Sequence record: NZ_CP090684.1
Direction: 5' to 3' (one strand)
Length of the DNA: 64,000 nucleotides
Source: a plasmid
Shown here one piece after another: positions 1-64,000 of this stretch. The position numbers were made by a program, and so were the translations under genes. The notes under the pieces are model-generated. The model was not told where the DNA came from. It made no database searches and saw only the letters and a list, made by a program, of their open reading frames with translations. How positions within the stretch are numbered: position 1 is the stretch's first letter; every line of letters starts with the position of its first letter.

Positions 1-306
1 GCCGCGCTCGCACACGGCAAACTGGAAAGCGCAACGCCGGCGTCGGGCAGTACCGTCGACGTCGCGCCGGACGCATTGCGCCTGACCTTCAATGAAGACC
101 TCGAGTCGACCTTCAGCTCGGTGAAAATCGCCGATGCTACGGGTGCGCCGGTGACGAAAGAAAAGGCGAAGATCGATGCGTCGAATCCGCGCGTCATGAC
201 GCTCGTCGTACCGAAGCTCGCGTCGGGAGCGTATACGGTTCAGTGGGCCGTCATGACTTCGGACGCGCACAAGACCAAGGGTACGTACACGTTCAAGGTG
301 AAGTAA
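1..306 (+). CDS. copC: Copper resistance protein CopC, periplasmic copper chaperone (5' partial, runs off window start)
   Basis: Frame 1 is open from position 1. C-terminal sequence ...GAYTVQWAVMTSDAHKTKGTYTFKVK is typical of CopC and sits immediately upstream of copD. Confidence 0.8.
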   Translation, partial: AALAHGKLESATPASGSTVDVAPDALRLTFNEDLESTFSSVKIADATGAPVTKEKAKIDASNPRVMTLVVPKLASGAYTVQWAVMTSDAHKTKGTYTFKVK

Positions 307-1247
307 TGAACGACGGGTTCCTGGGCATCCTGCGTCTGATCGCCGTAGCGATCCAGAACGTTGGCTTCGCCGTCATCGTAGGCGCGTTGCTCAGCAGTCA
401 ATGGCTCGCGCGCGGTGACTCCACGTGGCAAGCCGACGTGGGCCGACGGCTCGTCCTGACAGTCCGGATGGCGTCCACGCTTGCTCTGCTCGCGAGCGTG
501 TTGTCGTTCTGGGCACATTGCGCGCTGATGAGTGAGTCAACGTTGCTTGAGGCCGGGCCCGCGGTGTGGTCGATGCTCGTGGGAACCGGCTTTGGACACG
601 CGTGGCTGGTCGCTGCAGTTTTCATGGTTTGCGTGGTCGTGCTGGCATTGCTGCGATCGGGTAGCGATGGGAGTTTCCCGACCGGAATCTGGCTTGCTTT
701 GGCCGCCGTAGCATTGGCACGCAGCAATGGCGGACATCCAGTCGATTCCGGACTCTTCAGCCTTCCGGTGTGGGTCGATTGGTTGCATTTGCTAGCCATC
801 AGCGCGTGGGTCGGGCTCGTTCTCGTGACGACCTACGTCGTCATGCCGCGGCTGCTCGATGCCCCTGGAAGCGAACGGCAGACCAGTGCATCATTCGTGC
901 AATCGCTGTCCGACACCTCGACGTACGCGTTGGTGATTTTGTTCAGCACTGGCGCATACAACGGCTGGCGAGGCGTCAGTACGCCGGCGAATTTGTGGAC
1001 ATCGACGTATGGACAGATCCTACTGCTGAAGTTCGTGCTCGTGCTGGTCGCCGCCGCGCTGGGCGGACACAATCGCTTCTTTGAAATGCCGACGCTAATG
1101 TCGACGCTGAAGAACCCTGCTCAAGAAGTCCCGACCGTGCCGCTTCGACGATTCAGTACGGTGCTTCACGTCGAGTCACTGATTTTGCTTGGTGTCTTGA
1201 TGGTAGCGGCCGTGCTCGTATCGAGCCCGTTGCCGGGAACCACATAA
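306..1247 (+). CDS. copD: Copper resistance protein CopD, inner membrane copper transporter
   Basis: Multi-TM protein starting MNDGFLGILRLIAVA with an ATG overlapping the copC stop (TAATG). The tracked ORF 243-1247 has a spurious upstream extension. Followed by a terminator. Confidence 0.8.
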   Translation: MNDGFLGILRLIAVAIQNVGFAVIVGALLSSQWLARGDSTWQADVGRRLVLTVRMASTLALLASVLSFWAHCALMSESTLLEAGPAVWSMLVGTGFGHAWLVAAVFMVCVVVLALLRSGSDGSFPTGIWLALAAVALARSNGGHPVDSGLFSLPVWVDWLHLLAISAWVGLVLVTTYVVMPRLLDAPGSERQTSASFVQSLSDTSTYALVILFSTGAYNGWRGVSTPANLWTSTYGQILLLKFVLVLVAAALGGHNRFFEMPTLMSTLKNPAQEVPTVPLRRFSTVLHVESLILLGVLMVAAVLVSSPLPGTT

Positions 1248-1324
1248 ATTCGTCGGTCCCTCCGTCCACGCAGGTGGTCTGTCACTCATGTGCGAGTTGC
1301 GCGTGAGCGGGCCATCTCTTTGCA

Positions 1325-1352
1325 GCCCGGCCCTCCAGCCGGGCTCTTTTTT
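1325..1352 (+). terminator. Rho-independent terminator after copCD
   Basis: Stem GCCCGGC/GCCGGGC with a 6-nt loop, followed by TCTTTTTT. Confidence 0.6.
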
Positions 1353-1503
1353 CATTCCGCATTGCGTTTGGTCGACGATTCCAGATGAAGGACGCGTGAC
1401 CAAAAGATCATATTCATGTCACGGCTCGATCAGTGGCTGCTCTCCACAATGACTTTCAATGGAGTCGCATGTGCGGTTCCATGCCTCGCAATGGAGAGAA
1501 AAC

Positions 1504-1836
1504 ATGAAACTTCAAATCGTCGCCGCCCTCATAGTGGTCGCCTGTGCCGCCACGTCCGCGTCTGCATTCGCTGATAGCGGGCACGGTTATCCCGACGTTA
1601 CGCGAAACGGCAGCGTGGTATCGAACGAAAGCGTTGCTGCACCGGCAACGGCGCAAATTGAAAACACGGTATCGCGCGGCAAGACCCGAGAGCAGGTTCA
1701 ACAGGAACTTATTCAGGCTTATCACGATGGTTTGCTGCCAACGAGCAAGCATGACTATCCGCCCAGCGAAGCGACTATCGCGCGCAACAAGGAACTCCAT
1801 CAGTTAAGTGAGCCGAAGTGGGCCGCACAGCATTGA
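1504..1836 (+). CDS. Small secreted protein, DUF4148-like (signal peptide, C-terminal HDGLLP...DYPP motif)
   Basis: MKLQIVAALIVVACAATSASAFA signal peptide. Resembles the Burkholderia DUF4148 family. Start taken at the internal Met with signal peptide. Confidence 0.55.
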   Translation: MKLQIVAALIVVACAATSASAFADSGHGYPDVTRNGSVVSNESVAAPATAQIENTVSRGKTREQVQQELIQAYHDGLLPTSKHDYPPSEATIARNKELHQLSEPKWAAQH

Positions 1837-1946
1837 GGCACGCACCGTTGCGGAAAGCCAGGCGTTGCTCAGCCTGAACGTACACGACTCCGGCCATATT
1901 CCATGTGGAACGTAGGCTCGCCAGACCAGATAGAGGAGTTCACGCG

Positions 1947-2144
1947 ATGAGACCGATACCCGGCATATGGATTTATGTGACGGCGATTACTACGGTCCTG
2001 GCTCTTGATGGATGTGCGAGCGCGACGGGCAATACGGATGGGAAGACGCGGATGCCGGACTCCCGTTCCGCAACGACCCGATTACCGAAGTCCTATCCGT
2101 GTCAAAATCTGCACGTGCGTTCGGCGAATTGCCCGCCGCGCTGA
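1947..2144 (+). CDS. Putative small lipoprotein (hypothetical)
   Basis: MRPIPGIWIYVTAITTVLALDGCAS has a lipobox-like LDGC. Weak; overlaps an antisense ORF. Confidence 0.25.
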   Translation: MRPIPGIWIYVTAITTVLALDGCASATGNTDGKTRMPDSRSATTRLPKSYPCQNLHVRSANCPPR

Positions 2145-2213
2145 CGGCAACGTGTGCCACGCCTCTTGCGTGCGCGATATCACCGACGCCGGGCGTGGCA
2201 CGGAGCTGACCGT

Positions 2214-2543
2214 CTACTGAGCCATCGTCCGGCATTCCTGAGCGCAGCGTCGACAAACTTGTGCGCATTCTTTGCAATGCGCATGTTGATGTTTCTCGCA
2301 TTCGGTTGCGCACGCGTCGCACAAAGTCGCGCAACTCGAGCAAACTGCCTTGACTTGCTTGCTGCCTCGCGCCATCGCTGCGGAAGCGAGGCGGCACAGC
2401 GTGGCGCAATCCAGGTCGAGTTTGATGCAGTCAATAAGCTGGCCGACTTGGGTCTCTTCAAGACACGCGGCCGCGCAATGATCGCAAGCGGTCGCGCAAG
2501 CGTCGCAGGCCGAGATGCATGTCTGGTATTGTTGATGTGCCAT
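2214..2543 (-). CDS. Cys-rich four-helix-bundle copper-binding protein (Csp/DUF326-like copper storage protein)
   Basis: 109 aa from MAHQQYQ. Repeated CxxxC motifs (CDACATACDHCAAAC, CATLCDACATEC, CAQVCRRCAQEC) are characteristic of Csp-type Cu(I) storage bundles. Divergent from the cus operon. Confidence 0.65.
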   Translation of the reverse strand: MAHQQYQTCISACDACATACDHCAAACLEETQVGQLIDCIKLDLDCATLCRLASAAMARGSKQVKAVCSSCATLCDACATECEKHQHAHCKECAQVCRRCAQECRTMAQ

Positions 2544-2704
2544 TTTGACTCTCCTATCGTGGACTGCCCGGATCGGGCCCGACTCGTCGCGCAAGCGTTG
2601 TACCCACATTCCGGATTAGCCCCACGCGGCTCCAGTGGCGGGGACGTTTCAGCGTTGAAACGTCAGTACAATTCCGATGTAATCACCGGCATCGGCGGAC
2701 TATA

Positions 2705-3082
2705 ATGCTGGCTATGAAATTGCTCCGGACCTTCATCCTGTCGCTGCTCTGCGCGGTGCTGCCCATCAGCGGGCTGGCAGCCAGTGGCTTGACCGGTGAA
2801 TGTCCGATGCAGCAAACCATGTCCATGGGCGCGGATGCCAGCATGTCCGGCGATATGCCGGGCTGCGATTTGATGAAGTCCTCGTCCGTCGATAAAGCCA
2901 AGGCCAAGAGCGTGTTCTGCAAAGTGACCGCCCAGTGTCAGTTCGGCAGCCTCTATCATCCAGCCGCCAAGACCGACATCAGCCGTCCCGCTGCGGTCGG
3001 TACGCCCGTCATCTTCCATTACGTCCAGTCTCTTCCGGTCCGTGACCCGAACGGGTTATGGCGCCCTCCGCGTCTCGTCTAA
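2705..3082 (+). CDS. Small secreted Cys/Met-containing protein upstream of cusC (CusD/CzcI-like, hypothetical)
   Basis: Signal peptide MKLLRTFILSLLCAVLPISGLAAS and Met/Cys-rich mature part (CPMQQTMSMGADASMSGDMPGCDLMK). Sits at the cusD position of cusDCBAF clusters. Confidence 0.5.
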   Translation: MLAMKLLRTFILSLLCAVLPISGLAASGLTGECPMQQTMSMGADASMSGDMPGCDLMKSSSVDKAKAKSVFCKVTAQCQFGSLYHPAAKTDISRPAAVGTPVIFHYVQSLPVRDPNGLWRPPRLV

Positions 3083-3172
3083 TCCCTCGCTGACAGGTTC
3101 ACCGCAGTTGCGGTGAGGTTCGTCCTATGCCGGACGTGGAATCCCTATGGGATTTCGCATTGGGGTTAGAAC

Positions 3173-4465
3173 ATGCTATTCATTTTCGGCACGCCGCTGC
3201 GTCGGCGTGTTCCTTGGCGTGCGCACGCGCTTGTTTCTGCGCTATTCCTCGCGGGTGTCGTTCATGCCCAGCAGGCACCGATGACGCTTGATGCTGCGCT
3301 ACAGTCGGCGACCGATCGCTCCGCATCGATGCAGGCTGCGCAGGCGTCCGTCCGCGCCAGTTCCGAGGCGGCAGTCAAAGCCGGCCAACTTCCGGACCCG
3401 ATGCTCAAGGCGGGTATCGACAACCTGCCGATCAACGGTCCTCAGCGCTTCACCGTCGGCCAGGACTTCATGACGATGCGGCGCATCGGCATCGAGCAGG
3501 AATGGGTCTCCGGCGACAAGCGGCGGCTGCGCTCGGCGCTCGCCGACCGAATGGTCGGGCGCGAGCGCGCCGGCTACCTCGTGCAACTCGCGAACGTGCG
3601 GCAGCAAACCGCCACGGCCTGGCTGAACGCCGTGTACGCGAAACAGGCGCTCGCCCTGCAACAGGCGCTGCTCGACCACATGCATCACGAGCTGGCTGCG
3701 ACGAAGGCGTCATATCGCGGCGCCAAGGCCGGCGCGTCTGATGTGGTGCAAGCGCAGGCGATGCTTGCGCAGACTCAGGATCAGGTGCTCAAGGCGCAAC
3801 AGACTTATCAAACAGCGCTCATTGGGCTGTCGCGCTGGACGGCCGCTCCCGTTTCCGAGGTGACTGGCGAACCGCCGGCGCCCGAGTCGTTCGTATCGTC
3901 GCTCCCTCCCGACGAACTGCGCCTGTCGCAGCCAACGCTCGTGGCTGCCGCGGACGACATTTCGGTCGCCGAAGCCGATACGGCAGTCGCCAACAGCGAG
4001 CGCAGCCCGAACTGGACTTGGGAGGTCGCATATCAGCAACGCGGCGGTGCGTACTCGAACATGGTGTCGATCGGCGTCACCATTCCGTTGCCATTGAATC
4101 GGAAAAATCGCCAGAACCGCGACGTCGCGGAGAAAGCCGAGCTCGCCACGAAGGCGCGGTTGATGTACGAGGACGCGCTGCGACAGGTTCAGGCCGACAT
4201 TCGCACGCAATCGGCCACGCTGGCGAGCGGACGCGAACGCATCGCCAATTTGAGTCAGTCATTGCTGCCCGCTGCGGACCAGCGCGTGCAACTCGCCAAC
4301 GCCGCCTATCGCGCGGGAAGCGGCTCGCTCGCGGACACGTTCGCGGCTCGCCGCGCGCAGCTCGAGGCCGAACTGCAGGTGCTCGACCTCAAGCGCGAAG
4401 TGTCCCAGACCTGGGCCCAGCTCGAATATCAAGTGGTGCCGTCCACGATGGCTGCTGCGCAGTGA
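3173..4465 (+). CDS. cusC: Outer membrane efflux protein of Cu/Ag RND system (CusC/SilC, TolC family)
   Basis: Signal peptide plus OEP-family repeats. Directly precedes the membrane-fusion protein and RND pump genes. Confidence 0.85.
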   Translation: MLFIFGTPLRRRVPWRAHALVSALFLAGVVHAQQAPMTLDAALQSATDRSASMQAAQASVRASSEAAVKAGQLPDPMLKAGIDNLPINGPQRFTVGQDFMTMRRIGIEQEWVSGDKRRLRSALADRMVGRERAGYLVQLANVRQQTATAWLNAVYAKQALALQQALLDHMHHELAATKASYRGAKAGASDVVQAQAMLAQTQDQVLKAQQTYQTALIGLSRWTAAPVSEVTGEPPAPESFVSSLPPDELRLSQPTLVAAADDISVAEADTAVANSERSPNWTWEVAYQQRGGAYSNMVSIGVTIPLPLNRKNRQNRDVAEKAELATKARLMYEDALRQVQADIRTQSATLASGRERIANLSQSLLPAADQRVQLANAAYRAGSGSLADTFAARRAQLEAELQVLDLKREVSQTWAQLEYQVVPSTMAAAQ

Positions 4466-4476
4466 AGGAGAACGAT

Positions 4477-6006
4477 ATGACCCAAAAACCACTGGTGCGC
4501 GCGGTGCTGACTGTATTCGCCGGCGCGGCCTTGCTCGCAGCTGGCTATTTTGCGGGCACACGCCATGCAGCAACGCCCGCGGCCGCGGCCTCGACGGTAA
4601 CGGCTTCGTCAGGCGAAAAGATTGACCCGAAGACCGGCAGGAAGGTGCTGTACTGGCACGACCCGATGGTGCCGAACCAGCATTTCGACAAGCCCGGCAA
4701 GTCGCCTTTCATGAACATGCAACTGGAGCCTGTCTATGCGGACGACGGTGGCGGCTCTTCCGGCATCAAGATCGACCCGGGCCTCCAACAGAACCTCGGA
4801 ATTCGCTATGCGACCGTGCGCCGGCAGGAAACGACGGGGGGATTCGACGCGGTCGGCACAACGCAATTCGACGAGTCGCGCTCGGATGTCGTGCAGTCGC
4901 GCGTTACAGGCTACATCGACCGGTTGTATGCCAGTGCGCCGATGCAACGCATCGCGAAAGGTGCGCCGATTGCGTCGTTGTTCGTTCCGGACTGGCTCGC
5001 GCCGCAGGAAGAATATCTTGCGCTCAAGCGCGGCGGCATGGATGCCAGCCTCCTCGAAGCGTCGCGTGCGAGGATGCGCGCGATGTCGATTCCGGACGGC
5101 ATCATCGCGAGCCTCGACCGAACCGGGAGGGCCCAGACACACGTCGTACTGACGTCGCCCGAGGCTGGCGTCGTTAGCGAACTGAACGTCCGTGACGGCG
5201 CGATGGTCGCGCCCGGGCAGACGCTCGCGAAGATTGCCGGCCTGTCGAAGCTCTGGCTCATCGTCGAGATTCCCGAGGCGCTCGCGCTGAGCGTACAGCC
5301 CGGCATGACGGTCGACGCGACGTTCGCCGGTGATCCGGCACAACATTTCGCCGGGCGCATTCGCGAGATCCTGCCGGGCATCAGCACCACCAGCCGCACG
5401 CTGCAGGCGCGCCTCGAAATCGACAACGCCTCGCTCAAGCTGACGCCGGGCATGCTGATGCGCGTGCGCGTTGCCGGTCAGAAGGCTGTGTCGAGACTGC
5501 TGGTGCCGTCCGAAGCGGTCATCACGACCGGCAAACGCTCGGTCGTCATCGTGAAGAACGGTGACGGGCGCCTTCAGCCGGCGACAGTGACCGTTGGCAA
5601 TGACATTGGCAGCGAAACCGAGGTGTTGAGCGGCCTGAACGATGGCGACACGGTCGTCGCTTCCGGCCAATTCCTGATCGATTCCGAAGCGAGCCTGAAG
5701 TCCGTGTTGCCGCGGCTGGAAGGTGGCTCAGGGGCAAGCGCAACCGCGCCGGCGTCCGCGCCTGTCGCCACTGCGCAGACCTATGAGACCACCGGCAAGG
5801 TCGAGAAAGTGACCGCCGCAGACATTACGTTCTCTCATCAACCCGTGCCGGCGCTCGGTTGGGGTGCGATGACGATGGCGTTCAACAAGCCGGCGCCGAG
5901 CGCATTCCCCGACATCAAGGCCGGACAGATGGTGCACTTCGTCTTCAAGCAGTCGGATGAAGGCTACCAACTGACGAAGGTCGAACCGGTCGGAGGCGCG
6001 CAATGA
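4477..6006 (+). CDS. cusB: Membrane fusion protein CusB/SilB with fused C-terminal CusF-like metal-binding domain
   Basis: Start at [21 protein letters not shown] with an RBS (GGAG). The ORF-track extension to 4018 is spurious. N-terminal Met-rich metal site ([22 protein letters not shown]). The C-terminal ~80 aa (MTMAFNKP...) are homologous to CusF. Overlaps cusA by ATGA. Confidence 0.85.
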
Positions 6007-9000
6007 TTGCCCGGCTCATCCGCTGGTCCATCCACAACCGCTTCCTGGTGTTGCTCGCGACCGTGCTCGTAACGGGTTGGGGCCTGTACTCGGTCGCCGA
6101 GACACCGCTCGATGCACTGCCCGACCTGTCCGACACGCAGGTCATCATCAAAGCGTCGTATCCGGGCAAGGCGCCGCAGGTCATCGAGGACCAGGTGACG
6201 TACCCGCTCACGACGACGCTGCTCGGCGTGCCGGGGGCGAAGACCATCCGTGCGTACTCGTCGTTCGGCGATGCGTTCGTCTATGTGCTGTTCGACGACA
6301 AGACCGACCAGTATTGGGCACGTTCGCGCGTGCTCGAGTACCTGAATCAGGTGCAAAGCCGCCTGCCGCAAGGTGCGACGGTCTCGCTCGGTCCGGACGC
6401 GACCGGCGTGGGCTGGGTGTACGAGTATGCGCTCGTCGACAGGAGCGGACGGCATGACCTCGGTCAGCTGCGCGCGCTGAACGACTGGTTCCTGAAGTTC
6501 GAGCTGAAAGCAGTGCCGGATGTCTCCGAGGTCGCCAGCATCGGCGGCATGGTGCGCCAGTATCAGGTCGTGCTCGACCCGGACAAGCTGCGCGCGTACG
6601 GCATCACGCAGGCCGCGGTGGCCGATGCGCTTGGCAAGGCGAATCAGGAGTCGGGCGGCTCGGTGGTGGAGATGGCCGAGTCCGAGTACATGGTGCGCTC
6701 GTCTGGCTACCTGCGCTCGCTCGACGATTTCCGGCATGTCGTATTGCGGACCAACGACGCCGGCACGCCGGTGCTGCTGGGCGACGTCGCACGCATCCAG
6801 ATCGGCCCCGAGATGCGTCGCGGCATCGCGGAGCTGAACGGCCAGGGCGAGGTCGCCGGCGGCGTCATCGTGATGCGCTCGGGCAAGAATGCGCTGAAGA
6901 CCATCGATGCGGTCAAGGCGAAGCTCGCCGACCTGAAGCGCTCGCTGCCACCCGGCGTCGAAGTGGTCACCACCTACGACCGATCGCAACTCATCGAACG
7001 AGCGGTGGACAACCTGAAGGACAAGCTCATCGAGGAGTTCATCATCGTCGGGCTCGTCTGTGCCGTGTTCCTGTTTCACCTGCGCAGCGCGTTCGTCGCC
7101 ATTCTGTCGTTGCCGCTTGGCGTGCTGGCCGCGTTCATTGTGATGCGCTATCAGGGAGTCAACGCGAACCTGATGTCGCTTGGCGGCATCGCGATCGCGA
7201 TCGGCGCAATGATCGACGCGGCCATCGTGATGATCGAGAACGCGCACAAACACCTGGAAGCGTTCGATCATGAGCATCCCGATACACGGATGACCGCCGC
7301 TCAACGCTGGGAGCTCATCGCGACTTCGGCCGCCGAGGTTGGGCCGGCATTGTTTTTCTCGCTGCTCATCATCACGCTGTCGTTCATTCCGGTGTTCTCG
7401 CTCGAAGGACAGGAAGGCAAGCTGTTCTCGCCGCTGGCGTTCACGAAGACCTACACGATCGCGGCGGCGGCCGGCTTGTCGGTCACACTCGTGCCCGTGT
7501 TGATGGGCTATCTGATCCGCGGGCGGATTCCGCACGAAAACGCGAACCCGATCAACCGCGTGCTGATACGGTTGTATCGTCCGTTGCTCGAGGCGACGTT
7601 GCGTCGGCCGTGGACAGCCATTGGTCTCGCGGCGGTTGCCTTGGTGCTCACGATCGTTCCGATTTCGCGTCTAGGCGGCGAATTCATGCCACCACTCGAC
7701 GAGGGCGATCTGTTGTATATGCCGACCGCGCTCCCGGGCATTTCGGCCCAGAAAGCGAGCGAACTGCTGCAGCAGACCGATCGCCTGATCAAGACCGTGC
7801 CCGAGGTCGAGACGGTATTCGGCAAGTCTGGTCGCGCGGATACGGCCACGGACCCGGCGCCACTCGAGATGTTCGAGACCACCATTCAGTTCAAGCCGCG
7901 TAGCCAGTGGCGGCCGGGCATGACGCCGGAGAAGCTGGTCGATGAGCTGGATCGGACGGTCAAGGTGCCCGGTCTGTCGAACGTATGGGTGCCGCCGATC
8001 CGCAATCGTCTCGACATGTTGTCGACCGGCATCAAGACGCCGGTGGGTGTCAAGATTTCCGGGCCGGACCTGACGCAAATCGATCGTATCGCGACCCAGG
8101 TCGAAACGGCCGTCAAAGGTGTGCCTGGCGTGACGTCGGCACTCGCGGAACGGCTGAACGGCGGACGCTATATCGACGTGGATATCGACCGGCTTGCCGC
8201 GGCCCGCTACGGACTGTCGGTGGCCGATATCCAGTCGGTCGTGTCCTCGGCGGTGGGCGGCGAGAACGTCGGCGAGGTAATTGCGGGGCGTGAGCGTTTC
8301 CCCATCAACATCCGTTATCCACGCGAAATTCGCGACTCGCTCGAGAAATTGCGACAGTTGCCGGTCGTCACTGACCGCGGCGCGCAAATCCAGCTCGGCG
8401 ACGTCGCGCACATCACGATCGCCGACGGCCCACCGATGATTCGCAGCGAAAACGCACGGCTCTCCGGATATGTCTATGTCGATATCCGCAACACCGACCT
8501 GCAGTCCGCCGTGAAGGCGATGCAGAAGGTTGTGGCCGAGCAGGTCCAATTGCCACCCGGTTATTCGATTGCGTGGTCGGGCCAGTTCGAGTACCTGGAA
8601 CGCGCGGCGGCCAAGCTGCGCACGGTGGTCCCCGTCACGCTCGTCGTCATCTTCGTGCTGCTGTTCCTGACCTTCAACTCGGCTGCCGATGCGCTGCTGC
8701 TGATGTCGACCGTACCGTTTGCGCTGGTCGGCGGGTTCTGGCTCATCTGGATGCTCGGCCATGCGGTGTCGGTTGCGACGTCAGTCGGATTCATCGCGCT
8801 CGCGGGCGTCGCTGCCGAATTCGGCGTGGTGATGCTGCTGTACCTGAAAGGCGCGCTCAATCGCCGGCTGGAGGATGGCGAGCCGCTCACCGAGGCGCTG
8901 CTGTTCGATGCGATCCGCGAAGGCGCCGTGCTGCGCGTGCGGCCGAAGGCCATGACGGTGGCCGTCGTGCTCGCGGGCCTCATTCCCATCATGGTCGGAC

Positions 9001-9209
9001 ATGGCGCCGGGTCGGAGGTCATGCAGCGGATCGCCGCGCCGATGGTCGGCGGCATGGTGACCGCACCACTTCTGTCCATGTTCGTGATTCCCGCAGCGTG
9101 GTTCCTGTTGCAGCGCCGTCGCGCGCGACAGGCGCCTGCTGCCAGTTTCCCCCAAGCAGTACCTTCCGGCACGAACGTGCCAGTCAACCAAACCGGAGAA
9201 GTCCAATGA
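6003..9209 (+). CDS. cusA: Heavy-metal RND efflux pump CusA/SilA (HME-RND)
   Basis: 1068 aa, 12-TM RND architecture, with the [15 protein letters not shown] region typical of CusA/CzcA. Confidence 0.95.
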
Positions 9210-9556
9210 AGAAGCTCATCGTTGTATCTGCCGCACTCGCAGCCGCTTTCGTCACGCCCGCATTTGCCGGCAACGACATGGCTGGCATGGACATGTCGAC
9301 CAAAGCTTCCGCGATGAAGGCGTCGTCGAACAACGCACTCACCGACGCGGAGGTCAAGAAGGTCGACACGGCGACCGGCATGGTCACGTTGAAGCACGGC
9401 GCGCTCGAAAACGTCGGCATGCCGCCGATGACGATGGCGTTCAAAGCGAAGGATGCCGCGATGGTCAAGCAGATTAAGGAAGGCGACAAGGTCAAGGTGC
9501 GCGTTGAAGAAGTCAACGGCACCCTGACCATCGTGAAACTGGAAAAGCGTTCCTGA
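9206..9556 (+). CDS. cusF: Periplasmic Cu(I)/Ag(I) chaperone CusF
   Basis: [21 protein letters not shown] signal peptide. OB-fold CusF motif ...[13 protein letters not shown]... Start ATG overlaps the cusA stop (ATGA). Confidence 0.85.
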
Positions 9557-9631
9557 CGAAAACATTGGTGCCCGGCGCGCAGGCGTCTGTCCGCGCGCCG
9601 GTACGCCAAAGGGGCGGCCGAGGAGACCAAC

Positions 9632-11503
9632 ATGCGCACGACATCCTCTAACACGTATCGGTACGTCTATCGAACAGCGGACGCGTTGAGTCGCATGCTT
9701 CGCTTCGTCCTTGTGCTGGTGTTCGGACTTGTATCCTTTGCGGCATACGCAGTCAACGAATCCGAATTGCTGGCGCCCGAGCAGGCATTTCCGTTGACCG
9801 TCAGCCTTGCGAGCCATAAGGAGGTCGTGCTCGACTTCAAGACGAAGCCCGGGTATTACCTGTATCGTGACCGATTCAGCTTTGCGGTGAGCGGCGCGCC
9901 GGTAAAACCGGTTGCGATGCCTCCCTCCGAAACCAAGAACGACCCCACGTTCGGTGTCGTGCAGGTCTATCACCAGCCGGTCCGAATTCTTCTTCCGCTG
10001 TCCGCCGCCGTCACGTCAAGCGCCACGCTGACGGTGACATCCCAGGGATGTGCAGACGTTGGTGTCTGTTATCCGCCTCAGACTCGCCGCTTTCGGATCG
10101 CTGCGGACGGTGGGGTGACGCCTGCCGCGCTCGTGGGGAGCGCGAAGGGGGCGGACTTCCCTGTCGCAGAGAAAGACCGGCAGGCCACCGTACTCGGTCT
10201 ACCGCTGCGGCCGGCCAATGGTATCGGCATCGCCGAAATGCTTGGCTTCCTGTTGGCGGGTCTGCTGATGGCGGGTACCGTGTGCATGTATCCGCTCATT
10301 CCGATCGTCACGGCGGTCATTGACGGTACTCGCGAGCGGTTGCCGGTATGGCGCGGGTTCTCGCTGTCGTTGGCCTATGTGCAAGGACTGGCGATCACGT
10401 ATGCGGCAGCCGGAACTGTCGCGGCCGTCATCGGCATTCCGCTCGTGGCGCTGACGCAGAAACCCTGGTTGCTGGCCACGTTCGGCATGCTCATGCTCGC
10501 GTTCGCGCTCGGTATGTTCGGCGTGTTCCGATTGCAACTGCCGACGGGTTGGCAGACGCGGTTTGCGGGATGGAGCAAGCGCTTGCCCGGCGGCCGTGTT
10601 GGGCCCGTGTTCGTGATGGGCATGTTGTCCGCGCTGATCGTAGGGCCGTGTTCCACACCGGCGCTGGCCGGCGCACTGCTCTACATCGCAAACAGTCGTG
10701 ACATCTCAGGCGGTGCGCTGGCGCTGTATCTGATGGGTATCGGAATCGGCATTCCATTGTTGCTCGTCGGTACGTTCGGAACGCGCTTGCTGCCCAAGTC
10801 GGGACACTGGATGGTCGCCGTCCAGAACACGCTGGGGGTCATGCTGTTGGCCGCCGCGCTGTGGTTCGTTTATTCGCTGCTGCCCGCGTGGCTGCTGATG
10901 TCGCTGATCGCGTTGCTGCTCACCGCTTGCGGGACGATGCTGCGGGCGATCGACCCGTTACCGGCGGATGCTACGGGCATCGCGCGAGTCGGCAAAGCGC
11001 TCGGTGTGTTGCTGCTGGTCGCTGGTATTGCCGAGTTTGTTGGCGTCGCATCGGGCAACTTCGACATTTTGACGCCGCTGGGCGGATTGACTCGGACATC
11101 GACGTCGGCGGGCGGCGGCACAAGTGCGGCAACGCAATTCGACACGATAACCTCGAACGCGAAGCTGGACGAGGCGCTCAAGGCAGCACGAGGTCAACCT
11201 GTCATGGTGGACTTCTACGCGGACTGGTGCATCACCTGCAAGGAACTCGAACGCTTCACGTTCACGGATGCGCGCGTGATGAACGAGTTCACGCATTGGA
11301 AGTTGCTGCGCATCGACGTGACGAAGAACACCGAGGCCGACACGGCCATGTTGCGGCGGTTCGGTCTGTTCGGCCCTCCGGCGCTGATCTTCTTCGACAA
11401 GACTGGTCGGCCACAGCCCGATGCGCAATTGATCGGATTTATTGGCGCGGACACGTTCCTGGCCCATCTGAAGCGGTTGCAGTCGGGCGATGTGGCGCAA
11501 TAG
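9632..11503 (+). CDS. dsbD: Thiol:disulfide interchange protein DsbD (protein-disulfide reductase)
   Basis: N-terminal periplasmic domain, central multi-TM domain, and C-terminal thioredoxin domain (WCITCKELE). True start may be an internal Met (MLRFVLVL). Confidence 0.85.
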   Translation: MRTTSSNTYRYVYRTADALSRMLRFVLVLVFGLVSFAAYAVNESELLAPEQAFPLTVSLASHKEVVLDFKTKPGYYLYRDRFSFAVSGAPVKPVAMPPSETKNDPTFGVVQVYHQPVRILLPLSAAVTSSATLTVTSQGCADVGVCYPPQTRRFRIAADGGVTPAALVGSAKGADFPVAEKDRQATVLGLPLRPANGIGIAEMLGFLLAGLLMAGTVCMYPLIPIVTAVIDGTRERLPVWRGFSLSLAYVQGLAITYAAAGTVAAVIGIPLVALTQKPWLLATFGMLMLAFALGMFGVFRLQLPTGWQTRFAGWSKRLPGGRVGPVFVMGMLSALIVGPCSTPALAGALLYIANSRDISGGALALYLMGIGIGIPLLLVGTFGTRLLPKSGHWMVAVQNTLGVMLLAAALWFVYSLLPAWLLMSLIALLLTACGTMLRAIDPLPADATGIARVGKALGVLLLVAGIAEFVGVASGNFDILTPLGGLTRTSTSAGGGTSAATQFDTITSNAKLDEALKAARGQPVMVDFYADWCITCKELERFTFTDARVMNEFTHWKLLRIDVTKNTEADTAMLRRFGLFGPPALIFFDKTGRPQPDAQLIGFIGADTFLAHLKRLQSGDVAQ

Positions 11504-11554
11504 CGCAGCTGCCGGCGGTCGCAGCGGGACTGATCGGCGCCTATACTGGAAATC

Positions 11555-11917
11555 ATGAAATTCTGGGTCAAACTCGTTGCCTGCTTTCTGATTGCGTGGT
11601 TGCCAATGCTCGGTTACCCCGCACAGGCGGCGTTGTGTCCAGAAATGTCGTCGATGCCAGCGGTACAGCATCACATGAAGGCAGCAAGTGCGATCGAAGC
11701 GACCGGATGCACGTCCGGTACGAAGCCTCTCGGTACCAGCGATCGTCCATCTGCGTGCCACGCGGGCATGGGAAGTGCCGTGTGCGGGATGCTGGCTATA
11801 CCGATGTCGCATCGCGTCGGCATCGTCGTTTCTACGGCCGACTATCGGGCCATCACGCCGTTCCTCGCCGAGCAGTTCATTCCTGAGCTGCCAGCACCAC
11901 CCCCGCGTTCGTTGTAA
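11555..11917 (+). CDS. Hypothetical secreted Cys/His/Met-containing protein (possible metal-binding, DUF2946-like)
   Basis: Signal peptide MKFWVKLVACFLIAWLPMLGYPAQA. Motifs CPEMSSMP, ACHAGMGSAVCGM. Confidence 0.45.
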   Translation: MKFWVKLVACFLIAWLPMLGYPAQAALCPEMSSMPAVQHHMKAASAIEATGCTSGTKPLGTSDRPSACHAGMGSAVCGMLAIPMSHRVGIVVSTADYRAITPFLAEQFIPELPAPPPRSL

Positions 11918-12036
11918 CTCTCATCCGTCGACGCTTGCCCAGCGGTTCCGTACCGCGGCCCGAGTTCGCTCGTGGCCCGCGTATTCATCCGGGAAGCGTC
12001 GCATGTTCGATTCTTTGAATGCAGATGGAGATATAC

Positions 12037-12324
12037 ATGAACGCAAGTCATGCACGAATGGCGGTCCTTTCCACACTATTGGTTGCAGCGAGCGCAGTGA
12101 GCTTCGCTGCCACTGGTTCAGCGTCCGGCACGTCGGCGCAAGATCGTGAGCACGGTCACGGCTCGATGATGATGGGCGGCATGATGGGTGGTTGCCCGAT
12201 GATGGGGGGGAGCGCCGGACTGGACTCGAAGACCGCAATGCGAATGCACGCCGAGATGATGCGCGCGATGAGCGACATCATGATGAAGTATTCCGACCAG
12301 GCGGGTGCGGCACCGTCAAAGTGA
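12037..12324 (+). CDS. Met-rich periplasmic copper-binding protein
   Basis: Signal peptide, then GHGSMMMGGMMGGCPMMGGS and MRMHAEMMRAMSDIMM. A Met-rich Cu(I) ligand motif. Confidence 0.55.
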   Translation: MNASHARMAVLSTLLVAASAVSFAATGSASGTSAQDREHGHGSMMMGGMMGGCPMMGGSAGLDSKTAMRMHAEMMRAMSDIMMKYSDQAGAAPSK

Positions 12325-12376
12325 CGCAAGCCAGACCACATGACTCGCATTGAATTCCGCTTGACAAGGACTTCAC

Positions 12377-12604
12377 ATGAAATGCAACTGGAAAACCATG
12401 GTGGCTGTTGGGTCCGCACTGGTCGCCGTCATCGCCCTCGGGTACTGGGCATTTCCTCCGCTCAGAGGCCCGCTTGCAACGCTCGCCGTTATCGCCAGTG
12501 GGTTTATCTGCCCGCTATCGATGATTTTCATGATGCGCGGCATGCAATCTCACGCTGACGGTTCCGGTGTGGACACTCGCCTGACGGACAAAGCCGAACA
12601 CTGA
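12377..12604 (+). CDS. DUF2933-like small membrane protein
   Basis: 75 aa with two TM helices. Commonly linked to cop/cus clusters. Confidence 0.5.
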   Translation: MKCNWKTMVAVGSALVAVIALGYWAFPPLRGPLATLAVIASGFICPLSMIFMMRGMQSHADGSGVDTRLTDKAEH

Positions 12605-12681
12605 GCCCGCCGACTTACGTCGGTACATCGGGCCGGAGCGATGGCATTTGCCACCGCTCCGGTCCGCTTCACGGAGCGTAT

Positions 12682-12843
12682 ATGTTCACTGGGAAACCAA
12701 TCGTCAATTTCATCATTGGCCTACTCGCGGCCATCGGCCTGCTAGCGGTGCTGGGCACGGCCGCGATGTGGGGGATGCATAGCGGGATGATGCACGGCAT
12801 GCTGTCGTGTGGAAGCACGATGTATCCGCGTTCCGGAACCTGA
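12682..12843 (+). CDS. Unannotated 53-aa membrane peptide with Met/His-rich tail
   Basis: MFTGKPIVNFIIGLLAAIGLLAVLGTAAMWGMHSGMMHGMLSCGSTMYPRSGT. One TM helix plus an MxxxH/M-rich tail. Below the ORF-track size cutoff. Confidence 0.35.
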   Translation: MFTGKPIVNFIIGLLAAIGLLAVLGTAAMWGMHSGMMHGMLSCGSTMYPRSGT

Positions 12844-12865
12844 GCGGGAGTTTGGGAGATTGAAA

Positions 12866-13423
12866 ATGAAACGATACAAACGACATCAGTCTGGCAGCGC
12901 CGCCAACGAGCGCTCCGGTCGTGTCGTCAAGGTGAAGTTGAATCTGCTGTCTCTGCTTGCCCTGATTCTCGCGGTATCGACGGCGTTGGTTTGGGGGCCT
13001 TCACTTGTGCATTGGGCCTTTGGTCCAAAAAGCGCTGCGGTCACGCTGGAGAACACGGTCCAGCAGGTACCCGGCTGGCGAGTCGGAATGCTGCGCCCAG
13101 ATGGACTGCGCATCATTTCATCGGGCGTATCGGATGCCTCGCATGTACTGAACCCGGTGCAGTTTCCCGACATTGCTGTGCGGCACGCGTACTGGGTCGC
13201 GACCCAGATCCCCGCGACGCTCAACAAGCTCTACTGCTGGTGCGGATGCGAGAACCGCGGCGAGCATCGTTCGAACCTTCAGTGCTTCGAGGACAAGATG
13301 GCGGTGTCGTGCCCGGTTTGCCAAGGCACAGCCGAAATCGCTTACCAGATGACGCAAGCTGGTGTCCGGGACGCAGCGAAGATTCAAGCGGCAGTCGATG
13401 CAAAGTGGGCGCCGAAGGGATAG
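12866..13423 (+). CDS. PCYCGC-motif domain protein (metal-resistance-associated)
   Basis: Starts MKRYKRHQ. N-terminal TM helix. LYCWCGCE and CPVC motifs. Confidence 0.6.
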   Translation: MKRYKRHQSGSAANERSGRVVKVKLNLLSLLALILAVSTALVWGPSLVHWAFGPKSAAVTLENTVQQVPGWRVGMLRPDGLRIISSGVSDASHVLNPVQFPDIAVRHAYWVATQIPATLNKLYCWCGCENRGEHRSNLQCFEDKMAVSCPVCQGTAEIAYQMTQAGVRDAAKIQAAVDAKWAPKG

Positions 13424-13456
13424 CCGCCGGGCGTTTCAATTTCGAAGCAGGAGGAT

Positions 13457-13768
13457 GTGATGGAACTGAAATGCGTTGTCGCAGTGCTGCGGCCCGAGGT
13501 GCTCACCGCGCTCGAGCAGCGATTGGGTGCGTTGCACATCCATGGAATGACGGTGACCAAGGCAAAGGGATTCGGCGCGCATCCCAACTTCTTTGGCAAC
13601 GACTGGACAACGGAACACATCAGGATCGAAGTCTTTACGGTCGCAGAGAGCGTCGACGCGCTGGTCGAGGAAATTACGACGGTCGCGAACGAACAATCGG
13701 GCGGCGATGGCGTCGTGGCCGTCGTACCGGTAGAACGGTTTCTCCGAGTGCGGTCGGCGACTCCGTAA
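13457..13768 (+). CDS. P-II (GlnB-like) family protein embedded in metal-resistance cluster
   Basis: About 103 aa with the ferredoxin-like P-II fold signature (KCVVAVLRPE...HGMTVTKAKGFG...). Confidence 0.7.
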   Translation: MMELKCVVAVLRPEVLTALEQRLGALHIHGMTVTKAKGFGAHPNFFGNDWTTEHIRIEVFTVAESVDALVEEITTVANEQSGGDGVVAVVPVERFLRVRSATP

Positions 13769-13834
13769 CACCGGTTTGGCGATTGTCGGTTACCGGGAAA
13801 ATGCAATGAGATCAAAGGGATCCCAGCATACGAC

Positions 13835-14272
13835 TTAAACGTCCCTCACAGGGGGCAGAACATGGATCTTTCCAGAAGCTACCGCCTGCAGCGTTGCAAT
13901 CTCCTGACGCAGTGTTTCATTAATCGACGCCAGCGTCGCGACATCAGCCAGTGCAGCGTCTCGCTCCGCGCGGACGGTCTTCAGCTGTTCTCTTACCTTC
14001 TTGACCTCCGCAACCGTGGCGTCGCGCTGCTGCCGAATGCCGCGGCCGACTTGAGTGCGGATCTCTTCGGCGATGTCGGGGTACGTATTGTGAATGAGGC
14101 CGGCGCTTACGCCAGCCTCCGCCGCGACGGAGGAGATGCTCAATTTCAGTCCCCTCGTCTTGACCCGGAGGATCGCCAGCTGTAGCGCTTCGCGCGTCTT
14201 CCCTCTGCTACGGCGCCGGGGCGCCGACCCGGGCCGCGTATCGTCGGGCGAGGTGCCTGCACGGCTGCTCAT
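13835..14272 (-). CDS. Small HTH protein (TetR-like N-terminal helix-turn-helix plus coiled coil), TnpC-position gene of recombinase module
   Basis: HTH at LKLSISSVAAEAGVSAGLIHNTY. Overlaps the upstream recombinase stop by 4 nt. Confidence 0.55.
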   Translation of the reverse strand: MSSRAGTSPDDTRPGSAPRRRSRGKTREALQLAILRVKTRGLKLSISSVAAEAGVSAGLIHNTYPDIAEEIRTQVGRGIRQQRDATVAEVKKVREQLKTVRAERDAALADVATLASINETLRQEIATLQAVASGKIHVLPPVRDV

Positions 14273-16221
14273 GCTCCCTCCAGCGCGGCAGTGTACGCCC
14301 GGGCCCGGTCATCGGTCGGCAGCGCACAGCCGAGATCCCGCAGCACCTGCGTCGAGCGCTCCACCACGCGCCGCGCCTTATCGGCCACTGCGGGACCGCA
14401 GTCGGTGATCGCAGCTAGCCGCAGGTTGTCCAGGTGAATCATCTGCCAGGCAGATGCTTGCCCCTGGTCGATGATGGCCTGCGAGCACCCCGCGCACATT
14501 GATGGGTCGTACACCCCCTGGCCGTGACATCCTCGCGTACCACTGATGCACCACGCGTGTCCGGTGCTGCGCAGTTCGATCGACTCGGCGGTTTGTCTCA
14601 GGAGTTGCTTGAGGTCGCGTGCGGCACGCGTGCGCGTCTGCATGATCTTCTTGCCGGCACCCCCGCTGAGCAGCGCATCGGAATGCGCCCAACTTTCCAG
14701 CAGCCCCAGCCGCGCGTCGGCCATTTCCTCCTCGAACTCGCGATATAGGGCGTGATCCTGGTGCGGGCTGGCAGCGTAGAGCTGCGTCCACGACATCGAC
14801 GCATGTTTGAGTTGCCACTTCAGGAAGACGAGGCCCATTCGGCCCAACCGCGAGTTCGCGACGTTGTACGCGAAGGTGCGGCGGCACTGATGGTTGGCCA
14901 GGTTCCACTCTGTCCCGGCGGCCGCGGCCAATTGCTTCAATTGGTACCCGCAGGATGCTGAACTCAGCACCTCGACCCGCGAACCGGTTCCCAGATGATC
15001 CGAGGCTTTCACGTTCAGTCCTAGAACCAGATGCCGGCCGATCTCTCGCACATGGTTCAGGCGGTGCGCGGCCTCAGCCATTTTCATGCCGTTGCACAGG
15101 TGGCCGGTGAGATCGGGGCCCTGCGCCATCAGGTCTTCGAGCCATCGCGCCTCGCCGACCAACCGTGCTTGGAGCGGTTGGGCGTAGCGCTGCAGGATCT
15201 CAAGCGCGCGAATAGCCTCCGGCGGCACCAGAAAGTCGACCTCGGTTCCGCCGGTCGTCTTGACTTCGCGCGTGCGCACCCAGTGATACGTCACGCCGTT
15301 GCGCTGTTCGGTACGCCAACATCCGCTGGTCACGCCGGTGCTCTCCGAGTTGCGCATTCCGGAGGAGATCTGCAAGAGGTATAGGACCGCATTGCGGATC
15401 GAAGTCATTGCGGGGCGCTTGGGCGCCCCGAGCCCGCCCGCGTCTCGAGCCTGAAACAGCTCGTCCGCCTGCGCAAGACTGGCCTCGCAGTAGGCGAAAA
15501 GTATGCGCTGCACCGACCGCGGGATCACGGGGGTCGTGCCGGTCCGCCCTGACGGCATCCGATTATCTTCATTGCCGCCACATGCATCCCAAAGGGCGAG
15601 CCCCGCCCACGGGTGCTCGAGCAACGGGTGCAGGACTTCCGTATGGAACGTCCAGACCAGGTCGACAATTTGCAGCCGACCACGCACCGACACGGGCTTG
15701 AGCGTACGCCGCAAATCCGCGATGTGGTCAGACAGGTGCAGAGCTCGTACCTGACTGAAGTCGGCCAGCCCCAATTGTGCGAGATATCTCAGAGCCAGGA
15801 CGCCCGAGCGGCCAATATCCGCTATCGAGCTGCCGGACCACTTTCGCCCGTGGGGGCCGCGTCGCTGAGCACAATAGAGTGCCGCCTTGGCATCGTCGAT
15901 CAGTGCTTTCGGTACGTCGTCCGGCCAAACGATCTTCAGGGCCGAACCCTTGCGGTTCTTCGCCTCGATCTCCGGCGCGAGGTCCCAGACCCGATCACCG
16001 AAACGACTCACTGGATGCTCGTGGCCTGCGGCATCGGCCACGGCAGTCACCACGATAGCGTCACGTTCGGCCGGCGGAATGCCGACCAGGCTGATCGGCT
16101 GAGCCGCCAGCAACTCGAAGGCCCGCAGGGCACGTGGGGCGGGCAAGGATGTGGCCGGCACGGCGCGAGCCCCAGATAGCGTTTGGGGCGTGTCAAGGAT
16201 CGAGGCAGAGGTACTTCTCAT
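14269..16221 (-). CDS. Tyrosine recombinase (third of trio, 650 aa)
   Basis: Box I-like SGMRNSES. Box II-like CRRTFAYNV...LKHASMSWTQLYAA. Confidence 0.75.
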   Translation of the reverse strand: MRSTSASILDTPQTLSGARAVPATSLPAPRALRAFELLAAQPISLVGIPPAERDAIVVTAVADAAGHEHPVSRFGDRVWDLAPEIEAKNRKGSALKIVWPDDVPKALIDDAKAALYCAQRRGPHGRKWSGSSIADIGRSGVLALRYLAQLGLADFSQVRALHLSDHIADLRRTLKPVSVRGRLQIVDLVWTFHTEVLHPLLEHPWAGLALWDACGGNEDNRMPSGRTGTTPVIPRSVQRILFAYCEASLAQADELFQARDAGGLGAPKRPAMTSIRNAVLYLLQISSGMRNSESTGVTSGCWRTEQRNGVTYHWVRTREVKTTGGTEVDFLVPPEAIRALEILQRYAQPLQARLVGEARWLEDLMAQGPDLTGHLCNGMKMAEAAHRLNHVREIGRHLVLGLNVKASDHLGTGSRVEVLSSASCGYQLKQLAAAAGTEWNLANHQCRRTFAYNVANSRLGRMGLVFLKWQLKHASMSWTQLYAASPHQDHALYREFEEEMADARLGLLESWAHSDALLSGGAGKKIMQTRTRAARDLKQLLRQTAESIELRSTGHAWCISGTRGCHGQGVYDPSMCAGCSQAIIDQGQASAWQMIHLDNLRLAAITDCGPAVADKARRVVERSTQVLRDLGCALPTDDRARAYTAALEGA

Positions 16222-18119
16222 GCCCTGGGTCCTGCCTGCTGCGTTCCGCGAATCCGCGGTATCGCCGTATCGCCGTGCGAGCCATCAACGCGCAGATCCG
16301 GCGCTGACGCACGGTGTCGTGCGCGGCGGCTCATGGTCATCTGGTGCTGCCAGTAAGGGTGCAAGCCCGAGACGGTCTTGGCGCGGGCCTGCGCGACCCG
16401 GCTGCGCGCGAATTGGCGTTGCGTGAAGTCGTCGATGTAGGGGATGACCACCCGGTATCGGTCGCGCAGGTCCTCAAGCAGTCCGTCGGTCGTGCGCTCC
16501 GGACCCAAGGCTTCGTCAAGGTAGTCGAGTTCGGCCTGCGCGAACATCTGAAAGCTGAACAAGCGCCAGAGTTCGTCCACGGTGCCGACGATCGCGAAGC
16601 TCGAGCAGAACAAGCACATGACGTAGCGATCGCAGTGGCTGCGGCCATCATTCGGCGCATGCTCGCCGCTGATCGAGTCCGAGCATGCGGAGACGGGCGT
16701 CGGGCTTGGCGGGGCGCTTATGCTGCCTTTGCCGACCTTGAAAGGTTCCACTTGCACTGGCCGAATCTCATTCCCCCTCGGAGCCTGTGCTTCGGCCCGC
16801 ATCAAAACGGTATAGTCGCCGTTCATGAAGCTCGCTGCATCGGCCTTGCGCGCCTCATTCATCGACGGGTAATTCACTCCGGCGACCCTCGGTGTGTTGC
16901 CCATCAGGTTGGCGGTGATGGCTATGTCGCCGTCGGCGGTACGCAGAGCACGGTCGAAGCGGCTCTTACGCAGGCGACTCAGGTTGACGCGCAACGGCAG
17001 GCCGCCGTCTCCCAGTAGACTGCGGCGTTCGATGACGCCTTCGATTGCCCTGTTGAGGGACTTGCTGTCGAGGCACGTGATGTTGCCCCTCTTTGTCGAC
17101 CCTGCACTTGCTTCAGCGCGATACAGCCAGATCCGTGTCTTGAACGCGGATGGCGCCTCACCCACCAGTTCGCGGGTGCTTGCGATGGCCTGCTGCAAGA
17201 CTGCGCCCTCGGAGAGGTCGAAGCAAAGGTTCTGCTCGTCAGCTTGCTCGTTCGGTTGATTTGATGCGTGCCGTCCAAGAGCGGAGCGGCCAACATTGGA
17301 ACGAATCTTCTTGCTGCGGTGCTTTGCAGTACGAATTAGGATCGTGCCAGGCAGAAATCCCGGCGCTAAGGCATCGCGGCACATTTCGAGCAGGGGCGTC
17401 GGGTTGAGCCCTTGACGGTGTGCCACCAACAACAGCCTGAGTCCCTGCACGGCACTTTGCTTCAGTTGCAAGCGGCCGTGGTGAACATCAACGAGGTCGG
17501 ACTTGATCGCCTTGGCCAGGCGCTCTTGCTCCGCGTCACTCAGGCTAGTCTGCAGGCTGTCTTCGCTGCTCCAGGGCAACGCGCCGCGCCGGAAGAAGCG
17601 AGAAGGCTCGCCCTCGATGAAGCCCTGCGCGAACATTTCGGCGAGTACGGCCTTGACCCCCCTGTAGGTATTGCGCGTCGAACTCGGTCGCCAGCCTTCA
17701 GCCTGAGCTCGCTTCTGCAACCATCCGATGAAATGCTGGACATGCATCGGGGAAAGGTCCGACGGCAACTTGGGTCGCTGGGGCAGCGGGGTTTGCGAAC
17801 TGCCCGCGAGGTACTCGAACAGGTAAGGCAGCTGCCCGAAGTACGTGGTGACGGAGGCTGTCGCGCGTGCACCCGAGAGCAGCATCGCCTTGAGGCAGAA
17901 GCCCGATGAGCATACCCAGTCGTCGATGCCTCGGCCCAGCCAGTCACGAAGGTCGAGCGTCTTGATTCTCTGAGGAAAGCGTGCCTCGAGCCCCAACAGC
18001 GCGACCATGTCGATGCAGGCGTCGTCGGCGCCGGGCTTCGGCCGTTCGAGTGATGCCGATATGACACCGACCGGTGCGGCGCGATTCTCGCTGACGTTGT
18101 AGTTCTTCTTTCTGACCAT
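16218..18119 (-). CDS. Tyrosine recombinase (second of trio, 633 aa, TnpB-of-Tn554-sized)
   Basis: Degenerate box II LRKSRFDRALRT...LMGNTPRVAGVNYPSM. Size matches Tn554 TnpB (~630 aa). Confidence 0.65.
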   Translation of the reverse strand: MVRKKNYNVSENRAAPVGVISASLERPKPGADDACIDMVALLGLEARFPQRIKTLDLRDWLGRGIDDWVCSSGFCLKAMLLSGARATASVTTYFGQLPYLFEYLAGSSQTPLPQRPKLPSDLSPMHVQHFIGWLQKRAQAEGWRPSSTRNTYRGVKAVLAEMFAQGFIEGEPSRFFRRGALPWSSEDSLQTSLSDAEQERLAKAIKSDLVDVHHGRLQLKQSAVQGLRLLLVAHRQGLNPTPLLEMCRDALAPGFLPGTILIRTAKHRSKKIRSNVGRSALGRHASNQPNEQADEQNLCFDLSEGAVLQQAIASTRELVGEAPSAFKTRIWLYRAEASAGSTKRGNITCLDSKSLNRAIEGVIERRSLLGDGGLPLRVNLSRLRKSRFDRALRTADGDIAITANLMGNTPRVAGVNYPSMNEARKADAASFMNGDYTVLMRAEAQAPRGNEIRPVQVEPFKVGKGSISAPPSPTPVSACSDSISGEHAPNDGRSHCDRYVMCLFCSSFAIVGTVDELWRLFSFQMFAQAELDYLDEALGPERTTDGLLEDLRDRYRVVIPYIDDFTQRQFARSRVAQARAKTVSGLHPYWQHQMTMSRRARHRASAPDLRVDGSHGDTAIPRIRGTQQAGPRA

Positions 18120-18127
18120 GGCGTCGC

Positions 18128-19363
18128 TCAGTGTCGAGGATCGACTGTGGATGCATGCGGCGCCGTGGCCAATGCTTTGCCAACCCCGTAGAGCCGGTCA
18201 AACTCGTCCATCATCGCGAGCGCCTCTGCGCCCAGCAGCCGCTCTATCTGCTGCAAATACACCATGGTGGTCTGGACACTCGCGTGGCCGAGGCGGTCGC
18301 GGACGTACATGAGCGGCTCCATCGGTATCTCGGGACGGCTGCGAAGCAGCAGCAGGGTATGAATCGCGTAGCTGTGGCGCAGCATGAGCGGGCGCACCCG
18401 GAAGCCCACCGTGTTGCTGAGATCGGTGTAGACCTTCACCGCGGATTCCTTGCTGTAGCGTTGCCCGTGAATCGTCAGGATCAGTTCCTTGCGGTCTGCC
18501 GCGTCGGCAAGACCGTTGCGCTCGAATGTCGTATATGCGTACATGTCCTCCATCAGGCTGTATGGCACGTGCACAACGCGGGACTTGTTGAACTTGATCT
18601 CCATGTCCCGTGGGTCGAGGCGCACGTCGATAAAGGTGCCTGGCTTCCAAGCCTTTTGGGTCCGTGGATCAACCACGTACGACAGCGGGAAGGTACGTGC
18701 CTCGACTGAGCGCAAACCCACCCGCGCCATCAGGTCGAACAGCAGCCGCTGCGCTGCAGAGCGAATCGATTGCCGCACGATCTTCAGTTGATCGGCTGTC
18801 AGGAACGCAGGTTCCTTGTTCCACTCGTTGAGCAGCACTGCCGGACGGCTCGACCTCTTCCGACCGCCGGTGATATGAGTCAGGTCATGCTCAATGCCGT
18901 ACACTGCGACGTCGGAACAGGTGAAGGGCAAGCGGTCGATCCGCCCGCGTTCATGTGCCCACCGGTACATTGCCGTGACCAATTCCAACCGGGCGTTGAT
19001 GGTTGCGGGGTCCAGCTTGAGGTCTTGGGCCTGCCAATCGCGGTAAACACTGACGACGCTCTGCCCAACCGACATGAATGGATCGTCCCAACACCATTCG
19101 TTCGCTTGTAGAAATCGAGCGAAATCCCATAGCCGGCGACCGTACGCCTCCCACGTCTTTTGATCAAGCGCCTTTCCGCTCTCAAGCAATCGGTACAGCA
19201 GGTAGTCATGGAACGGTTGCGCCGGCTCCATCGAATCGTCGAGGATCAAGGGGAATCCCGGCCGCGGGCGTCCGGCGAAGACAAACTCATCAGTGGCGCG
19301 TACGTACCTCACGCGCTGGCCTCGCGCAACATCTTCGCTGCTTGCTTGAATGGCACGCGCCAT
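18128..19363 (-). CDS. Tyrosine recombinase (first of trio, 411 aa)
   Basis: Box I VGLRSVEARTF. Box II LRHSYAIHTLL...LGHASVQTTMVYLQ. Confidence 0.85.
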   Translation of the reverse strand: MARAIQASSEDVARGQRVRYVRATDEFVFAGRPRPGFPLILDDSMEPAQPFHDYLLYRLLESGKALDQKTWEAYGRRLWDFARFLQANEWCWDDPFMSVGQSVVSVYRDWQAQDLKLDPATINARLELVTAMYRWAHERGRIDRLPFTCSDVAVYGIEHDLTHITGGRKRSSRPAVLLNEWNKEPAFLTADQLKIVRQSIRSAAQRLLFDLMARVGLRSVEARTFPLSYVVDPRTQKAWKPGTFIDVRLDPRDMEIKFNKSRVVHVPYSLMEDMYAYTTFERNGLADAADRKELILTIHGQRYSKESAVKVYTDLSNTVGFRVRPLMLRHSYAIHTLLLLRSRPEIPMEPLMYVRDRLGHASVQTTMVYLQQIERLLGAEALAMMDEFDRLYGVGKALATAPHASTVDPRH

Positions 19364-19735
19364 TGGCGCATCACGAGGTCGTCGGCACCGTCAGCAATCG
19401 CGCGCGCCGCGAGGCAATGCAGCCGCCCTATTTCCGGATCATCCATAGGTTGCCAAATCTCCCCCGAATTCCATCCCGCTACTCGACTTCAAGAAATTGA
19501 ATAGCAGTACACAGGACGATGTCTGTCAACCCATTTATTACTAACAAAACGAGGTATTCGTACCGATGCATCGTGCCGATCAAATCGTCGAACGTCGACG
19601 CATGGCTGGCGCCGGATCCGTCTCGCCGCGCGCAGCTGCGCGAGATCCTCGCCGATCGCGAACGGCCCTACTACGAGCACCAACTGGCGGCGTAATTCGG
19701 GTAGGGATTGGAGTCGGCATGGGGAATGGCATATA

Positions 19736-19751
19736 CTGTATAAACATACAG
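19736..19751 (+). promoter_or_regulatory. LexA (SOS) box CTGTATAAACATACAG
   Basis: Perfect CTGT-N8-ACAG palindrome 18 nt upstream of the imuA ATG. Confidence 0.75.
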
Positions 19752-19769
19752 TGCCAGAACCCCACGACC

Positions 19770-20486
19770 ATGCAAGCCGCTCTTGCCCATCCTGAAACCA
19801 TCCATCCCGCGCTCTGGCGTGCCAGCCAGCTGGCGCGCTCGAGCTCGCGCGGCGTCGACACGGGGCACGCTGAGCTGACCGCCGAGCTACCCGGCGGCGG
19901 CTGGCCCGCGGGCGCGCTGGTCGATTTGCTGACGCAGCAGGCCGGCATCGGCGAGCTCCGGCTACTCGCGCCTGTACTGGCGCGCTCGAGCGGCCGACCG
20001 ATCATGCTGATCCAGCCGCTGCACGGGCTGCAGCCGCTGGCGCTGTCGTATTGGGGTGTCGATTCGTCCAGCTTCGTCCTGCTGCCTGCCCCGCGCACCG
20101 CCGACGCACTGTGGGCCGCCGAGCAGGTGCTGCGCGCCGGCACGTGCGCGGCTGTCCTGCTGTGGCAGTCAAACGTGCGCGCGGACGCGCTGCGGCGTCT
20201 GAACCTGGCCGCGCAAACCGGATCCGCACTGTTTTTCCTGTTCCGGCCGGCGGCCGCCGCACGCGACGCGTCGCCGGCGCCATTGCGGCTCGCGCTGGCC
20301 CCCAAGCGCGACGGCATCGAGATCACGTTCGTGAAGCGCCGCGGACCCGCGCGCGATACGCCGTTGTTCGTCCCGTTGTCCCCTTCGCCGATTTTGTTGA
20401 ATCGCCATGCAAGTCTGGATCGGCGTGCATCTGCCGCACCTCAACCTCGAAACGTTCCGGCCACGCTCGCCGGCGCCATCGCCTGA
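19770..20486 (+). CDS. imuA: ImuA, SOS-inducible RecA/SulA-like component of mutagenesis cassette
   Basis: Start at MQAALAHPETIHPALWRASQLA. The ORF-track extension to 19566 runs across the LexA box and is spurious. Confidence 0.75.
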   Translation: MQAALAHPETIHPALWRASQLARSSSRGVDTGHAELTAELPGGGWPAGALVDLLTQQAGIGELRLLAPVLARSSGRPIMLIQPLHGLQPLALSYWGVDSSSFVLLPAPRTADALWAAEQVLRAGTCAAVLLWQSNVRADALRRLNLAAQTGSALFFLFRPAAAARDASPAPLRLALAPKRDGIEITFVKRRGPARDTPLFVPLSPSPILLNRHASLDRRASAAPQPRNVPATLAGAIA

Positions 20487-21885
20487 CGATGCGCGCGGTC
20501 TCGTCGTGCTCGAGAGCGGCCGTGTCGTGGCGCTGGACCGTGCCGCGCGCGCGCTCGGCATCGTCGTCGGCATGCGGCGCGCCGGCGTGCTGTCGCTCGC
20601 GCCCGACGCACAGATCCGCGAGCGCGACGTCGTGCGAGAACGCGAACTCGTGCTCGGCGTCGCGTACGCGCTGCTGCAGTTCACGCCGAACGTCGTCGAC
20701 GCTGACGAAGCAGTGGTACTGCTCGACGTGACGGCCAGCCTGCGCCTTTTCCATGGCATTCGCGCGCTGCGCCGGCGCGTGCGCGACGTCGTCGCGTCGT
20801 TCGGCGTCTCCGCGGCAATCTCCGTCGCGTCGACAGGCCCGGCCGCATGGATGGTCGCGCGCGGGCTGCGCGGCGGCCTCGCGCTGTCTGCCCGGTCATT
20901 GCGCCGCGCGCTCGCGCGCGTGCCGCTCGTGGTCGCCCCTGATGCGCGGCGGTACGCGACGTGGTTCGACGAGCTCGGCTGCGAAACGCTGGCGGACCTG
21001 CAGCGCCTGCCCCGCGCCGGGCTCAAGAAGCGTTGCGGCACGCAGCTGCTCGACTGGCTCGACCAGGTGGCCGGCACTGCGCCGGCGGCCTATGACTGGC
21101 TCGACATGCCGCCGTCGTTCGACACGCGCGTCGAGCTGATGGACCGCGTCGAGCACGCCGAGGCGCTGTTGTTTGTCGCGCGCCGGCTGATCCTGCAGCT
21201 GACCGGTTGGCTCACGGCGAAGCAGCTGGACGTCGCAGCATTCGCGCTGCTGCTCGAGCACGAGCGCGGACGCGACGCGATTGCGCCGACCGAGATCGAG
21301 ATTTCGCTGGGCGCCCCCACGCGCTTCGAAGAGCACCTGACCCGGCTCGTCAAGGAGCGGCTTGGCCATGTCGAGCTCGCCGGGCCCGTGATCGCCGTGC
21401 GGCTCGTCGCGCGACGCGTGCAGGAAGCGGCCGCGCCGAGCGATTCGTTGTTCCCGGAACCCGGCGGCACGCCGCAGGATCACGCTCGATTGCTGGAACT
21501 GCTCACCGCGCGCCTCGGCGCAGAGAATGTGCTGGTCCCGGCTCCCATAGCCGACTACCGTCCGGAGCCGGCCGCCCGATGGGTGCCGATGCGCGACGCG
21601 CCGAAGGCGGCACCGCTGCCGGCGGATTTGCCGCGCCCCGCCTGGCTGCTCGCCAAGCCGGTGCCGCTGCTCACGCGCCAACACCGGCCGTTCTACGGTA
21701 CACCGCTGCGCATGGTGTCGCCTGGCGAGCGTATCGAAGGCGGATGGCAGGACGGGCAGACTGTGACGCGCGACTACTTCGTTGCCGAGGACGACAACGG
21801 CATCTGCTACTGGATCTTCAAGGAGCGGCCGACGGCCAGCGACGAAAGCGACTCGCGCTACTTTCTGCACGGCCTGTTCGGTTGA
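20407..21885 (+). CDS. imuB: ImuB, Y-family polymerase-like protein
   Basis: N-terminus MQVWIGVHLPHLNLE matches the ImuB consensus. Lies between imuA and dnaE2. Overlaps the imuA 3' end. Confidence 0.8.
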   Translation: MQVWIGVHLPHLNLETFRPRSPAPSPDDARGLVVLESGRVVALDRAARALGIVVGMRRAGVLSLAPDAQIRERDVVRERELVLGVAYALLQFTPNVVDADEAVVLLDVTASLRLFHGIRALRRRVRDVVASFGVSAAISVASTGPAAWMVARGLRGGLALSARSLRRALARVPLVVAPDARRYATWFDELGCETLADLQRLPRAGLKKRCGTQLLDWLDQVAGTAPAAYDWLDMPPSFDTRVELMDRVEHAEALLFVARRLILQLTGWLTAKQLDVAAFALLLEHERGRDAIAPTEIEISLGAPTRFEEHLTRLVKERLGHVELAGPVIAVRLVARRVQEAAAPSDSLFPEPGGTPQDHARLLELLTARLGAENVLVPAPIADYRPEPAARWVPMRDAPKAAPLPADLPRPAWLLAKPVPLLTRQHRPFYGTPLRMVSPGERIEGGWQDGQTVTRDYFVAEDDNGICYWIFKERPTASDESDSRYFLHGLFG

Positions 21886-21891
21886 TTCGCG

Positions 21892-24800
21892 ATGAGCGCT
21901 GCGAGCTACGGCGCCCTGCCCGCCTATGCGGAGCTGCAGGTCGCCAGCGACTTCTCGTTTCTGCACGGCGCGTCGCGCGCCGAGGAATACGTGGCGCGCG
22001 CGGCACAGCTCGGCTACAGCGCGATCGCGATCACCGATGAGTGCTCGCTCGCCGGCGTCGTGCGCGCGCACGTCGAAGCGAAGGCAGCCGGCCTGCCTCT
22101 GATCATCGGCTCGCACTTCCGGCTGACGGCCGCCGACGGCGCGCCGGCGATCGCGTTCAGCGCGCTCGCGATGAATCGCGACGGCTACGGCAACCTCTGC
22201 GAACTGGTGTCGCTCGGCCGTATGCGCGGCAAGAAAGGCAGCTACCGGTTGGCGCCGCGCGATCTCGAGCAGCCGGACGCGCCATTCACGCATCTGCGCG
22301 GCTTGCCCGACTGCATTGCGATCCTGTCGCCCGACTTCCCGGCCAATGAGCAGCGGCTCGACGCGCAGGTCGAATGGTTCGCGCGCGTGTTCGGCGATCG
22401 CGCATGGGTCGCGCTCACGCTGCATGCGCGTGCGATGGACGATATCCACCGCGGTGTCGTTGAACGCGTCGCCGCGCGCCACGGCGTGCCGGTGGTCGCA
22501 ACCAGCTGGCCGCTGATGCATGTGCGATCGCGCAAACCGCTGCAGGACGTTCTGACGTCAATCCGGCTGGGGCGGCCGGTGTCCGAGTGCGGATACGAGC
22601 TCGCGCCGAATGCAGAGCGGCATTTGCGATCGCGCTTGCGGCTTGCCAACCTCTACCCGGCCGGCGCGCTCGAGGAGACCGTGCGGGTCGCGCGGCGCTG
22701 CACGTTCTCACTCGACGACCTGAAGTACGAATATCCGGACGAGGTGGTTCCAGCCGGCTACGACGTCGCGACCTACCTGCGCGAACAGACGTATATCGGT
22801 GCGCAGCGGCGCTTTCCGGCCGGCATTCCGGTCGACGTGCAGGCGCAGATCGAACACGAGCTGCAGTTGATCGCGGAACTGAACTACGAGGCGTATTTCC
22901 TGACCGTCTACGACATCGTGCAATTCGCGCGTCAGAACGGCATCTTGTGCCAGGGCCGCGGGTCGGCGGCGAACTCCGCCGTCTGCTACTGCCTCGGCAT
23001 GACGGAGGTCGATCCCTCCCGTCAGTCGATGCTGTTCGAGCGGTTCATGAGCAAGGAGCGCAACGAGCCGCCGGACATCGACGTCGACTTCGAGCATCAG
23101 CGTCGCGAAGAGGTGATGCAGTACATCTACCGCAAGTACGGCCGCGATCGCGCGGCGCTGACCGCGGCCGTCAGCACGTACCGACCGCGCAGCGCATTGC
23201 GCGAGGCCGGCAAAGCGCTCGGCGTGGATCCGGCGATCGTCGATCGGGTCGCCAAAAGTCACCACTGGTTCGACTCGCGCGCGGATCTGCTCCAGCGTTT
23301 CGCCGAAGCCGGTCTCGATCCCGAGGCGCCGCTCAATCAGCAGTGGGCCGCGTTCGCCGCTCAGCTGCTCGGCTACCCGCGCCATCTGTCGCAGCACTCG
23401 GGTGGCTTCGTGATCAGCCGCGGCAAGCTCACGCGACTCGTGCCGGTCGAGAATGCCGCGATGGAAGATCGCACGATCATCCAGTGGGACAAGGACGATA
23501 TCGAAGCGCTCGGCATCCTGAAAATCGACGTGCTCGCGCTCGGCATGCTGTCGATGGTGCGCCGCGCGCTCGACATGATCTCGGAGAAGCGCGGCGAAAC
23601 GTTTGAGCTGCAGGACATACCGGCCGAAGACAAAGCGACCTACGACATGCTGTGCGACGGCGACAGCATGGGCGTATTCCAGGTCGAGTCGCGCGCGCAG
23701 ATGTCGATGCTGCCGCGCCTACGGCCGCAATGCTTCTACGATCTCGTGATCGAGGTCGCGATCGTTCGACCCGGCCCCGTGCAGGGCGGCATGGTGCATC
23801 CATATCTCCGCCGCCGGCAGGGACTTGAGCCCGTCACGTTCCCTTCAGACGGCATGGAAAAGGCGCTGAAGCGCACGCTCGGCGTGCCGATCTTCCAGGA
23901 GCAGGTGATGCAGGTCGCCATGCTTGCGGCCGGCTTCTCCGCCGGCGAGGCCGATCAGCTGCGACGTGCGATGGCGGCATGGAAACGCAAGGGCGGCCTC
24001 GAGCCATACCACGATCGGCTCGTGAGCGGCATGCTCGAGCGCGGCTACGATCGCGAATTCGCCGAGGCGATCTTCGCGCAGATCAAGGGCTTCGGCGAGT
24101 ACGGGTTTCCGGAGAGCCATGCGGCCAGCTTCGCGTTGCTCGTCTACTCGAGCGCGTGGTTGCGCCGGCACGAGCCGGCCGTGTTTCTGGCCTCGTTGCT
24201 CAACAGTCAGCCGATGGGCTTCTATACACCATCGCAGCTGCTGCAGGACGCGCGACGCCGTGGCGTTGAAGTATTACCTGTCGACGTGAACGTGAGCACG
24301 TGGGATTCAGTCATCGAGGGGCCGACGACCTCGGCGCCGGTGCGTCTCGGATTCTCACTGCTGCGCGGCATGCGCGCGGACGTCGCCGGCCGCATCGAGC
24401 TCGCGCGCGCGGTGCGGCCGTTCGTCGACGTCGCGGATCTCGCTCGACGGGCGCAGCTCGATCGGCACGACCTGCAGGTACTCGCCCGCGCGAACGCGCT
24501 GCGCTCGCTCGCCGGCGGCAATCGTCGCGCCGCGCTGTGGCTGGCGGCCGCGGCGATCCCCGATCGGGATCTGTTGCGCGGCACTGAGCGTGACGACGCC
24601 GTGCCGGCGCTGCCGCAGGCGTCGGAAGGCAAGGAGATTGTGACCGACTATCGCGCGATGGGCTTCACGCTCGGCCGGCACCCACTGGCGCTGCTGCGCG
24701 ATCGTCTGACGCTCGATCGTTTGCAGTCGGCCGAGCAGCTGGCAACGTTACGCAGCGGCCAGCTCGCGCGCGCATGCGGACTGGTCACCGTGCGACAACG

Positions 24801-25041
24801 GCCGGGCACGGCCAACGGCGTGCTGTTCATGACGCTCGAGGACGAGACGGGCCAGGTGAACGTGATCCTGTGGCCCGGTCTGCTGGAGAAGTTTCGCAAG
24901 GAGGCGCTAGGCGCGGCGCTCCTCGCGGTCTACGGTGTATGGCAGGCCGAGGGGAAGGTGCGGCACTTGATCGCGAGCAAGCTCGTCGACCGGAGCGAAT
25001 TGCTCGGCTCGCTGCCGACGACGGCAAGGGAGTTTTGTTGA
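21892..25041 (+). CDS. dnaE2: Error-prone DNA polymerase DnaE2 (ImuC)
   Basis: 1049 aa. PHP domain (LQVASDFSFLHGAS), Pol III alpha core, and OB fold. Confidence 0.95.
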   Translation: MSAASYGALPAYAELQVASDFSFLHGASRAEEYVARAAQLGYSAIAITDECSLAGVVRAHVEAKAAGLPLIIGSHFRLTAADGAPAIAFSALAMNRDGYGNLCELVSLGRMRGKKGSYRLAPRDLEQPDAPFTHLRGLPDCIAILSPDFPANEQRLDAQVEWFARVFGDRAWVALTLHARAMDDIHRGVVERVAARHGVPVVATSWPLMHVRSRKPLQDVLTSIRLGRPVSECGYELAPNAERHLRSRLRLANLYPAGALEETVRVARRCTFSLDDLKYEYPDEVVPAGYDVATYLREQTYIGAQRRFPAGIPVDVQAQIEHELQLIAELNYEAYFLTVYDIVQFARQNGILCQGRGSAANSAVCYCLGMTEVDPSRQSMLFERFMSKERNEPPDIDVDFEHQRREEVMQYIYRKYGRDRAALTAAVSTYRPRSALREAGKALGVDPAIVDRVAKSHHWFDSRADLLQRFAEAGLDPEAPLNQQWAAFAAQLLGYPRHLSQHSGGFVISRGKLTRLVPVENAAMEDRTIIQWDKDDIEALGILKIDVLALGMLSMVRRALDMISEKRGETFELQDIPAEDKATYDMLCDGDSMGVFQVESRAQMSMLPRLRPQCFYDLVIEVAIVRPGPVQGGMVHPYLRRRQGLEPVTFPSDGMEKALKRTLGVPIFQEQVMQVAMLAAGFSAGEADQLRRAMAAWKRKGGLEPYHDRLVSGMLERGYDREFAEAIFAQIKGFGEYGFPESHAASFALLVYSSAWLRRHEPAVFLASLLNSQPMGFYTPSQLLQDARRRGVEVLPVDVNVSTWDSVIEGPTTSAPVRLGFSLLRGMRADVAGRIELARAVRPFVDVADLARRAQLDRHDLQVLARANALRSLAGGNRRAALWLAAAAIPDRDLLRGTERDDAVPALPQASEGKEIVTDYRAMGFTLGRHPLALLRDRLTLDRLQSAEQLATLRSGQLARACGLVTVRQRPGTANGVLFMTLEDETGQVNVILWPGLLEKFRKEALGAALLAVYGVWQAEGKVRHLIASKLVDRSELLGSLPTTAREFC

Positions 25042-25078
25042 TGGTGCTCTAGCAAGCCAGAGCGCCCGACGCGAAGCT

Positions 25079-25405
25079 TTAGAACAACGACATTTGCCTC
25101 GGGTCGCATTCCGGCCCCTTTGGCGATCGCTTGACCGCCACAGTGCGACGCATCCACGCGACCAGTGGAACGCCCATGCCATCCACGGTAACTGCAAAGC
25201 CGAACGCCTCTTGCCCCTCGCGAGTCCAGTCCGGGAGCTGCTTCCAAGTCGGGCTCCATCCGCGGGCCCTCGCGCACTCCATCAAGCGCTCTTTCGTGAG
25301 ACCCGGCTCGCAGCACGCGACGAATCGGGCAAGGGGTGTCGGCACCAGTTCCTTCGGAAAAGTCCCCGGTAACGAGAATGAAACCAATCGCAACGTCCTC
25401 GCCAT
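25079..25405 (-). CDS. Hypothetical protein downstream of repA
   Basis: 108-aa ORF co-directional with the rep/par module. Confidence 0.35.
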   Translation of the reverse strand: MARTLRLVSFSLPGTFPKELVPTPLARFVACCEPGLTKERLMECARARGWSPTWKQLPDWTREGQEAFGFAVTVDGMGVPLVAWMRRTVAVKRSPKGPECDPRQMSLF

Positions 25406-25469
25406 TTCTACCCTCGACAGGCAGTAAGCAGTTCAATCGCTCGGATCCGGCCGCTACGGCTCGGGCGAA

Positions 25470-26594
25470 CTATGTCCCAGCAATCAGTTCAAGCTGGCCA
25501 ACGTCTCGCGCGTCCGAATCCCAGCGGCGCAGCGCGTAGTACCACTTTGACAGCTTCTTGGCCAGCAACTCACGATGAATGCTCGCTGTGAGTTGCTCGT
25601 CCTGCCGTCGGTTGTCACGGTCGCACCGAAAGAAGACGACCATTGCCTTGTCGTCGTCGAGCGCTATGTGAAATTCCGGCAGTTTGTCCGCTTTCATGGC
25701 CGCAATGAGATCTCTGCGGAAATACTTAAGTGCTTGAGCGGACCCCGACTTGCCGTAGAGCTTTTCAAGGCCGATTTTGAACCACAGCTTGTCACCACAG
25801 TGCTTCTTGGCCAAATCGTAAAGGCGACGCTCAAGACCTTGCCCCAAATCGAAGTAACCCGGATGTAGGGTTAGGATGCGCCGACTCAGCAACAAATCGT
25901 AGGTCCAACTCGACAATACTAGCTCGACCTCCAGCGCCCCTTTCCGATTGGCGGTATACGTGATCACCGAATATTCCTGGATCAACCCGTATCCGCGTAA
26001 GGTCTCGTGGATCCCGGCTTCATTGGCACCCGGGCGCGTCGTATCGAAATTTGTTTCGATGATGGTGCCTTTCAAGCGTCGGCAGCTATCAACGATGCGC
26101 TCATACGAAGCGCCGCCCGTACTGCGTCGGGTGTATTTGAGAAAGTCACGGACCTTGAATCGGATTCGGCGTGAAACCGGGATATCGGAGTCGGCCGCCT
26201 TGCAAATCAGTGTAGCGGCGTAGACGAGCAGATCCTTATCGAAGATATTTGCCGCCCCCACCCCGCTTGGGATGATTCTGACGATTTGTTCGCCGTTGCG
26301 GTAGACGCGAACCCGCGTGTCTTTGCCCTTTTGCAGTGAGAAAAGGGGGAACTCGAGAGAATGAAGGTCCTCGCGGGGCTTCCAGGACAAGTCAAGTTGC
26401 TCGCCGAAAAACAGTTCGAGCTGCTCTGGATCGAACTCGCCCTCGTCCAGTCGAACGACATCATCGCCGTCGGCTGAGTTTTCCGATTGCTCAGCGCCTT
26501 GGCTGCGTGCCAATGGTGGTCGTGCGCCCATCGGCAACTGCGCCGCTCCTGCCCCCCTCAGTGAGTAGCTGTTCTCGGAATTGACTGTACTCAT
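25470..26594 (-). CDS. repA: Plasmid-type replication initiator protein (RepA/RPA family-like)
   Basis: 374 aa. Positioned after the korA-korB-incC-like genes. Resembles 'replication initiator protein A' of Proteobacterial plasmids and islands. Confidence 0.6.
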   Translation of the reverse strand: MSTVNSENSYSLRGAGAAQLPMGARPPLARSQGAEQSENSADGDDVVRLDEGEFDPEQLELFFGEQLDLSWKPREDLHSLEFPLFSLQKGKDTRVRVYRNGEQIVRIIPSGVGAANIFDKDLLVYAATLICKAADSDIPVSRRIRFKVRDFLKYTRRSTGGASYERIVDSCRRLKGTIIETNFDTTRPGANEAGIHETLRGYGLIQEYSVITYTANRKGALEVELVLSSWTYDLLLSRRILTLHPGYFDLGQGLERRLYDLAKKHCGDKLWFKIGLEKLYGKSGSAQALKYFRRDLIAAMKADKLPEFHIALDDDKAMVVFFRCDRDNRRQDEQLTASIHRELLAKKLSKWYYALRRWDSDARDVGQLELIAGT

Positions 26595-26616
26595 TCTCTC
26601 CTGCTTTCCCCGTATT

Positions 26617-27027
26617 TCATTCCAGCTTGCTCGTTTGCGTGCCGAGATGTTTGATCAGGGCAGACACTGCCGACTGGACTTTATTCGTATCTTTCGATCG
26701 TTGTGCCTTCGCAAGGAAGCGCGCGAGCGGTTCGACAAGCGGGCTCGGCACTTCGAATTCCTGCTTTAGCCAGACGATGACCTCCGCACTTCGCAGTTCC
26801 GAGTTCGTCAGGCTCTCGTAGTAGCGCTTCACCAACTGGCTGACGCGTTGTCGAGAAACCCCAAATTCACTCGCAACGTCCGCCGCCGGCCGCCCGTCGA
26901 CGATCACGGCGCGTGCGATATCGCGAGTAGCTTCGTCAAACGGACGTGTCCCGAACTCGCGCGCGTGCTTCCGCATGGCGGAGTCCAATGCTGAAAAATG
27001 CTTCGCTGAAAGGCGGAATGTAGCCAA
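26617..27027 (-). CDS. KorA/TrfB-like HTH transcriptional repressor
   Basis: HTH ADVASEFGVSRQRVSQLVKRY. Located between parB and repA. Confidence 0.5.
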   Translation of the reverse strand: MATFRLSAKHFSALDSAMRKHAREFGTRPFDEATRDIARAVIVDGRPAADVASEFGVSRQRVSQLVKRYYESLTNSELRSAEVIVWLKQEFEVPSPLVEPLARFLAKAQRSKDTNKVQSAVSALIKHLGTQTSKLE

Positions 27028-27089
27028 GATTGCTTTCCGAATAGGTTGACAAGCAACGAACTGGCGCCTGCCCGCCTCGGTCCGTTGCG

Positions 27090-28448
27090 TTACAGCGACC
27101 AGTCGTTCGGCGCCAGAGGATGAATTTCGCGGTCGGTATCGTAACCGAAGTCATCTGGCAGAACGCCGGGTCGCCGGCACGGATGCAATCTGTTCAGCAG
27201 CTCGAGCGGCCCACTCGAATTTATTTCATCATTGAACCTGTTTATTATTTTACCCGCTGTTTCAGTTGGCATGCCAGCAAGCGCCGAGGCAGCCAGGTCC
27301 ACAAAGCAGACCCACAACCTCCATTCGATGTCCTCCGCACGCACGCCAGCCGCCGAAAGGTCGGCGTGCAACCGGCGAACTCTCTCGACGGATCCGGTGC
27401 CGATTTCGTAGATTTCCTCTACGCGCCAAACCGACGTCTCACTCGGATCGGCGGCGGCAGCGTGCAAACGCTTCGCTTTGGGTACTTGCCGCAGCCCCTC
27501 CGGAGATGCCGCCGGGCTCGGAGCTAGGCGAGCGTCCGCCATATTCGGCACATCGGCATCATGTTCTGCGCCGTGGGCCGCCTGACCCTCGAATACAGGA
27601 CCAGGTGACGGTTGTTGGCCATCGTCAATGGACTGCGATGCAGTAGAACCCGGTGCCTCGGCCGGCGCGCTCGAGCGAGCCATAGCAGCTGCCTCGCCGA
27701 CCGCATCTTTCACCGACGGAGCGGCGACCTGCTTCAGCAGGTTCAGTCGCGCATCGAGCGTCAAGCGTCCGAACTTCTTTCCTGCCCGCATGTCCGTTGC
27801 GATTTCGTGCGCAGTCGCGGCACTGCAAGCCTCGATGTCGGCCATTTTGTTGGCCGCTTCGACGTCGTCGAACATGTCCTCATCGAACAAGGCTCGGGTC
27901 GTGGGACCATAACGAAGGAACCGCAAGTGTTTCGAGACCCATGACGCGCTGCGCTCCTTGCCGCTCGGCGCCGCCCAGATGCTGGCTGCTTGCTCTCGCC
28001 CGTACAACTCGACGTCTGTCGCAAGGCCGATAGCCGTCTCTCTCACCGAGAGTTGCTTTCGATCGATGTTCTCGGACACCTGATACATCCGGATTGCCAA
28101 GTCTGACGTCCCGGCGGGGAAAATCTTTGCCTGTATCTCCGGCCAGTCGTTCAAAAGGCTGCCTCGGATGCGCCGCTCGCCGGCGATCAGCTCATACTCG
28201 TCGCTGTCCGAAATTGCTCGCACCAATATCGGCGTGTGCACGTGACCGATCGCCCGAAGCCGCTCGGCGAACGCCTGCACATCGGCGAAATCGTCGCGAA
28301 CTTGAGGTTTGATCCGAACTTTATTGACCGCGATGAACCTCGTCACCGCCCCTGTGGCCTGCTCGATTTCAGCCACACGCGATGCCGCGCTTGCCGCTCG
28401 AGTCAGTGCCGAAATAGAAGCAAACTTCCCGCTTGTCGCCTGCTGCAT
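27090..28448 (-). CDS. parB: ParB/KorB-like partition protein (ParB N-terminal nuclease-like domain)
   Basis: ParB box ELIAGERRIRGS. Downstream of the ParA ATPase. Confidence 0.7.
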   Translation of the reverse strand: MQQATSGKFASISALTRAASAASRVAEIEQATGAVTRFIAVNKVRIKPQVRDDFADVQAFAERLRAIGHVHTPILVRAISDSDEYELIAGERRIRGSLLNDWPEIQAKIFPAGTSDLAIRMYQVSENIDRKQLSVRETAIGLATDVELYGREQAASIWAAPSGKERSASWVSKHLRFLRYGPTTRALFDEDMFDDVEAANKMADIEACSAATAHEIATDMRAGKKFGRLTLDARLNLLKQVAAPSVKDAVGEAAAMARSSAPAEAPGSTASQSIDDGQQPSPGPVFEGQAAHGAEHDADVPNMADARLAPSPAASPEGLRQVPKAKRLHAAAADPSETSVWRVEEIYEIGTGSVERVRRLHADLSAAGVRAEDIEWRLWVCFVDLAASALAGMPTETAGKIINRFNDEINSSGPLELLNRLHPCRRPGVLPDDFGYDTDREIHPLAPNDWSL

Positions 28449-28462
28449 TCAACGACCCCTCT

Positions 28463-29305
28463 TTATGCGTTGCTCACCGAAAGGCCGATGCGCTCCAAAA
28501 TGGAGTCGCACACGGCGTGCATTTCTTTCGCAGCAAGCCGATCACTTTCGCCCCTCCGACGCGCCCACACCGGATGAAAACTTGTCAGGCGGACCCCCGC
28601 ACGATCGCGCAATTCGTGTTCGAGTACTGCGTCGTCGAACGCATTCCGAACAGTCGTCCTCATCGATTGGTCATCGGCGCGTCGCAGATTGACCTTGTTG
28701 AGCAGAACGCCCACCAGCTCGAGATCCGGATTCCATTCGCGCTTGACGAGCTCAAGCTTCTCCGACGTACTGAGAAGGCCCGACATACTGTCAATTCCGA
28801 GATCAGTCGGAATCACGACGTAGTCGGCGCAGATCATCCCGCCCAACACGAGGTTGCTCATCGTTGGCGCGGTGTCGATCACGCACAGATCAAATTGGTC
28901 CGCCAGTGCATCCAAGGATTCCCGCGCCTTCGCCGCTGATTCGAGCGGCCAAGTCATGACGTCCTCGAGCTCCGGCGTCGCGCCGATCATTGCCGCCCCG
29001 TCGACAATTCGCATTGGATTGACGTCCCGTTTGCCCTGGTAGAGCAAGTGCGCACTCGAATTTTCTGTCACATCCGGTAGGCCCAAGTGCTCCCATGTAA
29101 GTGCCGCGCCCATCACCGACGGACCCGACTTCGCGGTCAGCTTTCGGTACAGCATCGACCTTGTCAGATTGCCTTGCGGATCCAGATCCACCACCAACAC
29201 GCGGATCCCTCGCTCGATTGCCGTGTAGACCAGATGCCGAACAATAGTCGTCTTGCCGGTGCCGCCCTTCCCATTCACGATGCTTATCTTCTTCATGGCC
29301 ACCAT
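28463..29305 (-). CDS. parA: ParA/IncC partition ATPase
   Basis: Deviant Walker A KGGTGKTT. Confidence 0.9.
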   Translation of the reverse strand: MVAMKKISIVNGKGGTGKTTIVRHLVYTAIERGIRVLVVDLDPQGNLTRSMLYRKLTAKSGPSVMGAALTWEHLGLPDVTENSSAHLLYQGKRDVNPMRIVDGAAMIGATPELEDVMTWPLESAAKARESLDALADQFDLCVIDTAPTMSNLVLGGMICADYVVIPTDLGIDSMSGLLSTSEKLELVKREWNPDLELVGVLLNKVNLRRADDQSMRTTVRNAFDDAVLEHELRDRAGVRLTSFHPVWARRRGESDRLAAKEMHAVCDSILERIGLSVSNA

Positions 29306-29306
29306 C

Positions 29307-29690
29307 TCATGCGCAGGCCAGTGCTTCGATTGGCTGAAACGAGCGGCCCAACGTATGGAAGACCGCTAGCCAGTTCGCCGCATAAACATTCACGCGCCCG
29401 CTCGCCACACTGAAGTAACCGCCTTGCTCCAGCTGGGTTACGCATGCTGTGCCTCGCATCAGATCTACGTCGAAGCAAATGCGGGATTGGGAACGCCGGT
29501 GGTCACCGGCAATATCCTGTGCAATCTCGATCTCGAGATGGCCGTCAACTCCATCGTCGATCGTGCAATGAACCGCCATATCCCCCGGCACGCGCGGTGG
29601 AGCAAACCGTGTTCGTGATGCGCTCACCCCCAGCTCCGGAATGAGGTCGACAAGAAGTCGGTAGATGCGGGATTGCACGGTGCTCGACAT
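29307..29690 (-). CDS. Hypothetical protein, first gene of par/rep operon
   Basis: Start MSSTVQSRIYRLL with GGAG RBS. 2-nt gap to parA. Confidence 0.4.
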   Translation of the reverse strand: MSSTVQSRIYRLLVDLIPELGVSASRTRFAPPRVPGDMAVHCTIDDGVDGHLEIEIAQDIAGDHRRSQSRICFDVDLMRGTACVTQLEQGGYFSVASGRVNVYAANWLAVFHTLGRSFQPIEALACA

Positions 29691-29777
29691 TTGGTTCTCC
29701 ATCTTTTTTTGGTTGCTCTTTTTCCGGCGTTGGCACACCGCCGGACCTCGTAGTTCTTTCATCTTATTATTAGATAC

Positions 29778-29790
29778 GTTGACGGTCAAC
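29778..29790. promoter_or_regulatory. Perfect inverted repeat GTTGAC-G-GTCAAC in the par/rep operon promoter region (candidate KorA/ParA operator)
   Basis: Palindrome in the AT-rich leader about 90 bp upstream of the first operon gene. Confidence 0.4.
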
Positions 29791-30253
29791 ATATCTAGGT
29801 TGAATGCTGGCGAAATCGTGCGGTCGAACGCTCTGGGCTGTTGAAATTGAACGCTGAGAGCCAGGTCCCCAAGGCGGACAGCATTTCGCTCGCCTGCGAT
29901 ATATAATTTTAATCACTTATCACAGTGATCTATTTTCGCATGCGAAACCGCTTACCTCCAAGCATTCGAGCTGGAGTGCATAGAATGAGCGCTCGAAGTG
30001 TGTTTGCCGCGCCACAAAGCGGCCTGCTCGGGCCGCGCAGATTTCCGACTTCCCCTTTGTCCAACCGACCTGCATCACATTGCGCTGCGTTAAGCCGCGC
30101 CGCATCCTGCATCGGACGGCTCGGTGAAACCGCCGGAGCAAAGAGGCTGGTCCGGTAAAATGGGGCCACATTAAAAACGTAAGCACCCGCAGCGGGATCA
30201 TATCCGATCTAGGTCAAAATGGGATAGCCACTGGAACGGGCGAGCATTCGGAT

Positions 30254-30820
30254 ATGCCCCGGTCCATCCCGATTACCAGTGAGCGCTATCGGCGCCTTCG
30301 CGTTCAACTTGCCACCATGCGCATCCGCGCAGGTCTAACGCAAACTGAACTCGCAAAACGTTTGCACATCGACCAATCGAACCTGTCCAAGATCGAACGA
30401 GGAGAGCGCTACGTCGACTTCCTGACCTACGTCGACTGGTGCCGAGCCTGTGGCGTCTCCCCTGCCACATCAATGAGAAAGTTCTTGGAGCAGGACGACA
30501 GTCCACGACGGCCAGCCGACACCTCGATTCCTAAATCGGCGCGCAGCCAGCCGACGAAGCACGGGCCGCGGCGCGATCAGCAACATAGTCCGCACCGCGT
30601 ACCGCCCGTCAAAGTCGTGTCATCGATAAGCCAGCAGGAATTCTTGAGGTTCGCGAAAGCAACGCTCGGAATGACGTGGGATCAACTTGCAGCAGCTGCA
30701 GAGATCAACGCCCGCGCCCTGAAAACGTACCGCATGCCGGATACGTCGAAGGACTTCAGGCCACTCCCGATGCTTGCGAGAGCCGCAATCGAGAAGCTTC
30801 TTGACGGGCACTCCGCCTGA
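30254..30820 (+). CDS. XRE-family HTH transcriptional regulator (two HTH-like halves)
   Basis: LTQTELAKRLHIDQSNLSKIERGERY is a classic HTH_XRE motif. Confidence 0.7.
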   Translation: MPRSIPITSERYRRLRVQLATMRIRAGLTQTELAKRLHIDQSNLSKIERGERYVDFLTYVDWCRACGVSPATSMRKFLEQDDSPRRPADTSIPKSARSQPTKHGPRRDQQHSPHRVPPVKVVSSISQQEFLRFAKATLGMTWDQLAAAAEINARALKTYRMPDTSKDFRPLPMLARAAIEKLLDGHSA

Positions 30821-31129
30821 ATGGTACGCGGTGCGTACCATTACTATAGACGTCTGCAATGGAAGGCGATCGATGGATGATGCGGCGTCGCGACTCGGCG
30901 CCGGGCCTCGGCGTGTCGGACACATGCCCCCCGCCAGGAACCGTTATGCGTTCCCGTTTCGGATGTCGCGCGTGAACCAAGTCCGGACGCGCCAGTAGCC
31001 GCCCGGGCGCAACGCATCCGGTCGAGTAGCCACAACGGGTGCCCACGGCAACGGTTGCGGTCTCAAGTTGCGGCGCCAATTGCCGATATACGACACATAT
31101 CGGACATCTTTGAGGAGGAATTGAGCCAC

Positions 31130-31498
31130 ATGCGCAAGAAGTTCATTGCATCAACGCTAGTCGCTATAGCCCTTGCTGCTGGTGCGGTTTGCAACGCCAT
31201 CGCGGTGCCAAGCACGCAATTTACCCAAGCCTTCTCACCCGCCGAATACCAAGCGCTTGCGGTCGAACAGCGCCAGATCTACGTTGCAGGAGCGCTCGAC
31301 ACCGTTCGTATTTTCGCGCCGTCCGCCGAGCTCAGAAATTTCTACAATGTGTGCCTCACCCGGACGACCCTCGCTCAAGTGACCGCCGTGGTCGATGCTC
31401 GCGCAAGTCATCCAGAGCCGATCGACCAAGGGCTTATGCCGTTGATCGTGAATAACGCGGTGGCAGCGGAGTGCAATCGGAGCGGTTTCAGGTACTAA
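31130..31498 (+). CDS. Secreted hypothetical protein
   Basis: MRKKFIASTLVAIALAAGAVCNAIA signal peptide. Confidence 0.45.
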   Translation: MRKKFIASTLVAIALAAGAVCNAIAVPSTQFTQAFSPAEYQALAVEQRQIYVAGALDTVRIFAPSAELRNFYNVCLTRTTLAQVTAVVDARASHPEPIDQGLMPLIVNNAVAAECNRSGFRY

Positions 31499-31763
31499 CC
31501 CGGATTGCCGATAGCTGGCCCCACGGCCATCGAGCACCCATCGCCTGCCACGCAGGAATCGATTGCAACATGGGCCTTTCCTAATACCGCGGCATTTACG
31601 TGCTCGGTCCGCCGGAGGATGTCGACGACGTTCAACAGAGACGACAGCGATTCGATGCCGCGCTGCCTTGCAGCACGCGCGAGGCGATGCTTCAGCGATA
31701 GTCTCCGGACCTGGTCGCGTGCCAGAGGCAGCAACCGAGCTGTTGAAATCGGACCGCGACTCT

Positions 31764-32936
31764 TTATTGAGCACCTCGCGTCGGCGCAATCGCGACAGAG
31801 GCCGGTCGAGCCGTGGCGGTCGCGTTTTCGTTTGTCGCGTGGAAGGCTGGAGTCTCGCCGGTAGGCTTATCGAACCATTCCTGCTTCACGTTCACAACGG
31901 CTTGCACTGCGCTTGCAACGGCCGCAACTCCACCCAGGATCATCACCTTGCGCTGCAGTGCCTGGCTGTCAGCGTGTCGGCGCTCCTCGGTCAAGTATTG
32001 ATCGAGCACGCGAACAGCGTTGGGAAGCATTCGGTAAGCCGTGTTCTGTTGCACTACTTCAACGAGCCCCTCGGCAACCAATACGCGGACCAGCGCGCGA
32101 ATCCGCTGGAGCACCTCATCGGCTGCGGGGTGACGAATCCAACCGCGCTGATACAAAAGCGTGGCGATCATCACGGCGTCGATCGTGCGTCCATCTTGGT
32201 CCATCGAAAGCCTGACGATCGCCTGCAAGACGTCCATGCGCTCTTTGCGTTCTAACTGGCGGCGGTTGAATCGACCCTCTCGCCGTTCCTTGCGTCGTGC
32301 AACTCGGCTGTAGTGGCGAGTTCGGACCTTCAGCCAGAACCGAAACGGGTCGCGCTCGATAAACTCAAAGCGGCGAAGGTAGTAGACGAAGGTCGGTTTC
32401 GCCTGCACTGCGCGCGCCATTGGAATATCGACTGCGTCTGGTTGGTATCGACCGTCGTGCCACGGCCGACCCAGTACCCCGGATCTCGACAGGCCGACGA
32501 TCAGCACGTCTCCCTCCCCTTCAATACCGTCGAGTCCCGCGTAGAAATAGTTTCGTTGTTTCAAGCGCTCGTCACCCGTTACCGGGATGCGATCAGGCGA
32601 CGGGTTCTTCTGCACGATTTCGATGGCCTTACGCAGCCACAGCTCGTTCGGAAACATAGGTCGTGTTTTTATCTGGCGCGTACTCGCCGTATTGTTTGGT
32701 TCAGCGTTAAGAGCGTCGCGAAAATTTCCAACCGCGATTTCAATCAAAGCGCTGTTGGAACAGTCGCGTACCGGATAGACTGCTCGATGCCCGCCCCTCT
32801 CGGGGCGGGCTGGCCTTGTCAGTGGAGCATAGGTCCGTACAGTCGACTCAGCCTGATGCTCCAGGACAGCAGTTCGACGCCGGCGGCGGCGCAGTTCAGT
32901 CAGAGAGTCAGCGTTTTGAGTTTCATCCGGGCACAT
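31764..32936 (-). CDS. Hypothetical protein with C-terminal winged-helix-like DNA-binding region
   Basis: Coherent protein-like sequence (...LLYQRGWIRHPAADEVLQRIRALVRVLVAEGLV...). Start uncertain; an internal Met at 32657 is possible. Overlaps + strand ORFs judged spurious. Confidence 0.4.
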   Translation of the reverse strand: MCPDETQNADSLTELRRRRRRTAVLEHQAESTVRTYAPLTRPARPERGGHRAVYPVRDCSNSALIEIAVGNFRDALNAEPNNTASTRQIKTRPMFPNELWLRKAIEIVQKNPSPDRIPVTGDERLKQRNYFYAGLDGIEGEGDVLIVGLSRSGVLGRPWHDGRYQPDAVDIPMARAVQAKPTFVYYLRRFEFIERDPFRFWLKVRTRHYSRVARRKERREGRFNRRQLERKERMDVLQAIVRLSMDQDGRTIDAVMIATLLYQRGWIRHPAADEVLQRIRALVRVLVAEGLVEVVQQNTAYRMLPNAVRVLDQYLTEERRHADSQALQRKVMILGGVAAVASAVQAVVNVKQEWFDKPTGETPAFHATNENATATARPASVAIAPTRGAQ

Positions 32937-33307
32937 CCATTTTCATTTGATGTGCTCCGTATAGGCGTTCAAAGAGACGATGCCCGCGATGCCGGCGCGG
33001 TATGTCGGAAAAACCGAATCGTTCTTCTATTCCTTCTGCTCGCCGTGTCCGGCCCTTCACCCCCGATTCAAACGCGGCCTTATATCTGACGCCAGTACAT
33101 CACACCTATCCGGATGTGTCATCTGGCGTAGTACACCACTGGTTGCCGGCCGGGCTGCGTTTGGGCCGGTCGTCGCATAGCCGTCATTGGCCTACGCAAC
33201 CTGCAGAAGGACGCTCTGATACTTTTCCCATTATCGCCGCCGCGCGCAACGATGTCGGGATGACGAGCAGCTCCTCGAACGATGTCGCCCGATTGCTACT
33301 GCGTCGG

Positions 33308-35620
33308 TCACCACGTCCAGCGCTCACCGGCCACTTCGGCCCACGCCTCGCTCTCCGACGCACACCGATGCTGTTCTGCGGTCATCGCGATCTGAACAAG
33401 CAGGTCATCGACGCGCCGATCGAACGCATCTTGGTTGTCAAATGGCACCTGTAGCACGGTCACACCGTCTCGGATCGGCGTCCGCCCGAACCCGGCCAGT
33501 ACTTCACGTTCGACGCGCTCGAGGACGCGTGCGCGACCACGCCCGCCCGGCCGCTTCGGCTCGACCCGCAGCTTCACGTGCACGGCGACGAGTTGGGCCG
33601 CTGCGCCCGTGTCCGCCCGGGCAGGCGGCGACGCGACCGGCACGCCCATGGCCGCCGGCGGATCCGCGCGATCGAGCGCGGCGTTGAACAACGCCTCGAC
33701 CGACTGGAACTGGCGTACCGCATCCGCCTTTGTATATAGCGTGGTGGTCCCTAGGCTGGCATGACCGAGCAACTCCTGCATGTCTCGTATGTCCGCGCCG
33801 GCGTCCAGGCCATGGTTCGCGAAAGTGTGGCGCAACCAGTGCGTGCTCGCACGGCGCAAGTCCGCCGCCGCGTTCGGATACGTGGCGGCCAACTGATCCG
33901 CCGCCCGCGCAAAAATCCCCTTGTAGAGCCGTCCGACCACGTCCGGATGCAGTGCTTCGCCGGTCACCAGGTTCGCGATGAGCGGCGTATCGGCCGGCGC
34001 GGTTTCGAGCGTCAGCGGAATCGGGCGGGCGCGCAGCTGCGCGCGCAGCGCGTCGATGAGTCGCCGCGGCATCGGCACAGTGCGTGCGCGCCGGCCCTTG
34101 CCCATCACCTTCAGGCTCCACGCATCGTCGAGCGCGCCATCGAGCGCGGTGCGCGTGAGTGCGCCGGTGGTCGCGGCGGCGATTTCAGCCCGTCGCAGTC
34201 CGGTGACGTAGGCAAACAACAGCAGGAACGCGTCGCGCGCGTTTGCAGCCTGATTCGCTGACCGATTCGCCAGTTGGGAGTCGCCGCCATCGAAGGCCGA
34301 CGTAGGGCGCAGCACCGTCTGCAGCACATACTGCCACTGCGCACGCGTGAGCGAGCGCCCGGTCGCGTCGATCGGTACCGAGGGCGCGGCCGGAAGTCCA
34401 GCGAACGGATTCACACGCAGATACTGCTGGGCAACCAACCATTCGCCCATCGCATTCAGGATCCGCCGCGCGGTGTCGCGGCTGCGTTCGGACAGCGGCC
34501 CGACGAACGGTCGCCATGCGGGATCGAAACGCTCGACGCGGCTGCGGCCGATCCAGCGCGCAGCGGGTTGCGGGTCGCGCAGGAACACGTCGAGATATTC
34601 CGCGCAGTCCATCGTATTCAACGACGACAGCGGCTTGCCCTTCGCGACGATCGCCCACAGCAGCAATCGCTCGGCTTCGCGCCGGTACGCGCGGCGGGTC
34701 GCTTCGCTGCGCGCGCCGCGCGTCGCGATCCAGGCATGTACCGCCTGCAGGTCGGTGTTCAGTTCGGCCTGGTGCGCAGGCACAGGTGCACGGTTCAGGC
34801 CGGCCGAGCCGTCGAGGGCGGCTGGCACGCGCAGCGCCTCGAGCGGCGCCACGTCGGCAGCAGCGCCCGGTAGCGGCTGCAGCGCCGGGTGACCCGGTGC
34901 GAAATGCCGACGCGGCGTGACGGCGAGAGGCGAAAGGTACCCAAGCGTGTCCGGGTGTTGCGCAATGAAGTCGGTAATGCGCTGCGCGCCGATCGCGCCC
35001 AGGCGCGGTATCGCGCGGTACCACCGTTGGCGCCGTGTACGCATCAGCGCGAGCAGCTCGGCGAACGTCGTGATGCCGGCCGCCGCGAGCCGTGCGACCA
35101 CGCGCGAGTCGAACCAGCCGTCGAGCGTGTGGTCGGGCCGCGGCGCCTCGACGAGACTGGCCTCCATGCGCGCGAGTGCGGCGTCCTGGCGATCGCGTAG
35201 TCGACGATTGCGCGCGGTCTTGCTATCGAGCGCGGGCGACGACGCCGGCGGGTAGGTCTCGATATACAGCGCGACGAGCTCCCGCTCGCTGTAGAACGCG
35301 TCCGGATCCACCTCGGCCCGGAACTCCTCGAGCGTCGGCACTTCCCGGCCGGCCGCGGCGCCGGCGTGCGCGTCGCGCGGCAGGCTACCAGGTTTCAGGC
35401 GTAGCAGGTGCGCGGCGTCGACGTCGCGCGCGCGCCGCGCGGCGATCGTGAGCGTATCGCGCAGCGTCGCGATCGTGCGGCGCGTCACGCGCACGTCGGT
35501 CCCCGGCACGCCGTAGTGCGCATGCAGCGTCGCTTCGTCGAGCCCTTCGAGGTACGCTCGGTACAGCGCGAAGTGGCCCGGGGTCAGGCGCAGCGTTGCG
35601 CGAGCGGGTGAAGCACGCAC
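33308..35620 (-). CDS. Large tyrosine recombinase/integrase with N-terminal DUF3701-like HhH region
   Basis: 770 aa. Box II HWLRHTFANHGL...LLGHASLGTTTLYTKA. Helix-hairpin-helix region (ITTFAELLALMRTRRQRWYRAIPRLGAIGAQRITDF). Last gene of a coupled operon. Confidence 0.85.
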   Translation of the reverse strand: MRASPARATLRLTPGHFALYRAYLEGLDEATLHAHYGVPGTDVRVTRRTIATLRDTLTIAARRARDVDAAHLLRLKPGSLPRDAHAGAAAGREVPTLEEFRAEVDPDAFYSERELVALYIETYPPASSPALDSKTARNRRLRDRQDAALARMEASLVEAPRPDHTLDGWFDSRVVARLAAAGITTFAELLALMRTRRQRWYRAIPRLGAIGAQRITDFIAQHPDTLGYLSPLAVTPRRHFAPGHPALQPLPGAAADVAPLEALRVPAALDGSAGLNRAPVPAHQAELNTDLQAVHAWIATRGARSEATRRAYRREAERLLLWAIVAKGKPLSSLNTMDCAEYLDVFLRDPQPAARWIGRSRVERFDPAWRPFVGPLSERSRDTARRILNAMGEWLVAQQYLRVNPFAGLPAAPSVPIDATGRSLTRAQWQYVLQTVLRPTSAFDGGDSQLANRSANQAANARDAFLLLFAYVTGLRRAEIAAATTGALTRTALDGALDDAWSLKVMGKGRRARTVPMPRRLIDALRAQLRARPIPLTLETAPADTPLIANLVTGEALHPDVVGRLYKGIFARAADQLAATYPNAAADLRRASTHWLRHTFANHGLDAGADIRDMQELLGHASLGTTTLYTKADAVRQFQSVEALFNAALDRADPPAAMGVPVASPPARADTGAAAQLVAVHVKLRVEPKRPGGRGRARVLERVEREVLAGFGRTPIRDGVTVLQVPFDNQDAFDRRVDDLLVQIAMTAEQHRCASESEAWAEVAGERWTW

Positions 35621-35621
35621 G

Positions 35622-36353
35622 TCACTGGCCTCCGGTCGGCGTCGGGTGCAGCCACGCGGTGCGCCGCGCGATCCAGCCGAGGCCCCAGCTGACGCCCATC
35701 AGGCCAGCGAGGCCGAGACCGAGATGCACGGCGACCAACGCCGGCGCCTCGTGCACGCGCGGCGCGTGATAGATCTTCCACATGACGTCGAGAAACAACC
35801 AGAATCCCGACCCCGCAACGGCGGTGAACCACTGCGGCACCGCGAGCGCGGCCTGGGCGACCTGCTGTCGATAAATCAGCGGCACGAGCACGTACGCAGC
35901 CGTAATCACCCCCATCAGCACCCGCGTGCCCGGATACATCACCGACCCCACGCCGTAGCTCAAGGCGGCCGCGCCGAGCGCGAAGATCGCCCATTGCCAC
36001 GCGACGAACGGTTCGGCGAAGGGTTCAACGGGCCGGTCGCGTCCCGACACGAGCACCGCGTAGCCGACCTGCAGGATCCCGAAGCCGATCAGGGCGCAGC
36101 CCGCACCGGTGGCAGCGTGCTCCAGCGCGGAGAGCGCATCGTGATGGCCGACGGCCGCGCGGACCCATGCGCGCGCGGCGCGCGCGGCAGTGTCCCCGTG
36201 TTGCGCCGCCTTGCGCCATGCGTCGCCGGCGGCCTCGAATGTCGACGCGATCACGATGAGCAGGCCGCCCAGCAACGCGTGATAGAGGATGCGCAGCGGC
36301 TCCGGCCAGTGTTCGATCGACCAGCAGCGGCGCGACGCGCGTAGTTCGCTCAT
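35622..36353 (-). CDS. Polytopic inner-membrane protein of unknown function
   Basis: Start MSELRASRR with ATGA overlap to the upstream gene. About 6 TM helices. Ends 1 nt before the integrase start. Confidence 0.5.
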   Translation of the reverse strand: MSELRASRRCWSIEHWPEPLRILYHALLGGLLIVIASTFEAAGDAWRKAAQHGDTAARAARAWVRAAVGHHDALSALEHAATGAGCALIGFGILQVGYAVLVSGRDRPVEPFAEPFVAWQWAIFALGAAALSYGVGSVMYPGTRVLMGVITAAYVLVPLIYRQQVAQAALAVPQWFTAVAGSGFWLFLDVMWKIYHAPRVHEAPALVAVHLGLGLAGLMGVSWGLGWIARRTAWLHPTPTGGQ

Positions 36354-36658
36354 GCGTGGCCTCCGGTTGCCGAGCGCCGCGGCGCGCCCTCGATGAGGGC
36401 GGCCATGCGCGCCAGCACGTCGCGCATGAACGCGGGTGCCGCGCACTGCGCGTCGGCCGGGTGGAAGATCCGCTCAGAGCGGAACCCGAGGTAGGACAAG
36501 CGCCACGCGCCGTCTGTCTCGAACTGCAGGTGTGCGGGATGGCCGGCGAACAGTGCGCTGAATTTGTTCGTGTCCTGCGCGGCGTGCTGGTCGGCGATCC
36601 AGCGCTGTTGCGCGAACGCGAGAAACCGCGCGCGCACGTAGGTGGTGGTCAGGGCCAT
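36350..36658 (-). CDS. Hypothetical protein (103 aa)
   Basis: Start MALTTTYVRARF, 10 nt after the upstream stop. Confidence 0.4.
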   Translation of the reverse strand: MALTTTYVRARFLAFAQQRWIADQHAAQDTNKFSALFAGHPAHLQFETDGAWRLSYLGFRSERIFHPADAQCAAPAFMRDVLARMAALIEGAPRRSATGGHA

Positions 36659-36668
36659 GAGCAGATCT

Positions 36669-36866
36669 TCAGGGATTAGCGCGCAACGCCAGCGCCGCGC
36701 GCAGGTTCGATTCGGCCAGCGCGAGCCGGCGCTGCAGCGCGTCCTTTTGGTCGACCACGACGGCGAACGCGTCCTCGGTCGCCTCGAGCTCGTGCGCGAC
36801 GTCGAGCAGCGCCTGCACGACATCGGCCGGCAGCGTGCCGCGGTAACGCCGCATGCAGTCTCGCAA
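36669..36866 (-). CDS. Small alpha-helical hypothetical protein (65 aa)
   Basis: Coiled-coil-like sequence. Lies between the protease gene and the 103-aa gene. Confidence 0.3.
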   Translation of the reverse strand: MRDCMRRYRGTLPADVVQALLDVAHELEATEDAFAVVVDQKDALQRRLALAESNLRAALALRANP

Positions 36867-36965
36867 GTGCGCGGGGCTCGGCGAATTCGGTGCGTACAGT
36901 CGCGTCGTCGTTCAGCAAAGCGAGGCGCATGCTATCGGGCTCGCTCAGTGGTGGAACAGGTGCGT

Positions 36966-37886
36966 TCATGCGACACCGCCCGCGGGCGCAGCGGGCGAAT
37001 CCGCCTGCAGACACGAGAAGCCTCGAGCAGCCAACTCGCGCAGCGTCAGTTGCACAACCTGCCCGCCGTCGACTTCGCATGGCAGAGACAGGTCAAACGC
37101 GTCACGGACCTTGGCGATGTACGAGCAGTCCGTGTCCGGTTCCTGGCTCGACACGTTGATGCCAACAACCGCCCCACTGTCGTCAAAGACCGGCCCACCG
37201 CTGGCGCCCCCGTGGAGATGCATCGATGTCTCGAAGCTGGGAAACGGCAGCAAGACGCGATCGCGCATCACCGGATAATGCTCGACGATATGACCGTCGT
37301 AGTAATGTGAGTGGAGGTCAAGCCGAGCGTTCCGTCCTCCTTGTTGAGCCTCGAATACCGCATCGGGAAGCGCAAACGTGAAGACGTGCTCTCCAATCAC
37401 GGGATCGCGGGCACTCAATCGCAGGATCGGGTTAGGCAGCGGCGCACCGGTCACCCGATGAACACTCGGGGCCAGCACGCAGAGCGCGATGTCGGTAACC
37501 GCATGCGTTACAGCATGAACCACGGGTCGACGTTGATACTGGCCGCCGTCCAGGACATGCACGCACCACAGCCGCGGATACCCGTGAGGGTCCGACTCAA
37601 ATGCGACCTGGGCCACATGCGCCGCGGTGATCAACACACCCGGTGCCACGAAGAAGCCCGTCCCGACGATCTCCATCGCCTGGCCATCTTCGGTGCGCCG
37701 AAACATCGACACCACTACGGTCGCCGGATCGGCTGGTCGGCCGTCCGCGAAGCGCGGTTCAAAGAACTCGGGTGCGGCAACGCCGACCAGGGCGGCCGCA
37801 CGGTGTCGGTCCAATTCGGCTTGTTTGCGCGCTTTCGCCTGCTCGACACGTTGTGCGTAAGTGCCGCGTTGCCGTGATTCACTCAT
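36966..37886 (-). CDS. Trypsin-like (chymotrypsin fold) serine protease
   Basis: Catalytic triad context GVLITAAHV (His), TDIALCVL (Asp), GGASGGPVFD (Ser). No signal peptide. Confidence 0.75.
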   Translation of the reverse strand: MSESRQRGTYAQRVEQAKARKQAELDRHRAAALVGVAAPEFFEPRFADGRPADPATVVVSMFRRTEDGQAMEIVGTGFFVAPGVLITAAHVAQVAFESDPHGYPRLWCVHVLDGGQYQRRPVVHAVTHAVTDIALCVLAPSVHRVTGAPLPNPILRLSARDPVIGEHVFTFALPDAVFEAQQGGRNARLDLHSHYYDGHIVEHYPVMRDRVLLPFPSFETSMHLHGGASGGPVFDDSGAVVGINVSSQEPDTDCSYIAKVRDAFDLSLPCEVDGGQVVQLTLRELAARGFSCLQADSPAAPAGGVA

Positions 37887-38037
37887 CTGCGATGCTCCGT
37901 TGGCGGTCGTCGATCAGGACCATAGCAGTGTCTGGGCCGCCACGGAAACGGTGCGTGCCGTGCGGATCCAGGCCGAGCCGTTCCAGCGCGTGGTGGCCGG
38001 CCGCCTCGAGCGCGTGATTGACGACCGCAGCGCTCAT
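37879..38037 (-). CDS. Tiny coupled ORF (52 aa) between unknown 202-aa gene and protease
   Basis: ATG overlaps the upstream stop (ATGA) and the 3' end overlaps the protease start by 8 nt. Coding status uncertain. Confidence 0.25.
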   Translation of the reverse strand: MSAAVVNHALEAAGHHALERLGLDPHGTHRFRGGPDTAMVLIDDRQRSIADE

Positions 38038-38642
38038 TCGCCAAGCCCCGATGGAGGGGCCACGTCGGCCGCCACACGCATCAGCTCCATCACGTAGTCG
38101 GGCATCGTCAGCGCGATCGCCGACGCCTGCTCGAAGCTGACGATGCTCTTCGGCTCGTCGCCATAAGACAGATCCGTGATGGCGAATTCGACTGCCTGCT
38201 TGCCGAGCTTCATGCGCCGCTTCACCGCATAGGTGGCCCTGCCGCCCAGTTCGTATCCGACGATCTCCGCCACGGTCGTGCCGATCACCGCGTGCCAGTG
38301 GGACGCATCGGCCGCGAGCGCGTACCAGGTCACACTGCCGCTGCGACGTTTCGCAAATTCGAACGCGGTCGCCCATGCGAGCGCGTCCTCCGCAGTGGCA
38401 AAGCCGTCCTTGCGGGCAGCCAGCTCGTACAAGCCGGTCGCCCGGACGGTCGCTAGGAACGTTGGAGCGCGTTCATTGGCGCCGGGCCGTTCAACGAGCG
38501 TCACGTCGGGCAGGCGCGGCTCGCCGCTCGGGCTGAGTTCGACCGAGCCGTCGCTCCGATGGAGGAGCATCCAGCTGTAGCCTCCGACGTCGACGGTCGA
38601 ATAGTTCGCCATGGCGGCGAACGAGCTGGGGATCTGGGTCAT
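38034..38642 (-). CDS. Hypothetical protein (202 aa), no recognisable domain
   Basis: Protein-like composition. Translationally coupled to downstream genes. Confidence 0.5.
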   Translation of the reverse strand: MTQIPSSFAAMANYSTVDVGGYSWMLLHRSDGSVELSPSGEPRLPDVTLVERPGANERAPTFLATVRATGLYELAARKDGFATAEDALAWATAFEFAKRRSGSVTWYALAADASHWHAVIGTTVAEIVGYELGGRATYAVKRRMKLGKQAVEFAITDLSYGDEPKSIVSFEQASAIALTMPDYVMELMRVAADVAPPSGLGE

Positions 38643-38673
38643 GTTAGGTCCTGGTCGAGGGTCGAGGTCGGGT

Positions 38674-38994
38674 TCACTTCCAGAACAGCGCGGGCGCGTC
38701 CAGCGTCAGGGCCAACGCTTGGTCGTCTGAAAGCCCGGCGTCGACCTGTTTGCCGTCCTGATCCGTCACGCTCGTCAGGACGAGAAAATCGCGCGTCTCG
38801 GGACCGGCGTCGGTCTGACGGGTCAACGGCCGACCCTCATAAAGCGCTTGGCGCGCCGGCTCGCCCGCAAAATCGTGAGTCAGGCGAAACAGGAGGCCGG
38901 CGGAACCGCCGTACGGCGACAGGCCATCGCGATGAAGGGGCCCGCCTACACAGCGGCAGATGTCTTGGTGGTTCGATGCAGCGAAGCTGGTCAT
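38674..38994 (-). CDS. Hypothetical protein (106 aa)
   Basis: Start MTSFAASNHQ. First ORF after the terminator at 39275-39296. Confidence 0.35.
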   Translation of the reverse strand: MTSFAASNHQDICRCVGGPLHRDGLSPYGGSAGLLFRLTHDFAGEPARQALYEGRPLTRQTDAGPETRDFLVLTSVTDQDGKQVDAGLSDDQALALTLDAPALFWK

Positions 38995-39274
38995 GCCGGA
39001 ATTCCCCGTCAGAGTGGTTGGGGCTCGCGCGCCGCGAGCCGTGTTGGACGCCACGAAAAACGTAGCGCCGATCATTGTGCCGGTCGCGGTCCGAAGGCGG
39101 ACCGACGCCGACGAATCGAACCAGGCGCCCTCGCCGGCCTTGCGCGGCGGGGTCTGGACAAGTATAGGAGAAAATGCGGCCGATCTGACAGCGAAAAGTG
39201 GTCCATCTGATAAGCACAGTTATCAGATGTAGCAGTTTTGCCGCCTGCCCTACTGCACGCTGCCGCCGACCATG

Positions 39275-39296
39275 AAAAAACCCGGCCGGAGCCGGG
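39275..39296 (-). terminator. Rho-independent terminator downstream of vapC
   Basis: On the minus strand: CCCGGCTCCGGCCGGG hairpin followed by TTTTTT. Confidence 0.65.
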
Positions 39297-39337
39297 TGTT
39301 GCTGCACGAACAGATCGACGTGCGCGCTTGCATTTCG

Positions 39338-39745
39338 CTACGCAGGCCGGAGCCAGTTTTCGACGGCGAGTCCTGTAACGCGAGTGAATTCGGCCGTATT
39401 GTCCGTGACCAAGACGGCGTCGACGGCCATCGCGTGGGCAGCGATCAGCATGTCGTTCGCCCCGATCAACTGACCCTGCCTCTCGAGATCGGCTCGCAGC
39501 CGCCCGTAGCACTGATCCGCGTCGGACTGCAGCGGTAATACGGTCAAGCTCGCGAGCAGCTGCTCGACACGCTGGGCGAGCGCCGAGGAGCCGCGCTTAC
39601 AGACGCCGTACCGTAGCTCGGCCGCGACGACGATCGAGGTGCACACTTGCTCGGGCCGCGTTTCCCCGATGCGCGAAGCGCATGCGCCCCGTGGGTCTCG
39701 GATCACGTTCGACAAAATATTGGTGTCGAGCAGATAGAGGCTCAT
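39338..39745 (-). CDS. vapC: VapC PIN-domain toxin
   Basis: MSLYLLDTNILSNVIRDPRG, the PIN acidic residue pattern. Confidence 0.9.
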   Translation of the reverse strand: MSLYLLDTNILSNVIRDPRGACASRIGETRPEQVCTSIVVAAELRYGVCKRGSSALAQRVEQLLASLTVLPLQSDADQCYGRLRADLERQGQLIGANDMLIAAHAMAVDAVLVTDNTAEFTRVTGLAVENWLRPA

Positions 39746-39984
39746 TCAATATCGACCGGTTCAGCGGGGAGGTTTTCGATGTCAGGGAAAGTTTCGTCCA
39801 AGGGCGCCCATTGCGCAAATAGCTCGCGTAGAGACGGCGCTTCGACCGGTTCGATGATTAGGCGCCGGCCTTCACGATGAATAGTGACTTCCGAGACCGG
39901 CAGCTCGAACTCGCGCGGGATCCGCACGGCCTGGCTACGTCCGTTGCGAAATAGGCGTGCGTGGCGGGTGTCATGGGTTGGCAT
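39742..39984 (-). CDS. vapB: VapB antitoxin (AbrB/SpoVT-like)
   Basis: 80 aa. Overlaps vapC by 4 nt. Confidence 0.85.
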   Translation of the reverse strand: MPTHDTRHARLFRNGRSQAVRIPREFELPVSEVTIHREGRRLIIEPVEAPSLRELFAQWAPLDETFPDIENLPAEPVDIE

Positions 39985-40013
39985 AGGGACGGCTCCAGTT
40001 CAATTGCGACGGC

Positions 40014-40029
40014 ATATGCCACAGCATAT
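40014..40029. promoter_or_regulatory. Inverted repeat ATATGC-N4-GCATAT in vapBC promoter (candidate autoregulatory operator)
   Basis: Palindrome 30-45 bp upstream of the vapB start. Confidence 0.4.
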
Positions 40030-40085
40030 ACAAGGTGCAGAAAATTCGCAAATATCCGCCGACATGCGAGCCGGCCGGCGCCCAT

Positions 40086-41117
40086 TTATCTGCGGCTACC
40101 TGCGCCCTTCGGGCTGGCCGGATTTTCGCGGGAAACTGTGCGTGCCGGCTTGTCGGCGCGCAGCCCGCAAAAAGACGGATGCCGTAACCGGCCGGCCGGC
40201 GTCCACTCGAGAAACGCCACTTCGGCGACGAGGTCGGGCTTCAGCCAGTGAAACTCACGATCGACCTCAGGGTCGGGGGCGCTGGCAAACGGCGAGCGTT
40301 TGCGGCCCAACGCCGAGAGCCGACTCTCGAATTCCCGAGCCTGTCGCGGCGTAAAGCTCGGCGCGACGTGGCCGACATAGCGCAGGCGACCACCCTCCTC
40401 GTACACGCCCAACAGCAACGCCCGCACCCCTGCTGTCGCCCCTTTCCGGCGGGAAAACCCGCCGATCACGAACTCCTGGCGTCTGACACATTTCAATTTG
40501 ATCCACCGATCCGACCGTCCGGACCGATACGGTGCGTCGATTTGCTTGCCAATGATGCCTTCGAGGCCGAGCTCACATGCGGATGCCAGCATGGCGGACG
40601 CATCTGCCTCGATCGCCTCGGAAAATCGAACCTCCTCCCGAAGAACTTCACCGATGATTCCCGTTAGAGCGGATCGGCGCTCGTGCCATGGCCGACGGCG
40701 AAGGTCAGTGTCGTCTATCCACATAAGGTCGAAGACCACAAGACATATACCGGTGGTACGCCGACTGTTGAATGCTTCCTGCAGACGGCTGAAGTTAGGG
40801 CGCCCATCGGGGGCGAAACATACGGCCTCGGCATCAAGCCACGCGCGTTGGACCGGTAACCTCTTCAGGACCGCGGTCAGGTGCGGGAGCTTACTCGTCC
40901 AATCGTGGCCATTCCTTGTATAGAGCCGTACGTCACCATCATCGACGCGCACGAGCATCCGGTAACCGTCGAACTTTATCTCGTAGGCCCAATCTCCCGC
41001 CGGCGGCGGCTCGGACATTAGCACGGCCAAGGCAGGCGCAATGAATTCGGACATGCGCGCATTCTTGGCTACGACCACCCCCGCTCGGGTCTTTTGTGCT
41101 GTTGTACGCCGTTGCAT
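40086..41117 (-). CDS. ATP-dependent DNA ligase (LigD ligase-domain type, stand-alone)
   Basis: Motif I EIKFDGYR plus the downstream adenylation/OB region. Start likely at internal Met 41117 or 41054, because the parS palindrome at 41204-41219 lies in the annotated 5' extension. Confidence 0.7.
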   Translation of the reverse strand: MQRRTTAQKTRAGVVVAKNARMSEFIAPALAVLMSEPPPAGDWAYEIKFDGYRMLVRVDDGDVRLYTRNGHDWTSKLPHLTAVLKRLPVQRAWLDAEAVCFAPDGRPNFSRLQEAFNSRRTTGICLVVFDLMWIDDTDLRRRPWHERRSALTGIIGEVLREEVRFSEAIEADASAMLASACELGLEGIIGKQIDAPYRSGRSDRWIKLKCVRRQEFVIGGFSRRKGATAGVRALLLGVYEEGGRLRYVGHVAPSFTPRQAREFESRLSALGRKRSPFASAPDPEVDREFHWLKPDLVAEVAFLEWTPAGRLRHPSFCGLRADKPARTVSRENPASPKGAGSRR

Positions 41118-41203
41118 ACGGCCTCCCTCTTGCCGATCGGAATGCGCGCAATCGAGCGCAATCGATATACCCGACGGCCTTCGCAATTGACCGAGGCTTG
41201 CAC

Positions 41204-41219
41204 CTTGGCTCGAGCCAAG
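41204..41219. repeat. parS-like 16-bp perfect palindrome CTTGGCTCGAGCCAAG (copy 1)
   Basis: Self-complementary 16-mer. Four copies cluster around parAB. Confidence 0.65.
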
Positions 41220-41402
41220 ATCTCGGCGATCCATCGGGGTCAGCTTCCACTGCTTCAGCCGATACTCGATCCTGCTCTGGATTTGCAGGTCTTGCTGGCT
41301 ATCGGCACAAGAGCGAGTCCTTGACGATCTGGCTGGCGCGATACGCTCTTGCAGGTGCCATGTCCGGCTGGCGAGCGACGTTCATTGGAACGTCTTTGCG
41401 GT

Positions 41403-41418
41403 CTTGGCTCGAGCCAAG
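41403..41418. repeat. parS-like palindrome CTTGGCTCGAGCCAAG (copy 2)
   Basis: Identical 16-mer. Confidence 0.65.
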
Positions 41419-41459
41419 ATGCGCGCAGGCAACGCCAATTCAGACGTGGCTGCGGTGAT

Positions 41460-41475
41460 CTTGGCTCGAGCCAAT
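41460..41475. repeat. parS-like palindrome, 15/16 match (copy 3)
   Basis: CTTGGCTCGAGCCAAT. Confidence 0.6.
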
Positions 41476-41610
41476 CGCATAGCGGGCCCGAAGCGTTGTA
41501 GTGCGACCACATTTATAAGTCTTTTTTCGGGATTTTTACTCGGTTGATTGACATAGTTTGTTGGTCGAATGACAATCCGATCGTCGAAACATGCTTCGAG
41601 CGGAGGTTAA

Positions 41611-42282
41611 ATGGTCATCACCATCGGTGCGGAAAAAGGCGGCGTTGCGAAGACACGATTAGCGACGCACATCGCGGCATTAGCTGCGAGCGAGGGAGTG
41701 GACGTGGTTCTTCTCGATACGGACAAACAGGGGTCCGCTATGAGCTGGTCGCGAATTCGAAATGAGGAAGGCGTCACACCTTCCATCCCTGTACTCGCGC
41801 TCCCGGCGAATCCCGCACGCGAGCTAGCGAATCTGGCAAACAAGTACACGCTAGTGGTGGTTGATATCGGGGCGCAAAACTACCGGACCATGCTGGAATG
41901 CGCACTTTTATCCGATCTCGTGCTAGTTCCGTGTGGTCCCGACCAACAGGAAGTTGAATCAACTCTCAACGTTTTTGCGACCCTTAAGGACATGGGGCCC
42001 AGGCACGAGAGTGGGGAAATCCCAGCCTACGTTGTTCTTACGCGAGTTTCGCCGATTGAAGGATCCAAGGCGACGGCGGAACTGAGAAGCTATTTCAAAA
42101 GCGAAGATATCCGGTTGTTTGATTCGCAGATTCCCCAGCGGGAAGCATGGCGCGCGACCGGCAAGACTGGACGCGCGGTTCACGAGCTGAAAGGCCGCGA
42201 TCGTTCCAAAAAAGCGATTGAAGAGATGGAAGCGGTCTACCGGGAAATCATTAAGCGGATCAATGGTGGGGAGGAGGAATAA
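41611..42282 (+). CDS. parA: ParA-family partition ATPase (small type)
   Basis: Walker A GAEKGGVAKT. Confidence 0.85.
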   Translation: MVITIGAEKGGVAKTRLATHIAALAASEGVDVVLLDTDKQGSAMSWSRIRNEEGVTPSIPVLALPANPARELANLANKYTLVVVDIGAQNYRTMLECALLSDLVLVPCGPDQQEVESTLNVFATLKDMGPRHESGEIPAYVVLTRVSPIEGSKATAELRSYFKSEDIRLFDSQIPQREAWRATGKTGRAVHELKGRDRSKKAIEEMEAVYREIIKRINGGEEE

Positions 42283-43247
42283 TGGCTACTTTCCGGAAAA
42301 AGGCGGTTGATATCGAACGAGTGGCAGCCGTCGAGGATGCAGCTTCGTCGGCGCCGATCGTCGGCGACCCTCGCTTGGCACCGACGATGCCCTCAGTTTC
42401 GCAGCGTGAGAGCGGGGCGGTTGGCTCGAGCCAAGACCCTAGGAAGTATGAGGTTGGACACGTATATGAAATCCCGATTGGCAAAATAAGATCAAATTCT
42501 GTCAATCCAAGAGCGATCTACACCGCTTCTGCTGTCTCCGAGATGGCGGAATCTCTCCTCGCGCGGGGCCAAGGTCAAGCCGCGATCGGCTATGTCAACG
42601 ATGACGCAGAGATTGTGCTCATCGACGGCGAGCGGCGGCTTCGCGGCGCTCGGACTGCCGGCCTTTCGACCCTGCGGATCGAGATTCGTCCGAAGCCCGG
42701 AAGCGAGCGCGAGCTTTATGAGGAAGCCCGGGCTGCGAACGTAGAGCGGAAGGATCAAAGCCCGTTGGACGACGCTATCAAATGGAAGGAGTTGATCGCG
42801 CGGAAGATCTATCCCACGCAAGCGGCGCTTGCTAAGGCGCTGAATCTCGGCGAAGACCACGTGAGCCGCACATTGTCTCTCGCCCAATTGCCGAACAAGC
42901 TTGTCCAAGCAGCGGCGGAGCACCCGGAACTTCTTTCTCTCAAAATGCTGAACGCCATTCGAGAGTTCTGGGAAGTGAAGGGGGACGATGAAACTCTCGA
43001 GCTGATTTCCGAGGCTGCGAAGAATGGGCTGGGGTATCGCGACGTAGCCGCTCGCCGTAAGGCCGCTGCAAAAGGACCGGTTCGGCGGCCGCGGTCGACG
43101 CGGGAACAGCTGAGTTTTCGAGGAGCGAAGGGGGAGTTTAAGTCTTTTGAAGAGGACGGCCGGATCGAGTTGAAGCTGAAGGGCTTGGCACCGGACGTCG
43201 CGGCCGAGATCAGTGAAAAAATCTTGGCTCTTTTCCCGAAGGAGTAG
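42282..43247 (+). CDS. parB: ParB partition protein
   Basis: ParB box LIDGERRLRGA. Contains the fourth parS-like copy internally. Confidence 0.85.
   Translation: MATFRKKAVDIERVAAVEDAASSAPIVGDPRLAPTMPSVSQRESGAVGSSQDPRKYEVGHVYEIPIGKIRSNSVNPRAIYTASAVSEMAESLLARGQGQAAIGYVNDDAEIVLIDGERRLRGARTAGLSTLRIEIRPKPGSERELYEEARAANVERKDQSPLDDAIKWKELIARKIYPTQAALAKALNLGEDHVSRTLSLAQLPNKLVQAAAEHPELLSLKMLNAIREFWEVKGDDETLELISEAAKNGLGYRDVAARRKAAAKGPVRRPRSTREQLSFRGAKGEFKSFEEDGRIELKLKGLAPDVAAEISEKILALFPKE
42420..42435. repeat. parS-like palindrome inside parB (copy 4, inner 14 bp perfect)
   Basis: GTTGGCTCGAGCCAAG. Confidence 0.6.
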
Positions 43248-43359
43248 GGGGCGCTGCTGCTTCGCAGCGCAAGCGGGTTACCGACACAGGGGCTAGAGGA
43301 CGTTGAGCTGGGATGTGCTGCGCTGTGCAACTGTGCACGGCTGCAGCATCTGGAAACTA

Positions 43360-43960
43360 TCGGCTCTGGAGCGATGGGTTCTCTTTACATCCTGTAAGAA
43401 AGTCTCGTGCTTGGAGCGATGGTGTATGACGTTCCTCCAGCGATGGTGCAGACGCGGCGGGCTTGAGCGCGAGAGTGTGTGCTCACCTTGCTTTGCGCAT
43501 CTCGGGTCGTTCTTCCAGCGATGCTTCTCGTCGAGAATCGTTCCTCCAGCGATGTTTGTGGGTGACTCGGCGGCCGGTACTGTCGTTCATGGAGCGATGA
43601 GTGACGGATCCACCGTGAGATTGTTGGGCTGCAGGTATCGTGCTTCCAGCGATGGATGACATGATTAGAAAAAGATTAAAGACGATTAGGCTTTGTGGAA
43701 AACATAGGTAGCCCACTGATTGCAAAGAGGTTTTTTGCGGATCGTGCTCGCTGGAAGAACGATAGATGCATCGCTGGCGATACGATGCACGCCTCGCTGG
43801 AGAGACGATGGGCAACGCTGCAGGAACGACAGAGGTTGCACGCTGGAGGAACGAGGAACATCGCTGCAGGAACGACTGCGCCGCGATACCTCGCTGGAGG
43901 GACGATAGTCCCGTAGTTTTTTTGCTGAACCATCGCTGGAGAGACGAGACAAGGGTCTTG
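43360..43960. repeat. Iteron-type origin of vegetative replication (oriV): about 15 direct repeats flanking an AT-rich core
   Basis: Seven copies of (C/T)(C/T)(G/C)(G/C)AGCGATG(G) at 43366-43655. AT-rich segment 43656-43700. Eight about 17-bp iterons CGCTGGAGnnACGAnnG at 43749-43950 with about 21-25 bp spacing. Immediately upstream of the trfA-like gene. Confidence 0.75.
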
Positions 43961-43991
43961 ATGGCGGGACCGACCTACATATACTTCTCGC

Positions 43992-44849
43992 ATGGCAAAT
44001 TCCATCGTCGACCACGTGAAAGCGATTGCGGCCCGCGCTAGCAGCGCGGGCGCTGAAACGCAATCTCATCCGACACAGATTCCGCTGTGGCCGCCGAACG
44101 TTCGTGGTATGCCAAACGCGCTAGCGCGCTCGGCTCTGTTCAACGTCAACAAGTCGAATGCGCCGCGTAGCAGGATGGAGAAAGCGCTGATTGCAAGTGT
44201 TGATGGGGTGGAAATAACGTTCAGTGGGGAAGAGCTTAGACAGGACGATGCGGACGTCTTTCTAGAAGTGCTTCACTTGGCTAGAGACACGCAGCTGAAC
44301 GAGAAGGTGGAATTCACGGGCTACAGCGTACTGAAGTCTCTCGGGTGGGGCACGTCTGTGAAATGTTACGACCGACTCGTGACGACGCTGGAACGACTGC
44401 AGGCAGGGCAGGTGAAAGTGCGTTTCTCCGGCAACAAAAAGGGGTTCGTCGGCTCGTTAATCCGGAAGTTCCTGTGGAAAGAGGGCACTGAAACGGGAAC
44501 TGACGGGAAGACGAGGTGGGTGGCGTACGTAGAACCCGAGATCGTGGCGCTTTTCTCCGATGACGATTACACGCGACTCGCGCGCGAGCAACGCCAACGG
44601 TTGCGATATGAATTGTCGAAATGGCTGCACACCTACTACCACACGCATGCAGTGCCTTACGCGCATTCCGTTCGTTTCCTTCATCGTCAGTGTGGTTCGC
44701 AGACCAAAGAGTTGTTTCACTTTCGCGCGAACTTGAAAAAGGCGCTTGATGAACTTGTAAAGGAAGGCTTCCTGGTGAGCTGGACGATCGACAAGAACGA
44801 TTTGGTCCATGTTGTTCGCGCGTCGGCTCGCGGGGCAATTGCCGCGTAA
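43992..44849 (+). CDS. trfA: TrfA-like plasmid replication initiator
   Basis: 285 aa. Lies downstream of the iteron array. The IPLWPPNVRGMPNALARSALF region resembles TrfA-family initiators. Confidence 0.65.
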   Translation: MANSIVDHVKAIAARASSAGAETQSHPTQIPLWPPNVRGMPNALARSALFNVNKSNAPRSRMEKALIASVDGVEITFSGEELRQDDADVFLEVLHLARDTQLNEKVEFTGYSVLKSLGWGTSVKCYDRLVTTLERLQAGQVKVRFSGNKKGFVGSLIRKFLWKEGTETGTDGKTRWVAYVEPEIVALFSDDDYTRLAREQRQRLRYELSKWLHTYYHTHAVPYAHSVRFLHRQCGSQTKELFHFRANLKKALDELVKEGFLVSWTIDKNDLVHVVRASARGAIAA

Positions 44850-45059
44850 AGAACAGCGCTGTTAGCTCGTTCCACAAGCGCCTTTGAAGGTTCGAATGCC
44901 CCTCGGTGGGCCGGCCGTTTTGTTGGAGACTTCAGGGTGTGGGAGGCGCGGCGGGGCAAACGAGGGCGGATATCGGTTTCGTTGACCGTTAGTTGCACAA
45001 TTCGTGTGGAGTCCCCAAGCAGACCGACATAAACGGGCTTGTAAACGCCTTCGCCTCTC

Positions 45060-45152
45060 GATATACTCGATAAGCGCCTGAGACAGCAGGCGTCGGGTTT
45101 GGCGACCCGTCTAATCAAAGCGCACAAGACCGCGCCCGCGGTCTTTTTTGTG
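45060..45152 (+). ncRNA. Candidate small RNA with intrinsic terminator
   Basis: Promoter-like TTGTAA-N17-GATATACT. Internal hairpin CGCCTG/CAGGCG. Strong terminator AAGACCGCG-CCC-GCGGTCTT + TTTTTT at 45126-45152. No ORF. Confidence 0.35.
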
Positions 45153-45313
45153 CCGAAGGCCTTTGCGCGCCGGTTTCTATGGGCGGGCCAAGGCGGGGAG
45201 ACCTTCGAGTCTGCCGGTTTCTTTGATTTCCGGTTCGCCAACCCTGCCTTGTGCCCGCTCACCCCATTTGGCGATGGGGCGCGGGGAAAATCGCAAATCA
45301 AAGAGGCCAATCC

Positions 45314-46534
45314 GTGAAGAACATCTCGCCTGAATCCGGGCAGGCATTGCCCCGTCGTCTCCCGTACCCTTCATCAAGACTCTTCGGATTGCTGCTCGCG
45401 GTGCTATCGACCGGCACATCCCTCTGGATATCCGTCGTCGCCGGAGAGGAACGCGGGGGATCTTCGATTGAGCGAGGAGTGTGGGCAGCAATCGGGCTAG
45501 TTCTGCTCGTCGCAGCGCACCTTATCCCTGCGGTGACGCGCGGTACGGCCGCTCGTATTCGGTTGCCGGCGTTGCTCCTCTGGGCGGTGTGCATGGTTAT
45601 CACAGGGTACGGCCACGCAACCTTTTTCTTGGCTGCTCAGCGCCATGCTGGCGACGTAAGAGCGACCACGGTTCATCGCAGCAGCCAACTAGCAGAAATT
45701 CGGCAGCCTGACGGCCGCAGCCTAGCCGCAATCGCTCGTGATCAAGCACACGTGAGGCAGCAGCTCGCGGTGGCACGCTATATGAGGTGCTTGAATCGAT
45801 GCGAGCAACAGACCATTCGGCGTGAGACGCTTGCAGCACAACTAGCTGCGTTGGATGTCGAAGCTGGGGAAGCGCGTCGGCGCGAAGAAGCCGCCGACCA
45901 TATCCGCTCTACGATCGAACGTCAGCAAGCGCGCGAAGAGCAGGCCCGAATCGACCCAGTTACGGCTCAAGCCGCACAATTAGTGAACGCTTCTCGCGAA
46001 ACAATCGACCTAATGGTCGCGCTGGTCCATGGCGCGGTGCTCGAGTGCGTGGCGTGCCTCGGCTGGTTACTCGCGCTCCATCCGGGGCGGCGTTATGCTG
46101 AGAGCCACTTGCAGACTTTGGCCGCACTCAACGCCGGCGTTACCGGCCGGAGTAACGTCGGGGGCACGGATTCGCTATTTCCTCAACAGAAACTGCACAC
46201 AACAGCCGAGCAAGGGAAGGCCACTGTCACGCCGCGACGCTCCATCGGTGCGGCCGGGAATGTTTCGCCGAGGGAAGCGTTATCGCGGCAGATTGTGGAC
46301 TCGGATTTCTTCCGCTTAAGTCATGCGATTGCAGAAGGGCGACTTCGTCCGACCGTCAAGGACATTCGTGGTTTCCTGAGATGCTCGCAAGATAAGGCGA
46401 TGCGAATGAGACGACGTCTTCTTGCAGTGATCGAGGGAGGGCCCAGCATTCCGCCGTCCGCAGCCGCGCGCGTACGTGCGGAGCAACGTCCTCGTCTCGT
46501 ACACTCCAGTCCCGACCAGCCATGGGCGGCGTAG
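45314..46534 (+). CDS. Membrane protein with 4 N-terminal TM helices and long coiled-coil/Arg-rich C-terminal region (hypothetical)
   Basis: GTG start with AGAGG RBS. The track's ATG at 45251 is also possible. Confidence 0.45.
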   Translation: MKNISPESGQALPRRLPYPSSRLFGLLLAVLSTGTSLWISVVAGEERGGSSIERGVWAAIGLVLLVAAHLIPAVTRGTAARIRLPALLLWAVCMVITGYGHATFFLAAQRHAGDVRATTVHRSSQLAEIRQPDGRSLAAIARDQAHVRQQLAVARYMRCLNRCEQQTIRRETLAAQLAALDVEAGEARRREEAADHIRSTIERQQAREEQARIDPVTAQAAQLVNASRETIDLMVALVHGAVLECVACLGWLLALHPGRRYAESHLQTLAALNAGVTGRSNVGGTDSLFPQQKLHTTAEQGKATVTPRRSIGAAGNVSPREALSRQIVDSDFFRLSHAIAEGRLRPTVKDIRGFLRCSQDKAMRMRRRLLAVIEGGPSIPPSAAARVRAEQRPRLVHSSPDQPWAA

Positions 46535-46601
46535 GGTACCGCGCAGGTATGTGCGTCGCGTTTAGACCGGCGCCATCGGCTATTGGACGACATGGGAAAA
46601 A

Positions 46602-46949
46602 ATGCGCCGCCCAGTCTACGAGGCAGGTGATGCTTCAAAAATCCTAAAAGCAGTTTCCGGGCAATCGGCCCGCCACCTACGGAGATCCAAATTGATACTT
46701 AAAAGATCCAAGAATCTTGTCGACATTAAGGCCTCCCGGTATGGCCTTCGTCGTGCAATCGCCTTCTTCATTATCTGGTCGATCGCATGCGACTTGATCT
46801 TCACTCGCACACTAGGGTGGTCGACAGCAGCCACCCCTTATAATCTCGCCCGCGCCGGCGTAGTGCTGGCGATAGGCGTTGCCTTCGCTATGATCGTTGG
46901 GCGTCGCGCAGAAACCCGTTTCAAGGCGAAACAGGCTCCCACGCTGTAG
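46602..46949 (+). CDS. Hypothetical small membrane protein
   Basis: Two predicted TM helices. Confidence 0.3.
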   Translation: MRRPVYEAGDASKILKAVSGQSARHLRRSKLILKRSKNLVDIKASRYGLRRAIAFFIIWSIACDLIFTRTLGWSTAATPYNLARAGVVLAIGVAFAMIVGRRAETRFKAKQAPTL

Positions 46950-46964
46950 TATCCGACCGCGGCC

Positions 46965-47348
46965 GTGGCAGAGTGCCGCGGCCAATTTGCACGAACCAAC
47001 CATAGCACTATGGCCGCCCTGGAAATTATCGAGAGTCTCGCGAAGGGAATCGATCCGCGCACCGGTGAAATACTGTCTGAGCATGGGCCGTTTAATGATC
47101 CGTCAGTCATTCGAGCGCTCTTCGAAGCTGCGAATGCACTCCGCACGGCGGGCGCGACGTCTGAGCGAAACGTAGTCGGTAAGCCCAAGCCGACGAACGC
47201 CGGGCGCGCATGGCCACTGGAGGAAGACGTCCGGCTGCTGGCGGATTTCGACGCTGGTGTCACTCCGCAGGAACTCGCGCGGAAGCACGGTCGCTCAACA
47301 GGTGCAATAAAGTCGCGCCTCGTGAAGCACGGGCGAATTGAGCGATAG
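46965..47348 (+). CDS. Hypothetical protein with C-terminal HTH-like segment
   Basis: TPQELARKHGRSTGAIKSRLVKHGRI resembles a sigma-70 region-4-type HTH. Confidence 0.35.
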   Translation: MAECRGQFARTNHSTMAALEIIESLAKGIDPRTGEILSEHGPFNDPSVIRALFEAANALRTAGATSERNVVGKPKPTNAGRAWPLEEDVRLLADFDAGVTPQELARKHGRSTGAIKSRLVKHGRIER

Positions 47349-47420
47349 AGACGCCACGGTGACGGTTCGACTAGCAAGTCTTCAGGGCGTGTTCACCTTC
47401 CGCTTTTCAAGGAAACGGGC

Positions 47421-47924
47421 ATGAACGCCGTTTCCCTCGACCTTGTAGGGGCATGTCTACCTCTGGCGCTCGCGATCGGATATCTACCGCGACTGGTCAG
47501 GTCGCTAGACGCTTGGACCTGGATGTTGCTCGTCGGGTCCCTCGGCATTTCTGCGACCTTCTCCTTCTGCGACAGCAAAGCTGTGCACGTCGTGCCCGGT
47601 ATTTACCTCCTGTGCTTCGTAACATGGTTGCGTCGCGGCCGCGGTCAATGTCGGCGGGTTCCTGCTGCGGGCATTTTCAGCGCCACGATGATCACGATCT
47701 TTCCCGGTGACTTGTATGGCGCTCTCACTTGCCACGCCATCGGTATCGCCCGAATCGGCGGTGGAGGGCATCTTGACGCATTGCTCTTGACGCCCTTACT
47801 GCTGTCGACGATGCACGCGGCCGTCTACTACTTCTGTGAGTTGGACGAACACCGTCGAGTCCCCGTGGGAAGCTTCCTGCGGCGCCAGTTCTCGTTATTC
47901 GAGTATTCCGTTCGAAGTCGCTGA
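47421..47924 (+). CDS. Hypothetical polytopic membrane protein
   Basis: Hydrophobic helices throughout. Confidence 0.35.
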   Translation: MNAVSLDLVGACLPLALAIGYLPRLVRSLDAWTWMLLVGSLGISATFSFCDSKAVHVVPGIYLLCFVTWLRRGRGQCRRVPAAGIFSATMITIFPGDLYGALTCHAIGIARIGGGGHLDALLLTPLLLSTMHAAVYYFCELDEHRRVPVGSFLRRQFSLFEYSVRSR

Positions 47925-48203
47925 CCGATAGCGTACAAACTTCGTAGGCAACCCGCATCAATTCGCGGCACCCGATTTGCGGCATTCTAGCCACGCCCAA
48001 TACTGATCGAAATTCTAATCGAGGGACGCGACCGCTCAAGTTATGGCACGCGTGACCGTAATCTACAGAAGGCGGCAGACCGATTGCCGCCACGCCTAGG
48101 GGCGAGACGTCGGCACCAAATCCTGGCTGCGTCGACCAGTTGCCCCTACGAAAGGTTGAGCGAAATAGACTCACAAGAACATCAGTCACGAGGACATTTG
48201 GAC

Positions 48204-48665
48204 ATGGCCGCCACCCGCTGGACGAACGGAAACACAACGCAAAACGCTCAGGGACTCATCGACGCAATCAACGATCCGAATATCGTCACCGTCACGCTAT
48301 TTGCGAGCCCAACTTCAAAGGATCCATCCTTCTCTGATAGCGACGGCCCGGACACGAACTTGCCGCTGCTTTCCGCCTTGACGCATTCGAATTCGGGAAA
48401 TACGACGGTCTTCGACGGCGTTTTCCTGACCGCGGCCCGCCAGTCTCGATATTTCGAAGTAAGAGATGTACTCGACGCCGCGATTGCGAGCGGGAAAGTG
48501 TACTTCGGCGCCTCTCGAGCGCCGTTCACGTCGGCGTTGACACCATTGGATGCGACACGGTCTCTAAGCGCAGTCGCACCCGTGGAAAAGTTGACCAGCT
48601 CAAGCCGTCCGCGTTTTTTCCGGCTGCTCTCGGGCGTCACCGAAGCAACCCTCGCTGCCCTGTAA
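48204..48665 (+). CDS. Hypothetical protein
   Basis: Start MAATRWTNGN. No recognisable domain. Confidence 0.35.
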   Translation: MAATRWTNGNTTQNAQGLIDAINDPNIVTVTLFASPTSKDPSFSDSDGPDTNLPLLSALTHSNSGNTTVFDGVFLTAARQSRYFEVRDVLDAAIASGKVYFGASRAPFTSALTPLDATRSLSAVAPVEKLTSSSRPRFFRLLSGVTEATLAAL

Positions 48666-48679
48666 GCTTCTGGCCCGTA

Positions 48680-49126
48680 ATGACCTGTCGGACGAGTGCC
48701 AAGCGATGCTGGTATGCGGCTTTCGGACTCTTCTTGATGGAAGCGGCCGGACTTCTAACGATCGCGCCTTCGTGGAAGGGCGGAACGTTGGAAGGCGAGA
48801 TCAACGCGCTTGCCTTCTTGGTCGCCGGGGCGGCCACGACTTTCCTCTTGCTGGCCCGCACGCGCCCCGGCAGCTCGCACGTGACCCAAGGCCTGAGGTA
48901 TCTCTTCGCACTTATGGGCGGCAGCGCGGCGAACTTTCTACTCACGTGGACCGCTTGGGCTTCCGGGTTTGCCGTCTCCAATGGGACGATCAAACGGGGA
49001 ATCATGGGTGAGAACTACTGGCTCGGTCCTACGATGCTCGCATATGCGACGATTTTGTGGCTAGCGTACCGTGCAGCTCTGCACCGTGAGCGCGCTTTCA
49101 ACGACGGGCCCGTCAATCGAATGTGA
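48680..49126 (+). CDS. Hypothetical membrane protein
   Basis: Four predicted TM helices. Confidence 0.35.
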   Translation: MTCRTSAKRCWYAAFGLFLMEAAGLLTIAPSWKGGTLEGEINALAFLVAGAATTFLLLARTRPGSSHVTQGLRYLFALMGGSAANFLLTWTAWASGFAVSNGTIKRGIMGENYWLGPTMLAYATILWLAYRAALHRERAFNDGPVNRM

Positions 49127-49346
49127 TTTGGACATACGGGAAACTGGGCCGAACTTCCCATCTCAATCTTGATACCCCAAAATTCAAAACATCAAAATCG
49201 CTGTTTTGATATAATGAGATCACGGTCAGCGGTACGTAAAAGCCCTGGGAGCAAGGCCCCCGGGGCTATGTCGCCGGCCGTCTGACCATCTGGAGCACTC
49301 GCCCCAGGCAACCGACAACGAAGAACCACAACGAGGAACCAAAAGA

Positions 49347-50528
49347 ATGAAGCGCAACGAGACCACTCCCTGCAGCACCACATCGATCAAGCGTTTGACC
49401 CTCGCCATTGTCGCAGCGTCGATGCTGTCCACACTCGCAGCATGCGGTGGTGGCGGCGGCGATAGCGGGGCGGCCGCCGGCACCCCTTCCAACAATTCGC
49501 AGACGAACGCGAAACTGCAGGTGGTCGCTTTTGGCGACGAGCTCTCCGACGTCGGCACCTACTCTCCGAAGATCCTTCTCGGCTTCGGCGGAGGCAAGTA
49601 CACCACGAATCCCGGCGATGTATGGGCTCAGAAGGTGGCCGCCTCGTACGGCGGGACCCTGAGCCCCGCATATCAAGGTGGGTTCGGGCTACCGTTGGCG
49701 GCCGCAAACGGCCTAGGCTACGCCCAAGGCGGCGCTCGTGTCCAAGAATCGATCGGTATCGGGCATGCCGCCGAGGGGACGCCGGACGCTGACTATGCTC
49801 AAGCGACGACGACGCCCGTGACGCAACAGCTTCAGAACTATCTCCAGGCCCATCAAAGCTTCAACAGTGGCCAGCTCGTCCTGATCAACGGCGGTATGAA
49901 CGATATTCTGGCGTTGGCTCCCGCCTTGCAATCGGCGGTCGCAACCGATGTCGCCGGAGGCATGGATCCGGCAATCGCCGTCCAGAAGGAAGGCGGGGCG
50001 GTTCTAGCGCCGATCGCACAGGCACTTGCAAGCACGGTGCAGCAGATCGTTGCGGCTGGCGCGACCCGTGTCGTGCTGGTGAATGTCCCGGACCTTGGCC
50101 AAACCCCTTACGCCGTCCGATCCGGTGCGGCCGCGCAACAGCTGCTCAGTGGGTTGAGCACGATCTACAACACGTTCCTCGCGCAGTCCGTCCAATCGCT
50201 AGGCATTCCCGCAAGCAAGCTGATCGCCGTCGACCTTGCAGGATGGCAGGATGGCGTCCTTGCGAGCTACAAATCGAACGGGTTCGCGGTCGGCAACACC
50301 GGAACAGCATGCAATATCGATGCGATGATCGGCAACGCGGCGAAAGCGGGCGTCGCAAATCCGCAGGCCTTTGGTTCAGCACTGTTCTGTTCCCCGCAAA
50401 CCTACGTCACGGAAGGAGCCGATCAATCGTACATGTACGCTGACCTATTCAATCCGTCATCGCACCTGCACGCCCTGTTCGCCGACCAGGTGCAGCAGCA
50501 GCTGAAGGCGAGCGGCATGACGAATTGA
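49347..50528 (+). CDS. SGNH/GDSL-family hydrolase lipoprotein
   Basis: Lipobox LAACGG. GDxLSD-type block VVAFGDELSDVG. GG(M)NDIL block. C-terminal DxxH-like ADLFNPSSHLH. Confidence 0.7.
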   Translation: MKRNETTPCSTTSIKRLTLAIVAASMLSTLAACGGGGGDSGAAAGTPSNNSQTNAKLQVVAFGDELSDVGTYSPKILLGFGGGKYTTNPGDVWAQKVAASYGGTLSPAYQGGFGLPLAAANGLGYAQGGARVQESIGIGHAAEGTPDADYAQATTTPVTQQLQNYLQAHQSFNSGQLVLINGGMNDILALAPALQSAVATDVAGGMDPAIAVQKEGGAVLAPIAQALASTVQQIVAAGATRVVLVNVPDLGQTPYAVRSGAAAQQLLSGLSTIYNTFLAQSVQSLGIPASKLIAVDLAGWQDGVLASYKSNGFAVGNTGTACNIDAMIGNAAKAGVANPQAFGSALFCSPQTYVTEGADQSYMYADLFNPSSHLHALFADQVQQQLKASGMTN

Positions 50529-50710
50529 TTCGATGAAAGGCACGGTCGATGCGCGGGCCAAATGCTCCGCATCGGCCATCACCCGGCTTCTCGGCAGGAA
50601 AATCTGCGCAACAGCTCCCCAGCACGCTGACATCTCTGAACTCCCCACTTGGGCGTCGACGCCTCTAGAACGTCGGTCCCCCTCGCTCGAACGGGACTAC
50701 ACGGCCCTCG

Positions 50711-51289
50711 CTAGTGCAACGCGAAGTACGCTGATGCGCTGATTCCAACGATCGCAAGCAGCGGCCAAGATCTTCCAGCTAGCCGCAAATCGGTAGGCGA
50801 CGGCCAAGCTCCAACAAGAAGCTGGGCGAGTCCAAACCAGATCGCGATATCCGACGCCTCTAACGTGGCCAAGGTACGTGTCCGCCACAACGCCGACGCC
50901 GCGGCGATCGGCAAGCTTAGGAGTGGCGCGAGCGCCGCCGGCGCCGCGTTCCACCAACGCACATTTTCGAAGGCGACCATCCCATAAACGTATACCCCAT
51001 TGGGTGACCGATGCGGAAATATAGAGAGCCTCGTTGGGCGAGCCCACACGAGGTGGCCAACGACAAAGTGCAATAATTCGTGCGCAATCGTCGCCGGCAA
51101 GCAAAGTGCAGCGAAGAGGGCGCCGCTCCGCGCGAATTTCAGAAGTAGGGCAGCCCCTGCGATCGGCGGCAGCAGATAAAGCATGGCGGCGCACAGATGC
51201 GTTGAATACAGGACACTCGAGTGGGCCACTTTGGCGAATGGGGATGGAACGATTGCAGATGGAGTGACGAAGCAACGAGCCTTTCGCAT
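50711..51289 (-). CDS. Membrane protein with HExxH motif (putative intramembrane metallopeptidase, DUF3267-like)
   Basis: IAHELLHFVVGH lies within a TM region. Last gene of a 3-gene minus-strand cluster. Start may be the internal Met 51184. Confidence 0.45.
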   Translation of the reverse strand: MRKARCFVTPSAIVPSPFAKVAHSSVLYSTHLCAAMLYLLPPIAGAALLLKFARSGALFAALCLPATIAHELLHFVVGHLVWARPTRLSIFPHRSPNGVYVYGMVAFENVRWWNAAPAALAPLLSLPIAAASALWRTRTLATLEASDIAIWFGLAQLLVGAWPSPTDLRLAGRSWPLLAIVGISASAYFALH

Positions 51290-51308
51290 GCGAAAGGCTC
51301 TGGATGTC

Positions 51309-52538
51309 TTAGGCTGCTTCGGATACAGTGCGGACGCTTGGAGGCGGTAGAACGGGCATCGCGTTACCGGATTCCCACTGCAGATGGTTCATCCTCTCAT
51401 CCGCTAACAACTCCGCAAGCGCGACCTTGTAAGCCTCGGACGCATTTCCGGGCACCATGTAGACAGCGGTATGCTTCCCCTCGGTGTCGTTAAGGACCAC
51501 TGAGGCCAGCGGACGGGTGGATGGCAAGTTATAGCGAAGGCCCTTCACGAATCGACGTCGGTCCGAGACCAGTGTTTCAAGGAAGCTCTTCTCCTCGACT
51601 GTCGAGAACGGAATCCACTGTTCGTTCACGGTCATCAGCGCCATCTCCTCGAGCTCCGCGACTCCCGCAACGTCGACACTGAAGGTGGCAATCATGACGA
51701 GATGAATGTCAGGATACGCGTTCCAGAGGCTTTTCTCGGCCTCAAACACCTTTAAGCGCTTGTTCAGGTCGGCGCTCATCATGAAAAAGAACCCCGGCGC
51801 ATGTTTGAGCTCGATTTTGTGTCCGTACCGCGCTGCAGTAACTGCCTTGATCTCACCGATCGCGATAAACAGCCTCTGTCCACCGCGCCCCGGCTTGTGT
51901 GCCGCCGCGAGCAACGCTCTGCGCCGCTGCTCGATCTCGTGTTTCCGATCGACGTAGAACGGCTCCGGCACGTACAACGTGGACGGCAAATGCATCCCCT
52001 TCGTGAACTTCCCCTGCGCTGCGCGTAACAGGTACTTATGGACGGTGGCCCAGCTACGCCGGCCTTCCATGCCCGGATGCCAATGGGTAAGACGCGCCTC
52101 ATCCCAAAGGTAATGAAGAAGGGACCGTATCGTGAGCTTAGATGTTTCGCCCTTGACGCTATCTTGCTCGGAATCGGTCGGTGTAGGCGGTGCCCGGCCG
52201 GCGATCTTGTTCAATGCGAAATCCAACCGAAGACTCGTCGTTCCGTCGTCGACGTCCTCCTTGATCGCGTGGCCCATGACCTCACCGAGCCCGCTGAGCT
52301 GCGCCGGTGCCTCGTATGACGGGCAGTTCTTCTCGGCCGAATGTAGCGGCCCAGAGTCCGGCATTCTCTTGATCAGATACTGCCCATGAACCTTCGAGAC
52401 GTACATCGGGATGCCGGGCTTCGGATCAACACAAAGGCAGAGCGGACGAATCGCCGAGCCGTGAATTCTCGCGAGTGCACCTTGCAAACCGGGGTCATCT
52501 TCTGAGTAAGTTTTCCCGTCTATCTCAAAGCGAACCAT
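51309..52538 (-). CDS. DUF1173-like protein
   Basis: N-terminus MVRFEIDGKTYSEDDPGLQGALARIHGSAIRPLCLC matches the DUF1173 family N-terminal pattern seen on ICEs/plasmids. Confidence 0.55.
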   Translation of the reverse strand: MVRFEIDGKTYSEDDPGLQGALARIHGSAIRPLCLCVDPKPGIPMYVSKVHGQYLIKRMPDSGPLHSAEKNCPSYEAPAQLSGLGEVMGHAIKEDVDDGTTSLRLDFALNKIAGRAPPTPTDSEQDSVKGETSKLTIRSLLHYLWDEARLTHWHPGMEGRRSWATVHKYLLRAAQGKFTKGMHLPSTLYVPEPFYVDRKHEIEQRRRALLAAAHKPGRGGQRLFIAIGEIKAVTAARYGHKIELKHAPGFFFMMSADLNKRLKVFEAEKSLWNAYPDIHLVMIATFSVDVAGVAELEEMALMTVNEQWIPFSTVEEKSFLETLVSDRRRFVKGLRYNLPSTRPLASVVLNDTEGKHTAVYMVPGNASEAYKVALAELLADERMNHLQWESGNAMPVLPPPSVRTVSEAA

Positions 52539-52587
52539 ATCTTCCCCGTACTTCAACTGCCGCGCCGAACGGGCAGTTGCCTCTCGA

Positions 52588-53820
52588 TCAGGTGTCGGCT
52601 ATGCCGCGCGCTTTCTCATTGACGCCAGGCTGTTTGATTTCTTTTGCCCGCTCAGTGGTGCGCGCCAACTCGTTGGGCTGAAAATTGAGTTGCACATTTT
52701 GTCCCTGGTAGACGTTCCCACTGAGCTCGTCCTTGCTGAATCGCACCGCGTCGGTCCGGCTGGTTTGCACCAGGACCTGCTTGTCTGAGACATCGATCAC
52801 CTTGCCCTGGACGACAACGTCCGGTCCAAGGCTCGTCGATTCGGTAATCCGTAAGCCCGGCGGAACGTGAGTAATGTGACTGCGCGACGGGGGCGCGGTC
52901 AGAAGAGTTTGTCCGCCACTTCTCTCCGCGCCGGCTCGCTCTCGTGCATTTCCTTGATCCCAGTCATGGCCCGCGCGATCCAGTCCGACGCGATCGCGCG
53001 GTGCGAGTCCGAGAGCTTGTCGATAGGCGTCTTCGTCAATTCGTCCGAACTCGCGCTGGTCTTCGACGCGTTGCTGGAGTCGTCTTTGGATGTGTTCATA
53101 GTTACCTTCCGATTTCAATACTTCGATGTTCTCGAAACCCTGCAGCTGAACGGGGTTCGCGCGGTCTCTGACATCAACCACGTCGAGAAGTAGGTTAGGG
53201 CCGAAAACGCTATTGAGCTGCTCAAGCGATTCGGGGAGGCGACCGACGATGTTGGCGATCGTCGCGATGCTTGATCCCCGCCCCTCCTCGTAGAAACGCT
53301 GGAGCGTGTTGTCGAGCGCGTTTTCGACCCGCGCATGTACCACAATGATATGCGCCCGGTAACCAGCATCAAGCACCTGCTGAATTTTGGCGCGACTTGT
53401 CTCGAAGTTGGACATCTGGCCCTCAAACACCATCACCGCGTCGCGCGGCAACTCGCCAGATTTCAGCACCATCGAGGTCTTCCCGGCGCCGGGGGACCCA
53501 GTCAAGAAATAGACTGTATCTCGACCGCTGACACGTGGTCCTGCAAGGTTCTCAGTGAAAAGAGCCGACGATAGGACCGCCGCCGAATTGTGGACCGGAT
53601 TATTGTAGCGATTCCGGGCTTCTCGCGAAGCACTGAAGTCCGGAAACGTCTCCTTGAACAGGTCAGCTGCAACATACCGTCCCTCGAATGACCTCGCGTC
53701 CGCCTTGTACGCGTCGAAGAACTTTCCCGGATCCTTCTTCACCGCCTCAATCGCGTTGTCCTGCACACGCCTGCGATCCGGCTCCTCGAAATTTACGTAC
53801 CGGATATCTTCTAGTTTCAT
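52588..53820 (-). CDS. Zeta-toxin-family P-loop kinase with C-terminal extension
   Basis: Walker A LTGSPGAGKTS in a zeta-toxin/AAA-kinase N-terminal domain, with about 150 aa of extra C-terminal sequence. Confidence 0.65.
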   Translation of the reverse strand: MKLEDIRYVNFEEPDRRRVQDNAIEAVKKDPGKFFDAYKADARSFEGRYVAADLFKETFPDFSASREARNRYNNPVHNSAAVLSSALFTENLAGPRVSGRDTVYFLTGSPGAGKTSMVLKSGELPRDAVMVFEGQMSNFETSRAKIQQVLDAGYRAHIIVVHARVENALDNTLQRFYEEGRGSSIATIANIVGRLPESLEQLNSVFGPNLLLDVVDVRDRANPVQLQGFENIEVLKSEGNYEHIQRRLQQRVEDQREFGRIDEDAYRQALGLAPRDRVGLDRAGHDWDQGNARERAGAERSGGQTLLTAPPSRSHITHVPPGLRITESTSLGPDVVVQGKVIDVSDKQVLVQTSRTDAVRFSKDELSGNVYQGQNVQLNFQPNELARTTERAKEIKQPGVNEKARGIADT

Positions 53821-54081
53821 TGGTTACCCCGGTTTACTGTTGTTCGCATCACCATGTTGCTCTCGGCAACATCACTTCGGTCGGCAACCTGGGCGACGAC
53901 TATTGGGTCCGTCCACGCACGTTGCGAGATTGACTTGTCGCGCGAAGACCCACCGTTAACGCGATGGTTTCGCGGTTGCCGTCGTGCAACGGCGATAGAT
54001 GCATCACGTCGGGAATTAAATTATACTCACCTCGCGGCCTGATACAAGTTTATAACCCGACCAGGCCGGAACGGGGAAACC

Positions 54082-54414
54082 ATGAGGATCGACCACTGCA
54101 AATCCGTCCTCTCGAGATACCGAACACCGAGCCTGCTCGGTGTCGTCGCGGCTCTCCAGATTTTGGATTGGCACAGTACGCTGACCGCTCCGCACACGCG
54201 CGGCGAAACAAACAGGTTGATCAACTGGCTCGTCCAGTGGGTCAGCTTCGAGTCGGCCGTGTCCACCTTCAAGCTGCTTTGCCTAGCCATGCTTCTGTAT
54301 GGCTTCCTGTTCTGGCGCAAGCACAAGGGTCTCTATGAAACCGAGTTCGCCCTTGCGCTTGGTGTCGTCGCCGTCGTGTATGGCGGGGTTGTATTCAACA
54401 ACTACGTTGCATAA
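54082..54414 (+). CDS. Hypothetical membrane protein
   Basis: 110 aa, two TM helices. Confidence 0.35.
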   Translation: MRIDHCKSVLSRYRTPSLLGVVAALQILDWHSTLTAPHTRGETNRLINWLVQWVSFESAVSTFKLLCLAMLLYGFLFWRKHKGLYETEFALALGVVAVVYGGVVFNNYVA

Positions 54415-54560
54415 TCTCACTTTTGATGTTTTGATCACGGCCGTTGCCCAGCCCGTTTCGCCGCGCGAAGCTCGCCAGCGATCAGGGGTCGAGAAGGGGA
54501 GTCGTCAAGCCGCTTTGACACCGTTCGGTATCATTTCGGCATTAACGACTGGAGTAGGGC

Positions 54561-54818
54561 ATGAAAGCTATTGTTGAGCAGGACCTGAAGGAAGCAGCGA
54601 TCGCAGGGACGATCAAGGATTTCATCATCGAGGAAGTGGAAGGCGGGTTCATTCTCCTCACCATCTTTGCCCGGTCGAACGTCGAACACGTTCTCTATAC
54701 GCAGCGCAAGCGCGCGAGAACCTGGGTGAACGTGAACTCGCTGCTCGAATTTATCGTGCAGTACAAACCTGAGTTGCCCGAGGTCCGTGTTCGCCTCATC
54801 CGGCGCTCAAACAATTGA
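54561..54818 (+). CDS. Hypothetical protein at start of transfer region
   Basis: 85-aa ORF with RBS context. Lower GC content. Confidence 0.4.
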   Translation: MKAIVEQDLKEAAIAGTIKDFIIEEVEGGFILLTIFARSNVEHVLYTQRKRARTWVNVNSLLEFIVQYKPELPEVRVRLIRRSNN

Positions 54819-54828
54819 AAGAGGACCC

Positions 54829-55599
54829 ATGCACCGTCTTGCAAAACTTGCTATCAGCATGATCTGCGCCAGCATTGCCACCCTCGCACATGCTGGCTTC
54901 CCGGAAGAGCTCACCAAGCGGTTTCCGGCCGCTCAAGGTGCAAAGATCGAACGGGCCTTCCCCGGCTTTTGGTCAGTCGCGAAGGGGAGCGACGTCTTCT
55001 TTGTGCGAGACGATCTTTCGATACTCATTTCCGGCGAGGTCGTCGACCTCAACCAACATCGCTCCCTCACGCAGTCCGTCCGAGACGCCAATCCTCCGCG
55101 TATCGACGTGGCTCAGCTGAACCTGAAAGATGCAATTAAGTTCGGTAACGGTTCTCGCCGTCTCTTCATCTTCTCCGATCCGGACTGCCCTTACTGCCGA
55201 AAGCTCGAAGGTACGCTGACCAAGCTTCAAGACGTCACCATCTTCATTTTTCCGTTTCCGCTCGCCGGCCATGAGAATGCTGCGGAAATAGCCGAAGGGA
55301 TCTGGTGCCAAAAGGATCGGGCGGCTGCGTGGCGAGCCTACCAAGACTTGACGCTGACCACTCGTGAGCCCGAGCTCCTGTCGGCGTGGCAAGACTATCT
55401 CCGCCAGCACAATCAGCCAGCGCGGCCGACGTGTGCCAACCCAATCGCGCGAAACCTCGAGTTCGGACGCCAGTGGAACATCGCGGGGACGCCGGCGCTT
55501 GTCTTCGAGGACGGAACGCTGATTCCCGGCCTCGTGCCCGCAGCGCGGATCGAGGCACAGCTTGCAAAATCCCATTCCAACTTGGCGGCGTCGAAATAA
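54829..55599 (+). CDS. dsbC: DsbC-like thiol:disulfide isomerase of conjugative transfer region
   Basis: Signal peptide. CPYC active site within a thioredoxin fold. Confidence 0.7.
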   Translation: MHRLAKLAISMICASIATLAHAGFPEELTKRFPAAQGAKIERAFPGFWSVAKGSDVFFVRDDLSILISGEVVDLNQHRSLTQSVRDANPPRIDVAQLNLKDAIKFGNGSRRLFIFSDPDCPYCRKLEGTLTKLQDVTIFIFPFPLAGHENAAEIAEGIWCQKDRAAAWRAYQDLTLTTREPELLSAWQDYLRQHNQPARPTCANPIARNLEFGRQWNIAGTPALVFEDGTLIPGLVPAARIEAQLAKSHSNLAASK

Positions 55600-55600
55600 G

Positions 55601-55849
55601 ATGACGGAAAAATTTCTCGCTTGGCTTGCGGTACACGGCCGACATACCACCATTCACGTTGCTGTAGTCGCGCTGCTCGGGACCGCGGCGTTCATCATTC
55701 TCACTGCCAGTGATCTAGGGCCGATGGGCCCGCTCGTGATTGCACTGGCCTTTTACATGGTAGTCGCCGCTGTAACGGCCGAGGTCGCCCTCGGCATTAC
55801 GGTCGTAGGACGATCGCTCGCTCGGCGGGCTCTGCGGCGCGCAAAATGA
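55601..55849 (+). CDS. Small membrane protein
   Basis: MTEKFLAWLAVHG... with two TM helices. Confidence 0.35.
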   Translation: MTEKFLAWLAVHGRHTTIHVAVVALLGTAAFIILTASDLGPMGPLVIALAFYMVVAAVTAEVALGITVVGRSLARRALRRAK

Positions 55850-56370
55850 CCTTCCGATTTGCGACCATTGCTTTAGTAGTCCTACTCGCCTGCAGCAACG
55901 CGAGCTCGGCCGATTTGAATGCGTGCTTCGAAAATGCTGCCCGCAAGCGGCACATCAGCGTCGACCTGCTCCGAGCGATCGGTCATGTCGAATCCCGATT
56001 CCGACCTTGGGTGACCAACGCTCAATCCGGCGCAATCGGCGTGATGCAGATCATGCCGGTCCATCTCAAATGGCTCAGAAAATACGGTATCGAGCGAGAG
56101 GACCTGTACGACGGATGCACAAATATCAACGTCGGCGCCTTCGTCCTCGCCGACATGATCCGGATGTTCGGCCCGACGTGGCGTGCCGTTGGTGCCTATG
56201 GCGCTGGAATTGCGGCGAATAAGGAACAGGCACGCAAGGAGTACGCCACCCTTGTTCAAGCGTCGCTCGAACAGCTCAAGCGTAGCGGCTCGCCCGCCCT
56301 TCCTCCTGTCAGGGCGCAGCTGATCACGACGCCCGCGGCTCCCTCTCGACCAAAGATGGTGGTGGACTAA
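55846..56370 (+). CDS. Lytic transglycosylase (SLT domain), transfer-associated
   Basis: ES...GVMQI...Y catalytic-region motifs (HVESRFRP, GAIGVMQIMP). Confidence 0.75.
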   Translation: MTFRFATIALVVLLACSNASSADLNACFENAARKRHISVDLLRAIGHVESRFRPWVTNAQSGAIGVMQIMPVHLKWLRKYGIEREDLYDGCTNINVGAFVLADMIRMFGPTWRAVGAYGAGIAANKEQARKEYATLVQASLEQLKRSGSPALPPVRAQLITTPAAPSRPKMVVD

Positions 56371-57038
56371 TGAACCGCATCCCGAAATTGCTCATCGGGC
56401 TCGCAGCCTCGCTGCAACTCTCCATTTCCTATGCCGAGGACCTCGGCACAAAGGCACAAACCTATCCGCTTGATCGCGACGCGGCTGAGCAGATCAAGGA
56501 CATTTTCCGGAGAAAGCAGCAATCAGGCGAACTCGATGCATTCTGGAAGAACTATCGCGATCGCACGATTGAGAGCATCAAGAACCCGCCGTCCCTCGGT
56601 ATAGCCACAAGCTACGGCGTGCGCACCGAGCTGCGCGAACTGCGTTTCCAGATTCCGCAAGACTATCGCGATCACACCGGGAAGGTCATCGTTCGGCGCG
56701 GGACTGTCGTAGAGCCCCTCAAGGTCATGCCGCTGACGAACGGACTTCTGTTCATCGATGGGACCGACGCTCGTCAGGTCGAGTATGCGATCAGGCGCAG
56801 TCAGTCCGAGCGCTTAAAGATCGTATTGACCGCGGGCTCTCCGTATGCGCTTCGCGTGAAGTACGCGAAAGTGCCGTGGCATGGGGGGACGGGTGTTCCC
56901 TTTTACTTCGATCAACGCCGAATGATCATCAGCACGCTGTCCAAGCTGTACAACATCCAGATCAACAGTGTGCCGGCGGCAATTTTCCAACAAGGCGACA
57001 GGCTCGCCGTCCAGTTTGGTATGGAGGGCGCAAATTGA
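56370..57038 (+). CDS. traW: Conjugal transfer protein, TraW-like
   Basis: Signal peptide. About 220 aa. Precedes traU as in F-like/SXT systems. Confidence 0.5.
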   Translation: MNRIPKLLIGLAASLQLSISYAEDLGTKAQTYPLDRDAAEQIKDIFRRKQQSGELDAFWKNYRDRTIESIKNPPSLGIATSYGVRTELRELRFQIPQDYRDHTGKVIVRRGTVVEPLKVMPLTNGLLFIDGTDARQVEYAIRRSQSERLKIVLTAGSPYALRVKYAKVPWHGGTGVPFYFDQRRMIISTLSKLYNIQINSVPAAIFQQGDRLAVQFGMEGAN

Positions 57039-57046
57039 AAAGCTTC

Positions 57047-58060
57047 ATGCGTCTTTGGGCTTCGGTCGTCTTGGCACTTTGCCTCTCTGGTAACGCAAAC
57101 GCCCAAGCACTTTGCAATGGCAGCTTCCCGAACCTTATCACGGACGTCTGCTACGACTGCATTTTCCCGATCTCGATTATGGGCGGGTTCATCAACATGG
57201 GCGTGTCAGGCGACGACTACGACACGGGCGCAAGCCACTTTCCAGTTTGCGTCTGCGCAAACAACTTGGCAGTGGGCACCCCAGTCTCGTTCTGGGAGCC
57301 ACGGTATATGGTCGACACCACGACCAAACCCGGTTGCATGCCGTTGCTCGGTGGCATAGATATCAAGACCCCGTACAACGCAGCTGAGTATGGCGCGGAG
57401 AACGTTACCAACGCGGCAATCAGCGGGAAGCGAAAAGCGGCCTTCATGCAGGTGAATGAATACGTGAACCCGATCATGTCAGCACTCGGCGTGGTCGTGA
57501 ACAATCCGTGCCTGGACAACCGTTCGTTCGACGTCCCTTTCCTCAGCTGGGCCGACCCGACATGGAACGACGATGCACTTTCGCTGATGCTTACCCCATA
57601 CGCATATCCCTTTGCCGGGATTCCGAGCATCGCGGCCGAGTTGCCGGACGCAATCTCCGCGACGTTCGGGTTCCCGATGGAGATTCTTTTCTGGGTGGCC
57701 GGAGCGTGGGGGCCGATGTACCCACTGAACGGCAATGTCGCGATCGCCAACACCCCGGAGCAGGTATCGCACCTGATGATCGCGCGCCTCTTTGCCAAGC
57801 TCCACGCTGCCGGAGCTGCGCAAGCCACCGCGGGAAACGACGCCCTTCAATCGTGTGGCGCGCTGGGGGTCCCTCAGCTCGTGATGGACAAGCGTCAGTA
57901 CAAGACGAACCGTGTCTTTCCGTTTCCCGACAACAAATGCACGCCGATCGGGCGGCCGCTCGCTTTCCAAGAGATAGGCGCCGCACGCCCGCAAGACAAG
58001 GATTACGGATACATCATCTTCCAGCGCAAAGACTGCTGCGCGACGAAGACCATTCAGTAA
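57047..58060 (+). CDS. traU: Conjugal transfer protein TraU
   Basis: Signal peptide plus the conserved Cys pattern of TraU. Alternative TTG start at 57035. Confidence 0.7.
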   Translation: MRLWASVVLALCLSGNANAQALCNGSFPNLITDVCYDCIFPISIMGGFINMGVSGDDYDTGASHFPVCVCANNLAVGTPVSFWEPRYMVDTTTKPGCMPLLGGIDIKTPYNAAEYGAENVTNAAISGKRKAAFMQVNEYVNPIMSALGVVVNNPCLDNRSFDVPFLSWADPTWNDDALSLMLTPYAYPFAGIPSIAAELPDAISATFGFPMEILFWVAGAWGPMYPLNGNVAIANTPEQVSHLMIARLFAKLHAAGAAQATAGNDALQSCGALGVPQLVMDKRQYKTNRVFPFPDNKCTPIGRPLAFQEIGAARPQDKDYGYIIFQRKDCCATKTIQ

Positions 58061-58071
58061 CGGAGAACGTC

Positions 58072-58569
58072 ATGAATCGCTTGATCGTCGCGCTTGCACT
58101 CTTCGCCGCAGCACCAGTCCACGGCGAACCCTCGCTCAGTGAAACGATCGCTGCGCCGTGGAACACATATATCTTCGTTTCGAGCCGAATGCCGCTTCAA
58201 TCGATCATCCAGGTCACGCGCGAAGCGAGTCGAGCTCACGCCGTCATAGTGCTCACGGGTTTTGCAGGTGAGGAGCCGACACTTACCAGCACGCAGCGAT
58301 ACGCAGCTGACATTAATCGGGCTTGCTGCACGACGCAGCCCGCGCGCTGGATCGTCGATCCCGTGCTCACGCGTCGGTACGGCGTAACCGCGGCCCCGTC
58401 ATTCGTAATTGCACACGGAGCGAGCGAAAACCCCGGCGAATTCTCCAAAGTCGCTGGCGACATGAGCCTTTCGCAGGCGCTCAAGTTTTTCGCGCAGAAC
58501 TCGAGATTGCCTTCCGCGCGCGACTATGCGTCGAAGTTGTACTACGCGACCTACGGCACGAAATATTAA
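58072..58569 (+). CDS. Conjugal transfer periplasmic protein (TrbC-like)
   Basis: Start MNRLIVALALFAAAPVHG. The upstream 57508-58071 part of the tracked ORF is an alternate frame of traU. Confidence 0.45.
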   Translation: MNRLIVALALFAAAPVHGEPSLSETIAAPWNTYIFVSSRMPLQSIIQVTREASRAHAVIVLTGFAGEEPTLTSTQRYAADINRACCTTQPARWIVDPVLTRRYGVTAAPSFVIAHGASENPGEFSKVAGDMSLSQALKFFAQNSRLPSARDYASKLYYATYGTKY

Positions 58570-58604
58570 TTGTGATCCTCTCGGCTAGTGATTAAAATTT
58601 AGGT

Positions 58605-59090
58605 ATGAAGACACCTGTTCTCATCCTCGCACTTGCCTCTCTCGTCGCATCTTCGGCATACGCGGTCCCCTCCACCAACGGCGTCGCATTCGACGTCCAT
58701 GGGCCCTACGTCGATGGCGGTGCAATCGTCGAGTCGCCGCAAGGGGGGAGCTACGTCTACTCGAATCAGCTTCCCGATGACGGGCGACGCCCGCAGCGCT
58801 TCATGCTTGGAAAAGCACCGCGCCAGAACTACGACTTATTCAGCGAGAAGGAGGAAGCAGCCCTTTGGAATACACGGGAGTCAATGTTGGCTGCCGAGCG
58901 CACGCGGCTCGCGCGGCATAGCCGGCACACGGCAAGTCGCGGGAAGGCGCGATCCGGGTCGATTCTGAACTGGCCGAAGGTCATCGTGGTTGGCGAGAAA
59001 ACGTGTGTTCCGACAACCGCATTCGCGACTTCTGCTGACTGGCAGAAGCATCTTGTCTGCTGGGATAAGGGGAGTCGCCATGTCGATTAA
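58605..59090 (+). CDS. Secreted hypothetical protein in transfer region
   Basis: Signal peptide MKTPVLILALASLVASSAYA. Confidence 0.4.
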   Translation: MKTPVLILALASLVASSAYAVPSTNGVAFDVHGPYVDGGAIVESPQGGSYVYSNQLPDDGRRPQRFMLGKAPRQNYDLFSEKEEAALWNTRESMLAAERTRLARHSRHTASRGKARSGSILNWPKVIVVGEKTCVPTTAFATSADWQKHLVCWDKGSRHVD

Positions 59091-59457
59091 GTTCCGAATC
59101 CCGAGATACGGCGGGGCAGGGCCCGCCCTGTTTGGCGTGCAGTTCAAGGATACCTACATCCTGATTCTCTCCCTACTTATCGCAGCAGTAGCCGGAAAGT
59201 TCTACGGAACCCCCGCGTACCTGGGAATTCCGTTCGCGGGGTACCACATCAACAAGAAGTACATCGAGTGGTGCAACGAACGGCTAGAAGGCTTTGCCCG
59301 CGTGGCCCTGTTTCGACTCGGTTTGAAAGGCTACGGCCGATTCAAATCTCAGAAGACGCTATATATCGGCGACGCAACCGTGATCAACCCACGCAATAGG
59401 CACCTCATCGAGTCGATTCTTGATCCCAGTTCAAAGGAAAAAGGAAAGTTGGAATGA
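59080..59457 (+). CDS. traL: TraL-like small membrane transfer protein
   Basis: About 125 aa with one TM helix, at the start of the traL-E-K-B-V-A-C ordered block. Confidence 0.45.
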   Translation: MSIKFRIPRYGGAGPALFGVQFKDTYILILSLLIAAVAGKFYGTPAYLGIPFAGYHINKKYIEWCNERLEGFARVALFRLGLKGYGRFKSQKTLYIGDATVINPRNRHLIESILDPSSKEKGKLE

Positions 59458-60053
59458 ATCGCACAGCAAGAGATAAATCGATCGCCGAATACAAGCAGCT
59501 GAACCGATATCTCTCGATCGGGATCGGCTGCTTGGGCATTGCAGTCCTGCTGCTGTCTTTGCGGGTGATCTTCCAGAACGTCATCGTCCAAATGCAGGTT
59601 CCGGGAATGCCAGATGGCGCGAAGATCGAGCGCAACGGGATGGATGTCGGTGCAATGCAAGCGTATGCGTTCGCAGTGACTAATGCTCTCGCATCGGTCA
59701 ATCCGAGTAACGGCGAATCCACGAAACGCTTCGTTCAGCCATTTCTCTCACCTGCGGCGTACACGAAAGTCAGTTTGGCAATCGACCAGAAGATCGAGAC
59801 GCTGAAGTCGCAGCGCGAGCTGGGAAGCTATTACTTTGTTCTGAAGCGCTTCGATGCCGACGAGAAACTTGGGCGCGTGTTCGTCCAAGGTGACGTCCAT
59901 ACCGTCAACGCAGCCAAGGATACCGGGGAGCCATGGGTCTTCGAATACCCGGTCCGCTTTGGCAATTATCGAATGACGATGGACGACGTCATCGCCTACC
60001 CCGGCGACAAGGCTCATACCTCCGAATGGATCAAAGCTCAACAGAAGAAGTGA
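59454..60053 (+). CDS. traE: TraE-like transfer protein
   Basis: 199 aa. N-terminal TM helix. Position and order match F-like traE. Confidence 0.5.
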   Translation: MNRTARDKSIAEYKQLNRYLSIGIGCLGIAVLLLSLRVIFQNVIVQMQVPGMPDGAKIERNGMDVGAMQAYAFAVTNALASVNPSNGESTKRFVQPFLSPAAYTKVSLAIDQKIETLKSQRELGSYYFVLKRFDADEKLGRVFVQGDVHTVNAAKDTGEPWVFEYPVRFGNYRMTMDDVIAYPGDKAHTSEWIKAQQKK

Positions 60054-60058
60054 AGCCG

Positions 60059-61018
60059 ATGAAAACCCGCTACCTTTCCGCCCTTATGGCGGTCTATTTC
60101 GGATCGACACTGTCCACTGTTGCGTTTGCCCAAGGCGCATCAGCGTCCGTGGACTTTGGCGTTGCTACGCCGCCGGCTATTGAATCCGCGGCGACGACGA
60201 CGACGACGACGAAGACGAAGCCGAAGCTCCATGGCCACGTGAAACGGACCCGTGATCCCCTGAAGGTTGATGCGTCAATCGCAGTTAAGAACACACCGCA
60301 GAAGGAAATCGTTCTTCCTGGCGTTTTGACGGTACCCGGCGAGGGCATTGGCGTGCCCGACCCGTCCAATGTCCAGAAGGTCTCCTGGACCAACACAGGC
60401 AACAAAACGGTATACCTGAGCGCAGACGAGCCGAACCGGATTCTGCTGCCGTTCAAGAATGCGTACATTGTCCACACGAGTGACGTTCAAGTCGACAAGC
60501 GTGAGCAAAGCAATAACGTGTACGTCTACTGGACGAACGCTCCTTCGCAAGCTCGCCACCTGTATATCGAGCCGCCCGACGGGGGGTCAGCGCTCGGTCT
60601 CGCTATCGTCCCGAAGAAGATCCCCGCGCAAACAATTCTCGTGACCGACGATACCGGCATTGTATCGGGGCGACGCCCCAAGTCGTCGCCAGGCAGTGAG
60701 TACACATCCCATATTCAGGACTTGATGGCGGCGATCGCTTTGGGAAAGGCGCCGGATGGCTTCTCACAGGTTGACATCCAGTTGCCTCCCATAGCAATGA
60801 ACGGCCTCTCCGCCACCGTTGACACCCGGTACAGCAGCCAAGAGGGCGATCTCTACGTCTATACGGTTCGAAATCCAACGCAGAGCAGGGCCGTGTTGCG
60901 CGAGGAGGAATTCGACGGCCCTGAGGTCATCGCGGTATCGATTTACCCGAAACCGGTACTTCTTCCTGGAGAGAAGACCCGCGTGATCGTGATGGCGCGT
61001 AAGCGCGAGGAGCAGTAA
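60059..61018 (+). CDS. traK: TraK-like (secretin-like) transfer protein
   Basis: Signal peptide. Position between traE and traB. Confidence 0.5.
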   Translation: MKTRYLSALMAVYFGSTLSTVAFAQGASASVDFGVATPPAIESAATTTTTTKTKPKLHGHVKRTRDPLKVDASIAVKNTPQKEIVLPGVLTVPGEGIGVPDPSNVQKVSWTNTGNKTVYLSADEPNRILLPFKNAYIVHTSDVQVDKREQSNNVYVYWTNAPSQARHLYIEPPDGGSALGLAIVPKKIPAQTILVTDDTGIVSGRRPKSSPGSEYTSHIQDLMAAIALGKAPDGFSQVDIQLPPIAMNGLSATVDTRYSSQEGDLYVYTVRNPTQSRAVLREEEFDGPEVIAVSIYPKPVLLPGEKTRVIVMARKREEQ

Positions 61019-62379
61019 TGGCGATGCAATTTAAGTGGCTTGAAGATCGCAAGCAGGAATGGCGGGATATGGAGCCTAAGTTCCGCTACCTGCTGGTCAC
61101 TGTCGCCGTCACGGGGACCGCCTTCATCCTGTACCAGCACTTCACACGAGCACCCAAAGCGGACACCGCGGGCGCTGTTGCACAAGGAGTGGTCGCTCCC
61201 GCGGCCGGCTTGCCGCCTCAACCGGCGCAGCCGGCGCCCGCGCCCCAAGGGTTTGCCGGCACCGTCGGCATTTTGCCGACGTCGAACCGGAACCAGGGCC
61301 TCGAGGACTTGGCGGCACAGGTCGGCTCGCTCCAGCAGCAGGTTGTCACTCTGACAAAGGCGGTTTCCGACGGCAAGGCTGGCGGCGCACCAGACGCATC
61401 GAAGCTGACGACGACATGGACGCCGGCAAGCGCGCCTTCGGCATCGACGCCCACGCCGTCCGACGGTTCGAATAACAGTCCGCTGGGCAAGGATCTCCCT
61501 GACGCTGTGAACTTTGATCAACCGGGAAATCGTCCGTCCAGCGCATCGGGCAGTATCGCAGGGACCGCGGCGGCCGACCCCGCGGCCTTCGCCGCCGCTC
61601 GACCGGCAGAGCCGCCGGCGCCGGCGCGCCCGACCTTAGTCGTGGACAAGCCAGCACCGTCGACTGCAAGTGCCGGAAACCCCAAACCGGACCCGACTTT
61701 CCCGATCTATTCGGGCATCGAGGCAGTCATGCTCTCCGGCTTCAACGCGCGCCAGGGCGGGTCGAACGGTGGTCCAGCCGGCGCCGTCACGAAGGCGATC
61801 GACGTCGGCGCACCGTTCGTGTCCCGAGTGAAGGGGGCGACGATCATGCCGAACTCGTGGAAGTCTTCCGACCTCGAGAACTGCTTCATCGGCGGCTCGG
61901 CTACTGCCGTCCTGTCCGCCGAGCGCGCGTACGTTATCTCCGACAAGATCAGCTGCGTCTTCAAGAACGGGGAAATCTATGAAGGTGACATTGTCGCGTA
62001 CGGACTGGACGTCGACGGCAACCTAGGTCTCGCCGGAAAGGTCGTGAATAAGCAGGGCTCCATGCTGATGCAAGCCGCGCTGACGGGCATGGCCGCCGGC
62101 CTCGGGTCGGCACTCGCTCCGACGGCTGTCTCTAGCTACAACAGCAACGTGAGCGCCGGCTCGACTGGCGCCTATACCTACCCGAGTCCCAGCTTTCTGC
62201 TCGGCACCTCGGTTGGTACCGGTGTGAATAAGGCCGCAACGGAGCTCTCGCAGTTTTACCTGAACTTCGCCAAGGAAACGTTCCCGGTCATCGAAGTAAC
62301 CGCGGGTACTCGAGTCACCTGGATTCTCAAGCAAGCGCTCACCCTGAAGCGCAAGACGCCCCCCAAGGACCAACGATGA
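61018..62379 (+). CDS. traB: TraB/VirB10-like transfer protein
   Basis: N-terminal TM helix. Pro-rich linker. C-terminal VirB10-like domain. Confidence 0.6.
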   Translation: MAMQFKWLEDRKQEWRDMEPKFRYLLVTVAVTGTAFILYQHFTRAPKADTAGAVAQGVVAPAAGLPPQPAQPAPAPQGFAGTVGILPTSNRNQGLEDLAAQVGSLQQQVVTLTKAVSDGKAGGAPDASKLTTTWTPASAPSASTPTPSDGSNNSPLGKDLPDAVNFDQPGNRPSSASGSIAGTAAADPAAFAAARPAEPPAPARPTLVVDKPAPSTASAGNPKPDPTFPIYSGIEAVMLSGFNARQGGSNGGPAGAVTKAIDVGAPFVSRVKGATIMPNSWKSSDLENCFIGGSATAVLSAERAYVISDKISCVFKNGEIYEGDIVAYGLDVDGNLGLAGKVVNKQGSMLMQAALTGMAAGLGSALAPTAVSSYNSNVSAGSTGAYTYPSPSFLLGTSVGTGVNKAATELSQFYLNFAKETFPVIEVTAGTRVTWILKQALTLKRKTPPKDQR

Positions 62380-63092
62380 ATCGCTCCTCAAGAAATCTCG
62401 GCATGATGATTTTGCCGGCCATCGCTGTTTCGCTCGCCGCTTGCTCGTCCGCATTCAATCCGATCGGGAGCAATACGTACGACTGCAATCGAAAGCAGGA
62501 TCCGACGAGCATCTATTGCCATAGTTTCCGCGCGGTTGAAGCTTCGACCAATGGTCGACTGCCTGATAGCCGCTTCGATACCGAGCTGAAATTTAGCGAG
62601 TACGACAAGGCAACTGACATCGCCCCGCCGAATCGTCGCGACTTGACCGCTCCCCCGCTACTGACTGCCGGCGGACAACCGGTCCAGCTTGGCTCGGGTG
62701 GAGCGGCGTCCCAGCCTGCGCCGGCCGATGCGACGCCTCTGCACGCAGAGATGCCCGTCCGTATGGGTCCGGTAATCCAGCGGACCTGGATCAAGCGTTT
62801 CGTCGACGAGAACGACATGTGGACGAGCGACCTCACCGTGCTCAAGGAAATCGCGCCATCTCGATGGACAGGATTCGACGGTGGCAACCCCGCACGGGCG
62901 GCCGGTGGCGTCTATCCGCACAAGGTTGCCGACACGCCTCAAGACCCGTCTGCTGGCGCGGTCGCCTCGGCGCAAAGCGCGCCTCCGGCTGCTGCCCCGC
63001 CGACGACCAACGATTTCATCCAACCCGGCGGACCCGCGCCGGGCGGTGAAAACCCCGCTGGCATCCCGATGCCAATGTCAATGCCACAGTAA
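62376..63092 (+). CDS. traV: TraV-like outer-membrane lipoprotein
   Basis: Lipobox LAACSS. Follows traB. Confidence 0.5.
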   Translation: MNRSSRNLGMMILPAIAVSLAACSSAFNPIGSNTYDCNRKQDPTSIYCHSFRAVEASTNGRLPDSRFDTELKFSEYDKATDIAPPNRRDLTAPPLLTAGGQPVQLGSGGAASQPAPADATPLHAEMPVRMGPVIQRTWIKRFVDENDMWTSDLTVLKEIAPSRWTGFDGGNPARAAGGVYPHKVADTPQDPSAGAVASAQSAPPAAAPPTTNDFIQPGGPAPGGENPAGIPMPMSMPQ

Positions 63093-63104
63093 ACGAGGAA
63101 ACCA

Positions 63105-63494
63105 ATGAAACAGAAAGCAGCTGCAACCCTGACCGCCACGCCGACCTGGTCGCCGAAGGCGGCAATGGTGATGGCCGTCGGGATGGGCATCATGCTCATC
63201 TCGATCGGCGCCCTTAATGGCGGAACCGCGCTGACCGGTAGCGCATGGGATTCGATCCAGACCACGATCAAGGAGATGCTGAGCAGCACGTATGTGATGT
63301 TCGCCATTCTGCTGACTTTCCTCGTGACTATCTGGCAGCTCGCGCACGGGCAGGGCTATCGCAACCTCGCGGTTGTCCTCGGCATCCTTGCAACGGCGTT
63401 GATCGGCCCGAGCATCGTCCAGACGGTCGCAACAGCTAACGGGCCTGCACCGGCATCCAGCAACACCGCGCCCGACTACGGACTCGCGCACTAA
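63105..63494 (+). CDS. traA: TraA-like propilin / small ICE membrane protein
   Basis: 129 aa. Leader followed by two hydrophobic segments. Immediately precedes traC. Confidence 0.45.
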   Translation: MKQKAAATLTATPTWSPKAAMVMAVGMGIMLISIGALNGGTALTGSAWDSIQTTIKEMLSSTYVMFAILLTFLVTIWQLAHGQGYRNLAVVLGILATALIGPSIVQTVATANGPAPASSNTAPDYGLAH

Positions 63495-63516
63495 ACAACC
63501 GTCCCCGTCGAGGATC

Positions 63517-63540
63517 GGGGCGCGCCGAACGCGCGCCCCA
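63517..63540 (+). promoter_or_regulatory. GC-rich hairpin GGGGCGCGC-cgaac-GCGCGCCCC between traA-like and traC (attenuator/partial terminator)
   Basis: Perfect 9-bp stem with a weak downstream T-tract (ATCCGTTTC). Confidence 0.4.
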
Positions 63541-63568
63541 TCCGTTTCAAGTCGAAAGAGAGTTCATC

Positions 63569-64000
63569 TTGACCGCCACCACCCTCAAAGTCCGACGATC
63601 ACCGGCGAGCGATATTCTCAACATCGAGACCTACACGTCGGATAGCAACCTCGTGATCTCGAAGGCGCCAGGCGCCGAACGGCCGCTAATCGGCGCCGTC
63701 TACAGGATGAGTCCGCTCGCTGGAGGCGGTGGCGAATTCAGCACAGTCGTTCAAAACGTGTTCAAGGCCGTGCCCGACCAGTCGGTGATCCAGGTTACTC
63801 TGGTAATCCACCCTGACCACGACGCGCCGGATACCTATTTGAAGGGCAAATTGTATGGCGGCCCTGTCGTGCAAGACCTGATCAAGCGGCAGGCGGACCT
63901 CTATCGCCGCGGACTCGCGAGTGGCGAGCTACCTGATCTCCCTGGCATCAATAAGCGGACGGTCTACGTTTCGCTCGCAGTGCCGCATCGGAAAGCCGAC
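63569..64000 (+). CDS. traC: TraC-family conjugative transfer ATPase (VirB4-like), 3' partial, probable TTG start
   Basis: Open frame to the window end with no ATG. N-terminus ...ISKAPGAERPLIGAVYRMSPLAGGGGEF... resembles ICE/F-like TraC N-terminal regions. Confidence 0.5.
   Translation, partial: MTATTLKVRRSPASDILNIETYTSDSNLVISKAPGAERPLIGAVYRMSPLAGGGGEFSTVVQNVFKAVPDQSVIQVTLVIHPDHDAPDTYLKGKLYGGPVVQDLIKRQADLYRRGLASGELPDLPGINKRTVYVSLAVPHRKAD

Follow-up and report, generated by a model that had tools for sequence, protein, structure and literature searches.

A 64-kb window of a Burkholderia multivorans plasmid (the whole stretch of 64,000 nt analysed here) contains eight open reading frames on the minus strand that end with the gene for a DUF3701-type tyrosine recombinase, and thereby raises the question of what such a recombinase does at this locus and whether the genes upstream of it work with it. 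The first-pass annotation had read the recombinase as an integrase that mobilises an element, and the upstream genes as a co-regulated, possibly defence-like, system. Our analysis favours another answer: the unit is probably a plasmid-encoded multimer (dimer or cointegrate) resolution module, comprising the recombinase, G, and a dif-like site, with an exchangeable slot for passenger genes between the two.

The unit is flanked by a TrfA/ParAB module and an RPA/ParAB module, and vapBC adjoins it (window annotation); the flanking DNA of sister plasmids is rich in toxin-antitoxin, OLD-nuclease, CBASS and T6SS genes. All eight minus-strand reading frames proposed between 38994 and 33308 are present (Table 1). 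The tight coupling proposed for them, with gaps of 10 nt or less or ATGA overlaps, holds at five junctions (-4, -8, 10, -4 and +1 nt) and fails at two: the gap from A to B is 31 nt, and the protease gene is separated from D by 99 nt if D starts at the TTG, or by 111 nt if it starts at the ATG. Two proteins listed at 103 and 244 aa are corrected to 102 aa (E) and 243 aa (F), the first codons used before not being start codons. A terminator scan found no terminator-like site on the minus strand inside the unit. The hairpin and T-run that had been taken to isolate the unit from vapBC are real, and the hairpin is kept in sister loci L002, L010 and L014 (alignment A1); they are not the sole upstream boundary, which also includes a palindromic site and a promoter-like stretch (39161-39240).

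Table 1. Coordinates of the features of the unit in the window.
Feature	Position	Strand	Description and basis
G, DUF3701 tyrosine recombinase	33308..35620	-	770 aa; Pfam DUF3701 E=4.7e-27, Phage_integrase E=8.2e-20
F, polytopic membrane protein	35622..36353	-	243 aa; ~5-6 hydrophobic helices; stop 1 nt before G start codon
E	36350..36658	-	102 aa; ATGA overlap with F
D, small helical protein	36669..36866	-	61 aa (ATG 36854) or 65 aa (TTG 36866); alignment A7
Out-of-frame ORF	36676..36969	-	97 codons; ATGA overlap on protease stop; frame analysis
Replacement cassette	36885..37950	-	1066 nt; 52-aa ORF tail, protease gene and out-of-frame 5' end of D; blastn
Trypsin-like (S1, Trypsin_2) serine protease, cytoplasmic	36966..37886	-	306 aa; Pfam PF13365 E=1.4e-14
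52-aa ORF	37879..38037	-	Stump of C299 (residues 1-27) fused to unrelated sequence
B, orphan soluble protein	38034..38642	-	202 aa; invariant C-terminal helix SIVSFEQASAIALTMPDYVMELMR
A	38674..38994	-	106 aa; source-annotation call; variable position
Promoter-like stretch	39161..39191	-	-35-like CTGTCA 39191-39186, -10-like TATACT 39166-39161; alignment columns
Putative recombination (resolution) site	39193..39240	.	Core 39204-39229 plus outer inverted CAAAA/TTTTC arms
Intrinsic-terminator-like hairpin and T-run	39272..39297	-	ACCCGGCTCCGGCCGGGT; 7-pair stem, 6 G-C pairs, after vapC; ends vapBC unit

A conserved single-copy palindrome linked to the recombinase

Judged by its domains and residues, G is an Xer-like tyrosine recombinase. 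It comprises an N-terminal domain (residues 1-150), DUF3701 (152-238), a core-binding region (~300-350), a catalytic domain (449-633) and a C-terminal domain of ~110 aa (~655-770), and its catalytic set (R476, K508, H594, R597, H620 and Y629) is intact and invariant (alignment A2). Its best NCBIfam matches are XerC/XerD, under their cut-offs, and its best PDB sequence matches are XerC-like, XerD and XerA proteins. We could recognise no arm-binding domain in G, and DUF3701 recombinases have been grouped with simple tyrosine recombinases having no such domain (PMC8138268). Identity of G across plasmids is 84-85% by blastp (85-88% over aligned columns in A2), and G is 38% identical to the 568-aa DUF3701 recombinase of locus L008. 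A Tn3-family transposase gene lies near the DUF3701 recombinases of L008 and L052; in L008 the recombinase and transposase genes are divergent neighbours, a placement that would fit a cointegrate resolvase. On megabase-size Caballeronia replicons, shorter relatives of G lie directly upstream of parAB in the arrangement site, recombinase, ParA, ParB, and in pRF23 and L011 the unit adjoins parDE.

The palindrome lies 3.6 kb upstream of the recombinase gene. Its core, CATCTGATAA-CTGTGC-TTATCAGATG, consists of two perfect 10-nt inverted arms and a 6-nt spacer, and the ATAA-N6-TTAT centre is similar to Xer dif/cer cores. The palindrome is unique in the window, even allowing 3 mismatches (chance expectation 0.02). 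It is present upstream of the operon, in one copy, in 11 of the first 15 loci, with a 1-mismatch version in L011, and 24 complete Burkholderia plasmids have one site place each, always in unannotated DNA. Across Betaproteobacteria, 54 of 80 DUF3701-recombinase loci have exactly one copy of the motif TGATAA-N6-TTATCA (uniform expectation 0.07), and three control patterns gave no matches. The motif is at most 300 nt upstream of the recombinase gene in 33 of the 54, usually at 100-200 nt and often beside parAB, and the linkage reaches loci without a homologue of the window ParA or ParB (tblastn); a counter-point is that the metagenomic locus L099 has no TGATAA-type site within its 765 nt of upstream sequence. 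The arms are invariant and the spacer takes at least eight different sequences between plasmids, the pattern that a crossover region governing partner specificity should show; the outer arm bases vary by recombinase clade.

Plasmid pTGL1 differs from the window at 4 positions over 15,958 nt, all of them (39200, 39202, 39215 and 39217) clustered in and beside the spacer of the site, and the left site edge and the G stop codon are the two limits of inter-plasmid homology. On this evidence the site behaves like a point of exchange. We conclude that the palindrome is most likely a newly recognised dif-like site, cognate to G, at which G would cut. The stretch that adjoins it is almost free of variation in the columns of alignments A1 and A8, and its (T/C)TGTCA box, ~16 nt past the right arm, is common to Burkholderia plasmids and Caballeronia replicons; a consensus promoter scan made no call at 39161-39191, and on the strength of the conserved columns we treat the stretch as the putative promoter of the operon.

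A mosaic slot of passenger genes

In most of the 80 family loci, the interval that separates the site from the recombinase gene is 100-200 nt long and empty. A slot between site and recombinase, filled with 1.3-5.2 kb of genes, is found only in Burkholderia plasmids, and its contents differ among them; no non-Burkholderia locus has A, B, C299 (a 299-aa sister-plasmid protein), E or F. The accessory genes are indeed associated with the DUF3701 recombinase: the gene order (A)-B-C299-D-E-F-G recurs next to it in Burkholderia plasmids with three different replicon types. They do not form the fixed, co-regulated system first proposed. For each of them there is at least one sister plasmid that lacks it or has another gene in its place, with G kept at 84-85% where A, B, C299, E or F is affected; L011 is without D and E, L013 without the protease and D, and pRF23 without B, E and F. 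G is distal because these genes lie between the ancestral site/promoter and the recombinase gene.

The slot proteins diverge more than G, with identities down to 46% for B and 38% for F. Protein A, without family matches in profile searches, is 49% identical to an L010 protein, and unrelated 85-aa or 105-aa proteins occupy its position in other plasmids. E, without a family or PDB profile match, shares 71-84% identity with its counterparts from four aligned sister loci (49% with an L004 paralogue). Homologues of F fall into 18 clusters in which every named member is from Burkholderia, and the AF2 model of F (pLDDT 53) is not usable; in pRF23, L016, L017 and L040 a 389-aa PIN_12 protein stands in F's place.

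The 52-aa reading frame, previously listed as a gene of its own, is instead a stump: its first ~27 residues are the conserved N-terminus of C299 (89-92% identity to C299 of L003, L009 and L010 over residues 1-27), and its homology to sister plasmids ends at 37951. The cassette that follows stands where the ~930-nt body of C299 would be. In blastn comparisons with nine sister loci, homology is lost at 37951 and regained at 36884 in L003, L009, L010 and L014 (at 36883 in L006), and the cassette itself matches pRF23 and L040, in which the protease and D are adjacent. No site-like repeats were found at the cassette junctions. The protease has the motifs H90/D132/S229 and is without an N-terminal hydrophobic segment; its homologues precede DUF3701 recombinases also in pRF23, L040 and L099, and relatives at 45% identity are encoded next to RES-domain genes and downstream of a ubiquitin-like (Bub-type) conflict operon.

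The ORF from 36969 starts MNAPVPP, loosely like the APVPP in the N-terminal part of L003 D (by eye, unscored). D itself is N-terminally truncated relative to homologues of 81-104 aa (96-104 aa in sister plasmids; alignment A7), its homologous frame being closed by a stop at 36914-36912, and a D-like N-terminus is in the ORF from 36969. This ORF appears to be the remnant N-terminus of a protease-linked D, running into an off-frame tail.

Probable multimer resolution and its rivals

According to the explanation that we consider probable, that of a multimer-resolution module with a passenger slot, the inverted CATCTGATAA arms would serve as binding sites for two protomers of G, a 'simple' Xer-like member of the DUF3701 recombinases, with strand exchange taking place across the 6-nt spacer. 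Because there is one site per plasmid, two directly repeated sites would be present only in plasmid dimers, and recombination between them would yield monomers, to be segregated by the adjacent ParAB systems. We infer that dimer resolution is the role of the module; mid-size plasmids typically carry their own resolution system (PMC11724359). The position of the site, near the replication/partition region, is a counter-point, since chromosomal dif sites lie at the terminus. Because the site adjoins the operon promoter, G bound there probably autoregulates the operon. The passengers, here A, B, the C299 stump, the swapped-in protease cassette, truncated D, E and F, would be read from the resolvase promoter and would not be needed for recombination; they possibly serve plasmid stability or conflict, for example as toxin-antitoxin-like or protease-controlled systems.

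It is conceivable, although we think it unlikely, that the protease, D, E, F, B and others instead constitute a conflict module (anti-phage, toxin-antitoxin-like addiction or plasmid competition) on the resolvase promoter, with G only a neighbour and expression tied to plasmid state. The hypervariable slot and the fast evolution of its proteins relative to G are consistent with such a module, as are the PIN_12 protein after small D (an antitoxin-then-toxin-like arrangement), the neighbourhoods of the protease relatives, a protease domain like those of retron type XI and Avs1b, and the genes abundant in sister-plasmid flanks. However, the protease match is a generic one, and no accessory protein matches a known defence family, which argues against the defence-like system of the first-pass annotation; no PADLOC model fits a whole component of the slot; B, E and F are orphans without a recognisable effector or sensor domain in family searches; and there is no fixed gene set, every component being dispensable in some plasmid. 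A conflict system would, moreover, possibly be defective in the window, because D is truncated and C299 destroyed.

We regard as improbable the alternative that the accessory proteins are recombinase co-factors, conferring directionality or topological selectivity, with F as a membrane anchor of the synapse and the protease processing G, in the manner of PepA/ArgR at cer or TnpT with TnpS. E, F and G are translationally coupled, and the overlap of E with F and the 1-nt distance from the F stop to the G start could be signs that some passengers cooperate with the recombinase; likewise, the recurrence of a protease gene immediately in front of DUF3701 recombinases, in three separate arrangements, could reflect a functional tie. 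The protease gene overlaps the recombinase start in L099 and lies upstream of it in pRF23 and L040. The C-terminal domain of G, present only in Burkholderia plasmids with a filled slot and absent from slot-less Caballeronia-type recombinases, hints at co-adaptation, in a comparison confounded by phylogeny. Against co-factors, however, the site and recombinase gene have nothing between them in most of the 80 loci, the slot is filled by non-homologous gene sets against a nearly constant background of G and site arms, and the minimal plasmids L011, L013 and pRF23 dispense with different proteins.

Also very improbable is the original proposal, in which G serves an integrative mobile element as its integrase and the upstream genes are that element's cargo or excision control. 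Pfam and PHROG label the catalytic domain 'phage integrase', and the module, from the site to the G stop, is on plasmids with different replicons and so moves between backbones; but this exchange is equally explained by site recombination between co-resident plasmids. The window has no tRNA gene, its 64 kb contain neither a second site nor flanking direct repeats, complete plasmids have one site each, G has no recognisable arm-binding domain, its group is classed with simple, Xer-like recombinases, and G lies in a plasmid maintenance region, between replication/partition genes, with relatives in the fixed site-recombinase-parAB arrangement of megabase-size replicons. Finally, the palindrome adjoins a promoter-like stretch, often has ParAB genes nearby and could be a mere operator, but that it is only an operator or centromere for another plasmid protein, with G acting elsewhere, is likewise very improbable: the motif tracks the recombinase, not partition genes, across three replicon types and genera, no other gene is conserved beside it across the family, and invariant arms around a freely variable 6-nt centre are characteristic of tyrosine-recombinase cores, not of parS palindromes.

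Comparison with known systems

Integrons (intI, attI, Pc and cassettes) likewise combine a tyrosine recombinase, a site, a promoter and variable promoterless genes read from that promoter. The window differs in having a single site, no attC-like repeats between genes and no site-like repeats at cassette junctions, in having its variable genes downstream of the promoter rather than at the crossover point, and in having a recombinase gene that is co-directional and distal.

With the DUF3701 'TnpR subgroup' (Smyshlyaev et al. 2021, PMC8138268), which includes recombinases linked to Tn3-family transposons, G shares the DUF3701, core-binding and catalytic domains; in the literature searched, no cognate site or function is described for the subgroup. 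G is ~200 aa longer, additional domains being present at its N and C termini, and its gene forms part of a plasmid maintenance operon and has no transposase gene next to it.

XerS/difSL, XerH/difH, Cre/loxP of P1 and ResD/rfsF of F each use, as G would, one recombinase and one nearly palindromic site, with arms of 10-13 nt and a spacer of 6-8 nt (10-11 and 6 nt in the window), and their sites adjoin the recombinase gene, once per replicon, similar to DUF3701 loci. The catalytic domain of G is similar to those of Xer-like systems, yet G scores far under the NCBIfam cut-offs for XerC, XerD and XerS and has extra N-terminal, DUF3701 and C-terminal domains, and the window site lies by the replication/partition region, not the terminus, with 3.6 kb of genes between site and G.

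A distal integrase gene in a long operon had been considered unusual, but there is a precedent in parCBA of RP4/RK2, in which the resolvase gene is likewise last and accessory genes of unclear role come first. The parCBA-parDE region of these IncP-1 plasmids has the same layout, its resolution site doubling as the regulatory region of the resolvase operon (PMC6312765). As in the window, the locus belongs to the plasmid maintenance region and has a toxin-antitoxin pair as its neighbour, and replication of the TrfA type is common to both. The recombinases belong to different families, RP4 ParA being a serine resolvase and G a tyrosine recombinase; the toxin-antitoxin genes are divergent in RP4, whereas those of the window are co-directional and terminator-separated; and the accessory proteins of the two are without sequence relationship, those of the window being interchangeable between plasmids.

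The DUF3701 recombinase and its candidate site

The last gene of the minus-strand unit encodes, as the first-pass annotation had claimed, a protein with a DUF3701 domain and a tyrosine-recombinase catalytic domain (G, 770 aa). G matches the tyrosine-recombinase superfamily model PF00589 (E=8.2e-20), and its catalytic R-K-H-R-H pentad and tyrosine nucleophile (R476, K508, H594, R597, H620 and Y629) do not vary in alignment A2, which includes a 38%-identical Tn3-linked member. Residues 152-238 constitute DUF3701 (PF12482; E=4.7e-27, above cut-off) and precede core-binding and catalytic domains, which places G in the DUF3701 ('TnpR') subgroup described among simple tyrosine recombinases (PMC8138268). 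No arm-binding-type domain was detected in G, and residues 1-150 have no family match. The catalytic domain is Xer-like as judged from its sequence; identity of G as XerC or XerD is ruled out by its scores in the two NCBIfam equivalog tests (101.7 bits for TIGR02224 and 77.6 for TIGR02225, vs. curated cut-offs of 335 and 330). Across related Burkholderia plasmids G shows 84-85% identity (blastp). Truncated recombinase genes in pBcp895-1 and in L040, a related locus, retain no more of G than its N-terminal ~170-300 residues and still have F or PIN-type genes ahead; they look like decayed module copies.

The ~110 nt upstream of gene A, the first gene of the unit, are kept in all related Burkholderia plasmids compared, irrespective of the gene that follows. 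This conserved stretch begins with a perfect palindrome, CATCTGATAA-CTGTGC-TTATCAGATG, bracketed by inverted CAAAA/TTTTC arms and followed by a putative promoter (-35-like CTGTCA, then -10-like TATACT). The palindrome is present in one copy in the 64-kb window even at three mismatches (chance expectation 0.02), and the conserved region is found in exactly one place, always in unannotated DNA, in each of 24 of 24 complete Burkholderia plasmids. The palindrome arms are invariant among plasmids, the 6-nt centre varies (at least eight sequences), and inter-plasmid homology begins at the left edge of the site and stops at the stop codon of G. The core fits the pattern of dimer-resolution sites, in which a spacer of 6-8 nt separates nearly palindromic arms of 10-13 nt. 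The window matches a contig of assembly GCA_018148295.1 at 99.995% identity and the Burkholderia multivorans ATCC 17616 plasmid pTGL1 (AP009388) at 99.975%; from pTGL1 it differs over 15,958 aligned nt at only four positions (39200, 39202, 39215 and 39217), all within 18 nt. Two of these are inside the 6-nt spacer and two are just past the right arm, a cluster that has the look of a short patch of conversion, or else of a mutational hotspot, where crossover putatively occurs. Identity of the palindrome as parS is rejected because the motif tracks the recombinase, not ParAB. Plasmids without the vapC terminator have another AT-rich palindrome, GCTGTATAGAGATATATCTTTATACAGC, ~65 nt ahead of the putative recombination site, possibly an operator or terminator.

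Scanning one genome per species with these recombinases, as an alignment, yielded 539 relatives; the set retained comprises 80 loci. The sequence TGATAA-N6-TTATCA occurs, perfect and exactly once, in 54 of the 80 loci: less than 300 nt upstream of the recombinase gene in 33, 300-1500 nt upstream in 10, further upstream in 7, and just downstream in 4. Over the same 1.18 Mb, three control patterns gave 0 matches; the site pattern has a uniform expectation of 0.07. The inner TGATAA is constant, and the outer arm bases vary by recombinase clade. By tblastn, well over half of these loci have a ParA homologue; in Caballeronia, near the starts of Mb-size scaffolds, the order is site, recombinase (about 625-641 aa), ParA, ParB. 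At two loci a Tn3-family transposase gene accompanies the DUF3701 recombinase gene, adjoining it in L008 (568-aa recombinase), where the intergenic region contains an ATAA-N6-TTAT core, and lying 4.7 kb away in L052. In a metagenomic locus, L099, a DUF3701 recombinase gene (638 aa) has its start overlapped by a protease gene and is followed by parAB; the 765 nt upstream present on that contig contain no TGATAA-type site, and another palindrome there is unconvincing as a site. A search of the literature for any DUF3701 recombinase that has been characterised, or any resolution system of Burkholderia plasmids, turned up only the classification paper, and the searchable literature describes no site or function for the group. 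As far as that literature shows, the putative cognate site of the DUF3701 recombinase group is new.

An operon with an exchangeable slot

Independent gene calls concur with the first-pass annotation on the eight minus-strand ORFs, and the terminator that it placed upstream of the unit is real, as a terminator-like hairpin after vapC. Successive genes (A, B, 52-aa ORF, protease, D, E, F, G) are separated by 31, -4, -8, 99-111, 10, -4 and +1 nt; the tight coupling described earlier (gaps of 10 nt or less, or overlaps) thus holds for five of the junctions but not for those of 31 and 99-111 nt. E and F, given as 103 and 244 aa, are 102 and 243 aa. The trypsin-like assignment of the protease stands: PF13365 (Trypsin_2) scores 55.5 bits vs. 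a cut-off of 27.6, as expected of an S1/trypsin-like protein, and the His-Asp-Ser triad is intact in the motifs TAAH(90), TD(132)IA and GAS(229)GG.

Related Burkholderia plasmids have TrfA, Rep3 or RepA_C replicons, and the gene sets before G differ. The set is A-B-C299-D-E-F in the sister plasmid pBPSE01 and in loci L006, L009 and L010 (C299 being a 299-aa protein at the protease position), A-B-stump-F in L011, A-B-E-F in L013, a fused A'B'C299-D-E-F in L014, protease-D-PIN_12 in the related plasmid pRF23 and in L040, D-PIN_12 in L016 and L017, two F paralogues in L018, and other unknown proteins in pBcp895-1, pBVB_1 and B. ambifaria CF3. The claim that the accessory genes co-occur with the DUF3701 integrase therefore survives in part: genes recur with the recombinase, and the protease is a repeated partner, but no accessory gene is constant. 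Among the 80 loci, A, B, C299, E and F were not found outside Burkholderia. The exchangeable gene slot between site and recombinase gene in Burkholderia plasmids is, to the extent that the literature can be searched, likewise new.

Comparison with nine related plasmid loci (blastn) shows that homology breaks at 37951 and resumes at 36884, an interval that in sister plasmids such as pBPSE01 is the body of C299. The 52-aa ORF consists of the ~27 initial C299 codons (89-92% identity) joined to foreign sequence, and the foreign 1066 nt comprise the protease gene and the start of the D gene type found after the protease in pRF23 and L040. These alignments indicate that the protease in the window is a swapped-in cassette. 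The D start of the cassette and the resident D are in different reading frames, so that D is truncated to 61-65 aa; an off-frame ORF of 97 codons overlaps the protease stop at its own start (ATGA). Capture of the cassette by an integron-like or site-specific mechanism is rejected, since the junctions at 37951 and 36884 have no repeats or site-like sequences, there is one site only, and the variable genes are downstream of the promoter, away from the crossover point. A recombination hotspot at 37951 is rejected: one replacement event in the window lineage is enough to account for the shared left breakpoint. L013 and L014 are deletion derivatives of the C299-type arrangement.

Plasmid setting

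The unit sits within plasmid maintenance DNA (see table), between an RPA/ParAB module and a TrfA/ParAB module, and the presence of the former in addition to the latter makes the plasmid a two-replicon mosaic. The first-pass annotation had proposed that the integrase mobilises an element. The 64-kb window has no tRNA gene and a single site, and plasmid replication and partition genes lie on either side; on these grounds G is unsupported as the integrase of a prophage, ICE or genomic island, an element that would be bounded by two att sites with the integrase at one end. An integron, in which attC-type sites flank each cassette, is likewise unsupported: there are no repeated sites between genes, and integron-integrase models score far below cut-offs for G.

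Several neighbouring features are recorded for their own sake. The stand-alone ATP-dependent DNA ligase gene encodes a LigD ligase domain only (322-343 aa in source annotations vs. a 382-aa maximal ORF). The isrK and C4 antisense RNA matches (Rfam, both above gathering score), just downstream of trfA, precede a 427-aa ORF without Pfam match. In the minus-strand gene trio, which resembles a 'recombinase in trio' element, two of three proteins have Phage_integrase matches (that of the 650-aa protein weak) and the 633-aa protein has none. The plus-strand ORF series looks like a putative plasmid-borne imuA-imuB-dnaE2 mutagenesis cassette, its first two genes being putative. A zeta-toxin domain protein gene adjoins a DUF1173 protein gene. 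The 390-aa gene downstream of the recombinase gene matches phrog_7611 (E=1.3e-08; function unknown); because it recurs in pBcp895-1 at a different position (85% DNA identity), it is a separately mobile piece outside the operon.

Coordinates of features in the window and in related loci (L005, pBcp895-1)
Feature	Source	Coordinates	Remarks
Gene trio	window	14269-19363	minus strand; 650, 633 and 411 aa
Series of long ORFs	window	19566-25041	plus strand
DnaE2-type polymerase gene	window	21892-25041	last of series; PHP, DNA_pol3_alpha and finger domains
Second replication/partition module	window	25470-29305	low-coordinate side of unit
RPA-type initiator gene	window	25470-26594	PF10134, E=2.8e-56
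ParB gene, second module	window	27090-28448	
ParA gene, second module	window	28463-29305	
HTH regulator gene	window		low-coordinate side of unit
390-aa gene	window	31764-32936	
390-aa gene counterpart	L005	10556-11554	
Recombinase gene (G)	window	33308-35620	minus strand
Palindrome core	window	39229-39204	minus strand
vapBC	window	39338-39984	high-coordinate side of unit
LigD-type ligase gene	window	40086-41234	high-coordinate side; between parA and vapBC
TrfA/ParAB module	window	41611-44849	high-coordinate side of unit
isrK match	window	45074-45148	60.6 bits
C4 antisense RNA match	window	45175-45266	70 bits
DUF1173 protein gene	window	51309-52556	minus strand
Zeta-toxin domain protein gene	window	52588-53820	minus strand
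Palindrome GCTGTATAGAGATATATCTTTATACAGC	L003	about 11700-11760	
Palindrome GCTGTATAGAGATATATCTTTATACAGC	L005		
Palindrome GCTGTATAGAGATATATCTTTATACAGC	L006		
Palindrome GCTGTATAGAGATATATCTTTATACAGC	L016	4628	
Palindrome GCTGTATAGAGATATATCTTTATACAGC	L017	4592	
Truncated recombinase gene	L005	6859-7515	
Truncated recombinase gene	L040	8001-8786	

A putative resolution module, its passengers and known systems

Four features taken together, namely linkage of a dif-like core to the recombinase gene, its presence once per replicon, partition and toxin-antitoxin surroundings, and a promoter abutting the site, make the unit look like a self-encoded putative dimer/cointegrate resolution module. Two properties expected of dimer resolution, a linked near-palindromic site and one site per replicon, are observed, the former in the 54 site-bearing family loci (controls 0) and the latter in the 24 complete plasmids and the window.

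The passenger proteins bear on the alternatives. Pfam, NCBIfam, PHROGs and PADLOC were searched with the eight proteins and the alternative slot proteins; the recombinase, the protease and the PIN_12 protein were the only ones recognisable. B has a confident structure model (pLDDT 86) and no structural or sequence relative of known function; a profile of B gave 35 matches among 1.84 billion representative proteins, of which ten sampled had no informative Pfam domain and two large repeat proteins are probably spurious. No significant match came from profile searches of the PDB with B, D or E. F is a polytopic membrane protein whose named members are all from Burkholderia, and its structure model (pLDDT 53) is not usable. 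The main rival, which could also be an addition to the resolution-module reading, is that the passengers have a conflict or addiction role; it ranks first because protease relatives at 45% identity neighbour RES-domain genes and follow a ubiquitin-like conflict operon, and because D followed by the PIN_12 protein in pRF23 looks like a candidate antitoxin-toxin pair. Against such a role as defence, which the first-pass annotation had suggested, PADLOC-DB 2.0 gave no system match: A, B, D, E, F, G, C299 and PIN389 (a 389-aa PIN_12 protein replacing F in some plasmids) had no match, and the protease matched, by its domain only, parts of RT-Protease_XI, Avs1b and LmuA. We regard a conflict or addiction role as unlikely. 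Ranked after it is a role of the passengers as recombination co-factors, which we judge very unlikely. The original observation is partly confirmed, and its interpretation is partly supported for co-occurrence and unsupported for mobilisation or defence.

The resolution-module reading would move a 'phage integrase' gene, common on plasmids of the Burkholderia cepacia complex and B. pseudomallei, to replicon maintenance, a reassignment that guards against calling such regions integrative elements. It would give the DUF3701 group a concrete, testable and compact (about 26-48 bp) candidate cognate site, which with its recombinase could serve as a recombination tool in high-GC Betaproteobacteria; because the spacer is naturally variable, orthogonal versions may exist. 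The slot is a hotspot for swapping small operon-embedded genes of unknown function among plasmids and, with a fixed promoter/site at one end and a fixed recombinase at the other, a convenient place for finding new plasmid stability or conflict functions. A broader proposal is that DUF3701 recombinases and TGATAA-N6-TTATCA form a widespread, hitherto uncharacterised single-recombinase resolution system of Betaproteobacteria plasmids and secondary replicons, and that the orphan proteins of the Burkholderia slot (protease, D with PIN or F, B, and C299) form a new conflict or addiction system gated by the site-bound recombinase. We hold this combination to be distinctly unlikely; if the gated system were true, slot expression would report plasmid multimer state or plasmid loss.

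A resolution system of their own is typical of mid-size plasmids (PMC11724359), and in IncP-1 plasmids the resolution site doubles as a regulator of the resolvase gene (PMC6312765). Genes that came to sit behind an ancestral site/promoter but ahead of the recombinase gene would have left the latter distal. The distal position, called unusual in the first-pass annotation, has a precedent, because RP4 parCBA, with parDE alongside, likewise ends in its resolvase gene.

Follow-up and report, generated by a model that had tools for sequence, protein, structure and literature searches.

The locus described here is best compared with the partition system of plasmid pBC of Burkholderia cenocepacia J2315, whose centromere, parS-pBC (also parS-p1), and ParAB proteins are reportedly the subject of primary papers by Dubarry et al. 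2006 and Passot et al. 2012. The pBC Par system has been classed among the 'Bsr' (Burkholderiales secondary replicon) systems, and SPRi has shown that parS-pBC is bound specifically by ParB-pBC (PMC5450999, S1 File Fig C). In these assays the wild-type probe S38wt, listed as CttggctcgagccaaG, gave a score of 43±4 with ParB-pBC, compared with 6±1 for random DNA (Pillet et al. 2017, PMC5450999). Binding fell to background when positions 2, 3, 4 and 6 were changed symmetrically, and positions 2-4 and 6, together with most changes at positions 5 and 7, were found to be intolerant; position 1/16 was the most change-tolerant of parS-pBC, with scores of 38±3 for the C1G probe GttggctcgagccaaG and 34±1 for the double 1/16 A/T variant ATTGGCTCGAGCCAAT, and half-sites sufficed for good binding (PMC5450999). 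An 'internal parSp1 site' in parBp1 has also been reported, in a study where excess parS, supplied by the natural p1 cluster, delayed colony appearance and led to anucleate cells (Du et al. 2016, PMC4948915). According to these two papers, which cite earlier work, centromere activity in vivo has been reported for the J2315 systems (PMC5450999, PMC4948915).

Related centromeres share much of this architecture. Those of other Bsr systems, such as parS-c3 (GTTGTCACGTGACAAC) and parS-G4/12D (GTTTCAACGTTGAAAC), are likewise 16-bp palindromes with a T-rich 5' end and a central CG, and they too are bound by a ParB dimer through its helix-turn-helix (HTH) and are replicon-specific. ParB-pBC and ParB-c3 are only 31% identical, and no cross-binding has been reported within J2315. 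The symmetric changes C1G, G5T and T7A turn parS-pBC into parS-c3 (PMC5450999), in agreement with the three symmetric position pairs (1/16, 5/12 and 7/10) at which parS-c3 differs from the motif described below. The chromosomal parS, TGTTNCACGTGAAACA, is also a 16-bp palindrome with a central CG, recognized by Spo0J/ParB proteins that carry an N-terminal domain with a GERRxRA CTP-binding box followed by an HTH, but its sequence is different and its copies are dispersed around oriC. In IncP-1 plasmids, the OB operators of the ParB homolog KorB are spread over many plasmid promoters. None of chromosomal parS, parS-c3 and IncP OB was found in the window, by which we mean the whole 64-kb stretch of DNA that was analysed.

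It had been predicted from the sequence of the window that four copies of a 16-bp palindrome, three upstream of parA and a fourth within parB, mark a plasmid centromere whose sequence is not that of chromosomal parS. This prediction is supported. A mismatch-tolerant search returned the same coordinates and mismatch counts, the gene context agrees with the ORF listing and with Pfam (Table 1), and the motif differs from chromosomal parS. Moreover, the 16-mer is letter-for-letter identical to parS-pBC, and the adjoining ParB is 84% identical to ParB-pBC of pBCJ2315 over all 321 residues without a gap, with only one residue distinguishing the two proteins in the HTH stretch PTQAALAKALNLGEDHVSRTLSLAQLP.

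Table 1. Features of the candidate centromere and its surroundings; positions are those of the window.
Feature	Position	Strand	Description	Basis
ligD	40086-41054	-	ATP-dependent LigD-type DNA ligase gene, divergent from parAB	
parS copy 1	41204-41219		exact CTTGGCTCGAGCCAAG	mismatch-tolerant search
parS copy 2	41403-41418		exact CTTGGCTCGAGCCAAG; flanks lengthen the palindrome to 18 bp, TCTTGGCTCGAGCCAAGA	mismatch-tolerant search
parS copy 3	41460-41475		CTTGGCTCGAGCCAAT, G16T, perfect 14-bp core; promoter-proximal copy	mismatch-tolerant search
Predicted parAB promoter	41548-41576	+	TTGACA, 17-nt spacer, GACAAT; sigma-70-like	consensus scan only
parA	41611-42282	+	223-aa Walker-type partition ATPase	Pfam CbiA/AAA_31/VirC1
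parB	42282-43247	+	321-aa ParB/Spo0J-type centromere-binding protein; GERRLRGA box and HTH	Pfam ParB_N
parS copy 4	42420-42435		GTTGGCTCGAGCCAAG, C1G; in parB, codons V47-Q51 and first base of D52	mismatch-tolerant search
Iterons (~17-20 bp)	43353-43657 and 43747-43947		two oppositely oriented sets between parB and trfA	repeat search
trfA	43992-44849	+	plasmid replication initiator; annotated trfA in relatives	Pfam TrfA, 2.1e-34

The perfect 14-bp core TTGGCTCGAGCCAA is kept in all four copies and is the sole 14-bp perfect palindrome with more than two copies in the 64-kb window. Sites with at most one mismatch number four, all within 41204-42435, while 0.42 matches with up to three mismatches would be expected by chance, and none of 100 dinucleotide-preserving shuffles of the window gave five. 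The only additional match in the window at this threshold lies at 44276 within trfA; it was rejected as a fifth site, as its three mismatches fall at internal positions (8, 12 and 14) and it is missing from the closest relative. A search for further copies across the replicon found none away from parAB, either in the 64-kb window or in the complete 162-kb relative NZ_CP048444.1, which holds the same four sites only at up to three mismatches. A long mechanically called ORF (40086-41234, minus strand) includes copy 1, which lies ~150 bp upstream of the divergent ligD start, with the parA ATG 392 bp downstream; since the ligD start in the 97.6%-identical plasmid corresponds to window position 41054, copies 1-3 can all be placed in the 556-bp divergent ligD/parA intergenic region.

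The two departures from the exact 16-mer fall at the tolerant position 1/16, and both have counterparts in the published binding data. The sequence of copy 4, GTTGGCTCGAGCCAAG, is exactly that of the C1G probe, and ATTGGCTCGAGCCAAT is the symmetric form of the G16T change in copy 3 (41460). We conclude, with a probability of roughly 0.93, that a type I ParABS system of the pBC lineage ('Bsr'), on a B. multivorans-type conjugative plasmid, has the four palindromes as its parS sites. By analogy with its ortholog ParB-pBC of J2315, this ParB would be expected to bind the sites as its cognate targets, and we infer such binding by the plasmid's own ParB, along with CTP clamping, partition activity and autoregulation.

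The proteins are consistent with this assignment. ParB scores 34.2 bits against Pfam ParB_N (cut-off 26.3 bits) and aligns to crystal structures of Spo0J/ParB/Noc proteins over the CTP-binding N-terminal domain and the HTH. Its GERRLRGA motif aligns with GERRFRAA, the CTP-binding box of B. subtilis Spo0J (6sdk), and, judged by an N-terminal domain with a GERRxRA box followed by an HTH, the protein appears to fit the family of CTP-dependent clamps. ParA, at 223 aa and without an N-terminal HTH extension, is small and of plasmid type; this, together with the clustering of the sites at the par operon, sets the system apart from chromosomal parS and its dispersed copies. ParB is 100% identical to that of NZ_CP048444.1, while 16% of its residues differ from ParB-pBC, which counts against the pBC-type reading.

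The window is from a B. multivorans-type conjugative plasmid: the region is 97.6% identical to the 162-kb conjugative B. multivorans plasmid NZ_CP048444.1 and ~81% identical to B. cenocepacia pBCEN1232, and about 55 further Burkholderia plasmids, pBCJ2315 among them, match its trfA region at ~83% identity. The host plasmid is ~160 kb, compared with 92.7 kb for pBC, yet pBC has the same gene order (vapBC-ligD-parA-parB-iterons-trfA), with ParA 95% and TrfA ~97% identical, as well as the identical 16-bp palindrome, a ligD-parA upstream cluster and a parB-internal copy with the C1G change at identical codons. The arrangement of the upstream sites is not the same. In pBC, three perfect-core copies lie ~100 and 53 bp apart and are accompanied by a fourth, degenerate copy CGTGGCTCGGGCCAAG, whereas the three upstream copies in the window are spaced by 199 bp (copies 1-2) and 57 bp (copies 2-3). 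Plasmids of the pBC lineage more generally have 3-4 upstream copies ~50-100 bp apart, a tighter spacing that weighs against our assignment, and their promoter-proximal copy carries A10G (CTTGGCTCGGGCCAAG), while in the window this copy has a perfect core but G16T. These differences in spacing and copies from pBC are minor architectural variations.

The layout extends beyond the closest relatives. Each of pBCJ2315, pBCEN1232, B. contaminans p875 and the B. cenocepacia 'toggle2' plasmid has an upstream cluster and one site at the same parB codons, and the layout is kept in five Burkholderia plasmids and in Polaromonas naphthalenivorans pPNAP01, where ParB is 59% identical and the sites are slightly variant (e.g. 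CTTGGCGCGAGCCAAG within parB). For a B. glumae plasmid, whose record starts ~100 bp before parA, only the parB-internal site is visible. When the two-copy DNA pattern was searched with one genome per species, all four Burkholderia contigs found had parA and parB adjoining the sites; the pattern also turned up in two unrelated settings, a Curvibacter contig and Prevotellaceae/Bacteroidaceae genomes, which are taken up below. In an alignment of the intergenic region from six plasmids, the sites stand out as invariant islands amid diverged DNA, with copies 1 and 2 conserved and the -35 TTGAC conserved likewise. Because the parB-internal 16-mer is nearly invariant across six plasmids while the flanking N-terminal codons vary, the comparison indicates that the constraint on this site acts at the DNA level.

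We propose that a dimer of the 321-aa ParB would recognize each 16-bp palindrome through its HTH, with one monomer per 8-bp arm. Since this ParB retains the GERRxRA CTP-binding box, the parS-bound dimer would then probably close as a CTP-dependent clamp and slide or spread onto flanking DNA, as in related proteins. A single partition complex would thus cover ~1.2 kb of DNA around the parA promoter and in the 5' portion of the operon, and the 223-aa ParA, in its ATP-bound form on the nucleoid, would position and separate plasmid copies. The promoter-proximal site and the parB-internal site would plausibly also let ParB damp parAB expression. The centromere lies within ~1 kb of an iteron/trfA origin found within ~1 kb downstream of parB, and a location near the origin is usual for the centromeres of low-copy plasmids. 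The iteron sets, each of at least six iterons with the core TCGTTCNTCCAGCGATG and its reverse complement, are the putative oriV of the TrfA replicon, adjoining the centromere; iterons have also been described for J2315 replicons (PMC4948915).

The position of copy 4 raises the question of whether it has a role of its own. In Burkholderia and Polaromonas alike the site occupies the same codons (~47-52), and all its bases are constrained although neighbouring codons drift; for this reason its function might go beyond that of a spare centromere copy. It is a tentative suggestion, and one we consider rather improbable as a whole, that the parB-internal site is a dedicated autoregulatory element, serving as a ParB clamp-loading site or as a roadblock in the operon that sets the ParA:ParB ratio, and that copy 1 may link the expression of ligD, the divergent NHEJ ligase gene, to occupancy by ParB. 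A rival explanation is that the palindromes act solely in transcriptional control, as operators for autoregulation of parAB and/or the divergent ligD by ParB or another repressor, and that they have no role as a centromere. Their location in a divergent promoter region, with one copy within parB, would suit such a role, and an internal parS in the parB of chromosome 2 has been presumed to lower parB expression (PMC4948915). However, none of the four sites overlaps the predicted -35 or -10, the nearest (copy 3) lying ~73 bp upstream of the -35; a GGAGG ribosome-binding site separates this predicted promoter from the parA ATG at 41611. Moreover, the identical sequence has been treated as the pBC centromere (PMC5450999), and the p1 cluster as excess parS (PMC4948915). 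As ParABS systems normally combine regulation with centromere function, control of transcription would be an added role rather than an alternative one, and an operator-only function is very unlikely.

Still less probable is that a KorB-like global regulator controls many plasmid operons through these sites as its operators, as in IncP-1. ParB homologs such as KorB do act as global regulators, the initiator of this replicon is TrfA, and in a Curvibacter contig at least three separate clusters of the same 16-mer lie close to genes other than partition genes. The sites of our plasmid are nonetheless confined to the par locus, both in the 64-kb window and in the whole 162-kb relative, rather than spread over many promoters; OB itself is missing from the window, and the ParB is orthologous to one that has been demonstrated to bind a centromere. 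The Curvibacter sp. PD_MW3 contig (NSIV01000002.1, 529 kb) holds 13 copies of the 16-mer with at most one mismatch, 11 of them exact and most sharing TCTTGG...CCAAGA flanks. They fall in three separate, non-overlapping 8-kb loci (locus positions 600-2210, 6825-6905 and 77-160), include one five-copy array with ~60-bp spacing upstream of an HD-domain gene, and adjoin DUF4007/PAPS-reductase and Cap4-nuclease-type genes. No homologs of ParA, ParB or TrfA were found within these three 8-kb loci, and the copies could represent a centromere or a regulon of the pBC type in an element of the Comamonadaceae.

The least credible proposal, that the sites arose by chance or are repeats without function (XhoI-containing palindromes, REP/MITE-type) or targets of a second ParB-like protein (452 aa, 27090-28448), can draw on the occurrence of the 14-bp core in dispersed 22-bp tandem repeats of Prevotellaceae metagenome-assembled genomes (MAGs) without ParB context, which shows that the core can arise in unrelated repeats. 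Against it, far fewer than one match is expected by chance, plasmids whose ParB is as little as 59% identical to the 321-aa protein still have the sites alongside it, no copy of the 16-mer lies near the second par module, and the chance and mobile-repeat readings are effectively refuted by this conservation and by the binding data published for the identical sequence. In the Prevotellaceae/Bacteroidaceae MAGs, TTGGCTCGAGCCAA occurs in short tandem arrays with a 22-bp period and with A/T, not C/G, at positions 1 and 16. These arrays are scattered over many contigs of a few rumen/gut MAGs and look like an unrelated dispersed repeat family.

The feature is already known, in that an orthologous centromere has been published and characterised by experiment: its motif, role, upstream clustering and parB-internal copy have all been published for the orthologous plasmid. 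The result identifies the centromere and the partition/incompatibility type of this Burkholderia plasmid, placing it in the same specificity group as pBCJ2315, and it leads us to predict that pBC-type plasmids would be incompatible with it in partition. Apart from correct annotation the result is of little consequence, other than in showing that a real parS can be recovered by reading sequence alone. The comparative data are incremental, taking the parS-pBC layout to Polaromonas and hinting at its use in Curvibacter.

In addition to the centromere, we observed several features elsewhere in the window. A VapBC (PIN/MazE-type) toxin-antitoxin pair (39338-39984, minus strand) lies with ligD immediately upstream of and divergent from parAB, in a vapBC-ligD-parAB-trfA order that is common to pBCJ2315, pBCEN1232 and p875. 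A single isolated GTTTCAGCGTTGAAAC at 2646-2661 is one mismatch from the Bsr3-type parS-G4/12D, and 13 of 100 shuffles gave a match to that centromere with up to three mismatches.

A second replication and partition module is found at 25470-29792 on the minus strand, ~12 kb from the parAB locus, and the presence of this second ParA/ParB-like pair is a further point against our preferred reading. Its genes encode a 161-aa ORF, a ParA (280 aa), a ParB_N protein (452 aa), a KorA/TrfB-like repressor (136 aa) and an RPA-family initiator (374 aa). A search of the window for a repeated palindrome that might serve as the centromere of this module (25-30 kb) gave nothing convincing. The exact 14-bp palindrome TTTCGCATGCGAAA, present in two copies, was considered and rejected: one copy (29934-29947) lies ~140 bp upstream of the second par operon, while the other (51282-51295) forms part of a 20-bp palindrome that directly follows a minus-strand ORF and may belong to a terminator hairpin, and the pairing of the two may be a coincidence. 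The module is also annotated in NZ_CP048444.1 and, because it supplies a second set of replication and partition functions, the plasmid looks like a two-replicon cointegrate.

Follow-up and report, generated by a model that had tools for sequence, protein, structure and literature searches.

Does the repeat-rich DNA between a partition gene and a putative initiator gene form a functional plasmid replication origin, and to which kind of replicon does it belong? The question was raised by a stretch of 64,000 nucleotides from the plasmid record NZ_CP090684.1 (the window), for which a preliminary description had proposed an iteron origin upstream of a TrfA-like initiator. The analysis indicated that 43248-44849 very probably contains the oriV and the initiator gene of a Burkholderia plasmid that replicates by the theta mode at low copy number and belongs to the pBCJ2315 / rep_cluster_1467 family. 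A parABS cassette is joined to this replicon. The features of the locus are listed below.

41204..41477, no strand: three parS palindromes CTTGGCTCGAGCCAAG upstream of parA (41204-41219, 41403-41418, 41460-41475)
41611..42282, plus strand: parA, partition ATPase, 223 aa (Pfam CbiA/AAA_31)
42282..43247, plus strand: parB, 321 aa (Pfam ParB_N; NCBIfam TIGR00180, E 1e-22)
42420-42435: fourth parS, within parB
43360..43654, minus strand: left (distal) array of 7 iterons, from pattern and weight matrix
43360-76, 43405-21, 43429-45, 43507-23, 43538-54, 43583-99, 43638-54, minus strand: left iterons L1 to L7
43469..43491, no strand: non-iteron block GAGAGTGTGTGCTCACCTTGC with a GTGAG..CTCAC inverted repeat, between L3 and L4
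43663..43690, no strand: presumed core of the DNA-unwinding element, three GATTA repeats in 11- and 10-nt phase
43694..43702, minus strand: DnaA-box-like TTTTCCACA, fitting the relaxed consensus TTWTNCACA
43746..43947, plus strand: right (proximal) array of 8 iterons, from pattern and weight matrix
43746-62, 43769-85, 43792-808, 43813-29, 43838-54, 43859-75, 43889-905, 43931-47, plus strand: right iterons R1 to R8
43906..43930, no strand: conserved T7-tract block TAGTCCCGTAGTTTTTTTGCTGAACC, between R7 and R8
43958..43985, plus strand: putative trfA promoter, -35 TTGATG (43958-63), 16-nt spacer, -10 TATACT (43980-85)
43992..44849, plus strand: trfA, plasmid replication initiator, 285 aa (Pfam TrfA)

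One repeat unit, the 17-nt iteron CATCGCTGGAGnnACGA, was found throughout, with 15 copies in 43360-43947. A search with the pattern CGCTGSAGNNACGA allowing up to two mismatches gave 15 matches in these 588 bp and 30 in the other ~63.4 kb of the window. The cluster reported in the preliminary description is real, as only ~0.3 matches were expected there by chance. The consensus in the window is TCGTtCCTCCAGCGATG, which is the reverse complement of CATCGCTGGAGgaACGA. With a 17-nt weight matrix, the 15 iterons scored 19-28 bits, compared with 14.4 bits for the site of the window that ranked next, and the scan of the 64 kb found no site at 15 bits beyond the 15 copies. This matrix is circular within the window and was validated independently on other plasmids. 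The iterons are restricted to the parB-trfA intergenic region. A possible 16th iteron at 44867-44880, just past the trfA stop and with two mismatches, was rejected because its matrix score was below 0 bits and because homology with the 83% relatives stops at the stop codon.

The strand split was perfect, with 7/7 left copies on the minus strand and 8/8 right copies on the plus strand. Therefore, the two arrays are opposed, with the AT-rich core between them, and both of them point the same iteron end (CATCG) at it. The repeats had been described as all direct, as occurring in 12-bp and ~17-bp forms, and as sharing the core CTGGAG...CGATGG. The orientation of the two arrays contradicts the first point. 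The two forms are not separate size classes, since TCCAGCGATGG / TGGAGCGATGG is the reverse complement of the 17-nt iteron, and the proposed core mixes both orientations. The start-to-start spacing is loose and irregular in the left array (45, 24, 78, 31, 45, and 55 nt), and it is 23, 23, 21, 25, 21, 30, and 42 nt in the right array. The earlier figure of ~22 bp therefore describes the first five intervals of the right array and not those of 30 and 42 nt.

The window was compared with six homologous plasmids from Burkholderia, of which five have a DNA identity of only ~83%. The nearest plasmid was a 162-kb B. multivorans plasmid with 97.6-98.8% identity, and the B. multivorans plasmid NZ_CP048444.1 was the closest record. 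A 68-mer taken from the window had no exact match in species-representative genomes. In each of the six homologues, the number of sites is exactly 15, their offsets are conserved, and no further site occurs in the 6-9 kb of sequence. Invariant columns amounted to 90% in the iteron cores against 41% in the spacers (Fisher p = 1.5e-27). The right array keeps the same offsets from the trfA ATG (-246 to -61) throughout the seven plasmids, without any indel. In the left array, an 11-nt indel, corresponding to one helical turn, sets the window and plasmid L001 apart from the others. The reading of the locus as a theta origin is supported by the restriction of the repeats to the parB-trfA gap and by their conservation at each site while the spacers drift. 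Two further plasmids, L007 and L008, whose TrfA proteins are 42% and 41% identical, have a like layout with unrelated iterons, GATTA/TAATC repeats, and a DnaA-like box. The right array of L007 holds eight copies at 21-22-nt spacing, and its left array four copies compared with seven here.

The AT-rich stretch noticed earlier between the repeat sets was confirmed by the low GC content of 0.33-0.40 at 43655-43745. Over about 43651-43745 the GC content is 0.30-0.40 versus 0.614 for the window, and 43663-43690 lies among the lowest-GC 60-mers of the window. The bottom strand of this presumed unwinding core reads TAATCgTCTT, TAATCTTTTTC, and TAATC. The phased GATTA/TAATC repeats are kept in the seven plasmids and in L007, occur inverted in L008, and were not obtained in any of 200 shuffles. 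The TAATC repeats resemble the RK2 13-mer TAAACnTTnTTTT (PMC4081077). The DnaA-box-like sequence has one mismatch to TTATCCACA, and TTWTNCACA has only two matches in the 64 kb. Its position and its TGTGGA core are kept among the relatives while the rest of the sequence varies, and TTATGCACA in L008 and CTATGCACA in L007 are found at the same place.

The downstream protein, previously called TrfA-like, proved to be a bona fide TrfA member. It matched Pfam PF07042 with 119.3 bits (cutoff 22) and an E value of 2.1e-34, residues 29-276 being aligned on profile positions 38-282 of 282. It is 100% identical to the product of NZ_CP048444.1 and 97% identical to that of pBCJ2315. Against TrfA of the IncP-1 plasmid pJP4, the identity was 31% in the alignment and 34.5% by tblastn over residues 33-276. 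The invariant residues include W33, R38, P41, N42, R46, and F50, and both proteins have the motif PWP..R.(L/M)PN...RS.(L/I)F. The protein has no long N-terminal extension, with 285 aa compared with 406 aa in pJP4. QLSLF is the beta-clamp-binding pentapeptide of RK2 TrfA. It is absent here: the QLSLF of pJP4 aligns with TQSHP, and only QIPLW (residues 29-33) is found nearby. In Pfam, the pentapeptide is not family-defining. The NCBIfam library returned no model for the protein, and a PDB sequence search gave no relative at E <= 1. With a mean pLDDT of 37, the single-sequence AlphaFold2 model was too poor to show a fold, including the two winged-helix domains of RepE/pi-type iteron initiators. 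Compared with the 83%-identity relatives, the gene carries about 98 synonymous and 4-7 non-synonymous codon changes. Judged from these changes, trfA is under strong purifying selection.

trfA would be transcribed from the conserved sigma-70-like promoter just 3' of the last iteron. The two hexamers have 9/12 matches, and the hexamers and the spacer length are kept while the spacer sequence diverges. The ATG is located 7 nt past the -10 hexamer, from which a probably leaderless trfA mRNA is predicted. The ATG is not preceded by a Shine-Dalgarno sequence. The scan for iteron-like operators over the promoter gave no site of at least 3 bits. Since no iteron or partial iteron lies on the -35 or -10 hexamer, there is no evident sign of a classical autorepression in which the promoter is occluded.

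The neighbouring genes and sites belong to a partition cassette. ParA matched the NCBIfam model ParA_partition with an E value of 6e-37 and 127 bits, a score under the 180-bit cutoff of the model. Exact copies of TTGGCTCGAGCCAA occur four times in the window against 0.3 expected. The parS palindrome agrees with parS-pBC, the sequence of which was deduced from positions given in PMC5450999.

The closest described system is pBCJ2315 ('p1' or 'pBC') of B. cenocepacia J2315, which represents rep_cluster_1467. Its iteron consensus was given as tgTCGTtCYTCCAGCGAtg from an in silico analysis with four forward and four reverse copies, and its copy number as about one per chromosome (Du et al. 2016, PLoS Genet, S1 Table, S2 Fig). 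It has in common with the window the iteron, the order parA-parB-iterons-trfA, the parS palindrome, and 15 orthologous iteron sites with matching offsets. The published list covers eight of these 15 sites, which correspond by their spacing to L3-L6 and R1, R5, R7, and R8. On the other hand, the DNA identity is only ~83% over oriV and trfA, the spacers have diverged, and the 11-nt indel separates the two loci. The plasmid of the window, in contrast to the pBCJ2315 entry, also contains an RPA-type module. With the consensus, the synteny, the ~97% TrfA identity, and parS-pBC all matched, the locus is, on sequence grounds, a pBCJ2315-type replicon. A literature search found no replication assay, binding, or footprint report for the pBCJ2315 family.

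Comparison with the RK2 paradigm (PMC4980987, PMC4081077) qualifies the claim of a classic theta-replicon iteron architecture. The reading as an iteron-type theta replicon is supported, while the RK2 arrangement differs in several respects. RK2/RP4 (IncP-1) and the window both have a TrfA-family initiator, 17-nt iterons at about 22-23 bp, and an AT-rich unwinding element with phased 13-mer-like repeats, and the DnaA boxes of RK2 have a candidate counterpart in the window. However, the iteron sequences are unrelated. RK2 has same-orientation iteron clusters on one side, whereas two opposed arrays flank the unwinding element in the window. RK2 has four DnaA boxes and the window has one DnaA-like box, which is imperfect. 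trfA adjoins oriV and parAB here, whereas in RK2 it lies in a distant ssb-trfA operon (compare L011). The low-copy plasmids F (incB/incC) and P1 (incC/incA) also have two opposite iteron arrays with presumably different roles in origin function and copy control. Their ParABS-type cassette is linked as well, and the order is DnaA box/AT-rich region, tight iterons, and rep (PMC4980987). In contrast to the window, their initiators are RepE and RepA rather than TrfA, and their control array lies downstream of rep, and not beyond the unwinding element as here. The operator overlapping the promoter likewise has no evident counterpart in the window. The same layout was found in other par-ori-rep cassettes of Burkholderiales, namely B. 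glumae p22s3p (TrfA type), B. multivorans NZ_CP090706.1 (RepA_C type), and the Bcen c2/c3 origins. In these cassettes, parA-parB is followed by a loosely spaced distal array and, after an AT-rich gap, by an inverted proximal array with tight spacing (21-23 nt) and by rep. They differ from the window in iteron sequence and, in L013, also in the initiator family (PF04796). The core of TAATC repeats occurs only in the TrfA-type relatives among these cassettes.

The known mechanisms of RK2, F, and P1 suggest a working model by analogy. TrfA monomers are predicted to bind the 17-nt iterons. The eight-iteron array by trfA, with approximately two helical turns per site, and host DnaA at the DnaA-like box would melt the AT-rich core. 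The phased TAATC repeats are probably equivalent to the RK2 13-mers and would be contacted by TrfA as single-stranded DNA. After melting, the host helicase and replisome would be loaded. The most likely role of the seven-iteron left array is to titrate TrfA and to undergo pairing with other iteron arrays. This handcuffing would keep the plasmid at about one copy per chromosome.

The two arrays might have the reverse roles, the left one opening the origin and the right one serving mainly as a TrfA sink or in the transcriptional control of trfA. The gap between L7 and the first GATTA repeat is 9 nt compared with 55 nt between the last repeat and R1, and the same geometry is seen in L007. In the minimal oriV of RK2, the iterons adjoin the unwinding element (PMC4980987). 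However, the left array is loose and irregular, contains the 11-nt indel, and differs in copy number by clade, whereas the phasing of the right array is rigid, without indels and with eight copies in both clades. These features of the right array fit the pattern expected for cooperative origin opening. Also, F, P1, and pSC101 place their origin iterons between the AT-rich region and rep. Such an exchange of roles is thus considered unlikely, and the assignment of origin opening to the right array is preferred.

A symmetric origin, in which both arrays are active and two helicases are loaded head to head, would fire bidirectionally, unlike the unidirectional RK2. Both arrays present their CATCG end to the core, and an opposed arrangement is seen again in L007 and L008 and even in the RepA_C-type cassette L013. 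Moreover, the direction of p1 replication was stated to be unknown by Du et al. (2016). However, spacing and conservation differ strongly between the arrays, and the core is asymmetric, with the repeats on one side and the DnaA-like box on the other. A symmetric, bidirectionally firing TrfA origin, in which TrfA reads a TAATC single-strand code akin to the RK2 13-mers and fixed across TrfA clades while the iteron specificity changed completely, is accordingly judged quite improbable. If it were true, together with the leaderless trfA mRNA it would mean a distinct low-copy control in Burkholderiales and, plausibly, an intermediate between plasmid and chromid.

The repeats could also be regulatory operators or an incompatibility locus only, with the origin elsewhere in the plasmid. 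The window does contain another initiator gene, which belongs to the RPA family (25470-26594) and lies within an initiator-plus-partition module at 25.5-29.3 kb. Therefore, the TrfA replicon need not be the sole active one in this plasmid. However, the plasmids pBCJ2315 and those of B. glumae and B. contaminans are not among the close RPA matches. In pR53p, a 52.7-kb member of the family, trfA is the only annotated initiator gene in the 50 kb inspected, and MOB-suite types the family plasmids by the TrfA replicon alone. The AT-rich core, the DnaA-like box, and the 13-mer-like repeats lie between the arrays, and a search next to the RPA gene gave no iterons. A purely regulatory or incompatibility role of the repeats, with the origin elsewhere, for example in the RPA module, is thus very improbable. 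Finally, the idea that the repeats arose by chance or from base composition, or that they are repetitive coding sequence of an overlapping ORF, which several ORFs of at least 100 aa over this part of the 61% GC sequence could suggest (e.g. 43303-43659, plus strand, and 43686-44069, minus strand), is refuted and practically without chance, for these ORFs have no Pfam matches, the conservation tracks iteron boundaries rather than codon positions, the spacers contain indels, and the clustering is far beyond chance.

The repeats and trfA of this plasmid are genuine and well conserved, and the iteron oriV that the repeats very probably mark is, like trfA, already known in kind. The locus is ordinary because it belongs to an already described plasmid family, and the current understanding of iteron replicons is unchanged. 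The minor additions are the full 15-site map, the core motif resembling the RK2 13-mer, and the probably leaderless trfA mRNA. The value lies mainly in annotation of the origin, the centromere, and the initiator of a Burkholderia cepacia-complex plasmid backbone. This backbone occurs in cystic-fibrosis isolates and rice pathogens, and the locus defines its incompatibility determinants. The site map, the 13-mer-like repeats, and the predicted leaderless trfA offer ready-made constructs for Burkholderia-specific low-copy vectors. The same constructs permit a test of firing in one or two directions, which was left open by Du et al. (2016).

Two non-iteron blocks were also conserved between the arrays' sites. 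The GAGAGTGTGTGCTCACCTTGC block is nearly invariant across the alignment of seven plasmids, and L007 has a similar AGTGAGtgCTCACT. In the terminator scan, it appeared as a weak terminator-like site. A terminator-like hairpin at 43899-43912 has a stem of only 5 bp that is weakened in the relatives, and it was not taken as a terminator because the conserved part is the T-tract. The IHF consensus WATCAANNNNTTR had no match anywhere in the window. A T-tract similar to that of the T7-tract block, GTTTTTTGC, is located at 43730-43738 ahead of R1. The T7-tract block itself may function in DNA bending or host-factor binding.

As judged from its sequence, the locus is a genuine and strongly conserved iteron oriV, accompanied by a TrfA-family initiator and a ParABS cassette. 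Its features are listed below.

41204-41219, 41403-41418, 41460-41475 (upstream of parA) and 42420-42435 (inside parB): the 16-bp palindrome CTTGGCTCGAGCCAAG, present four times without mismatch
41611-42282: parA, with parB directly upstream of oriV-trfA
42282-43247: parB
43469-43491: conserved non-iteron block of 21 nt inside the left array, GAGAGTGTGTrCTCACCTTG / GAGAGTGTGTGCTCACCTTGC, with a GTGAG..CTCAC inverted repeat
43663-43690: three GATTA repeats in 11- and 10-nt phase
43694-43702, minus strand: DnaA-box-like TTTTCCACA, fitting the relaxed consensus TTWTNCACA
43958 and 43980: putative trfA promoter hexamers TTGATG and TATACT, 16-nt spacer, conserved
43992-44849: trfA ORF, 285 aa (Pfam TrfA, 119 bits, E 2e-34, cutoff 22)

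Repeats were seen to be densely packed in 43360-43950, and a repeat finder grouped them into a left-hand family, TCGTnCnTCCAGCGATG, and a right-hand family, CGCTGGAGnnACGA, which are inverted repeats of each other. The pattern CGCTGSAGNNACGA with at most two mismatches matched 45 times in the whole window, against 22 expected. Fifteen of these matches are inside the 588 bp of 43360-43947, where about 0.3 is predicted from the background of 30 per 63.4 kb. The repeat count and coordinates of the preliminary description were right in this respect. The strand split is complete: the minus strand carries all seven left copies (L1-L7), the plus strand all eight right copies (R1-R8). With the 15 copies oriented alike, the iteron unit is 17 nt, CATCGCTGGAGnnACGA. 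Its CGCT and ACGA blocks are nearly invariant, its centre is variable, and one dinucleotide is polymorphic (GG/CC/GC). A weight matrix derived from the 15 window iterons themselves gave them 19-28 bits, compared with 14.4 bits for the best other site in 64 kb. The spacing in the right array is 23, 23, 21, 25, 21, then 30 and 42, which bears out the roughly 22-bp spacing described there. The interpretation as an iteron oriV with a TrfA-family initiator is supported. Its anatomy had to be corrected: in place of direct repeats of 12-bp and 17-bp forms, a single 17-nt iteron makes up both arrays, which are opposed.

The AT-rich centre reported between the arrays was found at 43655-43745, where GC is 33-40% versus 61% for the window, among its five lowest-GC 60-mers. 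TTWTNCACA has only two matches in the whole window, and a T6 tract follows the DnaA-like box in the core. The IHF consensus, sought in the window, gave no match. Read on the bottom strand, the core repeats are TAATCnTnTT(T) and resemble the DUE (DNA-unwinding element) 13-mer consensus TAAACnTTnTTTT of the IncP-1 plasmid RK2, which TrfA binds as single-stranded DNA in a strand- and sequence-specific manner (Wegrzyn et al. 2014, PMC4081077). The RK2 origin comprises DnaA boxes, iterons and DUE 13-mers (PMC4980987).

The parB-trfA intergenic regions of six plasmids (B. multivorans; B. cenocepacia J2315, ST32 and HI2424; B. glumae; B. contaminans) were compared. The window matrix found exactly 15 sites, seven minus and eight plus, in each of the six, all intergenic, with no further iteron sites in 6-9 kb of flank per plasmid. 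The right-array offsets from the trfA ATG are the same in 7/7 plasmids (-246, -223, -200, -179, -154, -133, -103 and -61), and this array has no indel in the seven. In the seven-way alignment, 90% (203/225) of the iteron core columns are invariant, as against 35% in the left spacers, 58% in the right spacers and 18% in the parB-proximal 112 nt (iterons versus spacers, Fisher p = 1.5e-27). Between L3 and L4 (43446-43506), 11 nt, one helical turn, is missing in the window and its closest relative compared with the other five. Variant iterons also hold their position across plasmids, for example L2 with its CC form and R6 with its GC form. Iteron invariance, the one-turn indel, the indel-free right array and the position-fixed variants together carry the signature of predicted protein-binding sites under selection, helical phasing included. 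Conservation extends to the GATTA repeats, to the DnaA-like box in its TGTGGA core and to two GTTTTTTGC T-tract blocks. The block at 43469-43491 may bind a host factor or weakly terminate parAB transcription. A similar palindrome is located beside the left array of B. glumae p22s3p.

The trfA product, annotated by PGAP in all records as 'plasmid replication initiator TrfA', gave an additional Pfam match, below threshold, to RPA, a related family. Its identity with the trfA product of B. multivorans plasmid NZ_CP048444.1 is 100%; it is 97% identical to those of pBCJ2315 and many B. glumae, B. contaminans and B. cenocepacia plasmids, and about 34% identical to IncP-1 TrfA, e.g. of pJP4 and pADP-1, over residues 33-276. 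The N-terminal residues W33, R38, P41, N42, R46 and F50 are shared invariantly with pJP4 TrfA; that protein has 406 aa, and the window TrfA corresponds to its C-terminal two-thirds. Against relatives of about 83% DNA identity, codons 42-285 show about 98 synonymous versus 4-7 non-synonymous changes, and variation in codons 1-41 is mostly at third positions. This pattern points to strong purifying selection that begins at the annotated ATG. The ATG at 43992 is the real start, since the N-terminus is homologous to that of the p22s3p protein, whose start codon has a normal Shine-Dalgarno sequence, GGGAGGTG. No Shine-Dalgarno sequence was seen before the window ATG. The promoter spacer keeps its length but not its sequence among the seven plasmids, and 6 nt separate the end of the -10 hexamer from the ATG. 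Because this conserved -10 is so close and a Shine-Dalgarno sequence is absent, the trfA mRNA is predicted to be probably leaderless in the pBCJ2315-type clade. The matrix scan found no iteron-like site overlapping the promoter hexamers, so any autoregulation would need R8 (centred near -53) or looping.

Two RNAs were detected directly downstream of trfA.

45074-45148, plus strand: isrK-type RNA (Rfam, 60.6 bits versus a gathering score of 50)
45175-45266, plus strand: C4 antisense RNA (Rfam, 70 bits versus 45)

A sub-threshold c4-a1b1 target was also matched downstream of trfA. Transcription is predicted to start at about 45074 from a promoter-like site at 45039-45067, with a strong terminator at 45126-45145. 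The two RNAs and the target (region 45039-45266, plus strand) form a predicted antisense module resembling immI of phages P1/P7. Unrelated Burkholderia and Paraburkholderia plasmids share this 230-bp RNA region at 85-87%. The next ORF (427 aa, 45251/45316-46534) had no Pfam or PHROG match.

The organisation extends to distant relatives. B. glumae p22s3p (rep_cluster_1449; TrfA 42% identical) has parA-parB followed by four TCGTGGTTTGACCGACC iterons, then an AT-rich gap, then eight copies in inverted orientation with 21-22-nt spacing, and finally trfA; its gap contains GATTAAAGAAGTATTAAAGAAGATTAG and then the DnaA-like CTATGCACA. A Comamonadaceae plasmid (TrfA 41% identical) has opposed arrays of a third iteron, and the core between them, with TTATGCACA and TAATC repeats, is inverted. 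The double-strand iteron thus differs from initiator to initiator, and the core motif is retained. A RepA_C-type cassette and a locus with a 36%-identity TrfA lack the tandem core motif. In the sister B. multivorans plasmid NZ_CP090706.1 (84260-89367, compared with window ~40600-45075), both flanks are shared at 93-97%, and the slot of parAB-oriV-trfA is occupied by a parA-parB-iterons (CGCATAAnTTGGGGCG)-RepA_C cassette. The right boundary of the swap is the isrK RNA start. The same flanks with a different cassette show the par-ori-rep block to be an exchangeable module. That cassette likewise has a loose distal and a tight inverted proximal array, which makes the opposed layout a common theme of Burkholderia low-copy replicons.

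On the model of RK2 and of F and P1, which are two-array low-copy replicons, TrfA would bind the rigidly phased proximal array of the window, with DnaA assisting at the neighbouring box, and the TrfA-loaded array together with DnaA would melt the TAATC-repeat core. The loose distal array would most likely act by titration and handcuffing, thereby contributing to copy-number control and incompatibility. We lean towards this assignment of roles. The reverse, with the left and right arrays swapping functions, is rather unlikely; the one fact in its favour is that the left array abuts the TAATC repeats (9 nt) and the right array is 55 nt away.

The replicon family is already described, and the novelty is therefore low. 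Du et al. 2016 (PLoS Genet, PMC4948915) presented iterons of the 'p1 origin cluster' of pBCJ2315 (S1 Table and S2 Fig); the copies, located by software, share the consensus tgTCGTtCYTCCAGCGAtg and number four in forward and four in reverse orientation. By spacing (89, 31, 45 and 92, 51, 42), these sites are L3-L6 and R1, R5, R7 and R8; 8 of the 15 iterons were thus already published. The same study gave about one p1 copy per chromosome and stated uni- versus bidirectional replication as unknown. No mini-replicon, binding or footprint experiments on the pBCJ2315-type family were found in the literature. The additions made here are a map of all 15 sites, the recognition of a 13-mer-like core that spans clades, and a trfA that is probably leaderless.

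The window also carries a second initiator module.

25470-26594, minus strand: RPA-family replication initiator protein A (Pfam E 3e-56)
26617-27027, minus strand: KorA/TrfB-like repressor
27090-28448, minus strand: ParB-N protein
28463-29305, minus strand: ParA

No iterons were detected beside this module (25470-29305), which may be a second replicon or ICE-derived. Close relatives of the module occur in five plasmids only, and none of these belongs with pBCJ2315 or with the B. glumae or B. contaminans plasmids. In the 52.7-kb family member pR53p, trfA is the only annotated initiator in the 50 kb inspected, the PLSDB gene tables being incomplete. From these two observations, the TrfA cassette is apparently sufficient in nature.

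The palindrome CTTGGCTCGAGCCAAG fits the experimentally studied parS-pBC, as reconstructed from positions quoted in Pillet et al. 2017 (PMC5450999). The 162-kb conjugative plasmid NZ_CP048444.1 is collinear with the window at 97-99% on both sides of the locus, which places the locus on a backbone typed rep_cluster_1467 by MOB-suite. An NHEJ-type ATP-dependent DNA ligase (LigD ligase domain; 40086-41234, minus strand) adjoins the par cassette. Further upstream, related plasmids carry a vapBC toxin-antitoxin pair and an imuA / Y-family polymerase / error-prone polymerase cassette.
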